Below, piece after piece: positions 1-58,727 of a stretch of DNA of 58,727 bases. This DNA is from Oceanihabitans sp. (lineage in GTDB: Bacteria > Bacteroidota > Bacteroidia > Flavobacteriales > Flavobacteriaceae): the NCBI GenBank assembly GCA_049614585.1, contig JBMZDY010000001.1, positions 1 to 58,727 of the forward strand, in the 5' to 3' direction. The position numbers were made by a program, and so were the translations under genes. Within the stretch, counting starts at the first letter, position 1. Each line of letters opens with the position of its first letter. The notes beneath the pieces are model-generated. The model was not told where the DNA came from, ran no database searches, and saw only the letters and a list, made by a program, of their open reading frames with translations.

Positions 1-906
1 TAATGCTAAAAAAATTACAATTACGGTATGAAAACCCCAAAGCGGAGACATGCCAATAAAAATACCAAGCGCTATTGATAATGCTTTTTTTCTAGGCGAA
101 TCGAAACTACCTAAAACTTCTTCGGTTAAAAATCGCTTAATGCCTTTTTTTTTTAATCGTCTAAAGGCGTCTCTTGGTTTAATATAGAAAATAGCTATTA
201 GTACCAAGTAGGTATTAAGAATACTAATTCTGGAAAAATCTTTAAATGGCCTAAAATGAGAAACTCTTTCGCTTTCATCGTATAGTACTTGAATAGGAAT
301 GTTTTTTACAGCAACTCCTGCCCAAGCAGCTTTTACTATGGTTTCTATTTCAAATTCAAATTTATTAGTATAGAAGTTAAGCTTATCTAGAGCGGTTAAA
401 GGATACATTCTAAATCCAGATTGTGTATCTGTAAGTTTAATTCCTGTTTCAAACCAAAACCAAAAGTTTGAAAATTTATTTCCAAAGCTACTTTTTCCAG
501 GAACACTTTCATGACTCATGTTTCGTGCTCCAATAAGCAAAAGGTTTTTGTTTGTAGATTGCTCTAGTGTTTCTATAAAGCTTGGTATATCTTCTGGAAA
601 ATGTTGCCCATCGGAGTCTATTGTTATCGCATATTTATAACCCAATGCAAATGCTTTTTTAAAACCTACTCGCAATGCATTGCCTTTTCCTTTATTTATT
701 GGTACGTGTATTTGCTCTAGTTGCGTGTAATTTTCAAGAATTTTTGCAGTACTATCTGTAGATCCATCATTTATTATAATAATGTTTTTGGTTTGTTTTA
801 TAACACCATCTATAACCCGTTTTAATGTACGTTGGTTGTTGTATGTTGGTATTAACACACAAATTTTACTGGTATCTATTTTGGCTTTTAAAACTGCTTC
901 TGTCAC
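1..906 (-). CDS. Glycosyltransferase family 2 fused to a DUF2062-like membrane domain (3' end runs off the window)
   Basis: Not in the ORF track. Translated by hand from GTG at 906: MTEAVLKAKIDTSKICVLIPTYNN...IINDGSTD...NKGKGNAL...ITIDSDGQH...DTQSGFRMYP, which are GT2 motifs. A hydrophobic segment follows (SIALGIFIGMSPLWGFHT) and the frame stays open to base 1. Confidence 0.9.
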   Translation of the reverse strand, partial: MTEAVLKAKIDTSKICVLIPTYNNQRTLKRVIDGVIKQTKNIIIINDGSTDSTAKILENYTQLEQIHVPINKGKGNALRVGFKKAFALGYKYAITIDSDGQHFPEDIPSFIETLEQSTNKNLLLIGARNMSHESVPGKSSFGNKFSNFWFWFETGIKLTDTQSGFRMYPLTALDKLNFYTNKFEFEIETIVKAAWAGVAVKNIPIQVLYDESERVSHFRPFKDFSRISILNTYLVLIAIFYIKPRDAFRRLKKKGIKRFLTEEVLGSFDSPRKKALSIALGIFIGMSPLWGFHTVIVIFLAL

Positions 907-925
907 GCAAGAAAGGATTTTCTTT

Positions 926-1417
926 TTATGACTTCGAAATTACTGATTTTTCTTCATCGCTAAAAGCTTTAGACTGCAAAATATATGCTTTTAGGTATTT
1001 TTTAAGTGAAGTATTTTTTATTAGCGGAAATTGCTTGTAAATAAACTGTTTATCTTCGGTAATGTTTTCCTTGTATTTAAGGAGTTTTGGCGTGTTTTCT
1101 TGAATGCTTAAACGCACAAATCGAGCTTCTATATTGTTTGGTGTTTTTTTAATTGCGTATTCTACTAAAGCAATTCCTTTTAAAAAACCAGATTTTTTTT
1201 CTTTTATGGTTTTAGCTTTTCTTGCAACTAATGCTATTGAAGCGCCTTTGTAAGCAACTAGTTCTGGCTTACTACTTTTTGAAACTAGCGATAATTGCTT
1301 ATTAAATTGTACAACTTTAGATTTATCTTGAACCGTTTCTTTATAGGCAATGCGTATTTGTTGCAAATCTATAGACTGCAAGCTTATTACTGTAAAAAGA
1401 AAAATAAAAAGTTTCAT
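926..1417 (-). CDS. Secreted hypothetical protein, possibly helical/TPR-like
   Basis: 163-aa ORF with an N-terminal signal peptide (MKLFIFLFTVISLQS), co-oriented within the pigment operon. Confidence 0.7.
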   Translation of the reverse strand: MKLFIFLFTVISLQSIDLQQIRIAYKETVQDKSKVVQFNKQLSLVSKSSKPELVAYKGASIALVARKAKTIKEKKSGFLKGIALVEYAIKKTPNNIEARFVRLSIQENTPKLLKYKENITEDKQFIYKQFPLIKNTSLKKYLKAYILQSKAFSDEEKSVISKS

Positions 1418-1437
1418 TTTTAATGTATAAAAAACGC

Positions 1438-1806
1438 TTATGGTATAATTTTAAAATTAGTAGACAACTTTAATGCCAAAGTATCTAGAAAATGGGTTGT
1501 GTTTTTTACTTTAAAACCATCTTCGGTTTTTTGTATGTCTAGTTTTAGTACTAAATCTGGCGTTTTTTCGGGATTAATAATAGCCATAAATTTAATATTA
1601 CTAGACGATTGCATAAAAAGATTTTCGCCAACAACTTCTTGGGTTAGTTCTTTTATTATTTGCATCATGCAAACACCAGGAGTAACTGGGTTTCCTGGAA
1701 AATGACCTTTAAAAATTGCATGATCTTTATTAATAGTAATATTAGCTGTTGCCATATTATTGGCAACAGCTAGGTTGTTAATTGTATAAAAGTCTTTTAA
1801 TTGCAT
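1438..1806 (-). CDS. Hot-dog fold 3-hydroxyacyl-ACP dehydratase (FabA/FabZ, ApeI-like)
   Basis: FKGHFPGNPVTPGV motif. Confidence 0.88.
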   Translation of the reverse strand: MQLKDFYTINNLAVANNMATANITINKDHAIFKGHFPGNPVTPGVCMMQIIKELTQEVVGENLFMQSSSNIKFMAIINPEKTPDLVLKLDIQKTEDGFKVKNTTHFLDTLALKLSTNFKIIP

Positions 1807-1840
1807 GGTGTATTGTTTAGTATAACTACAAATTATAATA

Positions 1841-2461
1841 TTAAAAATTAAACTTGTAATATACGTTAAACTGAAATACTGAATTTAATAAATTATCGTC
1901 AAAATAATCTTCGAAATCTGGATCGTCATCATCGTCTCCAAAGCTTTCGTTATAATCTTTTCTTACATCAATTATACCGTGTTAGTATCTTGCTTCAAGC
2001 CCTAAACCAAAAGGAAACTCGTAACCAATACCACCAAATAAAGAAAAATCTATTGGCGTAATATCGTCATCGTTAGAATCGTCTCCTATATTAATTTCTA
2101 CAGTTGGTCCTAATAATACATGAATTCCTGTATTAGGAACAATAAAAAATTTGTTTGTTATTGCTAAACCTAAGTAATTTACCGAAAACTCATCGCCTTT
2201 AATTGTGCTTCCTGCAATGGTAAAATCGTCTTGTTTAAAACCTTGATTGCTATACGTGATTTCTGGTTGTAGCTCGTAAAAACGCGCAAAATGTACATTG
2301 GCAAAAAGTGCCGCGTTAACACCTAATTTTCTAGAAGTATTTTCGGTGTTTGTGTAAGTAGCCGAGTTAAGCCCTACACGAAAACCAGGACGAATTTTTA
2401 CTTGTGCAAATGTGCTTGTGCCAATAGCTAAAAATACAATGGCTAATACTAATTTTTTCAT
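1841..2461 (-). pseudogene. Outer-membrane beta-barrel (porin/PorT-like) gene interrupted by an in-frame TAA at 1982-1984
   Basis: Signal peptide and amphipathic strands up to GLGLEARY, then TAA. The same frame continues for 46 codons (HGIIDVRKD...NLLNSVFQFNVYYKFNF) to a TAA at 1841-1843 and ends in a typical aromatic beta-signal. Confidence 0.8.
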
Positions 2462-2464
2462 TTT

Positions 2465-3061
2465 TTAAATGGCTTTTAAATTTATTTTTAATTTTATATT
2501 TGAATGTATTATTTGAATATCTTCTGCAAAATTATTACTTATTTTACGAAACAAAAACTTTGTTTTTTCTTTTCTACCATTGGTTTTTACAATTTTAAAA
2601 AGCGTATTGGTTTTATAATAATACGTGTTATATAAACTAGTCTCGAAAATGGTTAAATTGTTACTATTAAAGGTGTCAATTATTTTTGGCGATTCTGTAA
2701 TTAGAATTTTAAAATCTTTTTCTAAAATATTAATGAGCATTTTTTTGTTTAGCTTTTCTATTATATAATTTACTTTAAAATTATTTTTATGAAAAGAAAA
2801 ATCGAATAGCTTATTTCCCATTTCGGTAGTAAAAGCAATGCGATGTTTTTGTGCTCCTGTTTTTTTAATAATTAATAAGCCTCCAAAAGTATTGCCGTAA
2901 ACTTCAATGTTTGCTTTGTATACATAATCTTTTTTTAAATTCGAAAAATATGGGTTATGTAAAACCTCTACATTATTTGTTTTTCGAAACTTGTTTTTTA
3001 CGGGATAACTAGCACAACTACATAATAATAGTAGTAAACTAATGCTTAAAAACTGTTTCAT
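2465..3061 (-). CDS. Lipoprotein of unknown function, possible LolB-like partner
   Basis: Lipobox LLCSC; beta-rich body; overlaps the end of the LolA-like gene. Confidence 0.65.
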   Translation of the reverse strand: MKQFLSISLLLLLCSCASYPVKNKFRKTNNVEVLHNPYFSNLKKDYVYKANIEVYGNTFGGLLIIKKTGAQKHRIAFTTEMGNKLFDFSFHKNNFKVNYIIEKLNKKMLINILEKDFKILITESPKIIDTFNSNNLTIFETSLYNTYYYKTNTLFKIVKTNGRKEKTKFLFRKISNNFAEDIQIIHSNIKLKINLKAI

Positions 3062-3665
3062 TGATAGGTTGGTTTAGCACTTTGTTTAAAAACACTATTT
3101 TGGTATAGTCTTGCGAAGGCTCGATCATTTTTACCATAATAACATCGCCTTTTGTATTAAATGTAATATGAAAAGTTTGTATAAATTTTGCTAATTTTTT
3201 GTCTTTAGGACTAAAATAAACAATGTTGTTTTCTCCTTCTTTGAAGAATTCCATATTAAATTCATCTGCATTAAAAAGATCGCCTTTTATGCTTCCAATA
3301 ATTAAATGGTTAAGCTGTTTAAACATTTTGCTTTTACCAACATTAACATCGCTTTTTTTACCTTCGTCGTTTATGTACAATTTTTCGTTTTTAAATAATA
3401 CCGAATATTTAAAAGGTTTTACATATTCCCATTTTACAACATCTGGTGATTTAAAAGCTAAGTTTCCCGAAGTTTCAATATCGTTTTCTAGAAAATCAAG
3501 ATGTTTATATTGTACAAAACTACTGGTTATTGTTTGGGTAGTATTAGCTAAAGCTTTCACTTTTGATTTTAAAGTTGCAGCTTCTGTTGCACTCATTTTG
3601 GTTTGTGCTTGGGTTGTAAAAACCAAAAAAAATAAAAAATAAAATACTTTATACATAAGCTTCAA
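3039..3665 (-). CDS. LolA-like periplasmic lipid/lipoprotein carrier
   Basis: Signal peptide; SSFVQYKHL...SGNLAFKSPDVVKWEYVKP and EPSQDYTKIVF...NQPINETVF match the LolA pattern. Confidence 0.85.
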   Translation of the reverse strand: MKLMYKVFYFLFFLVFTTQAQTKMSATEAATLKSKVKALANTTQTITSSFVQYKHLDFLENDIETSGNLAFKSPDVVKWEYVKPFKYSVLFKNEKLYINDEGKKSDVNVGKSKMFKQLNHLIIGSIKGDLFNADEFNMEFFKEGENNIVYFSPKDKKLAKFIQTFHITFNTKGDVIMVKMIEPSQDYTKIVFLNKVLNQPINETVFKH

Positions 3666-4425
3666 TATTAAATAAAGTGTCTATAGTTACCGACTCTATT
3701 TTTTGTTGTTGTAAAAATAACAATAACTGTTCCAAAACAGCAATACTTTTAGCACTTGTATCGTGTAACAAAATAACATCGCCTTTTTTTAAGTTTTTAG
3801 TTATTCGGTTTAATATTGTTTTTTGGTTTAAATTTGTGGTGTCTAAAGAGCGCTTATTCCAGCCAATAGCTTTTAATTTGGTAGCTTTTAGTGCACGTTT
3901 AATTCTTGGGTTTGTAACACCAAATGCAGGTCGAAATAATTTTAACTTTAAATTGGTTTGCGCTTCTATAATTTTATTAGTTAGTTGTAAATCTGAAATT
4001 ACTTTTTTGGTTTTATAAAAACCATAACTATTTGCGTGCGAATAGGTATGGTTACCAATGCTGTGATTTTCTTTTAATATTGCTTTTATAATATTCGGGT
4101 GTTTTTCTACCTGTTTACCAATGCAAAAAAAGGTTGCCTTTGCGTTGTATTTATTTAAAAGGGTTAATACTTGAGGTGTAAACTCTGGGTTTGGCCCATC
4201 GTCGAAAGTAATAGCAACTTGGTTTTTAGTTGTTTTAGAATTATAATTAAGCGATTTAATATAGTAGTTCCATTGTATATTAAAAGAACCAATAGTAGTT
4301 ATGCATAACCAAAAACCACCTAGAATAAGGTAAGGTAAAATGGTAAATCCATAAAAATATTCAACTATACTAATCGCTACTAATACTCCAATACAAATGC
4401 TATTTATGGACTTGAAATTTAGCAT
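3649..4425 (-). CDS. Membrane-anchored polysaccharide deacetylase (NodB/CE4)
   Basis: TFDDGP, GNHTYSH, FRPAFG and ILLHD motifs; two N-terminal hydrophobic helices. Confidence 0.92.
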   Translation of the reverse strand: MLNFKSINSICIGVLVAISIVEYFYGFTILPYLILGGFWLCITTIGSFNIQWNYYIKSLNYNSKTTKNQVAITFDDGPNPEFTPQVLTLLNKYNAKATFFCIGKQVEKHPNIIKAILKENHSIGNHTYSHANSYGFYKTKKVISDLQLTNKIIEAQTNLKLKLFRPAFGVTNPRIKRALKATKLKAIGWNKRSLDTTNLNQKTILNRITKNLKKGDVILLHDTSAKSIAVLEQLLLFLQQQKIESVTIDTLFNIEAYV

Positions 4426-5483
4426 TTTTTAATTAATGTGAAACTATGGTTTTCGCCACGATATTGGTTATACAATAATATAGTATTGTAAGGTTTTGTA
4501 GTTGCTTGATTGTATTTTACTGCAGTAGGAATTTCTTGTTTTTTTAATATTTTATTTGCCAACCAAAACCCAAAACCCGAAGCAGTATGGAATTCTCCAG
4601 AAATAGGTTTGTAAGTTATTTGTGGTATGTTAGAAAATGTTTCCTTGCTTAATTTTGTATAATACTTATCGAAATCTATATCTCCATTATTTCCTAATAC
4701 CAAAGCATCTATATCTTCTATTGCTAAATTATTTGTTTTTAAAAATTGTAAAGCTTCTATAGTTACTGCATCTTCGGCAAGCGTATTTAGCATTTTTATA
4801 GCTACAATTTGCGCATAGGTAGACTCTTGTTTTTGGTTAGAAAGTACAAAGAAATTTGCTCCTTCGCCATAAACAGCTCCTTTGGTGTTAGAAGCAAGTA
4901 CTTGAGAGGTAAGTACAGGCTCTTTTTTTACATAACCTGCTTTTTTATGAATACTAGTAGTATAGTCGCCCAATTCGTCTACTCCACCAATTAATATGTT
5001 ATTTTCTTCTTGGTTTTCTAACATTAATTTAGCGTCTAGCAAAGCCGATTCGAAAGAATTACTAGCATGTACATAAGTAAAATTATAACCTTTACATTGC
5101 AATTCTAACGCAATTTGACCACCAACAGTATTGTGTGTAGATTGAATAAATGCAGTAGGTGTTAAAAACTGCTCGTCGTTTTCTATTATGGCATTTAAAA
5201 ATTTTTCAGAATCTCGAACACATCCCATTCCAGTTCCAGTAATAACAGCATCTATAGATTCTAATCCTGCTTCTGCTAAAGCATTTTTAGAAGCGACAAC
5301 TCCCATTTTTATTCCTTTTGCCATTCGCCTTGCAGCTGCTGGAGGAATATATTCTTTATAATTAGGATTAATTACTGGCAATACATTTTCGTTATAATCA
5401 ATAATTTCTTCTAAAAAGGAATCCTTTTCAAAAGTATTTTGAGCAGAAATGGAAGCGATGCTATTGATGTATACTTTTTTCAT
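4419..5483 (-). CDS. Ketosynthase-like chain-length factor (non-catalytic partner)
   Basis: KS fold (ARRM, PTAFIQSTHN, GEGA). It lacks the catalytic Cys (HASNSFES) and the HGT His (LGNNG), and lies directly downstream of an intact KS. Confidence 0.8.
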   Translation of the reverse strand: MKKVYINSIASISAQNTFEKDSFLEEIIDYNENVLPVINPNYKEYIPPAAARRMAKGIKMGVVASKNALAEAGLESIDAVITGTGMGCVRDSEKFLNAIIENDEQFLTPTAFIQSTHNTVGGQIALELQCKGYNFTYVHASNSFESALLDAKLMLENQEENNILIGGVDELGDYTTSIHKKAGYVKKEPVLTSQVLASNTKGAVYGEGANFFVLSNQKQESTYAQIVAIKMLNTLAEDAVTIEALQFLKTNNLAIEDIDALVLGNNGDIDFDKYYTKLSKETFSNIPQITYKPISGEFHTASGFGFWLANKILKKQEIPTAVKYNQATTKPYNTILLYNQYRGENHSFTLIKKC

Positions 5484-5558
5484 GATTACTACTACTAATA
5501 TAAAAAATTATTGCGGTTACTTCTCTAGCGTTAAGATTCTAGATAGGTTTAAAATATT

Positions 5559-6761
5559 TTATGCTTCTTTTGAAAAAATTACGGTAGAACAATTTCCGCC
5601 AAATCCAAAAGAATTAGACATTACAGTTTGCAAAGGCTTTTCTTTTAATTTTAACTGAGGCGTTATATTAAATTCCTTCATTTGTGTTTTAAAATTTAAA
5701 TTAGGAAAAATAACTTGATTTTGTAATGCCAATACCGAATATACTGCTTCTATTGCTCCTGCTGCTGCTAAGGTATGTCCTGTATATGCTTTGGTAGAGC
5801 TAAATTCTGGGACTTGCTCTCCAAAAACACGAATTATTGCACGCCCTTCAGACAGATCGTTATTTCCTGTTGCGGTACCATGAGCATTAATATAATCGAT
5901 ATCTTTTGGTAAATAGTTGGCTACTTGCAATGCTTTTTCCATTGCTAGGGTTGCACCATCTCCATTTTCTGACGATGCCGTTTGGTGGTAAGCATCGTTT
6001 GCATTTGCATAGCCTTTTACATAAGCAAGTACTTTTTTATTTGTGGCTTGTACTACTTTATCCGATTCTAAAACTAAAAACGCAGCTGCCTCTCCTAAGT
6101 TTAATCCTTTTCGGTTTTCATCGAAAGGCGTGTTATAGGAGTCAGATAAAATCATTAAGGTTTTAAAACCATTTATAGTAAATTTAGAAAGGCAATCTGT
6201 ACCACCAACAACTACACGTTCTAATTGTCCCGATTTTATTAACCTTGCGCCTAGCATAATGGCATTTGCCGCCGAAGAACAAGCTGTACTTATGGTTGTT
6301 ACTAAACTTTGCTCGATGCCTAATTGCTGAGCGATTTTTTGTGTAGAATCGCCAGCGTGATGTGCTTCTATATATTTCTGAACCGCTTCGTTTTCAAGGT
6401 AGTCGTAATAGTGTTTTTCGGTCATGTCCATACCACCAACACTAGTTGCAGAAATAAGCCCAGTTTTATATTTATTTATATTGGTTATTCCAGCGTTTTT
6501 AATTGCTTGTTTTGCAGCAAAAGCACCAAGTAGTGCTGTTCGTGTATAATTGTTATTACTAGATAAACCTAATTGTTGCTCTAATTCTAGATTAGTATAT
6601 TCTATTTCGCCAACCATAATATTGTTAACATGGTTGGTTTTAATTTTTGAAATTCTAGTAATTCCTTTTTTACTAGAAATAAGCGATTGGTAGTTTTCTG
6701 CTACATTGTTTCCAATAGCAGAGATAATACCCATTCCTGTTATAGCAACGCCTTTACTCAT
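5559..6761 (-). CDS. Beta-ketoacyl-ACP synthase (FabF-type, polyene KS)
   Basis: STACSS, NAHGTAT, GHTLAAAG and NSFGFGG; intact Cys-His-His triad. Confidence 0.93.
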   Translation of the reverse strand: MSKGVAITGMGIISAIGNNVAENYQSLISSKKGITRISKIKTNHVNNIMVGEIEYTNLELEQQLGLSSNNNYTRTALLGAFAAKQAIKNAGITNINKYKTGLISATSVGGMDMTEKHYYDYLENEAVQKYIEAHHAGDSTQKIAQQLGIEQSLVTTISTACSSAANAIMLGARLIKSGQLERVVVGGTDCLSKFTINGFKTLMILSDSYNTPFDENRKGLNLGEAAAFLVLESDKVVQATNKKVLAYVKGYANANDAYHQTASSENGDGATLAMEKALQVANYLPKDIDYINAHGTATGNNDLSEGRAIIRVFGEQVPEFSSTKAYTGHTLAAAGAIEAVYSVLALQNQVIFPNLNFKTQMKEFNITPQLKLKEKPLQTVMSNSFGFGGNCSTVIFSKEA

Positions 6762-6765
6762 CTTT

Positions 6766-6915
6766 ATTTCCTGCGAAAGCAGAAATTTATATTAAATTAT
6801 TTTTGCCACGAATACACCAATAATTTTAAAAAAACTATCCTTGTATCTGTTATTTTTTCTCTTAAATTTTAGGACTACGCACTTTTTAAAAAGAGATTCC
6901 TGCTTTTGTAAGAAT
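6766..6915. repeat. Pair of degenerate REP-like palindromes in inverted orientation (REPIN-like remnant)
   Basis: atttcctgcgaaagcagaaat (6766-6786, + strand) and attcttacaaaagcaggaat (reverse complement of 6896-6915). Both are within 2-3 mismatches of the palindrome ATTCCTGCGAAAGCAGGAAT. Confidence 0.55.
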
Positions 6916-6918
6916 ATA

Positions 6919-7176
6919 TTATTTTGATCTATTCTCTGTAATATAGGTAGCCATTGTGTTAATAGACTCAAAAATAGTACGACCTTCCTTTGGGTCTGTT
7001 AATTTAATGCCATAGTTTTTGTCTAACATTACTATTAGTTCTAGTGCATCAATAGAGTCTAATCCTAGTCCGTCGCCAAATAGCATGTCGTCATCTGCTA
7101 TGTCTGCAACTGTCATATCTTCTAGGTTTAATTGTTCTATAATGTTTTCTTTTAATTCTTGTTTTAAAGCGTCCAT
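6919..7176 (-). CDS. Acyl carrier protein
   Basis: 85 aa, acidic, GLGLDSIDALE phosphopantetheine motif. Confidence 0.95.
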   Translation of the reverse strand: MDALKQELKENIIEQLNLEDMTVADIADDDMLFGDGLGLDSIDALELIVMLDKNYGIKLTDPKEGRTIFESINTMATYITENRSK

Positions 7177-7177
7177 A

Positions 7178-7801
7178 TTATTTATTATATAATTTTATTA
7201 TGTTTTGTTTGTTATGTGTTATATCGCCAGTTTGGTCTACTAAATATAAAAATGCTTCATAGTTTTCTGGACCATCCATTTCTACCCAAGCACAAAGTAC
7301 TTTATTTGCTTTATTTCCAGATATTAAACTATTGGAATAATTTAATAAGTGCTGTGCTTGAAAGTTTTCAAAGATAAAAAAACTATTTTCAGAATACAGC
7401 TTATATTTTATACTTATCTCTCCTAAACAAATATTAGGTAACGTGTATACAAATACTGCTGGACTAGGATAATAATTTTCTGGATCTTGAATAGCATTTT
7501 GGTGCTTTCTGTCGGTATCTAAACTAGCAGCTTTGTTAGAAAATACGAGAGCTATATTGTTTTCTTCTTCTGTATTTATGTTTTGGTCTTTAAGTAAAAT
7601 ATCTGCAGCTAAAAAGGCAAGTTTACTTAAGTTATCCATTTTAAAAAACTTAGGATATTTGGTGTTTTGCGACTTGTAAGCTGCTTTGATAAAGCTGGAA
7701 AAATCTTCATGTGTTTCATTATACAACACCGAACCATTTAAAGACACTTGATTGTGCTTTATACTGCAAAATGATTTTATGTAATATTTTGAATTCGACA
7801 T
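7178..7801 (-). CDS. Short ketosynthase N-terminal-like protein (CLF-like partner)
   Basis: FFKMDNLSKLAFLA and PSPAVFVYTLPNICLGEISI resemble the KS N-terminal domain; only 207 aa, no catalytic triad. Confidence 0.75.
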   Translation of the reverse strand: MSNSKYYIKSFCSIKHNQVSLNGSVLYNETHEDFSSFIKAAYKSQNTKYPKFFKMDNLSKLAFLAADILLKDQNINTEEENNIALVFSNKAASLDTDRKHQNAIQDPENYYPSPAVFVYTLPNICLGEISIKYKLYSENSFFIFENFQAQHLLNYSNSLISGNKANKVLCAWVEMDGPENYEAFLYLVDQTGDITHNKQNIIKLYNK

Positions 7802-7803
7802 TT

Positions 7804-8865
7804 TTATTTTTTCTTACAAACTAAAATGGTGTGGTATTCGCCAACAGCAATATCTTCTTCTAGTTTTAATCCTGCTTGGTCTATAAGTTTCATAAATACT
7901 TCTGCTGGATACATTTTAGAATTTCCGTTTGCCATTACCGTAAAATATAGCGATGTAGCTTCTAAAATAAACTTTGCGTTGCTAAATTTTTGTCTGTCGG
8001 TAAAGGTTTCCATTATTAATATTTCGCCATCGTCTTTTACAGCAGCTGCACATGCTTTTAAAATGGTTAGTATTTCTTCTTCAGAAAAACAATCTAAAAA
8101 TTGAGACATCCAAATGGTATCTGCTCCTTTAGGTAATTCTGGGTTTTTTGAAAGCCAATCTATTTCATGATGGGTAACTCGATCTTTAAATCCTGCTTTT
8201 TCTACATTCCCTAATGCAATTTTTAATTGACCAGGAAGGTCTACCATTTTAATAGAAACGCTGTCGCTGTAGGTACTACCGCTTATTGTGAATTTTCCGG
8301 TATTTGCACCAACGTCGTATATGGTTTTTGGATTGTTTCTAAAAACAGTTTCTAATGCTTCTTGAAAAACATCGTCGGAATAGTGATGGTCGAACTCAAA
8401 CCAAGACTGTTGTACTTTTGGCGTTAGTTTAGAAAGGCCTTCGTAAATGGTATTCCAATTTCCTAATTCTTTTAATCCAGAAGGTTTCCCTGTTTTTATT
8501 GCTTCTTCTAAATGAAATAAGCCTTTGTAGCAAACCTCTTGTGTAAAATTAATATTTACGTTTACGGTTTCGTTATATGCTAAAAAATATCCAATTGTAG
8601 TAAGGCTAAATTTTTTGTTTTCGTCTTGACTTACAATATTAGAGCTTTCGGCAATTTCTAAAAGTACACCTACACCATATGTGCTTAACATTAAGGATTC
8701 GGCGATTTCTTCAATTGCAATTCCGCCTTTTTTTCGGTGTTCGAAAATAAGGTCGAAAATCCCAAGATTTCGTAACGATACGGTTGCTTGAAAAACAAAT
8801 GGAGCAAATGCAATTTTTTGTGCTTCTTGAATAGCGTCTATAGCTTTAATAGAGTTGTTAGACAT
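7804..8865 (-). CDS. SAM-dependent methyltransferase with N-terminal dimerisation domain (candidate aryl-ring methylase)
   Basis: DVGANTG SAM motif, VDLP, ADTIWMSQFLDCF; O/C-methyltransferase family 2 architecture. Confidence 0.85.
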   Translation of the reverse strand: MSNNSIKAIDAIQEAQKIAFAPFVFQATVSLRNLGIFDLIFEHRKKGGIAIEEIAESLMLSTYGVGVLLEIAESSNIVSQDENKKFSLTTIGYFLAYNETVNVNINFTQEVCYKGLFHLEEAIKTGKPSGLKELGNWNTIYEGLSKLTPKVQQSWFEFDHHYSDDVFQEALETVFRNNPKTIYDVGANTGKFTISGSTYSDSVSIKMVDLPGQLKIALGNVEKAGFKDRVTHHEIDWLSKNPELPKGADTIWMSQFLDCFSEEEILTILKACAAAVKDDGEILIMETFTDRQKFSNAKFILEATSLYFTVMANGNSKMYPAEVFMKLIDQAGLKLEEDIAVGEYHTILVCKKK

Positions 8866-8869
8866 AATG

Positions 8870-10018
8870 TTATAAGGTTAGTTTTTTATATATAATTGCT
8901 GTATTACAGCCTCCAAATCCAGAAGCTGTTTTTAAAAAAGTATTTAATTGTTTAGATTTTGTTTTACGAATTACGTTAATTGGTTTTGAAACTCCTAAGG
9001 TTTCGAAACCTTTTGAAGCGTATAAGGTGTTGTTATGTAATGCATACATACCAACGATACTTTCTACCAAACCAGATGCGCCAAGTGTGTGGCCAAAATA
9101 ACCTTTTAAGCTATTAACAGGTATCTCTTGTAATTGCATTCTATTAAAGGCAATTGCCTCCATCTCATCGTTAAAAACTGTAGCTGTACCATGAGCAGAG
9201 ATATAATCTATTTCTGCTGTATTTATTTTTGCTTGGGTAACTGCGGCTTTAATACTTCTATATAACCCTTCGCCTGTTCTTGAAGGACCAGAAATATGAT
9301 TTGCATCGTTACAAGATCCTTCTCCTAAAATTTCGACACTTTTATTCGATAGATTTGTTTTAGAATTTGTAACTAAAACACTTGCTGCTACTTCCCCAAT
9401 ATTAATTCCGGTACGGTTTTTATCGTAAGGTTTACAAGGCTTTTCGCTTAATGCTTGAAAAGAATTAAAACCAGAAAGTATAAATGGTGTTACTACATCG
9501 CCACTTGTAATAAAAACATGATCGTATACATTTTCTTGTATATAGCGTTTTGCAATAGCAACTGCCAATACCCCAGAAACACATGCATTAGAGACTACTA
9601 TAGCATCGTTCTTAAATTTAAAAAAATCTTTTATTTGAGAACCTAGTTCGCTTAAATAAGCGCGATCTTTATGAAAAGGATTGTTTTCATCTAAGGCATC
9701 TATATTGCCTTTTGTTGTAGATATAATTAATCCTACACGTTCGTTTAAATTTAATTTAGAAGCTTCTATTACAGGTTGTAAAGAGCTAATAGTCATTTTT
9801 TCTAAACGCGTGTAATCTCCTTTTGGGTTTAAAGATTTAAAGGTGTTTTCTAATTTGTCTGTAGGTATTATAGAGCTATAAAAAGGTTTTTTTAATACCG
9901 AATTATTTTCGACACATTTTAAGCCAGAAACTTCGTTTCGAATATTTTCTACTACTGCTTCACTAGTAAAACCTAAGGCAGAAACAATATTGCTATATGA
10001 TAGGTATACTTTAGCCAT
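8870..10018 (-). CDS. Beta-ketoacyl-ACP synthase
   Basis: SNACVSG, SAHGTAT, GHTLGASG and SGFGG motifs. Confidence 0.92.
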   Translation of the reverse strand: MAKVYLSYSNIVSALGFTSEAVVENIRNEVSGLKCVENNSVLKKPFYSSIIPTDKLENTFKSLNPKGDYTRLEKMTISSLQPVIEASKLNLNERVGLIISTTKGNIDALDENNPFHKDRAYLSELGSQIKDFFKFKNDAIVVSNACVSGVLAVAIAKRYIQENVYDHVFITSGDVVTPFILSGFNSFQALSEKPCKPYDKNRTGINIGEVAASVLVTNSKTNLSNKSVEILGEGSCNDANHISGPSRTGEGLYRSIKAAVTQAKINTAEIDYISAHGTATVFNDEMEAIAFNRMQLQEIPVNSLKGYFGHTLGASGLVESIVGMYALHNNTLYASKGFETLGVSKPINVIRKTKSKQLNTFLKTASGFGGCNTAIIYKKLTL

Positions 10019-10451
10019 CTAGTAAATCAACATTTTTTTTCCAATCCGAGAAAAATTTTGGAATGGTTAACGAAAGTTCTCCTTCCCCAATTTTATCTAC
10101 AAATACTTGTACGGTTTCTCCTGTACAAACTAACTGGTTATTTTGGTTGTAAATTTCGTAATGAAAAATCATTTTAGCAGCCAGACAATCTACAAATATG
10201 GTTTTTATGGTAGCCACGTCGCCATAACGTAATGGTAATTTATGGTTGGTACTAGATTTTACTATTGGCGTAGCATAACCATGTTTTTTTTGGTCTAGGT
10301 ACGATATGCCGTGTTTTCTACCAAAAGATTCTCTGCCATCTTCAAAATATTGAATATAGTTACCATGCCACACAATCCCTAAAGGATCGGTTTCTACAAA
10401 GCGAACACGCACTTTGTTGGTGTGTACTAAATGTTTGGTTTTAGACGGCAT
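10011..10451 (-). CDS. Acyl-CoA/ACP thioesterase (4HBT/YbgC family)
   Basis: VRFVETDPLGIVWHGNYIQYFEDGR motif. Confidence 0.9.
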   Translation of the reverse strand: MPSKTKHLVHTNKVRVRFVETDPLGIVWHGNYIQYFEDGRESFGRKHGISYLDQKKHGYATPIVKSSTNHKLPLRYGDVATIKTIFVDCLAAKMIFHYEIYNQNNQLVCTGETVQVFVDKIGEGELSLTIPKFFSDWKKNVDLLDG

Positions 10452-11706
10452 TTTTATTTTTATAATATAAAATTGCTATTCCTGTTGTTGCTAAAAAAAA
10501 CAGTAGCAATAAGCTTATTTCTGGTAAAACATTGATTAAAGAACCATTACGCAAAAATACATCGTAAAATGCATTTAATCCCCAATTCATAGGTGAAATA
10601 TTAGATAGACTTTGCATAAATTTTGGCATAATAAAGACTGGTACCCAAACCCCTCCTAATGCGGCTAATATTACTACAAAAGTAGCACCAAATGGAGCAG
10701 ATTGCTCTTGTGTTTTTGCTATAGTACCCAATAGTAAGCCTAAGCCAATTGCAGCTAAACCAGCAAAAAAAGCAACAAGAAATAACAAGGGTAACCTTCC
10801 AGTAACATCTAAAGTTGGTAAGCCCATAGCAGGAAATAAATACACGCCAATTAGTAACATAAGCGTAAACTGAATTAAGCATACTGCTATATAAACAACT
10901 GTTTTACCACCTAATATTGTAGCATAATGCACAGGATTTGTACGTAAACGAACAAAGGTGCCTTGACTTTTTTCTTTTACCATGTTTATAGATAATGGAA
11001 CAATAATAAAAAAGATAGCAAAAAGGGTCCAAGCTGGTACGTTGTGTTGTACCGAATTTGGCAATATTTCTTCGGCATCTTTTTTAGGTAATATTTCTTT
11101 AAATTGAATAAAGTTTTCGGTTTCAAAAATAGCTTCGTTAGGATCGTCTGTAATTTGCTCTTGAAATGCTTTATAAATTGCCTGGGTTTCCATTTTGGAA
11201 ATCATTTTATCAATTCCGTTTTTAACCGATAGTTTAAAGGATTGTTGTGTAGCAGGATCGAAATATAGTATTACTTCTTTTTTTTGAATAGCTTCGGTTT
11301 TGGTACTTGTTTCTTCTTCTACCTCAAACTTAGCAAGTATATTATCTACATTTTGTTGTACTTTTTTTTCTAAATCGGAAGATAAATTTTTGGGAATTAT
11401 AATTGCCAATTGGTTTTTTCCTGAAAAAACGAAATCTCTAGCCTTTGTTTCCGTTTCGGTTTTAATAATTTCGAATGCATTTGTCTTTGCGAATTCTTTA
11501 ACTAAAGTATTCGAAATTTCTCCTTGGTCTAAATCTACAAGCAGTACTTCAATTTTTGTGTTACTAACCGTTTTAAAGGTGCTGTCTTGTATTATGGTTA
11601 TGGTAATAATTAACACCAATGGCATAATAAAAAGCACTACCAAGCCACCAAAATCTTTAATTAGTAATAAGTACTCTTTATATGTAGAAGCCAAAAGTTT
11701 ATGCAT
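10441..11706 (-). CDS. ABC-2 type exporter permease
   Basis: N-terminal TM helix, large extracytoplasmic loop, EKSQGTFVRL, several C-terminal TM helices, SPMNWG. Confidence 0.92.
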   Translation of the reverse strand: MHKLLASTYKEYLLLIKDFGGLVVLFIMPLVLIITITIIQDSTFKTVSNTKIEVLLVDLDQGEISNTLVKEFAKTNAFEIIKTETETKARDFVFSGKNQLAIIIPKNLSSDLEKKVQQNVDNILAKFEVEEETSTKTEAIQKKEVILYFDPATQQSFKLSVKNGIDKMISKMETQAIYKAFQEQITDDPNEAIFETENFIQFKEILPKKDAEEILPNSVQHNVPAWTLFAIFFIIVPLSINMVKEKSQGTFVRLRTNPVHYATILGGKTVVYIAVCLIQFTLMLLIGVYLFPAMGLPTLDVTGRLPLLFLVAFFAGLAAIGLGLLLGTIAKTQEQSAPFGATFVVILAALGGVWVPVFIMPKFMQSLSNISPMNWGLNAFYDVFLRNGSLINVLPEISLLLLFFLATTGIAILYYKNKNAV

Positions 11707-12439
11707 GATCTCGAAGTGCTTTACCTGTTAAACTTAAAAATACATCTTCTAGATTATGTGCATTGTGTTTTGCTATTAAATCTTCGGGTTTGCCTTGGGT
11801 TATTAATTTTCCATGATCTATTATGGCAACTTTAGTACAAAAATCTTCTGCTTCGTTTAGGTGGTGCGAAGTGTAAATAATAGTTGTTCCTTTTTTGTTT
11901 AATCCTTTTAGAAAATCTATAATCACATTTTTAGACTGTACATCTACTCCAACGGTTGGCTCGTCTAAAAATAAAACTTTTGGCTCGTGTAATATGCTTG
12001 CTATAAGATTTATGCGGCGTTTCATACCACCAGAAAAAGATTCTATTTTTTTATTAGCAAATTGCGATAAACCTAATATTTCTAAATAAGAATTTATTTT
12101 AACGTTTAGTTTTTTTCCTTTTAAGCCATACATGCTTCCAAAGTATTTTAAGTTTTCGAAAGCAGTAAGTGTTGGGTATAATGCATATTCCTGAGGCACG
12201 ATACCAATAAGTTGTTTTAGTTGTTTTTTGTTTTTTTTATAGGTTAAACCCGCTATAGAGAAAGTGCCAGATGTAGGTTTAATAAGTGAGCACAAAATTG
12301 ATATTAGCGTTGTTTTTCCAGCGCCATTAGGGCCAATTAATCCAAATATTTCTTTTTCGTTAATAAGCAAATCTAAGTCTGCTACCGAGTAATTATCGGC
12401 AGTTTTATATTTTTTAGAAATTTGTTTAATTACTAGCAT
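11699..12439 (-). CDS. ABC exporter ATP-binding protein
   Basis: Walker A GPNGAGKT, signature FSGGM, Walker B LFLDEPT. Confidence 0.96.
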   Translation of the reverse strand: MLVIKQISKKYKTADNYSVADLDLLINEKEIFGLIGPNGAGKTTLISILCSLIKPTSGTFSIAGLTYKKNKKQLKQLIGIVPQEYALYPTLTAFENLKYFGSMYGLKGKKLNVKINSYLEILGLSQFANKKIESFSGGMKRRINLIASILHEPKVLFLDEPTVGVDVQSKNVIIDFLKGLNKKGTTIIYTSHHLNEAEDFCTKVAIIDHGKLITQGKPEDLIAKHNAHNLEDVFLSLTGKALRDHA

Positions 12440-13438
12440 TTACTTAATTGCCTGCTTTAATTTTTTAAAGAAAATTTCTTCCTTATCTGCAATAGCTTCT
12501 AATTGTAGAGCGATATGGTTATAGGTTTCTTCTTTAGCGCTTCTGTTTTTATAAATTCGGGATGCTGCAAGTGCAAAATCTCTCCAAGAATCTCCAATAA
12601 GAGTCATTTCTTTAGAAAGGGTATTTAGTTTTTCGTTTTGTAATATTTTACTAGCTTCTTGTAAAAATGCTGCATAAATATACCGAAATCCGCCACCTCC
12701 TGTGCCTATTTCTTCTTGCATTCTAACAATTTGACCTAGATAATGATTGGCTTTGCGAATCCCTTTTTTACGTGGCCATTTACGAATTAATTTTGCGGTA
12801 TATCGAATTCCTTTAACTCCTAAAACAGGCATTGGTGCTAGCATATCTCTACACGTATGTTTAATGCCTTTTAGTATTGCACTTTCTATTTGCAGTTTTT
12901 CAGGAAAATTTGTTGGGTAATATATATGTCCTTTTGGAGCAAATGCGCCTTTAGCAAATCGTACACTTTCTAATTGTGCTGCGGTTAAAGTGGTAACCGT
13001 TTCCATAACGGGATCGCTTATTAAATAGTTTTCTTGTTCTTTTCCATAAACTACTAAATTATGTGCGTTAAAATGAAAACGATATTCGTCTGGAAAATAT
13101 ACCAAATTATAAACGCCAACTTGTAACCCAACTGGGTTGTTGTTTTGCAAGTTTTCGTCTAAACGATCTTTCGCTTTTTTAGGGTCTTTAAATTTTTCTT
13201 TTTTTATTTTTATTCCTACTCGTTTTGCAAATCTTTTAAAAATAACACCAGGCATCGCACGATAAGTAAAAGCAGGAGCGTGGTTAACCATTAAAAAAGG
13301 AATGTAACAAAAAAGCAAACCCGAGCCAATACCAAATGCCATGGGTTCGCTAATTTGGTAACCGTGGTGTTTCATTAAATTAGAAATCACACCATTTTCG
13401 CAATGTGCAGATTGATGGTGTGTAAATTTAATTTCCAT
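12440..13438 (-). CDS. BtrH-like (papain/C39-fold, DUF4872-type) protein
   Basis: N-terminal SAHCENG (Cys), FNAHNLVVYG (His), ISDP (Asp); C-terminal EEIGTGGGGFRYIYAAFL. Confidence 0.8.
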   Translation of the reverse strand: MEIKFTHHQSAHCENGVISNLMKHHGYQISEPMAFGIGSGLLFCYIPFLMVNHAPAFTYRAMPGVIFKRFAKRVGIKIKKEKFKDPKKAKDRLDENLQNNNPVGLQVGVYNLVYFPDEYRFHFNAHNLVVYGKEQENYLISDPVMETVTTLTAAQLESVRFAKGAFAPKGHIYYPTNFPEKLQIESAILKGIKHTCRDMLAPMPVLGVKGIRYTAKLIRKWPRKKGIRKANHYLGQIVRMQEEIGTGGGGFRYIYAAFLQEASKILQNEKLNTLSKEMTLIGDSWRDFALAASRIYKNRSAKEETYNHIALQLEAIADKEEIFFKKLKQAIK

Positions 13439-13835
13439 GTTCTATGTTTTTTAATTGGGCAATACTAATATTAAAAACAGCGGCGTATTTTTGAAGTGTT
13501 TTTTGAGATAATTTTTTAAATACTTTTGGTTTAAAATGGCGTTTCACTCGCCATTTCCAAAAACCTACATAGTTTGCTAATATGCTAACATCCATTTTAT
13601 GCAATTCCATATAATATTCTAGTGGGCTAGTTTGATTATTTATTACACGGTTTTTTGTGTTTTCTACTCGTTTGTTAATTTCGTCTATTGCATTATCTAG
13701 AGCTATTGTTTTTGGTTTCCATCCAGTACTTTTGGCAGTTGTATATTCGCCATTTTCATCAACAGCATAGCAAAGTTCTTTAAAACCTGTAGTTTCTATA
13801 TTACTTTTGTCTTGTGGTACTTCGCTTTTTTTCAT
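13428..13835 (-). CDS. Hypothetical protein with a C-terminal XRE-like helix-turn-helix pattern
   Basis: MDVSILANYVGFWKWRVKRH...LQKYAAVFNISIAQL; overlaps the BtrH-like gene. Confidence 0.6.
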   Translation of the reverse strand: MKKSEVPQDKSNIETTGFKELCYAVDENGEYTTAKSTGWKPKTIALDNAIDEINKRVENTKNRVINNQTSPLEYYMELHKMDVSILANYVGFWKWRVKRHFKPKVFKKLSQKTLQKYAAVFNISIAQLKNIEHGN

Positions 13836-13846
13836 TTTTTAGAAAA

Positions 13847-14302
13847 TTAAGAACCTACTTCTTGAATAAATAAATTCATTTCACAAGATAATAATTCTAT
13901 GTTATTGCTTGATATAGAACAATTAATAGTACATATACTATAATTCTTGGAGTCGAATCTAGATATTAATGTTGCCTTAGAAACAATGGTTTCGTTTACT
14001 TTAGGACAGTTGTAAATGGAAACTTTTTTAATAGCGCTAATAAAGCCTATTAGTTGGTTTCCTTCTCCTTCTAAATCGTCTTCATCAAAATAACTTTTTC
14101 CTACTATAGAAGAGCACGTTTGTGCAGCATTCTCTACTAAGCCAACTTCATTAAAAATATTATTATGAACAAAGATGCAATCTTGCTTTATTTTAAACGA
14201 TGTAGATACATGGTCGTCGCCAATAGATAACACGTGATCTACCATTAAAAAAGGTGCACGATGCGGTAAAAATTTAGCGATATCTAGTTTGTCTAAACGC
14301 AT
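13847..14302 (-). CDS. Hot-dog fold dehydratase-like protein (ApeP-like)
   Basis: LPHRAPFLMVD and GLVENAAQT motifs. Confidence 0.8.
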   Translation of the reverse strand: MRLDKLDIAKFLPHRAPFLMVDHVLSIGDDHVSTSFKIKQDCIFVHNNIFNEVGLVENAAQTCSSIVGKSYFDEDDLEGEGNQLIGFISAIKKVSIYNCPKVNETIVSKATLISRFDSKNYSICTINCSISSNNIELLSCEMNLFIQEVGS

Positions 14303-14730
14303 TAGCTTGCTATAACAGTTTTCATTTCGCCAGAAGCTATTTCTAAACCGTCTTTAAAAACCGAAACGGAAACCATTGTTACGCCGTTAAATTCGTGTAA
14401 AATAGAAACATTGGTGGTTATTTTTTCGTTTAGCTTTGGTAGTGTTTTTATGCTTACTTTTTTTATAGAACCAATATAACCTGTAGGTGCTTGTTCTCCT
14501 TTTAAAAAATAATCGTAACCAGTATGTAGGGCAACCGTTTGCGCCATGTTTTCTATAAGTCCAGGCTCTAAAAACAAGTTGTTTTTTACAAATAAGTTAT
14601 CTTTTAAAATGGTAAAACTGGAACTTACTTTGTTTTCTGAAAAATCCAGCAATGTATCTACCATGATAAATGGTGATTTTTGCGGAATTAAATGCGAAAT
14701 ATTATGTGTTGGTAATTCTGGCGCTTTCAT
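14302..14730 (-). CDS. Hot-dog fold dehydratase-like protein (ApeP-like)
   Basis: IPQKSPFIMVD and GLIENMAQT motifs; paralogue of its neighbour. Confidence 0.8.
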   Translation of the reverse strand: MKAPELPTHNISHLIPQKSPFIMVDTLLDFSENKVSSSFTILKDNLFVKNNLFLEPGLIENMAQTVALHTGYDYFLKGEQAPTGYIGSIKKVSIKTLPKLNEKITTNVSILHEFNGVTMVSVSVFKDGLEIASGEMKTVIAS

Positions 14731-14731
14731 T

Positions 14732-15865
14732 TTAACAAACGGTTAAAAGTGCATATGCATAAGAAAAACGTGCGCTTTCTGGAACCGAAAGAAGTATTTT
14801 TTCTCCTTTTTTAAGTTTTTTGGAAGCTACCAATTCTTCTAGCATAATATATATAGATGCTGCACCTACATTACCAACTTTGTCTAGGTTTAAAAACCAC
14901 TTTTCTTTAGGAATTTCTACTCCTTGCGCTTTCATTTCGTCGTATAAAGTATCTTTAAAATAATACGATGAAATATGTGGTAAGTAATACGAAATTTCTT
15001 CAGGTAATATATTATTTTTTTGCAGTGCCTTTTTAAGGCTGTCTACGCCGTATACTAAAATGTTTTCACCTAATAATTTTACATCTTGCTTAACTGCAAA
15101 AAGAGAGTTTTTTCCCCAATCGTCTGACGAAAATTCACTCCAAGGTTTTAAATGACCGTTGTCTAATTTTACACCTCCAGAATACATACATGCTTCGTTT
15201 AGGTGTGCATACGAGAAGCCTTCCATCCATTCAATTTTTAAAGGGAAATCGCCATTAGGCTTATTTTCTAGTAAGAATGCTCCTGCTCCATCGGATAGCA
15301 TCCAGCGTAAAAACTCTTTTTCGAAAGCTAGTATAGGTCTTTCGTTTAATTTTTTTAATTCTTCAATCTCATCTTTGTAAATAGTAGATTTTAATCTAGA
15401 AGAAGAACGTTCTGATCCTGTACAAACAGCATTGTTTGTTTGGTTAGCCTTAACAGAAAGGTAGGCATATTTTAACGCGTTCATACCAGAACAACATGCT
15501 CCAGATGGCGAATTAATTTCCATATTTCCATTTTTTAAAAACCCATGCACCATTGCTGCATGCGATGGAATTAATTGGTCTGGACTTGTTGTGCCACAAG
15601 AAAGTAATTCTATTTTATCTGCTCCAAATTTGTCGTCGCAAAGTAATGACACAGCTTCCTTGGTTAGTTCGGCATTGTTGTGTGTTATTTCTCCTGCATC
15701 ATTAATAGCATAATATCTCGTTTTAATTTTATTTTGGCGAAGCACAATTTTTCTTGCTCGAGATACATTTCCATTAATGATACCCAATTTAGATTCCATT
15801 TCATCGTTTGTTACCGGTTTGTTTGGTAAAAATTTTGAAACTCTTGTAATATAAACGTCTTTCAT
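14732..15865 (-). CDS. darB: FabH-like ketosynthase of dialkylresorcinol synthesis (DarB/StlD family)
   Basis: GACCSG, LPHISS and GNVGAAS (Cys-His-Asn); FLRWMLSDGAGA; VPESARFS; adjacent to darA. Confidence 0.88.
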   Translation of the reverse strand: MKDVYITRVSKFLPNKPVTNDEMESKLGIINGNVSRARKIVLRQNKIKTRYYAINDAGEITHNNAELTKEAVSLLCDDKFGADKIELLSCGTTSPDQLIPSHAAMVHGFLKNGNMEINSPSGACCSGMNALKYAYLSVKANQTNNAVCTGSERSSSRLKSTIYKDEIEELKKLNERPILAFEKEFLRWMLSDGAGAFLLENKPNGDFPLKIEWMEGFSYAHLNEACMYSGGVKLDNGHLKPWSEFSSDDWGKNSLFAVKQDVKLLGENILVYGVDSLKKALQKNNILPEEISYYLPHISSYYFKDTLYDEMKAQGVEIPKEKWFLNLDKVGNVGAASIYIMLEELVASKKLKKGEKILLSVPESARFSYAYALLTVC

Positions 15866-15874
15866 TAATTCCTT

Positions 15875-16798
15875 CTATTTAATTTCTACAGATGAATAAT
15901 ATTTTTTGTCTTTTTTTATTTTAGGTATAAAAAATATATAAGTGAACAAAAATAAGATAAAAACTATAGGCGCAATAACCCAAATGGCAAATAATAGGTA
16001 ATAATTAAAAATTTTTTCCCAAAATTGGCGTTTTTTACTGTTTTTCTCTCCTTTAGAAAAAATTATTGCTGCCCATTTAGAAAAAATTACGTTTGCACGC
16101 TTGTCTGTGGTTATTAAAAATGGTTTAATTTTTACAGCATTTTCCTGCAAAAGAGCATTTTGTAATGTATTAAAATTATTTTTAGGTAAATGATTTGCAA
16201 TTACTTTTCCGAATTTTTCTGACTCGTCAATATCTTTTTGAGACACTCCAGGTTTCGGAAAAATACCCCAAACCCGATCTTTTTTACCGCTTAGCATCCA
16301 TTTACCAATGGTTACTACACTTATGTGATTTAAATGCCTGTCTGCAAGAACAATATTACCAACTAAATTTGCTTGTAGTTCTTGAAGCTTTTTCTTCATT
16401 TTTTCTTGCGCCATAATCCACATATTTCTACAGCCTATTACAGTTATTACTGGAGTTTTATGAAGTAATTTTTTTGCTTCTGGCGTGTTTAAAAACGAAT
16501 TTGCTGGTATAGATGGTGTTAAATACCAAATTTGATAACCAAGTATAATTAAATCGTATTTTTTATTTACAATTGTTTGTGGTAAAGGTTTTATTTTACT
16601 TGGTATTTGCAGAAAGGATTCTGGGAAGCAACCAAAAAATTCTTTTTTATTCCAAGGGAATGGAAAAGGCTTTTCCATTTCTATAGCACAGTAATCTATT
16701 TGTACCTCTGCATCTTTTTTTAATGGGGAAACAATATTGTTGACAATTTCGGTTAATTGCCCAGATTGCGAATAATGGATTACTAGAATTTGCTTCAC
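15875..16798 (-). CDS. darA: Dialkylresorcinol condensing enzyme/aromatase DarA
   Basis: GTG start; flavodoxin-like ILVIHYSQSGQL, FPFPW, YQIWYLTPSIP, GCRNMWIMAQ. Confidence 0.88.
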   Translation of the reverse strand: MKQILVIHYSQSGQLTEIVNNIVSPLKKDAEVQIDYCAIEMEKPFPFPWNKKEFFGCFPESFLQIPSKIKPLPQTIVNKKYDLIILGYQIWYLTPSIPANSFLNTPEAKKLLHKTPVITVIGCRNMWIMAQEKMKKKLQELQANLVGNIVLADRHLNHISVVTIGKWMLSGKKDRVWGIFPKPGVSQKDIDESEKFGKVIANHLPKNNFNTLQNALLQENAVKIKPFLITTDKRANVIFSKWAAIIFSKGEKNSKKRQFWEKIFNYYLLFAIWVIAPIVFILFLFTYIFFIPKIKKDKKYYSSVEIK

Positions 16799-16882
16799 GA
16801 TTAGCGTTTTAAGATTCGTAATTTCGGAAAATAAAATTTAAAAATAGAATTAATAGCTTTAAATTATTTAGCTAGTATTTAT

Positions 16883-17773
16883 TTAAGAATTGGTATTATT
16901 TCTTTCCCAAAAATCGAAATAATTAAACCATTGTAAAGGATGAGATTTTAAGGTTCTCTCTACGCTTAATGTGTATTCTTTTAATAAAGCTTTTGCATCG
17001 CGATGCTTTACTTTAGCTTGCCTTGCTATAAGGTGGTAATGTTTTTTTGGCTTTTTAATTACATAAACAAAAAGCACAGGTACTTGCAATCTAGATGCTA
17101 TTAAAAATGGTCCAGCAGGGAATTTTGCCTCTTGACCTAATAGTTCTTGAGTTAAATACTTAGAGCCTTTTATATAGCGATCGCCAGTAATACATACTAT
17201 TTCGTTTCTTGCAAGTGCGGCATTAATTTCGAATATATGCGAAAGATCGTCTTTAATTATAATTAAGTTTATATTCGATTTTTTACCTACACTATCTAAA
17301 TAGTTTTTTATTGCTGTGTGCTCAACATCTGTAGTTAATAGGCTAATGGAAGCATTTTCTTCTAGCTCGCCAAAAAAATGTTCTGAAATTTCGAAATTAC
17401 CAACATGCGCACTTATTAAAATACCTCCTTTTTTTTGTTTTAAGGTTTCTTTTATTAAATCTACACCGTCTGATTCGTATGTGAATTTTTTGCTTAACCC
17501 AGAGGAAATAGCAATTTTGTCTAAAATAGTTTGGCCAAACACAAAATAGCTCTTGTAGATACTAATTAAGCTTTTTGTTTTAGAGTATTGTAATCGTTTT
17601 CTAAAGTAGTAGTATATGGCTTTGGTGCTATCTGCAGCAAAAAAACAAAAATAAAAAGCAACAAAATATAATATAAAGTATGCAGAGCGCATACCAAAAT
17701 ATTTCATAGAGGCTACAAATATTTTATATCCTAGAACGGTTCCTCTAGATTTACCTTGCCAATCTGCAGCCAT
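16883..17773 (-). CDS. LpxL/LpxP-family acyltransferase
   Basis: SAHVGNFE (HxxxxE), TGDR, FPAGPF and PLQWFNYFDFW motifs. Confidence 0.9.
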   Translation of the reverse strand: MAADWQGKSRGTVLGYKIFVASMKYFGMRSAYFILYFVAFYFCFFAADSTKAIYYYFRKRLQYSKTKSLISIYKSYFVFGQTILDKIAISSGLSKKFTYESDGVDLIKETLKQKKGGILISAHVGNFEISEHFFGELEENASISLLTTDVEHTAIKNYLDSVGKKSNINLIIIKDDLSHIFEINAALARNEIVCITGDRYIKGSKYLTQELLGQEAKFPAGPFLIASRLQVPVLFVYVIKKPKKHYHLIARQAKVKHRDAKALLKEYTLSVERTLKSHPLQWFNYFDFWERNNTNS

Positions 17774-17789
17774 ATTATATGTAGGTTGG

Positions 17790-18032
17790 TTAACCTATTT
17801 TGTTTTCTATAAGTGAATAGAAATCTTGAAGAGTATTAACGTTTACAAAATCTTCGCCAACTAGTTTTACACCAAAATTGGATTCTACTGCTACAACAAG
17901 ATCTACAAAATCTAAACTATCTAATTCTAAGGTTTCTTTTAAATTAGCTTCTGGAGCTATATCCTCTGCATCTACTTCAAATTCATCAATAAGAAAGTCG
18001 TTTATCTTGTCTATAATAACTTCTGTAGTCAT
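17790..18032 (-). CDS. Acyl carrier protein
   Basis: 80 aa, acidic, LELDSLDFVD. Confidence 0.95.
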   Translation of the reverse strand: MTTEVIIDKINDFLIDEFEVDAEDIAPEANLKETLELDSLDFVDLVVAVESNFGVKLVGEDFVNVNTLQDFYSLIENKIG

Positions 18033-18035
18033 TTT

Positions 18036-19256
18036 TTATTCTAATTTTTTAATTATTAAAGCTGAATTTGTTCCACCAAATCCAAAAGAATTTGACAAAA
18101 ATACATCAAATTTTTTATCTAGCGTTTTTCTAACCAGATTTAATTTAACAGCATCTTCATCTGGTTCTTCTAAATTAATATTAGGAGCTATAAAATTGTG
18201 CTGCATCATTAGCATAGAATAAATTACTTCACTTGCTCCAGCCATCCAGCATTCGTGGCCTGTCATAGATTTTGTTGAGCTTACGTAAGGGCCTTTTTCG
18301 CCAAATACATTTAATATTGCTTTTGCTTCGTTTGCATCGCCTACTGGAGTTGAGGTTGCGTGTGCATTTACATAGGTTATGTCGCTAGTTTTTATATTAG
18401 CTTGACCTATTGCCATTTGCATTGCTCTAGAAGGGCCGTCTACATTTGGTGTAGAAATGTGCTCGCCATTAGAAGAAAACCCATAGCCTAATATTTCTCC
18501 TAAAATTGGAGCACCACGTTTTATAGCAGATTCGTAACTCTCTACTATTAGAGTTGCTGCTCCTCCACTTGGCACTAAACCGTCTCTATTTTTATCGAAT
18601 GGTTTAGATGCTTTTTCGGGATTGTCTTCGTTCATTGCAAAAACCCCTAAACCATCAAAACTACCCATGGCATATTTGTTAATTTCTTGTGCACCACCAC
18701 AAATTACACAGTCTTGCAAACCACTTTTAATAAGTTGATACGCCATTCCAATTGCATGCGATCCACTTGCACAGGCTGCACTTATTGTAAAATTAATACC
18801 TTTTAGTTTAAATAATGTAGATAAATTCATTGTTACTGTAGAGTTCATTGCTTTAAATATAGCGCCAGAACCAACTAAAGTGGTGTCTTTTTTGTTTTTA
18901 ATAATATCTACAGATTCTACAACGGCTTTAGATGTACTGTCGTTTCCGTATAGTATTCCTACTTCGTTTGCGTCTAAAAATTCTTGCGAAATTTTTGCGT
19001 TATGTAATGCTTCTAGTGTTGCTACATAGGCATAAGCGCCTTCTTCACCAAGGCTTATTCGTTCTCTTCTTGAAAGTTGTTTTTTTAAATTTGGTTCTGC
19101 TACCATTCCTGTTAGCGGAGAACGAAAGCCAAATTCTTTTCGTTGTATATCAGAAACTATTCCCGATTTTCCGTGGTATAGGGAGTTTTTAACTGCTTCT
19201 AAATTTTCACCAATACAAGAATATATTCCCATACCTGTAATAACAACTCTTTTCAT
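18036..19256 (-). CDS. Beta-ketoacyl-ACP synthase (FabB/F-type)
   Basis: SAACASG, NAHATST, GHECWMAG and NSFGFGG motifs. Confidence 0.93.
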   Translation of the reverse strand: MKRVVITGMGIYSCIGENLEAVKNSLYHGKSGIVSDIQRKEFGFRSPLTGMVAEPNLKKQLSRRERISLGEEGAYAYVATLEALHNAKISQEFLDANEVGILYGNDSTSKAVVESVDIIKNKKDTTLVGSGAIFKAMNSTVTMNLSTLFKLKGINFTISAACASGSHAIGMAYQLIKSGLQDCVICGGAQEINKYAMGSFDGLGVFAMNEDNPEKASKPFDKNRDGLVPSGGAATLIVESYESAIKRGAPILGEILGYGFSSNGEHISTPNVDGPSRAMQMAIGQANIKTSDITYVNAHATSTPVGDANEAKAILNVFGEKGPYVSSTKSMTGHECWMAGASEVIYSMLMMQHNFIAPNINLEEPDEDAVKLNLVRKTLDKKFDVFLSNSFGFGGTNSALIIKKLE

Positions 19257-19275
19257 AAATACTTATCCTGTTCTT

Positions 19276-20007
19276 TTAAGCGTAAATACCGCCGTTAATA
19301 TTAATTACTTCTCCGGTTATATATCCAGATTTATTAGATGCTAAAAAAGAAACTAAATCGGCAACTTCTTGAGCTGAGCCAAATCGATTCGCAGGAATTA
19401 ATTTTTTTAGTTCTTTTTCGTCTAAATCTGCAGTCATATCCGACTTTATAAAACCAGGAGCTACTGCATTTACTGTAATGTTTCTTTTTGCAACTTCTTG
19501 CGATAATGCTTTGGTAGCTGCTACAATTGCTCCTTTTGCTGCAGAATAATTGGTTTGTCCTGCAGTACCTTTAACCCCAGAAACCGAAGCTAAATTAATA
19601 ATGCGACCATAACGATTTCGTAATAGTTTTTGTATTAAATGGTTGGTAACGTTATAAAAACCATTTAAAGAGGTGTTTATTACGTTTTGCCAATCTTCTT
19701 GTGGCATCCACATAAATAAACCATCTTTTGTAATTCCTGCGTTGTTTACTATTATTTCTATTAACGCGTCTGGATTTTTTTCTTGCCAAGCATCTAAAGT
19801 GCTTTTTACGGCATTTGCATCTGCTACATTAAAAGCCAGTATTTCGCCGGTATTTCCAGCATTTTTTACTGCTTCCAAGGTGTCTTCTGCAGCTTCTTTA
19901 TTGTGGTTGTAATTTATTAATATGTGGTAATTTGTGTCTTTTGCTAATTGGGTGCAAATTGCTTTGCCTATACCTCTAGAGCCTCCGGTTATTAAAGCGC
20001 ATTTCAT
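19276..20007 (-). CDS. fabG: 3-oxoacyl-ACP reductase (cluster-associated)
   Basis: TGGSRGIG, NNAG, YSAAK and NAVAPGFI SDR motifs. Confidence 0.92.
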   Translation of the reverse strand: MKCALITGGSRGIGKAICTQLAKDTNYHILINYNHNKEAAEDTLEAVKNAGNTGEILAFNVADANAVKSTLDAWQEKNPDALIEIIVNNAGITKDGLFMWMPQEDWQNVINTSLNGFYNVTNHLIQKLLRNRYGRIINLASVSGVKGTAGQTNYSAAKGAIVAATKALSQEVAKRNITVNAVAPGFIKSDMTADLDEKELKKLIPANRFGSAQEVADLVSFLASNKSGYITGEVININGGIYA

Positions 20008-20029
20008 TTATAAATTGTATTGCTTTTTA

Positions 20030-21157
20030 TTATTTAAATAATTCTAAGTTTTTAAACTGTAGGTTTTTTAGAATTTCGCCTTTGGTATTTATGTAGCACC
20101 AAGTTTTTTTGTTTTTTACACGTGCTAAACCATTAACAAAACCTTTTTCGGCATTTTTTTTAAATATAGAAAATCCGCCTGCAGTAATAGCATATTTTGC
20201 ATCGATTACTTTTTCGCCAGATTTATTAATAAAACCCCATAGTTTGTCTTGTTTTATTGGCGCCAAGCCGTCTTTACTAAAAATCTCGGCATCTCTATAC
20301 TGAAACTCTATTACGGTTTCGCCTTTGGTATTTATGTAGCCCCATTTTTTGTCTTTCATTACTGGAGCTAAACCATTAACAAATGCTTTTACTTTATCGA
20401 ATTTAGGCTCTATAATCCATTCGCCTTTTTTGTTAATAAAGCCAATTTTATCGTTTTTCTTAGCGTATGTTATATCTGGGTTTACCGAAAAATCCCATAT
20501 TTTTTGAGCACCAGCTAATTCTTTAAAAGACCCGTTAATTATTAAACCGTGCGTTTCTCCTTTTTTAGCGACAATATTTCCGCCATATACTTGGCTAACA
20601 CCATCGTATTCTGTATTTACAAAATAGTTACCTTTTTTGTCTATTAAGCCCCATTTTTCGCCTTCTTTTACTTTTGCATAACCATTGGTAAAATCGAATG
20701 CTTTTCCAAATTTTGGTGCAATAACTACTTCGCCAGATGTATTTATAAAACCTACTTTATCGTCTTGTTTTATTTGTGCTAAGCCTTCGTTAAAATCGTA
20801 TACTTTGTCGGTTGTTATATTAGATAATACACTTTCTCCTTTTGTGTTTATATATTGCCAGGTTTTCTTTTTTAATACCACAGCAATTCCAGAGTTAAAG
20901 GCTTTTGTTTTATCGAATTCTGGTTGTATAACCCATTCTCCATTACGGTTAATAAAGCCCCATTTTTTTTTGTTATTCATGGCTTCGGCTAAATCTCCCG
21001 AGAAATTTTTTGCCACTTTAAATTGTGGTTCTATTTGCCAATCTCCAGTTTTGGTTATGTAACCATATTTTCCATCTTGGTTAGCAAGAGCTAATTTTTG
21101 AGCGTGAAGCGATACGCTTAAAAATATTAGTAAAATAAATAGCGTTTTTGTTTTCAT
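20030..21157 (-). CDS. Secreted WG-repeat protein
   Basis: Signal peptide followed by about 9 repeats of the form K(W/Y/I)G(F/Y)I(N/D)xxGxxxIxxxF. Confidence 0.9.
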   Translation of the reverse strand: MKTKTLFILLIFLSVSLHAQKLALANQDGKYGYITKTGDWQIEPQFKVAKNFSGDLAEAMNNKKKWGFINRNGEWVIQPEFDKTKAFNSGIAVVLKKKTWQYINTKGESVLSNITTDKVYDFNEGLAQIKQDDKVGFINTSGEVVIAPKFGKAFDFTNGYAKVKEGEKWGLIDKKGNYFVNTEYDGVSQVYGGNIVAKKGETHGLIINGSFKELAGAQKIWDFSVNPDITYAKKNDKIGFINKKGEWIIEPKFDKVKAFVNGLAPVMKDKKWGYINTKGETVIEFQYRDAEIFSKDGLAPIKQDKLWGFINKSGEKVIDAKYAITAGGFSIFKKNAEKGFVNGLARVKNKKTWCYINTKGEILKNLQFKNLELFK

Positions 21158-21174
21158 AATATATGCGTTTAATG

Positions 21175-22704
21175 TTATATGTTATTGTTAATAATATGAT
21201 TTTTAACAAGGTTAACATAGGGGTACATGATAACGTCTTCTGTAAAGATAGGAACTAATTCTCTTATTTCTGCATACAATTTTTTGGTTTTTGAAGAAAC
21301 TTTGTCTTGCGCCTTTAAATACTCAATAGCTTGTACTACAGTAATTAACTCTATTGCCATTACTTCGAAAGCGTTTTCAATAACCTTTTTAGTTATTAAT
21401 GCTGCATTGGTACCCATACTTACAATGTCTTGATTGTCGTTATTATTAGGTATACTATGTACGTACATTGGGTTAGAAAGTGTTTGGTTTTCTGCAGTAG
21501 TAGATGTTGCTGTAAATTGCACGCCTTGCATTCCAAAATTTAATCCTAATTTTCCTAAGTTTACAAAAGGAGGAAGAATATCGTTTAGTCTTGTGTTTAG
21601 TAAGTAGTTTAATTGTCTTTCTGCGAGCATACTCATTTTGGTAACTACTATTTTTAGTTTATCCATTTCTAACGAAACGTAATCGCCATGAAAGTTACCA
21701 CCGTGGTACACATGCTCTTTCTCTACATTTACTATTGGGTTGTCGTTTGCAGAATTAACTTCTTCTATTAGAATATTTTCTACATTATTTATGGTATCTA
21801 ATACTGGCCCTAAAATTTGCGGCACACAACGTAAAGAGTAATATTCTTGTACTTTATCTTCGAAAACCGCTACATCGTTATTGTTTGCTTCGTATAAATG
21901 GTGTTCTCTTTTTCTTGTAAGCTTGCTGTCTTCAAGATGCTCGCGCATTTTTTTAGCAATTTCACGTTGTCCTAAATGTTTTTTAGATTGGTTTAGTTCT
22001 TCCGATAAATGGTCGTCGTATGCTTCAACTATTTCGTTTATAGCTGCCGAACAAGAAATCATCCAGTTTAATAGACGCCTAGTATACATGGTATTTACAA
22101 TGCCAATTCCTGTCATTACCGAAGTACCATTCATTAAGGCAAGCCCTTCACGAAGTTCTACCGATATTGGTTTTAAGTTTTCTTTTTCAAAAACTGTTTT
22201 AGTTGCTAACCTTTCTCCTTTATAAAAAACCTCTCCTTCACCAATTAATACTAATGCTAAATGGGCTAGTTGTACTAAATCGCCACTTGCACCAACACCA
22301 CCATGTTCGTAAATTAATGGTGTAATATCTCTATTAATTAATTCGGTCATTAATGTAATTACCGACTGGTGAACTCCAGAATTCCCTAACGATAAAGTGT
22401 TTAATCTAGCAAGCATTGCTGCTTTAACATACATTGGTGCTATTGGGTTTCCGGTTCCAGAAGCATGACTGCGTATTAAGTTATACTGTAGTTGTATGCG
22501 TTCGGAATCTTTAATTTTGTATTGTGCCATTGGCCCAAAACCCGTATTAACGCCATAGATAACTTTGTTTTCTGAAAATTCTTTTAAAAAACGGAAACTT
22601 TTTTCTACCGTTTTAATAACCGAATCGTCTATGTTAATATTTTTATTTTCAATAATTATTTTATAAAAATCGTCTATTCCAAGTTTTCCGTTAAATGTTA
22701 GCAT
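21175..22704 (-). CDS. Aromatic amino acid ammonia-lyase, most likely tyrosine ammonia-lyase
   Basis: YGVNTGFG, MIO-forming GASGD, YSLRC, GGNFHG and NQDIVSMG. Closely resembles the Flavobacterium johnsoniae TAL as I recall it; first gene of the pigment operon. Confidence 0.9.
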   Translation of the reverse strand: MLTFNGKLGIDDFYKIIIENKNINIDDSVIKTVEKSFRFLKEFSENKVIYGVNTGFGPMAQYKIKDSERIQLQYNLIRSHASGTGNPIAPMYVKAAMLARLNTLSLGNSGVHQSVITLMTELINRDITPLIYEHGGVGASGDLVQLAHLALVLIGEGEVFYKGERLATKTVFEKENLKPISVELREGLALMNGTSVMTGIGIVNTMYTRRLLNWMISCSAAINEIVEAYDDHLSEELNQSKKHLGQREIAKKMREHLEDSKLTRKREHHLYEANNNDVAVFEDKVQEYYSLRCVPQILGPVLDTINNVENILIEEVNSANDNPIVNVEKEHVYHGGNFHGDYVSLEMDKLKIVVTKMSMLAERQLNYLLNTRLNDILPPFVNLGKLGLNFGMQGVQFTATSTTAENQTLSNPMYVHSIPNNNDNQDIVSMGTNAALITKKVIENAFEVMAIELITVVQAIEYLKAQDKVSSKTKKLYAEIRELVPIFTEDVIMYPYVNLVKNHIINNNI

Positions 22705-22776
22705 CTATATGTTTTATTCTTAATATATTTAATAATAAATTTTAATAACTAAAACTAAAGTAGTTATTTTGGTATG

Positions 22777-22784
22777 CAAATTTA
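22777..22784 (-). promoter_or_regulatory. Bacteroidota -7 promoter element for the pigment operon
   Basis: caaattta reads TAAATTTG on the minus strand, 72 nt upstream of the lyase start. Confidence 0.55.
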
Positions 22785-22808
22785 GCATAATAAATAGTAT
22801 ATATTATA

Positions 22809-24062
22809 ATGAATATGAATGAAATACATGTAGACGTTTTAATTATTGGTGCTGGACCATCTGGTTGTGTAGCAGCTTCTTACTTAAATAAGCACAAAAA
22901 AAACGTAAAAGTTGTTGAGAAAAGTAAGTTTCCACGGTTTGTTATTGGCGAAAGTTTACTGCCTAGATGTATGGATCATTTTGAAGAAGTAGACCTATTA
23001 GATTGTTTAAAAAAAGTAGGATTTGAAAAAAAATATGGCGCTCGTTTTTTAAGTGGCGATATAGTGTGTAATTTCGATTTTAGCAAAAAGCACTCTCCTG
23101 GTTGGGATTGGACATGGCAAGTGCCACGAGCAGATTTCGATAGTACACTTACTACCGAGTTAGTAAACCGAGGTGTAGATATAAATTTCGAACATGAGGT
23201 TGTAGATGTTGTATTTGAACCTAACGGAAACTCTACCACAAGTATTAAAGATGAAAATGGAGCCCTCTATAAAGTACACGCAAAACACATTATAGACTCT
23301 AGTGGTTATGGGCGTGTTTTACCAAGAATGTTGGGCTTAGATAAGCCATCTGCAATACCAGAACACTCATCTCTTTTTGCACATGTTAAAGAGCTAAATA
23401 GGCCAGAAGGAGAAGAGGGAACTCTTATTACTTTCGATGTATTAGATTTAGATACTTGGTTTTGGGTAATACCTTTTTCTAATGGAGATACCAGTATTGG
23501 TTTTGTTGGTAAAACCGAATTTATAGAGTCGTTTACAGGAAGCACTATAGAACGTTTGCAAAAAATGCTAAAACACTCTAAGTATTACCATAAACGTTTT
23601 GAAGGATTAGATTTTAAATTCCCACCGGTTTGTATTAAAAATTATGCAAAATCGGTAACCCAATTATATGGTAAAGGTTATGCGTTAACAGGTAATAGTG
23701 CCGAGTTTTTAGATCCCGTATTTTCATCTGGAGTAACATTTGCTACAGAATCTGCTTTAAAAGCAGCCAAATTAGTAACCAAAGAATTAAATAACGAAAC
23801 GGTAGATTGGGAAGAAGAATATACTGGATATATAATGAAAGGAGTAAATGTTTTTGCCACTTATGTTAAAGAATGGTATACCGGAAACTTACAAACTTTA
23901 TTTTTTCATAGGCCAGAAAACCCTGAAATTAAAAAGCAAATATGTGCCGTTTTAGCAGGATATGTTTGGGACGAAACCAATCCTTTTGTGAAAAAACATA
24001 CGCGTTTGGTAAAAACATTAGCCCATTTAATTAATATGGAAAAAAATGAAAAAGCGAACTAA
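22809..24062 (+). CDS. Flavin-dependent halogenase-like oxidoreductase
   Basis: GAGPSG, FPRFVIGESL, WFWVIP (WxWxIP) and FLDPVFSSGV; divergent from the lyase. Confidence 0.85.
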   Translation: MNMNEIHVDVLIIGAGPSGCVAASYLNKHKKNVKVVEKSKFPRFVIGESLLPRCMDHFEEVDLLDCLKKVGFEKKYGARFLSGDIVCNFDFSKKHSPGWDWTWQVPRADFDSTLTTELVNRGVDINFEHEVVDVVFEPNGNSTTSIKDENGALYKVHAKHIIDSSGYGRVLPRMLGLDKPSAIPEHSSLFAHVKELNRPEGEEGTLITFDVLDLDTWFWVIPFSNGDTSIGFVGKTEFIESFTGSTIERLQKMLKHSKYYHKRFEGLDFKFPPVCIKNYAKSVTQLYGKGYALTGNSAEFLDPVFSSGVTFATESALKAAKLVTKELNNETVDWEEEYTGYIMKGVNVFATYVKEWYTGNLQTLFFHRPENPEIKKQICAVLAGYVWDETNPFVKKHTRLVKTLAHLINMEKNEKAN

Positions 24063-24075
24063 TAAGTTCGCTTTT
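24050..24075. terminator. Bidirectional intrinsic terminator
   Basis: AAAAGCGAACT-aata-AGTTCGCTTTT, a perfect 11-bp stem between convergent genes. Confidence 0.8.
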
Positions 24076-24100
24076 AAATATTTAAGTATTTTTTATAAGT

Positions 24101-24937
24101 CTAATCTAAGTAATAAATATAACCAACATTAAGCCATACTAACCAATCGTTTGCTTTGTTAGAATCTAAAGTGTGGTTTAAACCATCTACCCAATTACTA
24201 AAGTAATATTGCCATCTAAGATCTAGCATTAAATCGGAATCTCTATTTAATTTGTAACGTACACCAATACTAGATACTAAAGACCAAGTACTACCAGAAG
24301 CATCGTTAATTACTTTATCTACGTCACCACTTATTCCTGGAGCTTGAACCCAACCAGTATAAAAGTTGTTTGGGTTAGAAGTGTTTCCATAATCGTCGTA
24401 AAACGGATTTGGGTTTCTATAAGTAGTAGAAACCTTTGGGTTATAAGAAGTGTAGTGTGCACCAAAACTAATAAAAGGAGCAAAACGATACGCAAATGCT
24501 TGAAACGAACGAATACTAAAAGGAAAATATTCCAATTGCATACCTACATCAAAATTGTTTGCTTCGCCGTGGTGATCTCTAAGTTTCTGTGCGTCTTCAC
24601 TAGTTCTATCTGGCGCTACCCATTTTCCAAAATGGTCTAATTTTGTTTTATTCCATGAAACTTCACTTCTTAATTTAAAGTGATCGTTAAAATAAGTATC
24701 TGTTGAATAGCAATCACATTCTGCATTATACGAGAAATTTATATAATGAACAATTCCTATTCCAATTCCTGTATTTCCAGCATCGGTTTCAAAATCGTTT
24801 CGTACACCAAAATCCGACTGAAAAGCTACAGGGCCAACAATAACACCTATTTCATGAGAAAAACCTAATTGAGAAAAAACAGTATGCGAAGCACAAAACA
24901 AAAGTAGGGCTAGAGTTAATTGTTTCAGTTTAATCAT
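24101..24937 (-). CDS. Outer-membrane beta-barrel protein (DUF6089/PorG-like superfamily)
   Basis: Signal peptide, alternating aromatic strands, DLRWQYYFSNWVDGL, C-terminal NVGYIYYLD. Confidence 0.7.
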   Translation of the reverse strand: MIKLKQLTLALLLFCASHTVFSQLGFSHEIGVIVGPVAFQSDFGVRNDFETDAGNTGIGIGIVHYINFSYNAECDCYSTDTYFNDHFKLRSEVSWNKTKLDHFGKWVAPDRTSEDAQKLRDHHGEANNFDVGMQLEYFPFSIRSFQAFAYRFAPFISFGAHYTSYNPKVSTTYRNPNPFYDDYGNTSNPNNFYTGWVQAPGISGDVDKVINDASGSTWSLVSSIGVRYKLNRDSDLMLDLRWQYYFSNWVDGLNHTLDSNKANDWLVWLNVGYIYYLD

Positions 24938-24971
24938 GGTGGTTATTAAATTTAGAGCAAATTTGTTAAAA

Positions 24972-24979
24972 CAAATATA
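24972..24979 (-). promoter_or_regulatory. -7 promoter element
   Basis: caaatata reads TATATTTG on the minus strand, upstream of the beta-barrel gene. Confidence 0.6.
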
Positions 24980-25120
24980 TAAAAACTACTATGAAAAGAA
25001 AATATATTCGATAAAAGGTGAATTAAAATAAAATCTTACAAAAAAGAATTGATTCCAAAAGCGAATTTTATTTTCCATTGCTAAAATAAAAAAAAAGGCA
25101 AGTAATTTTTAAAGTTAATG

Positions 25121-25128
25121 TATATTTG
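25121..25128 (+). promoter_or_regulatory. -7 promoter element for gdhA
   Basis: TATATTTG followed by CA, 132 nt upstream of the ATG. Confidence 0.65.
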
Positions 25129-25242
25129 CACTGTTAAATTTGTTATTTAATAATTTTCAAAACTTTATAAATAAATTGGTTATAAATTTTTAAAAGGAAG
25201 ATAACAAATGCTTGAACGTAAGTTATAGACATCTATTTTTAA

Positions 25243-26604
<1,362 letters not shown>

Positions 26605-26620
26605 TAAATTTCTTATTACA

Positions 26621-26652
26621 AAAAAAGCTTCCTGTAAAATGGAAGCTTTTTT
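26621..26652 (+). terminator. Intrinsic terminator after gdhA
   Basis: AAAAAAGCTTCC-tgtaaaat-GGAAGCTTTTTT. Confidence 0.85.
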
Positions 26653-26723
26653 CGTTTTTATATATTATTTTCACTTAAAACTCGTTAAATATAAATATAT
26701 TTAGAAGCTTAAGATTTTTGGTT

Positions 26724-29057
26724 ATGATTAAAAAAATTACAATTCTATTCCTTTCACTGTTTCCTTATCTGCAATTTGCTCAAGATTATTCCGATCAATG
26801 GGAAGGGTTATTTTCTTATTACAACATAAAAGATGTTACGTTAAGTACTAATAAAATTACAGCTGCAGCCGAAAATGCAATTTTTAATTATAACACTCTT
26901 ACGCAAGAACGAAATAAATTTTCTACCATAAACGGGCTTTCTGGAGAAACAATATCTGCGGTTCACTATAGCGAAGCATACGAGATTTCTTTAATTGGAT
27001 ACGAAAACGGGTTAATGGAAATAGTTTTCGATAATGGAGATAACACACTTTCTGTTGTAGATATACTTGAAAAACCAACCATACAACCATCTCAAAAAAG
27101 CATTAATCATTTTAACGAACAAGGAGGCATTGTTTATATCGCTACAAATTATGGTATTTCGGTTTTTGATCTTGAACGATTAGAATTTGGAGACTCTTAT
27201 TATATAGGTGACTTAGGAAGCCACGTAAAAGTAAATCAAACCGTAATATATCAAGATTATATTTATGCTGCTTGCGAGAATAGCGCAGGTATAAAAAAAG
27301 CACCAGTAGATAACCCTAATTTAATAGATTATCAAGAATGGACAACTGCAGTTGCAGGTAATTATAAAGCTGTAGAAACTCTAAACGATAGGCTTTTTGT
27401 AGCAAGAACAAACAAGCGTTTTTACGAGTTGAATACCTGGTTGTCGCAATTAGCAATTTATAGTAATTTTATACTAGATGTAAGAGTTGTAGAAGATAAA
27501 TTAATCGTTACAACCAAAAGTGAAACCAACATTTACGACGGCGATTTTAATTTAATAACGCAAATAAATGCTAGCGAAAATATTAATGGACAATTTAATT
27601 GTGCAACCTTCGATTCGGAATATTATTATATAGGAACTTCCGATATTGGATTAATAAAAATTTCCTTTCAAGACCTAGAAACTTACCAAAGCCTTTCTCC
27701 AGAAGGACCTTTATTTAATAACGCATTTTCAATAGAAGTAAATCCAACCAATTTATGGGTTACTTTTGGAGATTACGATTTTGCCTACAATCCTTACCCA
27801 CTACATACCAGAGGGTTTAGCCATTTGCAAAATGAAGAGTGGATTAATGTCTCTAAAGACAGTGTGTTAACTGCAAGAAATTTAAATGCAATAGCTATAA
27901 ACCCACTACAAGAGAATCAAGTGTTTATAAGCGCCTGTATAGATGGTGTTTTAGAAGTAAACGACAATACTGCAACAGTTTTATATAATGCCTCGAACAG
28001 TACCTTAGAACCTCGTGTAATAGGAACTAATAATTTTAGACAAACCGCAGCTGCATTTAGTAATGAAGGTGTTTTATGGACAACAACAGGTAGGTCTTTA
28101 AAACCATTAAATTCTTACGACCCAACAACAGGAGCATGGGCTTCTCATGATTTTTCAGGCATATTACAAGATGTAGACGATGAGTGGGGTTATTGCGATG
28201 TTATTATAGATAATAGTGGGAACAAATGGTTAGGCGGACTTAAAAAAGGGCTTATAGGATATAACGAATCAAACAGTGCAGACAACAAAGTAAGAGCATT
28301 ATATAAAGAAGAAGAGAATATGCCTTCTACTTTTGTTACCGCAATAGCTTTAGATAAAAACAACCAAATGTGGATTGGTACACAACGTGGTATTCGTGTT
28401 TTACGTAATACCGCAAACTTTTTTAGTGCAGCAGAATTACATGCAGACGAAATAATAATTTTAGAGAATGGTGTACCTAGCGAATTGTTATACGAGCAGT
28501 TTGTATCTGGAATTGTAGTAGATGGTTCTAACAACAAATGGATAAGCGTTGTAGGATCTGGCTTGTTTTACTTTTCTGCAGATGCACAAGAAACCATATT
28601 TCATTTTACTACAGAAAATTCCCCATTACCATCCAATAACATAAATAATTTAGAGCTAAACGAATCTAACGGAAAATTATATGTTGCTACCGAAAAAGGA
28701 ATTGTAACCTTTAGCGCTGGAGGTGCTGCGCCTACAGAAACAATTAGCGAAGCTTACGTGTATCCAAACCCAGTACGACCAACATTTAATATTACTCAAG
28801 ATAAAATAAAAATTAAAGATATATCCGAAAATGTAAATATTAAAATTACGGATATTGAAGGGAATTTGGTAGCAGAGGCACAAAGTAATACCAATACCAG
28901 ATATAAAGGTTATAATCTTGAAATTGATGGAGGAATTGCACTTTGGAACGGTAAAAATCTTGCAAATAATGTTGTAGCATCTGGAGTGTATTTAGTTATG
29001 CTTTCCGATTTAGATTCTCTAGACACAAAAGTGATTAAAATTATGGTTGTAAGGTAA
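26724..29057 (+). CDS. porZ: T9SS component PorZ (two beta-propellers plus C-terminal sorting domain)
   Basis: Signal peptide from ATG 26724 (ORF track opens at TTG 26718); propeller repeats (DNSGNKW, DKNNQMWIGT, DGSNNKW, NSPLPSN); CTD VYPNPV...WNGKN...VASGVYLV...KIMVVR; adjacent to recO. Confidence 0.85.
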   Translation: MIKKITILFLSLFPYLQFAQDYSDQWEGLFSYYNIKDVTLSTNKITAAAENAIFNYNTLTQERNKFSTINGLSGETISAVHYSEAYEISLIGYENGLMEIVFDNGDNTLSVVDILEKPTIQPSQKSINHFNEQGGIVYIATNYGISVFDLERLEFGDSYYIGDLGSHVKVNQTVIYQDYIYAACENSAGIKKAPVDNPNLIDYQEWTTAVAGNYKAVETLNDRLFVARTNKRFYELNTWLSQLAIYSNFILDVRVVEDKLIVTTKSETNIYDGDFNLITQINASENINGQFNCATFDSEYYYIGTSDIGLIKISFQDLETYQSLSPEGPLFNNAFSIEVNPTNLWVTFGDYDFAYNPYPLHTRGFSHLQNEEWINVSKDSVLTARNLNAIAINPLQENQVFISACIDGVLEVNDNTATVLYNASNSTLEPRVIGTNNFRQTAAAFSNEGVLWTTTGRSLKPLNSYDPTTGAWASHDFSGILQDVDDEWGYCDVIIDNSGNKWLGGLKKGLIGYNESNSADNKVRALYKEEENMPSTFVTAIALDKNNQMWIGTQRGIRVLRNTANFFSAAELHADEIIILENGVPSELLYEQFVSGIVVDGSNNKWISVVGSGLFYFSADAQETIFHFTTENSPLPSNNINNLELNESNGKLYVATEKGIVTFSAGGAAPTETISEAYVYPNPVRPTFNITQDKIKIKDISENVNIKITDIEGNLVAEAQSNTNTRYKGYNLEIDGGIALWNGKNLANNVVASGVYLVMLSDLDSLDTKVIKIMVVR

Positions 29058-29779
29058 TGCAAGCTTCTACAAAAGCGTTAGTATTATCTACTTTAAAATA
29101 TAGTGACAGCGACCTTATAGTAAAATGTTATACCCAAGAATTTGGCGTTTTAAGCTTTATATTAAAAGGGATTTTAAAACGAAAAAAAGGGAAAATAAAA
29201 ACAGCATATTTTCAATTATTAGCACAATTACAACTTGAAATTGTTTATAAAAAAAACCGCTCTCTTCATAATATTGCCGATGTAAAACTAAATTACCAAT
29301 ACGCTAATTTGCAAACCAACGTGCAAAAAACAGCAGTGCTTATGTTTTTGGCCGAAACTTTAAGTAATGCACTGCAAGAAGAAGAAAAAAACGAATTCTT
29401 GTTTTCCTATATAGAAACAACAATGCAATGGTTAGACCAGCAAAATCAATATGCTAACTTTCATTTATTGTTTTTGCTTAAAATAACTAAATTCTTAGGT
29501 TTTTATCCAGAAACCAAAAATATGCAGTTTTCATATTTTAATTTACAGTCTGGTAATTTTGAAAATTTATCGAATACAATCTATAGTGTTTCGGGGCAAA
29601 ATTTAACACTCTTAAAACAGTTACTAGGCATAAATTTTGATGCACTTTCTACAATTAAAATAAATGCCAAGCAACGACACTCTTTTTTAAGTATGTTATT
29701 GTTATATTTTGAACTACATTTGGGGTCTTTTAAAAAGCCGAAATCGTTAGAAGTATTTACACAAGTTTTTAACACTTAA
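29057..29779 (+). CDS. recO: DNA repair protein RecO
   Basis: KYSDSDLIVKCYTQEFG OB-fold start, LGFYP, C-terminal KSLEV; TAATG overlap with porZ. Confidence 0.9.
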   Translation: MQASTKALVLSTLKYSDSDLIVKCYTQEFGVLSFILKGILKRKKGKIKTAYFQLLAQLQLEIVYKKNRSLHNIADVKLNYQYANLQTNVQKTAVLMFLAETLSNALQEEEKNEFLFSYIETTMQWLDQQNQYANFHLLFLLKITKFLGFYPETKNMQFSYFNLQSGNFENLSNTIYSVSGQNLTLLKQLLGINFDALSTIKINAKQRHSFLSMLLLYFELHLGSFKKPKSLEVFTQVFNT

Positions 29780-29780
29780 G

Positions 29781-32192
29781 ATGAAACAATTTTTAGTATC
29801 TATTATATTTATATTTTGTAGCTATGCCACTTATGCACAGCAAATAACAGTAATAAACAAAGTAACAGGAAATACTATTTCTGGAGTTGCATTATATAAC
29901 CAAAATAAAACCATAAGCAGCACAACTAGTGTCGATGGAGAAGCTAATGTCTCTAACTTTAAGCCCAACGAGCGTATCTATTTTCAGCACCTTTCCTTTA
30001 AAACAAACTCTGTAATTAAATCGCAAATAAAAAAGGATGGAGTTATAATGTTATCTCCAAAAGCTCAAGATTTAGACGAGGTAATTATATCTGCCTCCAA
30101 ATTCAAACAAAGCAAAAGAGATATCCCTCAAAAAATTGTCAATTTTAGTGCAAAAAACATTCAATTAAATAATCCGCAAACAAGTGCAGATTTGTTAGAG
30201 CAAACGGGACAAGTATATGTTCAAAAAAGCCAACTAGGCGGAGGTAGCCCAATGATAAGAGGTTTTTCTACAAACCGATTACTTATTTCGGTGGATGGCG
30301 TACGTATGAATAACGCCATTTTTAGAGGTGGTAATGTACAGAATGTTATAGCAATAGACCCTTTTTCAATTCAAAACACCGAAGTAACTCTAGGTGCTGG
30401 ATCTGTTATTTATGGAAGCGATGCTATTGGAGGTGTTATGAGTTTTTACACAAAAAAACCGCAACTATCTTATACCGATTCTTTGCAATTTAAAGCAAAT
30501 TCTACGTTGCGATATGCTAGTGCTAGTAACGAAAAAACAGGTCAAGTAGACCTTAATTTTGGTTTTAAAAAATGGGGTTTTTATAGCAATGCTAGTTACA
30601 CTTCTTTTGGCGATTTAAGAATGGGAATGCATGGACCAAAAGAATATTTAAGACCAGAATATGCTGGAGTTAATAACGGGGAAGACGTAGTAATTACAAA
30701 TAATAACCCTAGAGTTCAAAAACACACAGGTTATAACCAATTAAACCTTTTGCAAAAAGTTCGCTTTGAACCTAACGACGACTTAAGTTTCGACTTAGGA
30801 TTGTATTATTCTAAAACATCAGATTACCCTAGATACGATAGACTTATACGATATAGAAATGGCACACTTCGGTCTGCACAATGGTACTATGGACCACAAA
30901 AGTGGTTTATGTCTAATTTTGGATTAACAAAATTAAGTAGTCGATCTAATTTATACGACAAAATAAAATTAACTACTGCTTATCAAAACTTTCAAGAAAG
31001 TAGAGTAGATAGAAATTTTAATAGCCCCAATCAAAGAAATAGAGAAGAAAAAGTAGACGCATATTCTATTAATATTGATATGGAAAAAGAACTAAGTGCT
31101 AAAACAGAATTTTTCTATGGTGCAGAGTATATTTTTAACCAAGTATATTCAAAAGCGTTTATAAAAAATATTGACACACAAGAAAGAACTGCATCTATTA
31201 CCAGATACCCAAATAAATCTAATTGGCAATCTGCTGCTGTATATTCTAGTTTAAAATATAAACCTGTTAGTAATTTTGTGTTTCAAACCGGTTTACGATA
31301 TAATTATGTAAGTTATTCTGCTAGTTTTAAAGAAAACAACGAATTTTTAAACTTACCATTTAACAGTACAAAAAATAGCTTTGGCGCATTAACAGGAACT
31401 GCAGGATTAAGTTGGTCGCCAAGTAGTTTTATGCAATGGAAATTAAATGCGTCTACAGCGTTTAGAGCGCCAAATATAGACGATATAGGAAAGGTTTTCG
31501 ATAGCGAACCAGGAGCTGTTGTTGTGCCAAACCAAAATTTAAAACCAGAATATGCTTATGGTGGAGAGCTAGGCTTAAAGTTAGATTTTGATAATAAAGT
31601 GGTGTTAGATATGGCTACCTATTACACCTATTTAGATAATGCTTTGGTACGACGCGATTATACTATTAATGGGGAAAGTGAAATTTTATACGATGGCGAA
31701 TTAAGTCAAGTTCAAGCAATACAAAACGCATCGAAAGCATGGATTTATGGTTTTGAAATTGGACTGCGAATTAATTTTACAAAAGCCTTACAATTCACCA
31801 CACAATACAATATTATTGGCGGAACAGAAGAAGAAGATAATATAGAGGTTCCTGTTAGGCATATTGCACCAAATTTTGGAAACACGCATCTTGTATGGAA
31901 ACATAAAAAATTAACTTTAGATGCTTTTGCCGTTTATAATAACGAGCTCTCTAATAAGCAATTAGCACCTTCCGAAAAAGGAAAAGATTATATCTATGCA
32001 TTAGACCATAATGGTAAGCCTTATGCACCTTCTTGGTACACTTTAAATATAAGAGGTCAATACCAATTATTTAACAGTTGGAGTATTAGTGCAAGCCTAG
32101 AAAACCTTACCGACCAACGTTATAAAACCTATTCGTCTGGAATTGCAGCAGCTGGAAGAAACTTAATAGTAGCTGTAAAATATAGCCTTTAG
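29781..32192 (+). CDS. TonB-dependent receptor
   Basis: Signal peptide, N-terminal extension, LDEVIISAS, plug (SPMIRG, GSVIYGSDAIGGV), FRAP...NQNLKPE, ENLTD, C-terminal VKYSL. Confidence 0.93.
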   Translation: MKQFLVSIIFIFCSYATYAQQITVINKVTGNTISGVALYNQNKTISSTTSVDGEANVSNFKPNERIYFQHLSFKTNSVIKSQIKKDGVIMLSPKAQDLDEVIISASKFKQSKRDIPQKIVNFSAKNIQLNNPQTSADLLEQTGQVYVQKSQLGGGSPMIRGFSTNRLLISVDGVRMNNAIFRGGNVQNVIAIDPFSIQNTEVTLGAGSVIYGSDAIGGVMSFYTKKPQLSYTDSLQFKANSTLRYASASNEKTGQVDLNFGFKKWGFYSNASYTSFGDLRMGMHGPKEYLRPEYAGVNNGEDVVITNNNPRVQKHTGYNQLNLLQKVRFEPNDDLSFDLGLYYSKTSDYPRYDRLIRYRNGTLRSAQWYYGPQKWFMSNFGLTKLSSRSNLYDKIKLTTAYQNFQESRVDRNFNSPNQRNREEKVDAYSINIDMEKELSAKTEFFYGAEYIFNQVYSKAFIKNIDTQERTASITRYPNKSNWQSAAVYSSLKYKPVSNFVFQTGLRYNYVSYSASFKENNEFLNLPFNSTKNSFGALTGTAGLSWSPSSFMQWKLNASTAFRAPNIDDIGKVFDSEPGAVVVPNQNLKPEYAYGGELGLKLDFDNKVVLDMATYYTYLDNALVRRDYTINGESEILYDGELSQVQAIQNASKAWIYGFEIGLRINFTKALQFTTQYNIIGGTEEEDNIEVPVRHIAPNFGNTHLVWKHKKLTLDAFAVYNNELSNKQLAPSEKGKDYIYALDHNGKPYAPSWYTLNIRGQYQLFNSWSISASLENLTDQRYKTYSSGIAAAGRNLIVAVKYSL

Positions 32193-32243
32193 GAATAAAT
32201 TTAAATGCCACGAGTTTACATATATTTTGCGTTGTAGTATTTG

Positions 32244-32251
32244 TATATTTG
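32244..32251 (+). promoter_or_regulatory. -7 promoter element ahead of the hypothetical-bioF-bioD-bioA unit
   Basis: TATATTTG ending 4 nt before the ATG at 32256. Confidence 0.6.
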
Positions 32252-32255
32252 AATA

Positions 32256-32804
32256 ATGAATAATAACCTTCTTGTAGTATCTGAAACTAAAAAGCCCTTT
32301 TGGAAATTAATTTTAGCAGCTCTATGTTTTACAGCTATTTTCGGAATTATTTTAGCTTCGGTATTATATAATTTTTTTATACTTAATAGTTTTAAATCTA
32401 TTGCAAACCTTACAGAAATATTAATTTATTTAGCTGCTATTGGTATTGGTTTAAGCTCGCACAAAAAGGTATATATTAATTTAAAACAATCTAAATTTAG
32501 ACCTACAATAGAAGTAGGACCTATAAAAGTAGGGAAATGGGTAACCATTAAAAACTACGAATATGTATCGGTATTTCATCAATTACTAGTAAATGGTAGT
32601 TATGTGTTTGAAGTTAACTTATGGTATAACAATAACAAACATTTTAAGCTTTACGAAAAAAATAGTTTTAATGAAGCAATGGCACTTGGTTACGAAATTT
32701 CCGAAGAGTTAAATATAGAATTATTAGATGCAACTGTACCCAATAATTACACTTGGGTAGATAAAGAAGAATTGAAGGAAAAACATAAAAATCATGCTTC
32801 CTAA
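32256..32804 (+). CDS. Hypothetical membrane protein (2 TM helices plus a soluble, possibly PH-like domain)
   Basis: Two hydrophobic segments followed by a beta-rich domain; overlaps the bioF start by 11 nt. Confidence 0.7.
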   Translation: MNNNLLVVSETKKPFWKLILAALCFTAIFGIILASVLYNFFILNSFKSIANLTEILIYLAAIGIGLSSHKKVYINLKQSKFRPTIEVGPIKVGKWVTIKNYEYVSVFHQLLVNGSYVFEVNLWYNNNKHFKLYEKNSFNEAMALGYEISEELNIELLDATVPNNYTWVDKEELKEKHKNHAS

Positions 32805-33948
32805 AAAACTGCAACAAAAAATAGAATATCGAAAAGAACAGAACACTTTTCGCGAATTAGGAGTGCCAAATAACCTCATCGATTTTTCATCAAACGATTA
32901 TTTAGGGCTTTCAAAAAACGAAACTATTTTTAATGCAGCACATCAATTTCTTATAGCAAATAAAATCAAAGAAAACGGTGCTACTGGATCTAGACTATTA
33001 ACCGGAAACCATAAACTTTATCAATTAGTAGAACAGCAATTGTGTGCATTTCATAATAGCGAAGCAGCATTGGTTTATAATTCTGGTTTCATGGCAAATC
33101 TTGGTTTTTTTGCAAGCATACCACAACGAGGAGATGTTATTATTTACGATACTTATTGCCATGCTTCTATTCGCGACGGAATAAAACTAGCAAATGCAAA
33201 ATCGTATAAATTTAAGCATAACGATTTAGAAGATTTAAACCTCCAATTGCAGCGATTTGCTTCTAGCTTAGAAAAGGAAGCCGTTATATATGTAGTTACA
33301 GAATCTGTTTTTTCTATGGATGGCGATTCGCCAAAACTAAAAGAGCTAGTAGCATTAACCCAAAAACACCAAGCTCATTTAATTGTAGACGAAGCACATG
33401 CTGTTGGAGTAAAGGGATTAAATGGAGCTGGAATTATTTCAGAATTACAATTAGAGAATAAAATATTTGCAAGAATAATAACCTTTGGTAAAGCAATGGG
33501 TTGCCACGGAGCAGCAATTTTAGGAAGTAAAAAACTAAAAGCATTTTTAATTAATTTTTCGCGACCATTTATTTACACAACAGCCTTGCCACCTCATGCA
33601 TTAGCAACTATTAATTGTGTCTATACAGAGCTTAATAATCCTACAAAAGATACGATACATACTTTACACAAAAACATCCTTTTTTTTAAAGCAGAACTTA
33701 TTAAACTAAAACTGCAAGAGTATTTTATAGAAAGTGATGCAGCAATACAATGTTGCGTAATTCCAGGCAATAAAAATGTAAAAACAATAGCAAACAAATT
33801 ACAACAAAACGGTTTTAACGTTAAACCTATTTTATCGCCAACAGTGCCAGAAGGAGAAGAACGCCTACGTTTTTGTATACATAGTTATAATACCGAAAAA
33901 GAAATAACAAAAGTATTACAATTGTTAACTACTTTTGTTAAACTATAA
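32794..33948 (+). CDS. bioF: 8-amino-7-oxononanoate synthase
   Basis: FSSNDYLGL, GSRLLTG, HASIRDG, ESVFSMDGD, DEAHA and TFGKAMG (PLP Lys). Confidence 0.95.
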   Translation: MLPKKLQQKIEYRKEQNTFRELGVPNNLIDFSSNDYLGLSKNETIFNAAHQFLIANKIKENGATGSRLLTGNHKLYQLVEQQLCAFHNSEAALVYNSGFMANLGFFASIPQRGDVIIYDTYCHASIRDGIKLANAKSYKFKHNDLEDLNLQLQRFASSLEKEAVIYVVTESVFSMDGDSPKLKELVALTQKHQAHLIVDEAHAVGVKGLNGAGIISELQLENKIFARIITFGKAMGCHGAAILGSKKLKAFLINFSRPFIYTTALPPHALATINCVYTELNNPTKDTIHTLHKNILFFKAELIKLKLQEYFIESDAAIQCCVIPGNKNVKTIANKLQQNGFNVKPILSPTVPEGEERLRFCIHSYNTEKEITKVLQLLTTFVKL

Positions 33949-33982
33949 CAAAGGAATATTTTTAACTATTAAATAAAATTAT

Positions 33983-34591
33983 TTGAAAACCTATTACATA
34001 ACAGGAACCTCTACCGAAGTTGGTAAAACTATAGCTTCAGCAATTATTGTTGAAGCATTACAAGCAGATTATTGGAAACCTATACAAGCTGGGGAATTAG
34101 AAAATTGCGACACAAAAAAAGTTAAAAAATTAATAAGCAATAACAAATCGCAATTTTACGATAATAGCTATGCTTTAAAAACTCCTATGAGTCCGCATGC
34201 AGCTGCCGAAATAGAAAACATTACCATAGATTTAAAAAAAATACAAAGACCCAAAACAAAAAACCATTTGGTTATAGAAGGAGCAGGAGGGCTTTTAGTA
34301 CCACTAAATAATAAAAACACAATACTAGATTTAATTAAACCAGAATACCATGTAGTGGTGGTTTCTAGGCATTATTTAGGAAGCATTAATCACACATTGC
34401 TAACGGTAAATTTTCTAAAAGAAAAAGGCTTTAAGGTAAGTATTATTTTTAGTGGTAAAGAACATAAAACTACAGAGCAAATTATAGTAAAAATGACAAA
34501 AGTGCCTGTAATTGGAAGAATAGAAGAAGAACCTTTTATAGATAAAAATGTAGTAAAAGAATATGCCGAAATTTTCAAAAATAATTTATGA
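33983..34591 (+). CDS. bioD: Dethiobiotin synthase
   Basis: TTG start; GTSTEVGKT, WKPIQAG, SPHAAA, IEGAGG and LGSINHT motifs. Confidence 0.96.
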   Translation: MKTYYITGTSTEVGKTIASAIIVEALQADYWKPIQAGELENCDTKKVKKLISNNKSQFYDNSYALKTPMSPHAAAEIENITIDLKKIQRPKTKNHLVIEGAGGLLVPLNNKNTILDLIKPEYHVVVVSRHYLGSINHTLLTVNFLKEKGFKVSIIFSGKEHKTTEQIIVKMTKVPVIGRIEEEPFIDKNVVKEYAEIFKNNL

Positions 34592-35853
34592 ATCTCCAAG
34601 AACGCGATAAAAAACACCTTTGGCATCCATTAACACAACACCAATTGCACCCAAATCACTTAGCAATTGTAAAAGCAAAAGACGCATTATTGTTTGATGA
34701 AAATGGAAAAGAATATATAGACGGGATTGCCTCTTGGTACACCTGTATGTACGGGCATAGTAATGCCTATATTACAAAACAAGTAGCCAAGCAAATGCAA
34801 AAGCTAGACCATGTAGTTTTTGCAGGTTTTACGCATGAACCAGCTATTCAACTTTCCGAGAAATTAATAGAAATACTACCTAGTGAGCAAGAAAAAATAT
34901 TCTTTAGCGATAATGGTTCCACAAGTGTGGACGTAGCAATAAAAATGGCATTACAATACCATTTTAATACTGGTAAAAAACGCAGTAAAATTATAGCTCT
35001 TGAAGATGGCTTTCACGGCGATACTTTTGGAGCAATGAGCGTTTCTGGCTTGTCTGTTTATAATGGGCCATTCGAAGATTTTTTTATAGATGTAGCAAGA
35101 ATTGCAGTACCTACAAAAGCGAATTTTAGTTTAGTAAAAGAACAATTTATTAATTTATTAAAAACCGAAAATGTAGCAGCTTTTATTTACGAACCCTTAG
35201 TACAAGGAGCCGCAGCAATGAAAATGTATGATGCTGCCTTGTTAAACGAGTTACTTACTATTGCAAAACAACATCAAGTTTTAACCATAGCAGACGAGGT
35301 TATGACAGGTTTTGGTAAAACCGGAAAAAACTTTGCATCTTCTTATTTAGAAACCCAACCAGATATAATTTGTTTGGCAAAATCGCTAACCGCAGGAATT
35401 GCACCAATGGCAATTACTAGTTGTACCCAAAAAGTGTACAATGCATTTTTAAGCGACGAACTAGGGAAAGGTTTTTTTCATGGGCATACCTATTCGGCAA
35501 ATCCAATTGCATGTTCCGCAGCTTTAGCAGGAATAGAGCTGTTGCAATCTAAAGAATTTCAAGATAATATAAGTAGAATTACAAAAGCCCACCAAGCATT
35601 TAATACGCATATAAAAAACCACCCTAAAGTTTTGCAAACAAGGCAATTAGGTGTTATTTATGCCCTAGATCTAAATGTAAAAATGGAACGCTATGGCGAT
35701 TTGCGTTATAAATTGTTTCATTTTTTTATGGAAAATGGCGTTTGCTTGCGCCCTTTAGGAAATACCATATATATTTTAGCACCTTATGTAATTACTAATA
35801 AACAATTAGAAAAAGTATATCAAGTAATTGAAGATGCACTAGAAATGCTATAA
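34588..35853 (+). CDS. bioA: Adenosylmethionine-8-amino-7-oxononanoate aminotransferase
   Basis: LWHPLTQ, SDNGSTSVDVAIKMA, FHGDTFGAMS, ADEVMTGFG and HGHTYSANP motifs. Confidence 0.96.
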   Translation: MNLQERDKKHLWHPLTQHQLHPNHLAIVKAKDALLFDENGKEYIDGIASWYTCMYGHSNAYITKQVAKQMQKLDHVVFAGFTHEPAIQLSEKLIEILPSEQEKIFFSDNGSTSVDVAIKMALQYHFNTGKKRSKIIALEDGFHGDTFGAMSVSGLSVYNGPFEDFFIDVARIAVPTKANFSLVKEQFINLLKTENVAAFIYEPLVQGAAAMKMYDAALLNELLTIAKQHQVLTIADEVMTGFGKTGKNFASSYLETQPDIICLAKSLTAGIAPMAITSCTQKVYNAFLSDELGKGFFHGHTYSANPIACSAALAGIELLQSKEFQDNISRITKAHQAFNTHIKNHPKVLQTRQLGVIYALDLNVKMERYGDLRYKLFHFFMENGVCLRPLGNTIYILAPYVITNKQLEKVYQVIEDALEML

Positions 35854-35858
35854 ATTTG
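35851..35858 (+). promoter_or_regulatory. Possible internal -7 promoter for the ketosynthase, overlapping the bioA stop codon
   Basis: TAAATTTG followed by CA; its TAA is the bioA stop. Confidence 0.45.
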
Positions 35859-35918
35859 CAATTCAAAAAAACCAAACTAAATATTTAAAAGTGAGGTTGC
35901 TATTTCTGTAAAATATAA

Positions 35919-37061
35919 ATGAAACAAATAATCTCTATAACTGCTATCCAATCTATTTCTGCACTAGGGAATTCTGCTGAAGAAATATGGAATAACTATA
36001 AAAACGAGCAACCTTATTTTGTAACCAGAGCAGATAGTTTGGTAGCCAAACTAAATACAGAAACAGAAAAAGAAATTGAAAATTTAAGAGCATCTAATTC
36101 AAAATACAAAGCATTAGATAATTCTGTTTTATATGCTATTTATACCTCTAGAAAAGCAATAGAAAAAGCCAATTGGAAAGCATCAAGTAATTTTGGAATA
36201 AACATTGGTTCATCAAGAGGAGCTACAAAACTATTCGAAAAATTTCATCAAGATTTTTTAAATAGAAAAAAAACAGAACCCTTAAGTTCTCCAACAACAA
36301 CTCTTGGTAACATATCTTCTTGGGTTGCACACGATTTACAAACAAAAGGGCCAGAAATAAGTCACTCCATAACCTGCTCTACCGCATTACACGCAATGTT
36401 AAACGGAATTGCTTGGATAAACTCAGGAATGGCAGACACCTTTTTGGTTGGTGGTAGCGAATCGCCATTAACCCCATTTACCATCGCGCAAATGCAAGCC
36501 TTAAAAATATATACAAAAGGTATAACCAATAAATATCCTTGTCGTGCATTAGATTTAGAAAAAACCAAGAATACTATGGTTTTAGGCGAAGGGGCAGCAA
36601 TGGCTTGTTTAGAAAGTGGCGAAAAAAACAATGCACTTGCAAAAATAGTTGGCATAGGTTACGCAACCGAAGTATTAGAGCACAATGCATCTTTATCTAC
36701 AAATGCTGTGTGTTTTCAGCATGCCATGCAAATGGCAATTGGCGATTTAAACGTAGAGGAAATAGATGTAATTGTAACCCATACTCCAGGAACAGTAAAA
36801 GGAGATATTGCAGAGTATAATGCTATTAAAAAAGTGTTTAATAACAACATTCCAACATTAACTACAAACAAGTGGAAACTTGGGCATACCTTTGGTGCGT
36901 CTGGTATGTTAAATGTAGAAATGGCTGTATTAATGCTTCAAAAAAACGAATTTATTCCTATTCCATATATAGATAGTAAAAAACCAAAACGCATTAAAAA
37001 CATTCTAGTAAATGCTGTTGGTTTTGGGGGGAATGCGGTTTCTATTCTTCTTACAAAATAG
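35919..37061 (+). CDS. FabF/FabB-type beta-ketoacyl synthase embedded in the biotin locus
   Basis: SITCSTA (Cys), VTHTPGT (His), KLGHTFGASG (His), LGEGAA and NAVGFGGN. Confidence 0.88.
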   Translation: MKQIISITAIQSISALGNSAEEIWNNYKNEQPYFVTRADSLVAKLNTETEKEIENLRASNSKYKALDNSVLYAIYTSRKAIEKANWKASSNFGINIGSSRGATKLFEKFHQDFLNRKKTEPLSSPTTTLGNISSWVAHDLQTKGPEISHSITCSTALHAMLNGIAWINSGMADTFLVGGSESPLTPFTIAQMQALKIYTKGITNKYPCRALDLEKTKNTMVLGEGAAMACLESGEKNNALAKIVGIGYATEVLEHNASLSTNAVCFQHAMQMAIGDLNVEEIDVIVTHTPGTVKGDIAEYNAIKKVFNNNIPTLTTNKWKLGHTFGASGMLNVEMAVLMLQKNEFIPIPYIDSKKPKRIKNILVNAVGFGGNAVSILLTK

Positions 37062-37087
37062 TTATATTTACCATAAATTACAGCATT

Positions 37088-38056
37088 ATGAAAAGCCCAA
37101 TACATTTATTTGGTATACTATTTTTGTTATTATCTGCAACACTATTTGCACAGCAGGATCCAGAAATATTTAACAAGTTCGAATCGAAATTTTATACTAT
37201 AGATGGTTATAAAATTAATGTTGAGGTTTTAGGCCAAGGCGATCCAATATTCTTTCTGCCAGGAGGTCCAGGAAACTCACACGATTATATGCAAGGTAAT
37301 TTTGGACAGTATTACAAAACCAATACAGTTGTGTTTTTCGATTGGCTTGGAAGAGGGAAAAGTGATAATGCGAAAACCGCTTCCGAGTACTCTGTAGAAG
37401 CAGATGTCGAGCTTATAGAGAAACTAAGAAAACTATTAAAGTTCCATAAAATTTCTTTAGTTGGGCATTCTTACGGCACAGTACCTGCACAAGCCTACGC
37501 AATTAAATATAAAAACAATGTCGATAAAATGGTACTTATAAATGGATTTCATTCTGGCGCTATGTGGCAAGCAAATTGCGATAGTTACAACCATTATGCA
37601 AAAACGCATTTCCCCGAAAAATGGAAACAGGTAGATTCCCTTCGAAAATTAGGATATTTGTCTAGTCAGGAGCCATTAAAAACGGTTTATGGCAACTTTC
37701 CTACCAAGTATATATATTACCACAACACCAAACTAAAGCAAAATTCGCCAAAAGAAAAATATAGAGGTTGGGCTGGAGATGTATATACTACAATTATAGG
37801 AAAAGACGGCGATTTTGATGTGTCGGGAAGTATGATAAATCAAGATTATAGACAACAACTAAAAAATATAAATGCTAAAACTTTAATTGTTGCTGGTAGG
37901 TACGATGGTGTCTCTACTCCAGAATTTGCAGTGCAATACCAAAAATTTATGCCACAAGCACAGTTTGAAATGTTTGAGCAAAGTGGTCATAATCCATATT
38001 TAGAAGAGCCAGAAAAATTTTATAGGCTTTTTGATGCTTTTTTCAACATTAAATAA
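37088..38056 (+). CDS. Secreted alpha/beta hydrolase (proline iminopeptidase/S33-like)
   Basis: Signal peptide (...SATLFA-QQD); PGGPG, GHSYG (Ser), GRYDG (Asp) and SGHNP (His). Confidence 0.85.
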   Translation: MKSPIHLFGILFLLLSATLFAQQDPEIFNKFESKFYTIDGYKINVEVLGQGDPIFFLPGGPGNSHDYMQGNFGQYYKTNTVVFFDWLGRGKSDNAKTASEYSVEADVELIEKLRKLLKFHKISLVGHSYGTVPAQAYAIKYKNNVDKMVLINGFHSGAMWQANCDSYNHYAKTHFPEKWKQVDSLRKLGYLSSQEPLKTVYGNFPTKYIYYHNTKLKQNSPKEKYRGWAGDVYTTIIGKDGDFDVSGSMINQDYRQQLKNINAKTLIVAGRYDGVSTPEFAVQYQKFMPQAQFEMFEQSGHNPYLEEPEKFYRLFDAFFNIK

Positions 38057-38088
38057 GTTATTTTTGAATAAATTTTGAAACGATTTTT

Positions 38089-39183
38089 ATGAGCGAGATA
38101 AAACACAATTGGACAAAAGAAGAAATTCTTGATATATACAACAAACCATTAATGGAGTTGCTTTACCAAGCAGCAACAGTACATCGTTTACACCACGACC
38201 CAAACACCGTACAGGTTAGTACTTTACTATCTATAAAAACAGGTGGTTGTCCAGAAGATTGTGGTTATTGCCCACAAGCAGCAAGATATCATACCAATGT
38301 AGAAGGTAACGACTTAATGAGTGTGCAACAAGTAAAAGCACAAGCATTACGTGCAAAAGCCTCTGGAAGCTCACGCGTTTGTATGGGCGCTGCATGGCGA
38401 AATGTAAAAGACGGAGAAGAATTTGATGATGTACTAGAAATGGTACGTACTATAAACAAGCTCGATATGGAAGTTTGTTGTACACTTGGCATGATTACCG
38501 AAAACCAAGCACAACGTTTAGCAGAAGCAGGTTTATATGCTTACAACCATAATTTAGACTCCTCTGAAGAATACTATAAAGAAGTAATATCTACTAGAGG
38601 TTACGAAGACAGATTACAAACCATAGATAATGTACGCAAAACAAACGTAACCGTTTGCAGTGGTGGTATTATAGGAATGGGCGAAAAAATAGAAGACAGA
38701 GCAGGAATGCTTGTAGCACTTTCTACATTAAACCCGCAACCAGAATCGGTACCAATTAATGCATTAGTAGCTGTAGAAGGAACACCACTAGAAGAGCAAG
38801 AACCAGTTTCTATTTGGGAAATGATTAGAATGGTAGCAACAACTAGAATAATTATGCCAGAAACACAAGTGCGATTAAGTGCTGGTCGTAGAGATATGAG
38901 TCGCGAAGGACAAGCCATGTGTTTCTTTGCAGGAGCAAACTCTATTTTTGCAGGAGATAAACTTTTAACAACTCCAAATCCAGATGTAAATGAGGATATG
39001 GAAATGTTTAAAATGCTAGGTTTAAACCCACAAAAACCATTCATTAAAAAAATGCAACCAGAAACCATTGAGGCAGCAGATTCTAAATTTGAAGCTTTAG
39101 GTGAAAAACCAAAATGGACAAGACCAGAACATAAAATAGATCGTAACGAAGAAGCGAAACAAAAAGCGAAAGTGCTTAAATAA
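38089..39183 (+). CDS. bioB: Biotin synthase
   Basis: CPEDCGYC radical SAM motif, YNHNLD, CSGGIIGMGE, ESVPIN and GANSIFAGDKLLT. Confidence 0.98.
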   Translation: MSEIKHNWTKEEILDIYNKPLMELLYQAATVHRLHHDPNTVQVSTLLSIKTGGCPEDCGYCPQAARYHTNVEGNDLMSVQQVKAQALRAKASGSSRVCMGAAWRNVKDGEEFDDVLEMVRTINKLDMEVCCTLGMITENQAQRLAEAGLYAYNHNLDSSEEYYKEVISTRGYEDRLQTIDNVRKTNVTVCSGGIIGMGEKIEDRAGMLVALSTLNPQPESVPINALVAVEGTPLEEQEPVSIWEMIRMVATTRIIMPETQVRLSAGRRDMSREGQAMCFFAGANSIFAGDKLLTTPNPDVNEDMEMFKMLGLNPQKPFIKKMQPETIEAADSKFEALGEKPKWTRPEHKIDRNEEAKQKAKVLK

Positions 39184-39284
39184 GTTAGCACTTTAGCATT
39201 TATTTAAAAGTAAAACTTACGTGTTTAAACTATTTTTACTGTAACTACGTTTTATTAATTTGGTACTTAAAAATAAAGTTAATA

Positions 39285-40148
39285 TTGGCACTAAACCTTC
39301 AAGATATACCTCGTGTAAAATCTTTAAATAAAAAAGATTTTATAGAAAATTACTTTAAACCACAAAAACCTGTGGTTATCGAGCAATGTATTACCGATTG
39401 GCCAGCATATACCAAATGGAATTTAGAGTATATAAAAAGTATTGCAGGAGATAAAACAGTACCACTTTACGACGATAGACCAGTAGATTTTAAAGACGGT
39501 TTTAATCAGCCACATGCTACCATGAAAATGAGTGCGTATATCGATTTATTAAAATCGAAACCCACTAACTTTCGTATTTTTTTATGGAATATTGTAAAGG
39601 AAGTGCCGCAGCTTCAAAACGATTTTTTCTTTCCAGATTTTGGTATTAGGTTACTTAAAAGTTTACCAATGCTTTTCTTTGGCGGAAAAAATGCACATAC
39701 CTTTATGCATTACGATATTGATTTAGCAAATATTTTTCATTTTCATTTCGAAGGCAAAAAACAGTGTATTCTTTTCGACCAAAAACAAAACAAATATTTA
39801 TATAAAATACCACACTCTCTAATTGTAAGAGAAGATATAGATTTTATAAATCCAGATTTTAAAAAATGGCCAGCATTACAATATGCAAAAGGGTATTCCA
39901 CTACTTTAAAACATGGCGAAGTATTATATATTCCAGAAGGTTATTGGCATTACATGAAGTATCTAACACCAGGCTTTTCCATGAGCTTACGTGCACTAGC
40001 AAGAAAACCAAAAAACTTAGCAAGAGCTATTTATAATATAGGTGTTATGCGCCATTTCGATAATACCATGAGGCGTTTAAAAGGGCAAAGCTGGATTAAC
40101 TGGAAAAACAAACAAGCCATACGTAGAACCCATAAAAATTTTAGCTAA
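39285..40148 (+). CDS. JmjC/cupin-8 family Fe(II)/2-oxoglutarate oxygenase
   Basis: TTG start; KPVVI...WPAYTKW JmjN-like start, HYD (HxD), GKK, GEVLYIPEGYWH (distal His). Confidence 0.87.
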   Translation: MALNLQDIPRVKSLNKKDFIENYFKPQKPVVIEQCITDWPAYTKWNLEYIKSIAGDKTVPLYDDRPVDFKDGFNQPHATMKMSAYIDLLKSKPTNFRIFLWNIVKEVPQLQNDFFFPDFGIRLLKSLPMLFFGGKNAHTFMHYDIDLANIFHFHFEGKKQCILFDQKQNKYLYKIPHSLIVREDIDFINPDFKKWPALQYAKGYSTTLKHGEVLYIPEGYWHYMKYLTPGFSMSLRALARKPKNLARAIYNIGVMRHFDNTMRRLKGQSWINWKNKQAIRRTHKNFS

Positions 40149-40182
40149 TTTTGTTTTATAAAACAATGCAAATCAAGTAACT

Positions 40183-40680
40183 ATGAAAAATATAATTTTT
40201 GCAATTATTACATTGCTAAGTATAAATATAATACAAGCACAAGCTTTTAATGGAAAAGGAGACAAGAAAGTACAAGTAGGAGCAAATTTTCAAAATAACG
40301 CAACTAGTGTATTTGCTAGTTACGATATAGGATTAGGCGAAAACATTTCTATTGGTATAGCTTCAACGTATGCATTAGGAATTAATAATGTGTATATAGA
40401 AAAAGCTTTTGTAGATAGGTTTGATGTAAAGGCAAGATTTAATGCTAATATTGGAAATGTAATTAATATTGACGAAAATTTCGATGTATATCCTGGGTTA
40501 AATTTAGGATTGAAAAACTTTGGAACGCACATTGGTGCACGTTATTTTTTTACAAGCGGATTTGGGTTGTTTACCGAATGCAACATACCAATAGCGAAAT
40601 ATAAAACTAGCGATTTAAGTTATTCCGATAAAATTCACAACCAGTTTTCGGTAAATGCAGGAGTGGTTTTTAATTTATAA
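40183..40680 (+). CDS. Small outer-membrane beta-barrel protein
   Basis: Signal peptide, DVYPGLNLG, GARYFF, C-terminal AGVVFNL; preceded by TAATTTTG at 40146-40153. Confidence 0.75.
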   Translation: MKNIIFAIITLLSINIIQAQAFNGKGDKKVQVGANFQNNATSVFASYDIGLGENISIGIASTYALGINNVYIEKAFVDRFDVKARFNANIGNVINIDENFDVYPGLNLGLKNFGTHIGARYFFTSGFGLFTECNIPIAKYKTSDLSYSDKIHNQFSVNAGVVFNL

Positions 40681-41143
40681 GCGAATGTGCTTTTTCGTAA
40701 ACTAAATTACTTTCCCAACCTCTATATAATAAGTAATCTACTAGTTTTTTTCTTTTTTTATAAAGGTTACTTTCTTTTAAACTAGCAACTTTTTTTTCGG
40801 CTATAACATTTAAGGTTTCTAAATATTCATCTTCGTCAATGTCTTTCAATGCAGTTTCAATAAGCGTTTTATGAATATTTTTTTTCTGAAGCTCTAAATG
40901 CAACCTTCTTTTCCCCCATTTTTTTATTCTAAATTTTCCGCTAACAAAAGCTTTAGCAAATCGTTCTTCATTTAAAAAATTATTACTAATTAAATGCACA
41001 ACAATTAAATCTATTGCAGTAGGTATCATGCGCATATTACGCAACTTATTAACCACATCTTGATGGCAACGTTCTTGGTAGCTGCAATAAAATTCTAACT
41101 TTTTTTGCGCTTCATCGACAGAATATGTTTTTTGTGGGTTCAT
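40670..41143 (-). CDS. recX: Regulatory protein RecX
   Basis: YCSYQERC, FLNEERFA, WGKRR and KLVDYLLYRGW motifs. Confidence 0.92.
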   Translation of the reverse strand: MNPQKTYSVDEAQKKLEFYCSYQERCHQDVVNKLRNMRMIPTAIDLIVVHLISNNFLNEERFAKAFVSGKFRIKKWGKRRLHLELQKKNIHKTLIETALKDIDEDEYLETLNVIAEKKVASLKESNLYKKRKKLVDYLLYRGWESNLVYEKAHSLIN

Positions 41144-41223
41144 ACAATTTCCTGTAAAATTATATAAAAAACTTGTTAACCAAAAGGTAACTTTACACGA
41201 ATTAATTAGTAATAAGTAAGTTG

Positions 41224-41231
41224 TATATTTG
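41224..41231 (+). promoter_or_regulatory. -7 promoter element for the large surface-protein gene
   Basis: TATATTTG, 40 nt upstream of the ATG. Confidence 0.6.
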
Positions 41232-41271
41232 TAAACTATCTTTTTTAGATAAAAATAAATTTTTATAGTGC

Positions 41272-44200
41272 ATGTTTAATAAATATTTTTTCTCGTTATT
41301 TGGCTGTATATGTTTTGTTCTTACTGGGTTTGGGCAGACAACAGTTTCCTATGATTTCTCTGCAACTGGAGCATCAACAAGTGGTAGTTTAGATGCAAAT
41401 ATTAGTTTTACTTCTCATAAAAATAGCGGAACTGCCACCCCAGTGATTAATAGTGGGCAATTAAGATTATATCAAAATGCAACTAAAGGAGGCTCTATTA
41501 AAATAGTACCTTCTAATGGTGCAATTATTACTAGTGTTGTTGTAAATGCTTCGACAAGAACTGGACCAGCTGGATATACCGTTGATGGTAGTTTCGTAGC
41601 AAACTTGAGCGGAGGTTCTACTTATACAATGAGTAGTTTAAATGCAAGTACGGAAGTTGAATTTTATCAAAGGGATAGTAATAGTAGTAATAGAATTTAT
41701 GTAGATGATTTTACTGTAACTTATACAATGCCTACATCAGGCCCAACGATAACAACAAGCACATCGTCTTTAACAGGACTAGATTATATAGAAGGATCTG
41801 GCCCGTCGGTAGAGCAGTCGTATTCTGTTTCTGCAGCCAACTTAACACCAGCTACTGGAAATATTACGGTAACAGCTCCTGGAAATTTTTCCATTTCAAA
41901 AACAGCGGGAGGGACTTATACAAATTCATTGACCTTTGCATATGCTGGAGGAACGCTTTCTGCATCTAATGTATTTGTTCGTTTAAATAGTGGATTGGTA
42001 GTAGGCACCTATGGCCCGTTAAATGTTACAAATACAGGAGGAGGAGCAACGACACAAAATGTAGCTGTAAGTGGAGAAGTTACGCCACTTTGTACAACTC
42101 CAAGTCCAGCTACTAATTTAGTATTATCTAATGCTACTAGTAGTACTATAGATGTCGCTTTTACAGCATCTGGCGCAGATAATTATTTAGTTGTACAAAG
42201 TACTTCTTCTACTTTAAGTGTTAACCCTACAGACACAAATTCGTATACCGTTGGAAACAGTTTAGGAGGAGGAACAGTGGTTTTTAATGGTTCTGCAAGC
42301 TCATTTACCAATAGTGGATTAAGCGCAAATACTACCTATTATTATTTTGTGTTTGCCTATAATAATGCAAACTGTTCTGGTGGGCCACTTTATAGTGTAT
42401 CTATTACCGATAATGAAACCACTTTAAATGGGCCTTGTTTAAGCGAAAATTTTCAAGATAGTAATGGCTGGTCAGATCATAGCTACGGAAATTGGACGCA
42501 AATAGCCAATAATGGTACTTGGATAGCAAATGGTATTTATGCTGGTGCTGGTAGACGTATACAAATGAACGATGTTGGCGACTGGTTAGAGTTTCCGATG
42601 GTAGATAATCCAGTATCGTTAAATTATGATTATGCCTTAAGTAGTTCGCAAACAGGAACCAATCAAATGCAAGTACAGTATTGGGATGGAAGCACTTGGG
42701 TTGTAGCAGCTACGCATACCTCGTTAGGAACAACCTTTATAAATTATTCGGCAGATTTAAGTGCGGTTACAGCTCAAACCAATGTAAGATTACGCCTATT
42801 TCGATCGGCAGATAACAGAACCGCTTATATTGATAATATTGAAGTTTTTTGTGGAGTTCCAGGACCTGAAATTCAAGTAGAAGGTAATAATATTGAAATT
42901 ACAGACGGCGATGCAACACCAAGTACAATAGACGATACACGTTTTGGTAATGTACCCATTGTAAGTGGCTCTGAAGCGCATACATTTTTTATAAAAAACA
43001 CTGGAGGTACTCCATTAACTATTAATAGTATTACTAGTGATAATGCCGAATTTACGGTTAGTGGTACAACAAACACGTCTATAGCAGGAGGTGGTGATGC
43101 GTCTTTTACCGTAACTTTTGATCCAACTACCCTAGGTACACGTACTGCTATAATTACAATTGATAATGATGATACCGACGAAAATCCATATACGTTTAGC
43201 ATAAGCGGAAACGGTACAAACAGCAACCTTTCAACTATAGTAGATAATACCAACTATAGCACAACGGCTCCTGAATTTAATATTACCCCACAGTATATTA
43301 ATTATATAGATGGCACGTCGACTTCAACAGGTAAATTTATTCCGTTTAAAATTAAAATTTTAGATGGAGGAATAAGTGCATCGGATGCCGATAGTTATAG
43401 TACTACCCTAACCGATTTAAAATTAACAGTTCAGGATTTAAGCAATACCAACCAATTAGCCATGATTAAGACGGCCGTTTTAACAGGAACAGGTGGCGCC
43501 GTAATTGCAACGGCAAGTAAAGTTGGTAACGAATTGGTGTTTTCGGGTATGAGTGGCGCTTCGGTAACGGCAAGTGATGATGGTCAAAAAATACTTCATA
43601 TTCGTGCTTCGTTTGATGAAAATCAAGTTATTGATAACACCAAACTAATCTTTAAAATTAGTGAAGCTACTGCAGATGCTAGTGGGTCTGCTTTTGCCAA
43701 TACAGATGCAGGAGGTGCCGAATCAGATTCAAATAATAATAATAGAAATACACTAAACGTTTTAGGCGATCGTTTGCAATTTACCACACAACCTAGCAAC
43801 ACCTCAATAAGCGATAATATGCTACCAGCTCCAGTGGTTGCAGTTACAGATATTTATGGCAATGCCGATTTAGATATAAATTCTGGAAATATTAGCATGA
43901 CTTCTACAGGTACGCCAAATGCCCAGCCATCTGCGGTAATTACAAATGCGCAAGCGACATTTACGGCTGTAAATCATTCGGCATCTGGAACAGGGTTTCG
44001 CTTAACGGCAAGCTATTCTGGATGGAGTGTTACTAGTAATTTGTTTAATATTAACGATACCGCCAATGGTAGTTATAGAACTACAGCTTCTGGTACCTGG
44101 TTAAGTAATCAAGCTTCACCAGCGATATGGGAACGTTTTAATGGCTCTACTTGGGCAGCTTCAAACTCACCCAGTTACTCGACAACTAATCTGGTATATA

Positions 44201-47200
44201 TTAGAGACGGACACAATATTAATACTGGAGGGTCTTGGGGGAATTCTGTGCATTTAATTATTAATAATGGCGGAACATTAAACATAAACCATCAAGGAAC
44301 AGCGGGAAATTTATCGATTCAAGATGGCGGTAATGTAAGTATTAATGCTAGTTTAACTATTAACTCTAGCGGGATTTTAGAAGTTTTTGACGGCGGAAAC
44401 CTAACGCTTAATTTTAAATACGGAAACCCTAATTCGTCGCTTTGGAATGGTACTGAAAAGTTTCATCCCGATTCTAATTTAATTTTTAACGATTGGGATG
44501 CCGACGATGATATTATTGATAATAACACAAGTATTACAACCAATACGTTTAATGGATATACCGCAATTTTTGGAAATATTTTAATTGATTTTCAAGCTAA
44601 TTTGAGTAGCTCTGATGATATTACATTTTTAAATTCTGGTGTTTTAATAAATATGGCACATGGCGATTTAATTTTTAGAACAAACGATTTTGGACCGCCT
44701 TCCAATTGTCCTTCGGGAGTTAATAAATTTAATATTGCAACAACAGGAAGTGTAAATTCTGGTATTGGAGGCGATTTTATTGTAGAAGATACTTTTACGT
44801 TTGTAGCATGTTCTAATATTATTCAATTTAAAATATCGGGAACACTCGTTTTTACAATTAAAGGAAATATGTCTTTGGATCAAGCAACAACGCGATTAGG
44901 GGCAGGAACAAATCCAAATACAACTTTAAATATTGAAGGAAATCTTGAAGTCCTTTCTGGAGCATTTTTCGATATGCAAGCAACCAGTTCGGCAAATAAT
45001 AGTCAGACCATTAATTTGCATGGTAACTTATACGCCTCTAATAGTGGTAGGTTAAGTTGTTCTAATAATAGCAGCTCAAATGTGGTAAATAACAATTTTA
45101 ATTTTGTAGGCACAAGCATTCAAACTATTGATGTGGCTTCAACAAGTGCTTCCGAAAACCAAGCTATCACGTTTAATGTAGAAAGTGGCGCTTCTGTAAA
45201 GCAAATTAATAGAGATTTTGAATTGGGAACATACAGTTCTTTAAATATTAAAGGAGGCGGAACATATGACTTTGGTTTTGATGGAAACACACCACTTAAT
45301 GTTGTAACCTCAGGGACTCAAAACACAACCGAATTCAAATCCTTTGATGCAAGTACATTAATAATTACATCTATCGATGGTATTAGTAAAACCAACAGTA
45401 CGAGTAATGTAAAAACTTCTGCTTACCTACGTACATTTAGTCAAAATGCTACATTTTGGTATGTTGGGAAACAGGATCAAATTACAGGAAACGGGCTCAC
45501 AACATTATCTTCGGGAAGGGTCATTATTTGCGATTTAATAGATAATGATACACGATTATTCTTGTCTAACCACACCGGTATTACTAACAATACCATTGCA
45601 AATCCCTTAGGAGGGGCATTAGATATTCGTGTTGGACAATTTATTGAAACAGAAACCGAATATATTACAGGAAGTACTGGACGGTTAATTATGGCAGACG
45701 GGACACTGTATCAAATACCAAAACCATCGGCAAATTCTTCAGATTTAATACCAAGACTAAATAACACGACAATTTATTATCAACTTTATGGCGATTCTAC
45801 CATCGAGCTTAATGCAAATGGAAGTCAACGGTTAAGAGGTTTACGCGATTATAGAAATTTAACATTTTCCAACCAAACCAATGTCACATTATCTAATGCT
45901 ATTGCAAATATAGACGGCACTATTACTACTGAAAACAATGCAATTGTTGATGTTGAAAACAAGAATTTTGGAGGCACTACAACAAATTTAAATATGAAAG
46001 ATAATTCCCGATATATTACTGCAGGATCTGACGTTGAGCCCGATGCAGGTGGTACATATTCATTAGGAATAGACACCGTAATAGAATTTAACAGAAACAC
46101 GAGTTTAGAGAAAATTAGATTAGCAAACCCTATTCCTAATTATGCAAACGTTATTGTTTCTGGATCTCATGTAGGAACAGAATCGGATAATGTAGGTATT
46201 AAATTTCAGGCCAATGGAAATTTTGAAGTTACAAATACGGGTGTTTTTCTACATAATAATATTAGTGGGTTTTCAGGTGATTCCGGCACAGCAATAGATC
46301 AAACCAATACGCCTAATATTATACTAGAAAATGGTTCAACTATTGAGTATGCTCGAAATAATAGCGATTCACAAACCATTACTGCTTTTTCTCCAGAATA
46401 TAAAAATGTAATTATTTCTGGATCTGGCACAAAAATACTTGGGCATCCTACAGATATTCTTATTGGCGAAAATTTAACCTTAAACGCAAGTACTTTGAAA
46501 GTAAATACTGATGAAATACTTACAGTTGATGAAAGTGTAAACCGATTATTTAGTGCTGTATTTGATATTGAAAACTCAGGTAGTCTCATTCAAATTAACG
46601 ATGCGAGCATAAACGTAGGTAGCATTAACATGAAACGTACAGCAAGTATAAAAAACCTAGATTATGTGTATTGGTCGTCGCCAGTAGAAGACTTTACGGT
46701 AAACAATATTTGGACAACAAATCGTATCTACAAATGGGGGCCAACAGCAAGCAATGCTAACGGAACAGAAGGTAATTGGCTAAATGCTTCTGGCAACATA
46801 ATGACTAAAGGTTTGGGCTATATATTAAGAGCACCAAATGGTACTAGTACAGCTCCAGTAGATTATACCACTACATTTTTAGGTGTGCCGCAAAACGGTA
46901 TTGTAGAAATAGGTGTAGCTCGTGGAAACGACCTCCCAGCAGACAACGATGACGATAATTGGAATTTAATAGGAAATCCTTACCCTTCGGCAATTTCGGC
47001 AGATGCCCTGTTATTCGACCACACAAGTATTATTAAAGGATGGATAAAATTATGGACACATGGCGATGCACCAAATAGCACATTTAATAATACGTTTTAC
47101 CAAGATTTTGTAAATAATTACGACGTACAAGATTATATAACCTATAATTATATGGGGCCTTCTATGGGGCCAGAAACTTTTACGGGTTATATAGCAGCAG

Positions 47201-48030
47201 GACAAGCCTTTTTTGTAAATATGGTAGATGGCCCAGCAGATAATACCCAAAAAGTGCAGTTTAAAAACGCATATCGACAAAAAACAACCACCTATACCAA
47301 CAGCGAATTTTTTAAAACGACAACCAATAATAATACTGCTGAAAAAAGTCGTATATGGCTAGATTTAATAAACGAAACAACTGGTAAATCGAATAGAATA
47401 TTAGTTGGTTATACTGCGGATTCAACTTTAGAGAAAGATCATTTATATGATGCAGAAAACCAAAACACTACTAGCCAGAACTTTTATTCTATACTAAATA
47501 ACCAGCCTTTTATTGTTCAAGGTCGAGGGGAGTTTAACGAAAGCGATATTGTGCCTTTAGGTATTCGAGTTACAAGCCAAGGAAACCATTATATAGCTAT
47601 TCCAGTAGTAGATGGTTTGTTTGAAACCCAAAACCAAACAATTTATTTAAAAGATTACTTGCTAAATTTTACACATAACCTCTCTAATAATCCATACAGT
47701 TTTACATCGGCAGCAGGAACAATAGATAATCGTTTTGAAATAATTTATGTGGATAATGATTTATCTATAAGTGAAAACGAATTAGGGAATAACAACCTAA
47801 CAATTATTGAAATGCAAAACGAAAATGTAAAATTCACTTTGTCTAATAGCATTTTACAAATAAAAAACGTAAAAATTTACGATACCTTAGGTAGGTTAAT
47901 TTATAATTTTAGCGGGAATAGTAATAGCGAAATCTATAATCTTTCAAATTTAAGTCAAGCTGCTTATATTGCTAAAGTAACGTTATCAAACAATTATGTA
48001 ATTACAAAAAAAGCTATAAAAAGCAAATAG
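41272..48030 (+). CDS. Large T9SS-secreted multidomain surface protein (Ig-like, FN3, choice-of-anchor-D-like and beta-helix-like regions; type A CTD)
   Basis: Signal peptide; FN3 (PATNLVLSNATSSTI...LSANTTYYYFVFAYN); PEIQVEGN...IKNTG...FTVTFDP...DTDENPY; YWSSPV and WNLIGNPYPSA; CTD IYDTLGRLI...YIAKV...KKAIK. Confidence 0.88.
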   Translation: MFNKYFFSLFGCICFVLTGFGQTTVSYDFSATGASTSGSLDANISFTSHKNSGTATPVINSGQLRLYQNATKGGSIKIVPSNGAIITSVVVNASTRTGPAGYTVDGSFVANLSGGSTYTMSSLNASTEVEFYQRDSNSSNRIYVDDFTVTYTMPTSGPTITTSTSSLTGLDYIEGSGPSVEQSYSVSAANLTPATGNITVTAPGNFSISKTAGGTYTNSLTFAYAGGTLSASNVFVRLNSGLVVGTYGPLNVTNTGGGATTQNVAVSGEVTPLCTTPSPATNLVLSNATSSTIDVAFTASGADNYLVVQSTSSTLSVNPTDTNSYTVGNSLGGGTVVFNGSASSFTNSGLSANTTYYYFVFAYNNANCSGGPLYSVSITDNETTLNGPCLSENFQDSNGWSDHSYGNWTQIANNGTWIANGIYAGAGRRIQMNDVGDWLEFPMVDNPVSLNYDYALSSSQTGTNQMQVQYWDGSTWVVAATHTSLGTTFINYSADLSAVTAQTNVRLRLFRSADNRTAYIDNIEVFCGVPGPEIQVEGNNIEITDGDATPSTIDDTRFGNVPIVSGSEAHTFFIKNTGGTPLTINSITSDNAEFTVSGTTNTSIAGGGDASFTVTFDPTTLGTRTAIITIDNDDTDENPYTFSISGNGTNSNLSTIVDNTNYSTTAPEFNITPQYINYIDGTSTSTGKFIPFKIKILDGGISASDADSYSTTLTDLKLTVQDLSNTNQLAMIKTAVLTGTGGAVIATASKVGNELVFSGMSGASVTASDDGQKILHIRASFDENQVIDNTKLIFKISEATADASGSAFANTDAGGAESDSNNNNRNTLNVLGDRLQFTTQPSNTSISDNMLPAPVVAVTDIYGNADLDINSGNISMTSTGTPNAQPSAVITNAQATFTAVNHSASGTGFRLTASYSGWSVTSNLFNINDTANGSYRTTASGTWLSNQASPAIWERFNGSTWAASNSPSYSTTNLVYIRDGHNINTGGSWGNSVHLIINNGGTLNINHQGTAGNLSIQDGGNVSINASLTINSSGILEVFDGGNLTLNFKYGNPNSSLWNGTEKFHPDSNLIFNDWDADDDIIDNNTSITTNTFNGYTAIFGNILIDFQANLSSSDDITFLNSGVLINMAHGDLIFRTNDFGPPSNCPSGVNKFNIATTGSVNSGIGGDFIVEDTFTFVACSNIIQFKISGTLVFTIKGNMSLDQATTRLGAGTNPNTTLNIEGNLEVLSGAFFDMQATSSANNSQTINLHGNLYASNSGRLSCSNNSSSNVVNNNFNFVGTSIQTIDVASTSASENQAITFNVESGASVKQINRDFELGTYSSLNIKGGGTYDFGFDGNTPLNVVTSGTQNTTEFKSFDASTLIITSIDGISKTNSTSNVKTSAYLRTFSQNATFWYVGKQDQITGNGLTTLSSGRVIICDLIDNDTRLFLSNHTGITNNTIANPLGGALDIRVGQFIETETEYITGSTGRLIMADGTLYQIPKPSANSSDLIPRLNNTTIYYQLYGDSTIELNANGSQRLRGLRDYRNLTFSNQTNVTLSNAIANIDGTITTENNAIVDVENKNFGGTTTNLNMKDNSRYITAGSDVEPDAGGTYSLGIDTVIEFNRNTSLEKIRLANPIPNYANVIVSGSHVGTESDNVGIKFQANGNFEVTNTGVFLHNNISGFSGDSGTAIDQTNTPNIILENGSTIEYARNNSDSQTITAFSPEYKNVIISGSGTKILGHPTDILIGENLTLNASTLKVNTDEILTVDESVNRLFSAVFDIENSGSLIQINDASINVGSINMKRTASIKNLDYVYWSSPVEDFTVNNIWTTNRIYKWGPTASNANGTEGNWLNASGNIMTKGLGYILRAPNGTSTAPVDYTTTFLGVPQNGIVEIGVARGNDLPADNDDDNWNLIGNPYPSAISADALLFDHTSIIKGWIKLWTHGDAPNSTFNNTFYQDFVNNYDVQDYITYNYMGPSMGPETFTGYIAAGQAFFVNMVDGPADNTQKVQFKNAYRQKTTTYTNSEFFKTTTNNNTAEKSRIWLDLINETTGKSNRILVGYTADSTLEKDHLYDAENQNTTSQNFYSILNNQPFIVQGRGEFNESDIVPLGIRVTSQGNHYIAIPVVDGLFETQNQTIYLKDYLLNFTHNLSNNPYSFTSAAGTIDNRFEIIYVDNDLSISENELGNNNLTIIEMQNENVKFTLSNSILQIKNVKIYDTLGRLIYNFSGNSNSEIYNLSNLSQAAYIAKVTLSNNYVITKKAIKSK

Positions 48031-48051
48031 TCTTTTTTTTAATAAAATTTC

Positions 48052-48080
48052 GACCTACTAGGTTTTTTGCCTAGTAGGTC
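48052..48080. repeat. Perfect 11-bp-stem hairpin (terminator or REP-like element)
   Basis: GACCTACTAGG-ttttttg-CCTAGTAGGTC, between the surface-protein gene and umuC. Confidence 0.7.
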
Positions 48081-48096
48081 TTTGTATATTTATACC

Positions 48097-49353
48097 ATGT
48101 TTGCACTAGTAGATTGTAATAATTTCTATGCTTCCTGCGAGCGTGTTTTTAACCCTAACTTAAACCAGAAGCCAGTTGCTATTCTATCGAATAACGATGG
48201 CTGTGTTATTTCACGTAGCGACGAAGCAAAAGCTATTGGTTTGCCAATGGGCGCTCCTATTTTTAAGTGGGAAGCCTTTTGCAAAGCCAATAAGGTAGAA
48301 GTGCTTTCTTCTAACTATTCCTTATATGGTGATATGAGTGCTCGTGTTATGGGAATTCTAAAACAATTTTCGCCAGACGTAGAAGTGTATAGTATCGATG
48401 AGTCTTTTTTAGAATTTAAAGGATTTAATAATTATAACTTTAAAAATTATGGACAACAAATACGAACACGCATTTTAAAATGGACAGGAATTCCAACATG
48501 TGTAGGCGTAGCACCAACCAAAGCCTTATGTAAAGTAGCAAACAAAATAGCTAGAAAATTCCCAAAAGAAACCCAAGGTGTTTACGTTATAGATACCGAA
48601 GAAAAACGAATAAAAGCACTTAAATGGATGCCTTTAGAAAAGGTATGGGGAATTGGTAGCGCCCTTAGTAAACGCTTAAAAGCAAAAGGATGCAAAACAG
48701 CTTTCGATTTTACACAACTTCCAGATGGGTGGGTAAAAAAAAACTTTTCGATAACCGAAGCTAGATTAAAACGCGATTTAGAAGGTAAGGTTACTTTGGG
48801 ATTAGAAGCCCCAAAAACAAAAAAAGCTATTGCAACAACAAGAAGTTTTGAATACACATTAACCGATTTAAACAATATTAAAGAACGAGTTTCTACCTTT
48901 GCAACAAGTTGTGCGCAAAAACTTCGAAAACAAGGTTCTTCATGCCATGTTATTATTGTGCAGCTTAGTAGCGATAGGCATAAAAAAAACCAAGAGCAGT
49001 ATCATGCAAGTAAAACAGTAAGTTTACCCTTTGCAACAAATTCAACACTAGTAATTAGTACCCAAGCAGTACAAGCGGTAAGTGCTATTTTTAAAAAAGG
49101 AATTCGTTATAAACGCGCTGGTGTAATTGTTTTAGGGCTGGTTCCTGTAGATAATTATCAATTGCATTTATTTACACACGAAAACCCTAAACATAAGTAT
49201 TTAATGGCTGCTATAGATAATGTAAATGCAAAGTATGGTGATTATAAAATAAAACTAGGTAATCAAGATTTAAAACGTACCTGGAAAATGCGGCAAGAGC
49301 GATTATCGCCAAAGTATACTACTAATATAAAAGAGATAATACAGGTTAAATAA
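48097..49353 (+). CDS. umuC: Y-family DNA polymerase, UmuC type
   Basis: Start taken as ATG 48097 (MFALVDCNNFYASCERVF); LSNNDGC, SSNYSLYGDMS, YSIDE; C-terminal WKMRQERLSPKYTT. Confidence 0.93.
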   Translation: MFALVDCNNFYASCERVFNPNLNQKPVAILSNNDGCVISRSDEAKAIGLPMGAPIFKWEAFCKANKVEVLSSNYSLYGDMSARVMGILKQFSPDVEVYSIDESFLEFKGFNNYNFKNYGQQIRTRILKWTGIPTCVGVAPTKALCKVANKIARKFPKETQGVYVIDTEEKRIKALKWMPLEKVWGIGSALSKRLKAKGCKTAFDFTQLPDGWVKKNFSITEARLKRDLEGKVTLGLEAPKTKKAIATTRSFEYTLTDLNNIKERVSTFATSCAQKLRKQGSSCHVIIVQLSSDRHKKNQEQYHASKTVSLPFATNSTLVISTQAVQAVSAIFKKGIRYKRAGVIVLGLVPVDNYQLHLFTHENPKHKYLMAAIDNVNAKYGDYKIKLGNQDLKRTWKMRQERLSPKYTTNIKEIIQVK

Positions 49354-49366
49354 AACAGAAGCAATA

Positions 49367-49404
49367 AAAAACGCCATTAAATTATATAATTTAATGGCGT
49401 TTTT
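49367..49404. terminator. Bidirectional terminator (perfect 38-bp palindrome)
   Basis: AAAAACGCCATTAAATTAT|ATAATTTAATGGCGTTTTT between the convergent umuC and M13 peptidase genes. Confidence 0.85.
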
Positions 49405-49433
49405 AATATTAAGGGTATAGCTTAATTAAAGGC

Positions 49434-51497
49434 TTACCAAATGCGTACTCGTTTTTCTGGAGCAAGGTACATTTTGTCTCCTTCTTTAATATCGAATGCT
49501 TCATAGAATGCATCAATATTTTTTAGAGGTTGTATTGCTCTTTGAATTCCTGGCGAATGCGGATCTGTTTTTACTTGAGTACGTAAAGCATCTGGTCTTG
49601 TTAAAGTTCTCCAAACGGTAGCCCAAGACATAAAGAAACGTTGTTCTGCTGTAAAGCCATCGATGTCTTCTGGTCTTCCGTTTTCTTTAAAGTGTAATTG
49701 CAAACCATCGTAAGCACCAAGCACACCACCTAAATCACCAATGTTTTCTCCTAAAGTAAATTTACCATTAATATACACACTATCCATTACTTCTATAGCG
49801 CTATATTGCTCTGCAAGTGCATCGCCACGTTTTGTAAATTCTTCAAGGTCTGTTTCTGTCCACCAGTTTTTTAAGTTTCCGTCACCGTCAAAACGTGCAC
49901 CAGAATCATCAAAAGCATGCGATATTTCGTGTCCTATTACTGCTCCAATTCCACCATAATTTACAGCTTCGTCTGCTGTATAATTGTAAAAAGGAGGTTG
50001 TAATATTGCTGCTGGAAAAACAATTTCGTTATTAGAAGGGTTAAAATAAGCATTTACCATTTGTGGTGGCATTCCCCATTCTTTTTTATCTACAGGCTCG
50101 TTAATTTCAGATAAATTATTTTCGGTAGACCATTTTCCTACTGCAAGCATGTTTTCGGCATAGGAGTTTCCTTCTTTTACCATTAGTTTTGAATAGTCTT
50201 CCCACTCGTCTGGATATGCAATTTTAACGGTAAATTTATCTAGTTTTTCAATAGCTTTCACTTTGGTGTCTTCACTCATCCATTCTAGTTTTTTAATTCT
50301 ATGTTGGAAAGCTGTAATTACATTAGCAATCATTTTTTCTGCTTTTGCTTTTGCTTCTGGCGGAAATTTAGATTCTACATATAATTTTCCTATTGCTTCT
50401 CCTACCGAACCAGTTACGGTTCCTAGAGCACGCTCGTCTGCGGCTTTCATAGATTTTGCTCCTCGTAATGTTTTAGAGTAAAAATCCCAATTCGCTTTTT
50501 CTATATCTGTAGATAAATATCCTGTTGCACCATTAAGTGTGCTCCAAGTCATTAATGTTTTTATATCGTCTATAGATGTGCTAGTTAAAAAGTTTTGTAA
50601 TGCAGTCATGTATTTAGGTTGCATTACGTTTATAGTTCCTAGGTCTTTTGTAATTCCTAAATCGGCTACAAATTTTTCCCAATTAATTGCTGGTGTTAGT
50701 TTTTGTAAATCGGCAATTGTCATTGGGTTATTGTAGTTACGTGCATCACGCATAGCAACTTTGTCTAAACGTGGTTCTGCCAACTGTGTTTCTAGTGCTA
50801 ATATTTTTGTAGCGGCTGTTTTGGCATCAGCTTCGTTATAATCTATAAATTGAAGCATACGTGTTATATGATCTACATATTGCTGTCTTATCTCTTTAGA
50901 TTTTTCGTCTTGATCTAAATAGTAATCGCGTTGTAGCCCTAGTCCTGCGGCATATACCCAAGCCATATTCATACTACTATCGTTAAGGTTACTTGAAGAT
51001 GCTAAGCCTGCAAATGGCGCAGAAACACCTATGGTTTTAGCATAAGCGGTTTGCATGTCTTCTAAGTTTTTTATGCTTTTAACAACATCTAGTATTGGTA
51101 ATAATGGCTTTATGCCAGCTTCGTTTCTAGCGACAGTATCTAATTCTGTTTCGTAAATTAATAAGGCCTTTTTTTGATCGCTTCCTTCAGCGTAAGCACC
51201 TAATTCTTTTGAGGTATTAATAATATCTAATACATCTTTTCTTGTAGATTTACGTAAAACACCAAATCCGCCCCAACGGGTTTCATCGTCTGGAATTGCG
51301 GTTGTTTTTACCCAGTTTCCGTTTACGTAATTGTAAAAATCGTCTTTTGGATTTACGTTTGTATCCATGTTTTCCAGTACAATTCCTGGAATTTTTTCAA
51401 CTTGAGCAACATCTTTTTTGGCATCTTCTTTACAAGCAACAAGACTAAAAAGAGCAGCTGCACCAAGCAGAGCGGTTTTTTTTAAGTTGGTTTTCAT
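49434..51497 (-). CDS. M13 family zinc metallopeptidase (PepO/neprilysin-like), lipoprotein
   Basis: Lipobox LVAC; DDFYNYVNG, VNAYF, HEISH, GENIGD and DPHSP motifs. Confidence 0.95.
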   Translation of the reverse strand: MKTNLKKTALLGAAALFSLVACKEDAKKDVAQVEKIPGIVLENMDTNVNPKDDFYNYVNGNWVKTTAIPDDETRWGGFGVLRKSTRKDVLDIINTSKELGAYAEGSDQKKALLIYETELDTVARNEAGIKPLLPILDVVKSIKNLEDMQTAYAKTIGVSAPFAGLASSSNLNDSSMNMAWVYAAGLGLQRDYYLDQDEKSKEIRQQYVDHITRMLQFIDYNEADAKTAATKILALETQLAEPRLDKVAMRDARNYNNPMTIADLQKLTPAINWEKFVADLGITKDLGTINVMQPKYMTALQNFLTSTSIDDIKTLMTWSTLNGATGYLSTDIEKANWDFYSKTLRGAKSMKAADERALGTVTGSVGEAIGKLYVESKFPPEAKAKAEKMIANVITAFQHRIKKLEWMSEDTKVKAIEKLDKFTVKIAYPDEWEDYSKLMVKEGNSYAENMLAVGKWSTENNLSEINEPVDKKEWGMPPQMVNAYFNPSNNEIVFPAAILQPPFYNYTADEAVNYGGIGAVIGHEISHAFDDSGARFDGDGNLKNWWTETDLEEFTKRGDALAEQYSAIEVMDSVYINGKFTLGENIGDLGGVLGAYDGLQLHFKENGRPEDIDGFTAEQRFFMSWATVWRTLTRPDALRTQVKTDPHSPGIQRAIQPLKNIDAFYEAFDIKEGDKMYLAPEKRVRIW

Positions 51498-51600
51498 TAT
51501 ATAGTGTTTAAAATTTACGTCATCAATGTACTACTTTATTAGCAGTATTGCGGTATTAGCGCTACTTCTTAACAAAAAATTAATAAAAGAATGCTAGTAG

Positions 51601-52128
51601 CTACTCGTTCTTATTTTTTAGTTTATTAATTATTAAACTATCGGTAGTTTTTTTAAGGTTTACCACTTGTGTAACGTTTTGGTTAGGTATGGTAATCGAT
51701 AGTACATAGTGCGCTATTTTCCATGTATTGTTTTCCATTATTAACACACCAGAACCTCTACAAATTTCCATTTGGGTGTCTAGCAACTCGTCGAACCAAG
51801 CAATTTTATTATCGTTAGAAAGGTAAATATTTCTTTCTATTGCTGTAAAACTCCATGCTTTCCCTTTGTCGAAATAAGGTTTAGAAAATGCTTTAAAAGC
51901 TTTGTTTTGCCAGTTTTCGGTAGCATCTGTACCAAGAAAAACACCTTCTTTAGTCATTAAATTAAAATATGCATCAAAATTAGCATTTGCAGCAGCTTGA
52001 TGCCAAGCATCTAGGTTTTTACTAATTTCTTTTTTAGCTTCTAAAGGTGAAATATTCTGCTTTATTTCTTCCTTTTTAGTACAAGAAAGGCAAGTTGCTA
52101 ATAGAAAAAATAAAGTTATATTTTTCAT
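51601..52128 (-). CDS. NTF2/SnoaL-like lipoprotein
   Basis: Lipobox CLSC; LDAWHQAAA, FLGTD, AWFDELL and WKIAHY. Confidence 0.82.
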   Translation of the reverse strand: MKNITLFFLLATCLSCTKKEEIKQNISPLEAKKEISKNLDAWHQAAANANFDAYFNLMTKEGVFLGTDATENWQNKAFKAFSKPYFDKGKAWSFTAIERNIYLSNDNKIAWFDELLDTQMEICRGSGVLIMENNTWKIAHYVLSITIPNQNVTQVVNLKKTTDSLIINKLKNKNE

Positions 52129-52130
52129 GA

Positions 52131-52646
52131 TTAATATGGTTTTTCAATTTTTTGAGAATCTTTTTCGAACTTTTTATTAATTTGAAAATTAAGATTTGAA
52201 AACGAAACTAAAAACTCTTTGGTAACAGCAAGGAGCTCTTTTTTTGCTGGTTTTGTTAAGTTTGTTTCCGATTCTAATTTAAGCATTTTTGTTTTTAAAG
52301 TTAACAATCTAGCCCTTATTAGTGGTGTGTTTATACCTTGTGGAAGGGTTTCGTTTAACTCGTTTACTAATGCTAAAACAATTTCGTTGTTATTAATAAA
52401 AAAAGAGAAATTGGCATTATTTATTTTAGTAACAACACCTTCTAGTTCTTGGTATTTTTGCCACGAATCTATAGTTTTTGTGGCTTTTGTATCTAAAATA
52501 AATTGCGAATAGCTTAATTTAGAAATATCTTCTTTTGTAATTGGTAAATTGGTTTGCTCTTGTTTAATGCTTATTTCTGAAGAATTGCTAGGTTCTTTAC
52601 AAGAAAAAAAGAAAAAAAGAACTGTAATATATAGTAATATTCTCAT
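52131..52646 (-). CDS. Hypothetical lipoprotein
   Basis: Lipobox FFSC; helical body; preceded by TATATTTG on the minus strand (52669-52676). Confidence 0.7.
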   Translation of the reverse strand: MRILLYITVLFFFFSCKEPSNSSEISIKQEQTNLPITKEDISKLSYSQFILDTKATKTIDSWQKYQELEGVVTKINNANFSFFINNNEIVLALVNELNETLPQGINTPLIRARLLTLKTKMLKLESETNLTKPAKKELLAVTKEFLVSFSNLNFQINKKFEKDSQKIEKPY

Positions 52647-52798
52647 TGTTTTTATGCTGTAATATCTACAAATATATTGTATTCCAGTTTTTTAATTATA
52701 CTATTTAAGAAATAATTTACTTCCTGTTTTTTTAAGTAAATTTTACATATTACTCATTAAATTCTTGTTACTTTTGAATTTCTTAATACAAATAATTA

Positions 52799-53743
52799 AT
52801 GACTTCAAAAATATTAATAATTGGTGCTTGTGGCCAAATAGGATCGGAACTTACCTATAAACTTAGAGAAATTTATGGCGTAGAAAATGTAATTGCTAGT
52901 GATATTAATACCAGAAAATTAGACCTAGTAAACTCGGGACCTTTTGAAATAATAGATGCCAAAAACTATAATGCTATTAAAGATTGCTGTAAAAATAACA
53001 ATGTAAAAACGGTATATTTAATGGCTGCTTTACTAAGCGCAACAGGAGAAAAATACCCAATGGAAGCGTGGGATTTAAACATGAACTCTTTATTTCACGT
53101 ATTAAATATTGCTAAAGAAAAAATAATTGACAAAATATTTTGGCCTTCCAGTATAGCTGTTTTTGGCCCAACAACACCAAAAGAGCAAACCCCACAACAT
53201 ACCATTATGGAGCCTACTACAGTTTATGGTATTACTAAGCAAGTTGGCGAACGTTGGTGTGAATATTACCACAATAAATACAATGTAGATGTACGAAGTT
53301 TACGTTATCCAGGGATAATAAGTTGGAAAACGTTGCCAGGAGGAGGAACTACCGATTATGCTGTAGAGATTTACCACGAAGCACTTAAAAACAAAACCTA
53401 CAATTGTTTTTTAAATGCCGAAACCGAATTGCCAATGATGTATATGGAAGATGCTATAAACGCTACTGTTGCTATAATGCAGGCGCCAACAAATGCAATT
53501 AAAATTAGATCGGCTTATAACCTTTCTGCAATTAGTTTTACACCAAAACAAATAGCAGAATCTATACAAAAGCACATTCCAGAATTTACAATAAATTATA
53601 AACCAGATTTTAGGCAAGCTATTGCAGATACTTGGCCAAAGAGTATAGACGATACTACAGCACAACAAGATTGGAACTGGAAATACAATTATAATTTAGA
53701 CGCAATCACTAAAGAAATGCTAAGCCAATTAGCTGAAAATTAG
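52799..53743 (+). CDS. Extended-SDR NAD-dependent enzyme, probably L-threonine 3-dehydrogenase
   Basis: GACGQIG, AALLSATGE, PSSIAVFG, YGITK and PGGGTTDY; promoter-like TACTTTTG at 52769-52776. Confidence 0.85.
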   Translation: MTSKILIIGACGQIGSELTYKLREIYGVENVIASDINTRKLDLVNSGPFEIIDAKNYNAIKDCCKNNNVKTVYLMAALLSATGEKYPMEAWDLNMNSLFHVLNIAKEKIIDKIFWPSSIAVFGPTTPKEQTPQHTIMEPTTVYGITKQVGERWCEYYHNKYNVDVRSLRYPGIISWKTLPGGGTTDYAVEIYHEALKNKTYNCFLNAETELPMMYMEDAINATVAIMQAPTNAIKIRSAYNLSAISFTPKQIAESIQKHIPEFTINYKPDFRQAIADTWPKSIDDTTAQQDWNWKYNYNLDAITKEMLSQLAEN

Positions 53744-53809
53744 TTTGTTTAAATAAAACTTTGGCACTATATTAGCTTATAGCAGTAAAAACAATTAAAT
53801 ATATATATT

Positions 53810-54415
53810 ATGAAAAAATTAGTATCCATTACATTTCTATTATTTTTTACTACCATAATGGTTGGTCAAAAAGCCAAAGTATTAGAAGGAGATTGGAAAA
53901 GCTTAAAAGGAAATGCTACGTACAACTTAGTGTTTGATTATTCAGATTTAGAAATTCCGAAGTATAAAAACGAAGAAGAATTTTTAAAAGATAAAATGAA
54001 AAAACGAGACGATAAAAATCCAGGAACTGGAGAAAAATTTAAAAAGTCTTGGTTTGCAGACAGAGAAAATCGTTACGAGCCTAAATTTATAGAATCATTT
54101 AATAAACGTTGGAAAAACGATGAAGTTCAAGTAGGGAAAAATTTAGAATCTGCAGAATATACCATTAAAGTACACACTACTTTTATGTATGCTGGTTACA
54201 ATGTAGGTGTAGTAAGAAAAAACTCTAAAATAGACGCAGTAATTTCTGTTTATAAAAACGGCGAACCAAATAATGTAATCTTTAAAGTTAAATATACAAA
54301 AGCAGAAGGTAATGGCGCTTTTGGTAACGATTACGATTCTGGTTATAGAATCTCGGAAGCTTATGCGAAACTTGCAAAAACATTTGCAGCGCATTTAAAG
54401 AAAAAAACAAAATAA
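53810..54415 (+). CDS. Secreted hypothetical protein
   Basis: Signal peptide, 201 aa, followed by a terminator. Confidence 0.72.
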   Translation: MKKLVSITFLLFFTTIMVGQKAKVLEGDWKSLKGNATYNLVFDYSDLEIPKYKNEEEFLKDKMKKRDDKNPGTGEKFKKSWFADRENRYEPKFIESFNKRWKNDEVQVGKNLESAEYTIKVHTTFMYAGYNVGVVRKNSKIDAVISVYKNGEPNNVIFKVKYTKAEGNGAFGNDYDSGYRISEAYAKLAKTFAAHLKKKTK

Positions 54416-54432
54416 ATTTTTGTGTAAATACT

Positions 54433-54466
54433 AAAAAAGGCAGCTTCATTTGAAGCTGCCTTTTTT
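54433..54466. terminator. Bidirectional intrinsic terminator
   Basis: AAAAAAGGCAGCTTCA-tt-TGAAGCTGCCTTTTTT between convergent genes. Confidence 0.88.
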
Positions 54467-54491
54467 TATTAAATAGGTTTTGTAAATAGTA

Positions 54492-55631
54492 TTACCCTAA
54501 AGCTTGTTGTAGATCTGCAATTAAATCTGCTTCATCTTCAATACCAACACTTAATCGAATAAGCGAATCGACAACACCGGTTTTTTCACGTTCTTCTTTA
54601 GGTATACTAGCATGCGTCATACTAGCTGGGTGCCCAGAAAGCGACTCTACGCCTCCAAGAGATTCTGCTAAAGTGAATATTTTTAATTTTTCTACTACTT
54701 TAATTGCTTCATTATAGTTATTCCCCTTTGTAGTAAAAGATAGCATGCCACCAAAATCTTTCATTTGTGCTTTTGCTATTTCGTGGTTTGGGTGGGTTTC
54801 AAAACCAGGCCAATATACGTTTTCAACTTTTGGATGATTAGCTAAATAATTAGCAACTGCTTTTCCGTTTTCACAATGGCGTTGCATGCGTACGTGTAAT
54901 GTTTTTATCCCTCGTAAAACCAAGAAGCTATCTTGCGGCCCGCAAACTGCTCCACTTGCATTTTGTATAAAATAAAGTTTATCGGCTAAATCTTTATCTT
55001 TCACTGCTAATGCGCCCATAACTACATCACTGTGGCCGCCAAGATATTTAGTTGCAGAGTGCATTACAATATCTGCACCTAAATCTAGAGGTTGTTGTAA
55101 ATATGGTGTTGCAAAAGTATTATCGACAGCTAAAAGAACATTGTGCTTTTTTGCAATGTTGGCAGTAGCTTTAATATCTATAATATTTAGCATTGGGTTG
55201 GTTGGTGTTTCTACCCAAATTAATTTTGTATTGTTATTTATATAGCTCTCAATATTAGAAGCGTTTTGCATACCAATAAAGTGAAACTTTATACCAAACG
55301 TTTCAAATATTTTGGTAAATAACCTGTAGGTTCCACCATATAAATCGTTTGTAGAAATAACTTCGTCTCCAGGTTTTAAAAGTTTTACAACAGCATCTAT
55401 TGCTGCAAGACCAGAGCCAAAAGCAAGTCCGTGATTTCCATTTTCTATACTAGCAAAAGCGTTTTCTAAAGCATTTCTGGTTGGGTTATGCGTTCTTGAG
55501 TATTCGTAACCTTTATGTCCACCAGGAGTACTTTGTGCATAGGTAGAAGTTTGGTATATAGGTGGCATTACCGAACCGTAAGCAGGATCGTGTTTTTGGC
55601 CTCCATGTATTGTTTTGGTATTAAATTTCAT
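54492..55631 (-). CDS. Cystathionine gamma-synthase/gamma-lyase family PLP enzyme
   Basis: PPIYQTST, YSRTHNPT, ETPTNP, VDNTFATP, HSATKYLGGHSD and AESLGGVESL motifs. Confidence 0.94.
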   Translation of the reverse strand: MKFNTKTIHGGQKHDPAYGSVMPPIYQTSTYAQSTPGGHKGYEYSRTHNPTRNALENAFASIENGNHGLAFGSGLAAIDAVVKLLKPGDEVISTNDLYGGTYRLFTKIFETFGIKFHFIGMQNASNIESYINNNTKLIWVETPTNPMLNIIDIKATANIAKKHNVLLAVDNTFATPYLQQPLDLGADIVMHSATKYLGGHSDVVMGALAVKDKDLADKLYFIQNASGAVCGPQDSFLVLRGIKTLHVRMQRHCENGKAVANYLANHPKVENVYWPGFETHPNHEIAKAQMKDFGGMLSFTTKGNNYNEAIKVVEKLKIFTLAESLGGVESLSGHPASMTHASIPKEEREKTGVVDSLIRLSVGIEDEADLIADLQQALG

Positions 55632-55730
55632 TTTGTATAAGCTTTTAATTCCAACAAAAATAACTTTTAATTCGTTGGTTTCAAACGGAAATAATATCTT
55701 TAATCTTTGTTTAACTTTTAGTTAGTTTTT

Positions 55731-56459
55731 GTGTTGAAATATTTTTCTTTAGTTATATGTGTTTTCCTAGTATTTTCCTGTAAAAAAAAATCGGATACTA
55801 TGGTTTTTTCTGAAATTAATATTTTAAATGAAACCGCATCTGTAATAGAAATTAATATTCCGAAAGCGGTTGGTAATTCTAATACAGCAAAAGCAATTAA
55901 TAACTCTTTGGTTGGTTTTGTAAATACTGCATTACATATAGATACTGCAGAGAATAATAAAGAAACTATAGCGGAAAGCATTGTTGCTTTTAATAAAGCC
56001 TATGCAAATTTTAATGCATTTATTTCTGAAGAACTTCGAGAAGAACTACCAACTTGGGAAGCCTTAATAGATGGCGAAGTAGTTTACAATAGCCCAGAGA
56101 TTATAAGTATAGCAATAAATTCTAGTATAAATACAGGAGCAGCAAATAGTAAAATGCTTTTAAAGTTTTACAATTTTAATCCGCAAACGGGAGATTTACT
56201 TACTACAAAAAATGTAGTTAAAAATCTTTCGGAATTTACAGCATTGGCAAAAAAATATTACACCAAAGAAGTAGGTTCTACGTTTATAAATGCCAATAGT
56301 TTTTTAAGCACCAATACTTTTAAACTCCCAGAAAATTTAGGATTTAATGAAGAAGGAGTAATTCTTTTATTTACCAATTTTAATGCAACTGGTTTCGAAA
56401 ACGAAATGCTAGAATTTGTAATTCCTTACGAAGTTGCAAATGCATATCTTAATTTTTAA
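55731..56459 (+). CDS. DUF4163/DUF3298 (RsiV/PdaC-like) lipoprotein
   Basis: Lipobox VFSC; NTGAA...YNFNPQTG, LPENLGFNEEGV and FVIPYE. Confidence 0.7.
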   Translation: MLKYFSLVICVFLVFSCKKKSDTMVFSEINILNETASVIEINIPKAVGNSNTAKAINNSLVGFVNTALHIDTAENNKETIAESIVAFNKAYANFNAFISEELREELPTWEALIDGEVVYNSPEIISIAINSSINTGAANSKMLLKFYNFNPQTGDLLTTKNVVKNLSEFTALAKKYYTKEVGSTFINANSFLSTNTFKLPENLGFNEEGVILLFTNFNATGFENEMLEFVIPYEVANAYLNF

Positions 56460-56915
56460 TTATAACGATTTTTTTAAAGCAAGTATATAGCCTAAGTGAA
56501 TTCCTTCATGAAAATTGTTAAACGAAATAGCTTCTTCTACATTGGTTAATGTGCTTTTAGTAGTAACCGTATATTCGTTATACTTTTGAAACACTTTATT
56601 GGCATAATCCTCCTTTGTTTTATCAATAGTAGAAAAAAGCAACCCTTTAATTTCGTCTACTTCTACTTGACTTAAATCGCGTTCGGTTTTTGTACCTTTT
56701 CTAAAAGTAGCAATCATCTCGTCGGTTAAAACCGAAGGCAAGCCAGAGAGTTTATAAACTAATAATTGTTGTGTAACAATAGTATGTGCAACATTCCAAA
56801 TTATATTGTTATTAAACCCTTTAGGTACTTTGTTTAGCTGCTCTAAAGTGTAATTATCTAAAAAAGAGTGCAGTATTTTTCTGTTTTTTATTGCAATATC
56901 AAAAGCCCAATTCAT
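56460..56915 (-). CDS. DinB/YfiT family protein
   Basis: NNIIWNVAH and FHEGIHLGYI His motifs. Confidence 0.85.
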   Translation of the reverse strand: MNWAFDIAIKNRKILHSFLDNYTLEQLNKVPKGFNNNIIWNVAHTIVTQQLLVYKLSGLPSVLTDEMIATFRKGTKTERDLSQVEVDEIKGLLFSTIDKTKEDYANKVFQKYNEYTVTTKSTLTNVEEAISFNNFHEGIHLGYILALKKSL

Positions 56916-56975
56916 CGTTTTTTTATTTTATATAAAAGTAATATTTTTAGCTTAAAAACACGTTCTTTGTTCCGT

Positions 56976-57002
56976 ATAAAATTCTATGAAATAGAATTTT
57001 AT
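56976..57002. promoter_or_regulatory. Perfect 12-3-12 inverted repeat in a divergent intergenic region (candidate operator)
   Basis: ATAAAATTCTAT-gaa-ATAGAATTTTAT. Confidence 0.45.
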
Positions 57003-57019
57003 TTTTAGCAAAAGTATCT

Positions 57020-57373
57020 ATGAATAAAGTTTATTACTTAAAAACCTGTAGTACCTGTGTTCGAATTTTAAAAGAAGTACAACTTCCTTTAGATTTTGAA
57101 TTACAAGACATAAAAAAAGAGGCAATTACAGTTAAGCAACTTGAAGAATTACATGCACTTTCTGGAAGCTATGAAGCACTATTTAGTAAGCGTTCTAAGT
57201 TATACAAGGAAATGGATTTAAAAAACCAAAACTTAAGCGAAAAAGATTACAAACACTATATTTTAGAGCATTATACATTTTTAAGTCGCCCCGTTTTTAT
57301 TATAAATAACGTTGTTTTTATTGGTAATTCTAAAACCAATATTGCAGCTGTAAAACAAGCATTAAATGAGTAG
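57020..57373 (+). CDS. ArsC/Spx/YffB family thioredoxin-fold protein
   Basis: TCSTC motif, LFSKRS and FLSRPV. Confidence 0.88.
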   Translation: MNKVYYLKTCSTCVRILKEVQLPLDFELQDIKKEAITVKQLEELHALSGSYEALFSKRSKLYKEMDLKNQNLSEKDYKHYILEHYTFLSRPVFIINNVVFIGNSKTNIAAVKQALNE

Positions 57374-58259
57374 AAGAAACTTTGCATTACTAGCAGTTTT
57401 TTTAGTGCAATTGCTATATGGCTTAAATTATACTTTTGCAAAATTTATAATGAATGCAGGACATGTAAAACCCTTTGGTTTAGTGCTTCTACGCGTGTTG
57501 GGAGCTACTGTATTATTTTGGATATTAGGTAGTTTTATGCCTAAAGAAAAGATAGATAAAAAAGATTATAAAACCTTTTTCTTAGCAGCAATTTTTGGTG
57601 TAGTTACCAATATGTTATTATTTTTAAAAGGCTTAGAACTTACAACACCAATACATGCTTCTGTAATTATTACAATAACTCCAATAATAATATTAGTGTT
57701 TTCGGCATTTTTTTTAAAAGAACGAATTACAGGCTTAAAAATATTAGGTATTATTTTAGGGTTTTCGGGAGCAGTAATACTTACCGTTTACGGGAAATCT
57801 ACTCGTGCTGCAGATAATGTGTTATTAGGAAACATTATGGTGTTTATTAATGCAATATCGTATAGTATTTACATAATAATAATTAAAAAATTAACCGAAA
57901 AATACCATCCTTTTACATTTATAAAATGGTTGTTTTTGTTTGGTTTAATAATGGTTACTCCTTTTGGGCTAGGTGAAGTAATAGAAGTGCAATGGCAAAC
58001 GTTTACACCATATGTGTATTTTTCAATAGGTTTTGTTGTAGTAGGAGCAACATTTGCTACCTATATGCTTAACCCATTAGCATTAACTCGTTTAAAAGCA
58101 TCAACCGTTGGAACATTTATTTATTTGCAACCAGTAATTGCTGGAGTATTTGCTATTACTATGGGAGTAGATGCAGTAAATACAATAAAAATAATGGCAA
58201 TGCTTTTAATTTTTGCAGGTGTTTACTTGGTAAGTAAATCGCCTAAATTAAAAGATTAA
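57366..58259 (+). CDS. DMT (EamA) family transporter
   Basis: About 10 TM helices in two repeats; FLKERI and FIYLQPV. Confidence 0.92.
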   Translation: MSRRNFALLAVFLVQLLYGLNYTFAKFIMNAGHVKPFGLVLLRVLGATVLFWILGSFMPKEKIDKKDYKTFFLAAIFGVVTNMLLFLKGLELTTPIHASVIITITPIIILVFSAFFLKERITGLKILGIILGFSGAVILTVYGKSTRAADNVLLGNIMVFINAISYSIYIIIIKKLTEKYHPFTFIKWLFLFGLIMVTPFGLGEVIEVQWQTFTPYVYFSIGFVVVGATFATYMLNPLALTRLKASTVGTFIYLQPVIAGVFAITMGVDAVNTIKIMAMLLIFAGVYLVSKSPKLKD

Positions 58260-58727
58260 ATTTTTGGGTTTACGGCCTTTTGCTCTAGTGTCTTCTTTGG
58301 TAAGTACTTTAAAATGCTCGCTTTTTGGAAAGGTATCTGCAAGCTTTAATAAAGCATCTGGTAAATTCGTCATTTTGCGTTCTTTTAAATCTATCCAAGC
58401 GCCAAACATTTCGCAAAACGCTAAGTTTTCACCTTTATGATTGTAAAAATTATGATCGAATTTAAAAAACGATCCATCTGCACTTAAACCAGAAACTTCT
58501 AAACTAACCGTAATTGGCTGCCCCATAAAAACTTCTTTAAAATAATGCATGTGCTCGTAAAAAACTACTGGGCCAATATTGTGTTTTGCTAGTTCTTTCA
58601 TGGTAAAACCATGCTCAATTAAAAAAGCCATTCTTGTATGACTCATAAAATTGGTATAAGCACTATTTGCTAAATGACGGTTTGCATCTACATCGCTCCA
58701 GCGAATTTCAAAAGGTTTGGTAAACAT
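58248..58727 (-). CDS. Acyl-CoA thioesterase (hot-dog fold)
   Basis: IRWSDVDANRHLANSAY motif. The ATG sits exactly at the window edge, so the start cannot be confirmed. Confidence 0.85.
   Translation of the reverse strand: MFTKPFEIRWSDVDANRHLANSAYTNFMSHTRMAFLIEHGFTMKELAKHNIGPVVFYEHMHYFKEVFMGQPITVSLEVSGLSADGSFFKFDHNFYNHKGENLAFCEMFGAWIDLKERKMTNLPDALLKLADTFPKSEHFKVLTKEDTRAKGRKPKNLIF

Follow-up and report, generated by a model that had tools for sequence, protein, structure and literature searches.

The origin of the pimelate arm of biotin is a live question. Both BioZ (2020–21) and BioE (2025) came to light through the filling of a gap similar to the one raised here: which gene supplies the pimeloyl precursor in a flavobacterium whose biotin genes enclose a ketosynthase? 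In the sea, flavobacteria are regarded as some of the chief producers of biotin, and 69.3% of them have bioF, bioA, bioD and bioB (PMC9561691). Our full-text literature search, with most subscription papers and all supplements outside its coverage, found no paper on this ketosynthase clade and none naming a flavobacterial route to the pimelate precursor; the available parts of PMC9909488, PMC7813871, PMC12448291 and PMC11089781 hold nothing on the clade. The present analysis of a 58,727-nucleotide stretch from Oceanihabitans sp. (the window) points to one gene, and to one residue in its product (Arg100), for precursor supply in flavobacteria.

The biotin locus and the known pimelate routes

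Gene identities were assigned with Pfam and NCBIfam models and their cut-offs. The Pfam scan left out eight ORFs at 51601–58259 and the ORFs at 26718–32192 and 41272–48030, all of which are covered by the genome-wide family searches. The features of the locus are as follows.

32226..32251, + strand: possible Bacteroidota-type promoter, weak, just upstream of the first gene (TTTG...TAnnTTTG pattern)
32256..32804, + strand: ORF of 182 aa, overlapping bioF by 11 nt, no Pfam or NCBIfam match
32794..33948, + strand: bioF, 8-amino-7-oxononanoate synthase (TIGR00858 as top match with 340 bits, under the cut-off of 426, plus context)
33983..34591, + strand: bioD, dethiobiotin synthase (TIGR00347, 124 bits, passing the cut-off of 83)
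34588..35853, + strand: bioA, DAPA aminotransferase (TIGR00508, 535 bits, passing the cut-off of 405)
35919..37061, + strand: KS, biotin-linked FabF-fold ketosynthase of 380 aa, proposed pimeloyl-precursor synthase (PF00109 and PF02801)
37088..38056, + strand: alpha/beta hydrolase, proline-iminopeptidase-like (TIGR01250 on top with 139 bits; BioH 39 versus a cut-off of 207)
38089..39183, + strand: bioB, biotin synthase (TIGR00433, 404 bits, passing the cut-off of 225)
39285..40148, + strand: Cupin_8/JmjC protein (PF13621)

All seven ORFs of the order bioF–bioD–bioA–KS–hydrolase–bioB–JmjC described in an earlier note on this DNA were found in place on the + strand, separated by short gaps of 34, −4, 65, 26, 32 and 101 nt. 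The pattern TTTG...TAnnTTTG, which we take to be the Bacteroidota-type promoter consensus, has 11 matches in the window versus 13.7 by chance, and for the match at 32226..32251 only the position is suggestive; a terminator scan gave a signal not above chance level. The 182-aa ORF, with a homologue in 4/33 named loci and 6/80 metagenome loci, is an occasional neighbour outside the core set.

The same note had reported the window to be free of bioC, bioH, bioW, bioI and bioZ, and had proposed a search of the whole genome for these genes and for bioG and bioE. In the assembly of this organism (2.29 Mb in 401 contigs, 82.9% complete), BioC and BioH remained below their cut-offs (best scores of 58 versus 185 and 61 versus 207 bits, respectively), and nothing passed for BioG, BioW (the PF03744 ligase), the P450 BioI or BioE. 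Two of its four FabH-like genes were compared with solved structures, and both match FabH far better than BioZ. The failure to find a known pimelate-supply gene extends from the window to an assembly that is 83% complete; as the assembly is incomplete, the absence of such a gene rests mainly on the relatives, and the searches for BioG, BioH, BioI and BioZ covered the genome of this organism only.

The earlier reading of the seven-gene span as a biotin locus holds for bioF, bioD, bioA, bioB and KS; the hydrolase and the JmjC protein drop out as pathway parts. Both share one + strand gene run with the bio genes, and the JmjC gene lies near KS in 24/33 named loci, which would favour pimelate being supplied by the JmjC oxygenase (through oxidative cleavage like that of BioI or BioE) or by the hydrolase (as a BioH-like esterase). 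Against this stand the occurrence of the JmjC gene in 18/29 bioD-negative genomes and our failure to find it in 12/28 KS genomes; since its presence does not track the biotin genes, a role as an oxygenase yielding pimelate by cleavage was rejected, and the protein is a neighbour on the chromosome with no link to biotin synthesis. The hydrolase occurs in none of 27 other short loci, in one of the 33 named loci and in none of the 80 metagenome loci (1/113 across the latter two sets), and it looks exported, its N-terminus resembling, by eye, a signal peptide. One relative (G009) retains the hydrolase and bioB and has lost KS together with bioF, bioD and bioA. The low BioH score, the near-absence from other loci and the retention in G009 rule the hydrolase out as a BioH analogue; it is a local insertion with no pathway role, in a genome where no BioC that could form a methyl ester for it was found. 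Supply by either protein is extremely improbable.

Distribution of the ketosynthase and the biotin genes

Among 401 Flavobacteriaceae genomes, 250 carry KS and bioD, three carry bioD only, 148 carry neither and none carries KS only. When the KS clade was profiled against the bio genes, as the earlier note had suggested, all 250 KS genomes thus had bioD; KS homologues living apart from bio genes were to count against its reading, and the outcome went in favour of that reading. Of the three genomes with bioD only, G014 has BioC over the cut-off, G532 has a bioE-F-D-B-A operon plus a BioL-like gene, and G648 is a decayed remnant with an orphan bioD, bioB not being found in the genome and bioF and bioA not at the locus. 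Most marine and freshwater flavobacteria with biotin genes also carry KS, and Zobellia, Cellulophaga and Maribacter species are among the named carriers. The association reaches beyond the family: of 61 relatives from across the order, 28 carry KS, each of them together with bioB and bioD, while the four bioD genomes lacking KS carry BioE (G042 and G058) or BioC (G014, and G045 with BioG). In a phylum sample, 22/22 further KS genomes have bioD, and in four distant genomes of that sample bioF, bioD or bioA adjoins KS or lies within a few genes of it. The sampled genomes are kin, so that these counts overstate independence.

Known routes were sought in KS genomes as well. BioE was found in none of 50 and BioW (PF03744) in none of the same 50 (0/60 of all genomes searched), and in 49 KS genomes BioC scored at most 77 bits against a cut-off of 185; of the set of 250, this screen covers its overlap with the 50. 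The BioE query was identified by operon context and by a Glu/His spacing of 27-3-69-30-3, the same as in CpBioE (PMC12915131). Conversely, KS is missing from seven genomes with BioE or BioC (G014, G042, G045, G058, G093, G327 and G532), in line with KS replacing them at the step of precursor supply.

KS might instead be co-inherited with the biotin genes without making the precursor, as a late-step helper or a lipid enzyme, with pimelate coming from an unrecognised gene. This is favoured by the existence of solitary KS loci: a bio gene lies within the fetched flank in 32/33 named and 67/80 metagenome loci and was not seen nearby in the other 13 metagenome loci, including 6/29 with long flanks (counts that refer to loci only), and one locus of 69% GC (L156) has no bio gene on its 4-kb contig. 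It is also favoured by four other Bacteroidota that have bioB and bioD without KS of this clade, two with bioB-F-D-A operons (G076 and G101) and two with dispersed bioB and bioD (G061 and G066); searches of these four found no BioC, BioE or BioW, and missing known genes alone therefore need not imply KS. However, the lack of KS in the seven genomes with BioE or BioC, its loss from G009 along with bioF, bioD and bioA while bioB is kept, and the lack of any KS-only genome among the 401 make co-inheritance alone quite improbable.

Fold and pocket of the ketosynthase

KS consists of PF00109 and PF02801 domains, has no ACP_syn_III domain and, with 149.5 bits against a cut-off of 493.75, fails the equivalog threshold of FabF (TIGR03150). 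Its AlphaFold model (pLDDT 90) matches FabF with a TM score of 0.89 (Z of about 51, r.m.s.d. of 2.2 over 372 residues) at a sequence identity of about 25%, and it has the features of KAS I/II (FabF/FabB) enzymes, namely the thiolase fold, Cys-His-His, the Lys and the GFGG motif. The Cys-His-His triad and the unusual motifs that had been noticed from the sequence were recovered: C153, H288 and H323 align with FabF, K318 and F369 are also present, and the motifs are GSSRG (97–101), SITCST (150–155) and THTPGT (287–292), the last region usually having the form HAPGT in the clade. H288, H323, K318 and F369 are invariant in the clade wherever covered, and 146/149 covering representatives have Pro in place of the first Thr in the HGTST motif of FabF. 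In a tree, 155 clade members form one group (stem 0.74, support 0.76) apart from the five other ketosynthases of this genome, and KS does not group with those of the pigment clusters (flexirubin/aryl-polyene-type) in the window, in keeping with the earlier view that it is unlike the pigment ketosynthases. A canonical-looking FabF is encoded elsewhere in the genome (C25), and the ESM Atlas matches to KS are only unnamed Bacteroidota ketosynthase clusters.

The pocket geometry was taken from alignments. Bacillus subtilis FabF and its I108F mutant differ at a single I/F position, and R100 aligns with it; in FabF, I108 and F202 form a gate at C7–C8 of the bound chain (PMC9006962). This hydrophobic back gate is absent from KS, which has Arg100 and Met192 at these positions, and R100 is present in 197/197 close sequences and in 148/148 covering representatives of 50%-identity clusters. 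The FabF pocket residues Gly-Ile, Val, Ile, Ala and Gly-Phe become Ser-Arg, Ser, Thr, Thr and Gln-Met in KS, the polar changes extending to positions beside the catalytic cysteine (T152 for Ala and S99 for Gly).

Two-part KS matches in five genomes come not from broken genes but from intact ORFs that carry an extra loop, inserted in frame, near residue 207, and an apparent fusion of KS to a bio gene in G390 is a 588-codon open frame due to a low-complexity insertion. Among proteins of 701–2000 aa, KS had one match, a sea slug record named UvrA that is probably a chimeric gene call, which gives a weak indication that KS fusions are absent.

Proposed precursor route and its precedents

From its fold, catalytic residues, pocket substitutions and co-inheritance in place of BioC, BioE or BioW, KS very probably supplies the pimeloyl precursor of biotin. 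The earlier proposal of a FabF-branch enzyme for this supply gains support from the co-inheritance of KS with the bio genes and from the failure to find BioC, BioE and BioW in 49–50 KS genomes. We infer the following scheme, in which KS would condense a glutaryl thioester with malonyl-ACP to 3-oxopimeloyl-ACP, the reaction of BioZ carried out by a protein built like FabF. C153 would be loaded with the glutaryl group, and R100 would hold the free carboxylate of that group together with the nearby Ser, Thr and Gln residues; a single decarboxylative condensation would follow; housekeeping FabG, FabZ and enoyl reductase would complete pimeloyl-ACP for BioF; and lysine or tryptophan catabolism would provide glutaryl-CoA. 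The C5-to-C7 condensation itself is likely. Across 141 KS loci we found no ACP, no FabZ-like gene and only two distant short-chain reductases, using queries that found paralogues in the genome of this organism, which counts for one condensation step rather than two. The primer is another matter: a glutaryl-CoA dehydrogenase-like gene occurs in 47/50 KS genomes, with G012 (99% complete), G030 and G046 as those in which it was not found, and also in bioD-negative controls (18/20), so that this profile does not discriminate and gives no favour to glutaryl-CoA. FabF-type enzymes normally use ACP-bound primers, which counts against glutaryl-CoA. The one-step scheme is favoured by the conversion of the BioZ product to pimeloyl-ACP by Escherichia coli FabG, FabA and FabI in vitro, and is disfavoured in that glutaryl-ACP has not been observed in nature (PMC7645780). 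BioZ holds the carboxylate with two serines, its Arg147 being dispensable (PMC12625853), which counts against such a role for R100. The full scheme, including glutaryl-CoA from catabolism as the primer, appears about as likely as not.

The same KS may alternatively prime on unmethylated malonyl-ACP and elongate it twice (C3 to C5 to C7), housekeeping enzymes carrying out the reductive steps; such a route has been proposed for Desulfovibrio, there with an ACP, FabG and FabZ of its own. The habitual ACP-bound primers of FabF-type enzymes, the polar changes adjoining the cysteine (T152 and S99) and the three of 50 KS genomes without a detectable glutaryl-CoA dehydrogenase favour such iteration, as does a Desulfovibrio cluster that has the FabF-like DVU2563, lacks bioC and bioH and is needed without biotin (PMC10102598). 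However, no specialized ACP or dehydratase accompanies KS in the 141 loci, unlike in Desulfovibrio, the host enzymes would have to accept free-acid C5 intermediates, and BioZ yielded no product from a malonyl-CoA primer (PMC7645780). Iteration is thus possible but doubtful, and it is only tentatively that one repurposed FabF can be imagined to make the whole pimeloyl chain without a methyl mask, a catabolic primer or dedicated partners; were this so, a one-gene biotin precursor pathway would be used by roughly six of every ten Flavobacteriaceae species and would have spread to other phyla. KS could also supply the precursor by a different reaction, as a CoA/ACP transacylase for pimeloyl or glutaryl groups or by shortening a longer dicarboxylic 3-oxoacyl thioester. 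The Pro in the HGTST motif marks a changed pantetheine/malonyl side, KS-fold acyltransferases are known, and the AmcF model is among the weak NCBIfam matches; yet the residues for decarboxylation (H288, H323, K318 and F369) are invariant where covered, which would not be required of a pure transferase, and a different reaction is unlikely.

For a precursor-making KS, BioZ and Desulfovibrio DVU2563 are the precedents. BioZ of α-proteobacteria (PMC7645780, PMC8024396, PMC12625853) is likewise a biotin-dedicated ketosynthase standing in for BioC/BioH, and KS resembles it in accompanying bio genes where the other routes to pimelate are absent. The same two ideas, a polar pocket end and the formation of 3-oxopimeloyl-ACP from a glutaryl group and malonyl-ACP, apply to both, the activity being demonstrated for BioZ and predicted for KS. 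BioZ is, however, of the KAS III/FabH type with Cys-His-Asn, whereas KS is of the KAS I/II type with Cys-His-His; the listed sequence and fold matches of KS include no BioZ structure. If the proposed role is correct, the FabH and FabF branches each gave rise, independently, to ketosynthases that accept dicarboxylates, the KS gene would be a metagenome marker for de novo biotin synthesis, and KS might serve as a single-gene part in the production of biotin or diacids. In the extended cluster of Desulfovibrio vulgaris (PMC545781, PMC10102598), the FabF-annotated DVU2563 lies inside a bio cluster without bioC, bioH or bioW, as here, a likeness drawn from the description of the cluster and not from sequence. 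That cluster is needed without biotin according to transposon data and is reported from a few anaerobic phyla (PMC545781, PMC10102598); it has its own ACP, a FabG-like, two FabZ-like and a nitroreductase gene, whereas the flavobacterial KS stands alone. With FabF (KAS II), KS shares the fold, the catalytic Cys, two His and Lys and the GFGG gate, and differs in the pocket residues. In the bioF/D/A/B operons of related Bacteroidota, the place of KS is taken by the BioE–BioL route (PMC12704756, PMC12915131); BioE, a diiron oxygenase acting by cleavage of long acyl chains, has nothing in common with KS in protein or chemistry, and the two never occur together in the genomes searched.

Biotin operon and its ketosynthase

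The stretch is one contig of a 2.29 Mb assembly (401 contigs, 82.9% complete). Its biotin locus is a real bio operon of ordinary appearance, and the open reading frames, strand, order and motifs described there in the earlier note were all borne out by ORF calls and Pfam/NCBIfam scans:

32794..40148, + strand: bioF-bioD-bioA-ketosynthase-hydrolase-bioB-JmjC (Cupin_8)
35919..37061, + strand: FabF-fold ketosynthase (KS), 380 amino acids

BioC, BioH, BioG, BioW, P450 and BioE, markers of known pimelate-supply routes, were not found in the 82.9%-complete assembly. The genome contains four FabH-like genes, two of which were compared with solved structures and are far nearer to FabH than to BioZ, and a canonical-looking FabF adjoining an acyl carrier protein (ACP) lies on another contig, C25.

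The predicted KS structure (pLDDT 90, pTM 0.92) has a FabF fold by structure comparison, and C153, H288, K318, H323 and F369 are invariant where covered, both among 197 close sequences and among 150 representatives of 50%-identity clusters. By membership tests the KS is neither BioZ nor FabF; as had been proposed, it is also distinct from the pigment KSs, its clade forming one group separate from the five other KSs of the genome (support 0.76). Arg100, present in 197/197 close sequences and 148/148 covering representatives, lines up with the Ile replaced by Phe in the B. subtilis FabF I108F structure; passages of a review place the FabF I108–F202 gate at C7–C8 of the bound chain (PMC9006962). 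Ser99, Ser124, Thr128, Thr152 and Gln191 stand against Gly, Val, Ile, Ala and Gly in FabF, respectively, and Met192 occupies the position of the gate Phe. Judging from FabF structures, the substituted positions other than those of I108 and F202 presumably line the acyl pocket.

Relatives bearing names are mostly Flavobacteriaceae, and source names also indicate Polyangiaceae and Acidobacteria; members so named (P0269, P0261 and L156:1949-3319) retain the G-S-x-R-G motif. The KS tolerates insertions, which are long and in frame near residues 200–207 in G467, G474 and G679 and a repeat in the N-terminal part in G390 (loci L243, L245, L246 and L108). A 1285-residue record named as UvrA of Elysia marginata (P0294) contains this KS at 59% identity and is probably bacterial DNA inside an animal assembly.

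Co-inheritance with biotin genes

As an undescribed precursor enzyme in biotin synthesis, the KS is a strong candidate, and one open to direct testing. Profiling of the clade against bio genes, as suggested in the earlier note, found the KS always with bioD: in the largest of three overlapping samples, whose counts are not additive and whose related genomes are not independent, 401 Flavobacteriaceae genomes comprised 250 with KS and bioD (250/250 KS genomes), none with KS only, three with bioD only (one BioC route, one BioE route and one orphan bioD) and 148 with neither. Among 61 Flavobacteriales genomes, KS occurs in 28, bioB in 33 and bioD in 32, and all 28 KS genomes carry both; the four with bioD and no KS have instead bioE-F-D-B-A with a BioL-like regulator (G042, G058), BioC (G014) or BioC with BioG (G045). 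A phylum sample of 351 genomes gave 24 KS matches, 22 of them new and all 22 with bioD; six of the 17 genomes checked for bioD among the 327 without a match were positive. Presence and absence of KS and bio genes both occur inside at least six genera (g1, g13, g49, g50, g55 and g206), suggesting that they were lost together more than once. In G009, which belongs to the source's genus, bioB is retained and bioF/D/A and the KS are lost at the same site. BioE and BioW were not found in any of 50 KS genomes, and the best BioC score in 49 was 77 bits against a cut-off of 185.

A bio gene flanks the KS in 32/33 named loci and in 67/80 metagenome loci, including 23/29 of those with long flanks, and distant members (34–45% identity) adjoin bioA, bioF or bioD; in G030, G040 and G057 the KS lies apart from the bio genes present. 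Clustering of 141 KS loci gave no common neighbours besides bio genes, recX, JmjC and DUF2007. The JmjC and hydrolase genes were rejected as pathway parts and are passengers: JmjC is untied to bioD (matched in 18/29 bioD-negative genomes, not found in 12/28 KS genomes) and the hydrolase occurs in 1/113 KS loci.

Against the KS as precursor source stand four Bacteroidota genomes with bioB and bioD in which no clade KS, BioC, BioE or BioW was found, namely G076 (L126) and G101 (L128), each with a full bioB-F-D-A operon, and G061 (L124) and G066 (L125); these represent a further unexplained precursor route. The absence of a bio neighbour at six of the long-flank metagenome loci and at L156, a high-GC locus, likewise counts against it; all seven are known as contigs only. 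Long metagenome contigs at L165, L181, L205, L221, L203 and L187 hold a solitary KS amid housekeeping genes, and the 401-genome sample contains no genome close to them (best 57%, to L181). On L156 (69% GC) the genes beside the KS look, by eye, like one for a membrane protein and one for Cys/Met metabolism.

Proposed reaction and known systems

Each of the two plausible routes would require a free dicarboxylate to be extended from C5 to C7 by condensation, with which the KS pocket appears compatible. In one, the KS would start from malonyl-ACP and act in two rounds; this agrees with the preference of FabF-type enzymes for ACP primers and with the lack of a glutaryl-CoA dehydrogenase-like gene in 3/50 KS genomes, a gene otherwise near-universal and thus uninformative on the primer. 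A single BioZ-like condensation is favoured over two rounds, since dedicated ACP and reductive enzymes are missing from the cluster and E. coli FabG, FabA and FabI complete the BioZ product in vitro, according to passages of PMC7645780. The KS likely works like BioZ, which carries out the proposed chemistry on another KS branch. Passages on BioZ docking name Ser84, Arg147 and Ser287 (PMC8024396); in those on a later complex, two serines hold the carboxylate and Arg147 is dispensable (PMC12625853). A role of KS Arg100 in carboxylate binding is putative.

Passages on Desulfovibrio describe a FabF-like gene inside a bio cluster, with transposon support (PMC545781, PMC10102598); that cluster has a dedicated ACP, FabG and FabZ, whereas no ACP or FabZ-like gene was found in the 141 KS loci. 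The BioE papers enumerate four routes, and their searched passages do not mention this KS gene (PMC12704756, PMC12915131). No paper on the clade was found in full-text searches of main articles.

Former bio site and other genes

At the former bio site beside JmjC, two relatives that have lost biotin synthesis, G009 and the orphan-bioD genome G648, carry a TonB-dependent receptor, a candidate biotin/dethiobiotin importer:

L032:8753-12132: site in G009, the receptor directly upstream of the retained bioB
L250:11476-14899: site in G648

Its best match is BtuB-like, far under cut-off, and in both genomes it is accompanied by a MocR regulator 46–47% identical to the BioL-like gene. It recurs in four of five further bio-negative genomes (G001, G003, G008 and G350), three times next to JmjC, and had no match in the 141 KS loci. 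A DUF2007 ORF between bioF and bioD in relatives (for example L050:5718-6119), found in 43/141 KS loci and absent in the window, is retained by G009 and G648, which have no KS.

The window also contains the following, the first of which we take to be flexirubin/aryl-polyene-like:

926-24062: pigment-type type II cluster with four KS-domain genes, a FabH-like gene, two ACPs, FabG, an O-methyltransferase, an aromatic amino acid lyase, an ABC transporter and a halogenase-like flavoprotein
41272-48030: secreted-looking protein of 2252 amino acids
48067-49353: UmuC/DinB-family polymerase, next after the gene for the 2252-residue protein
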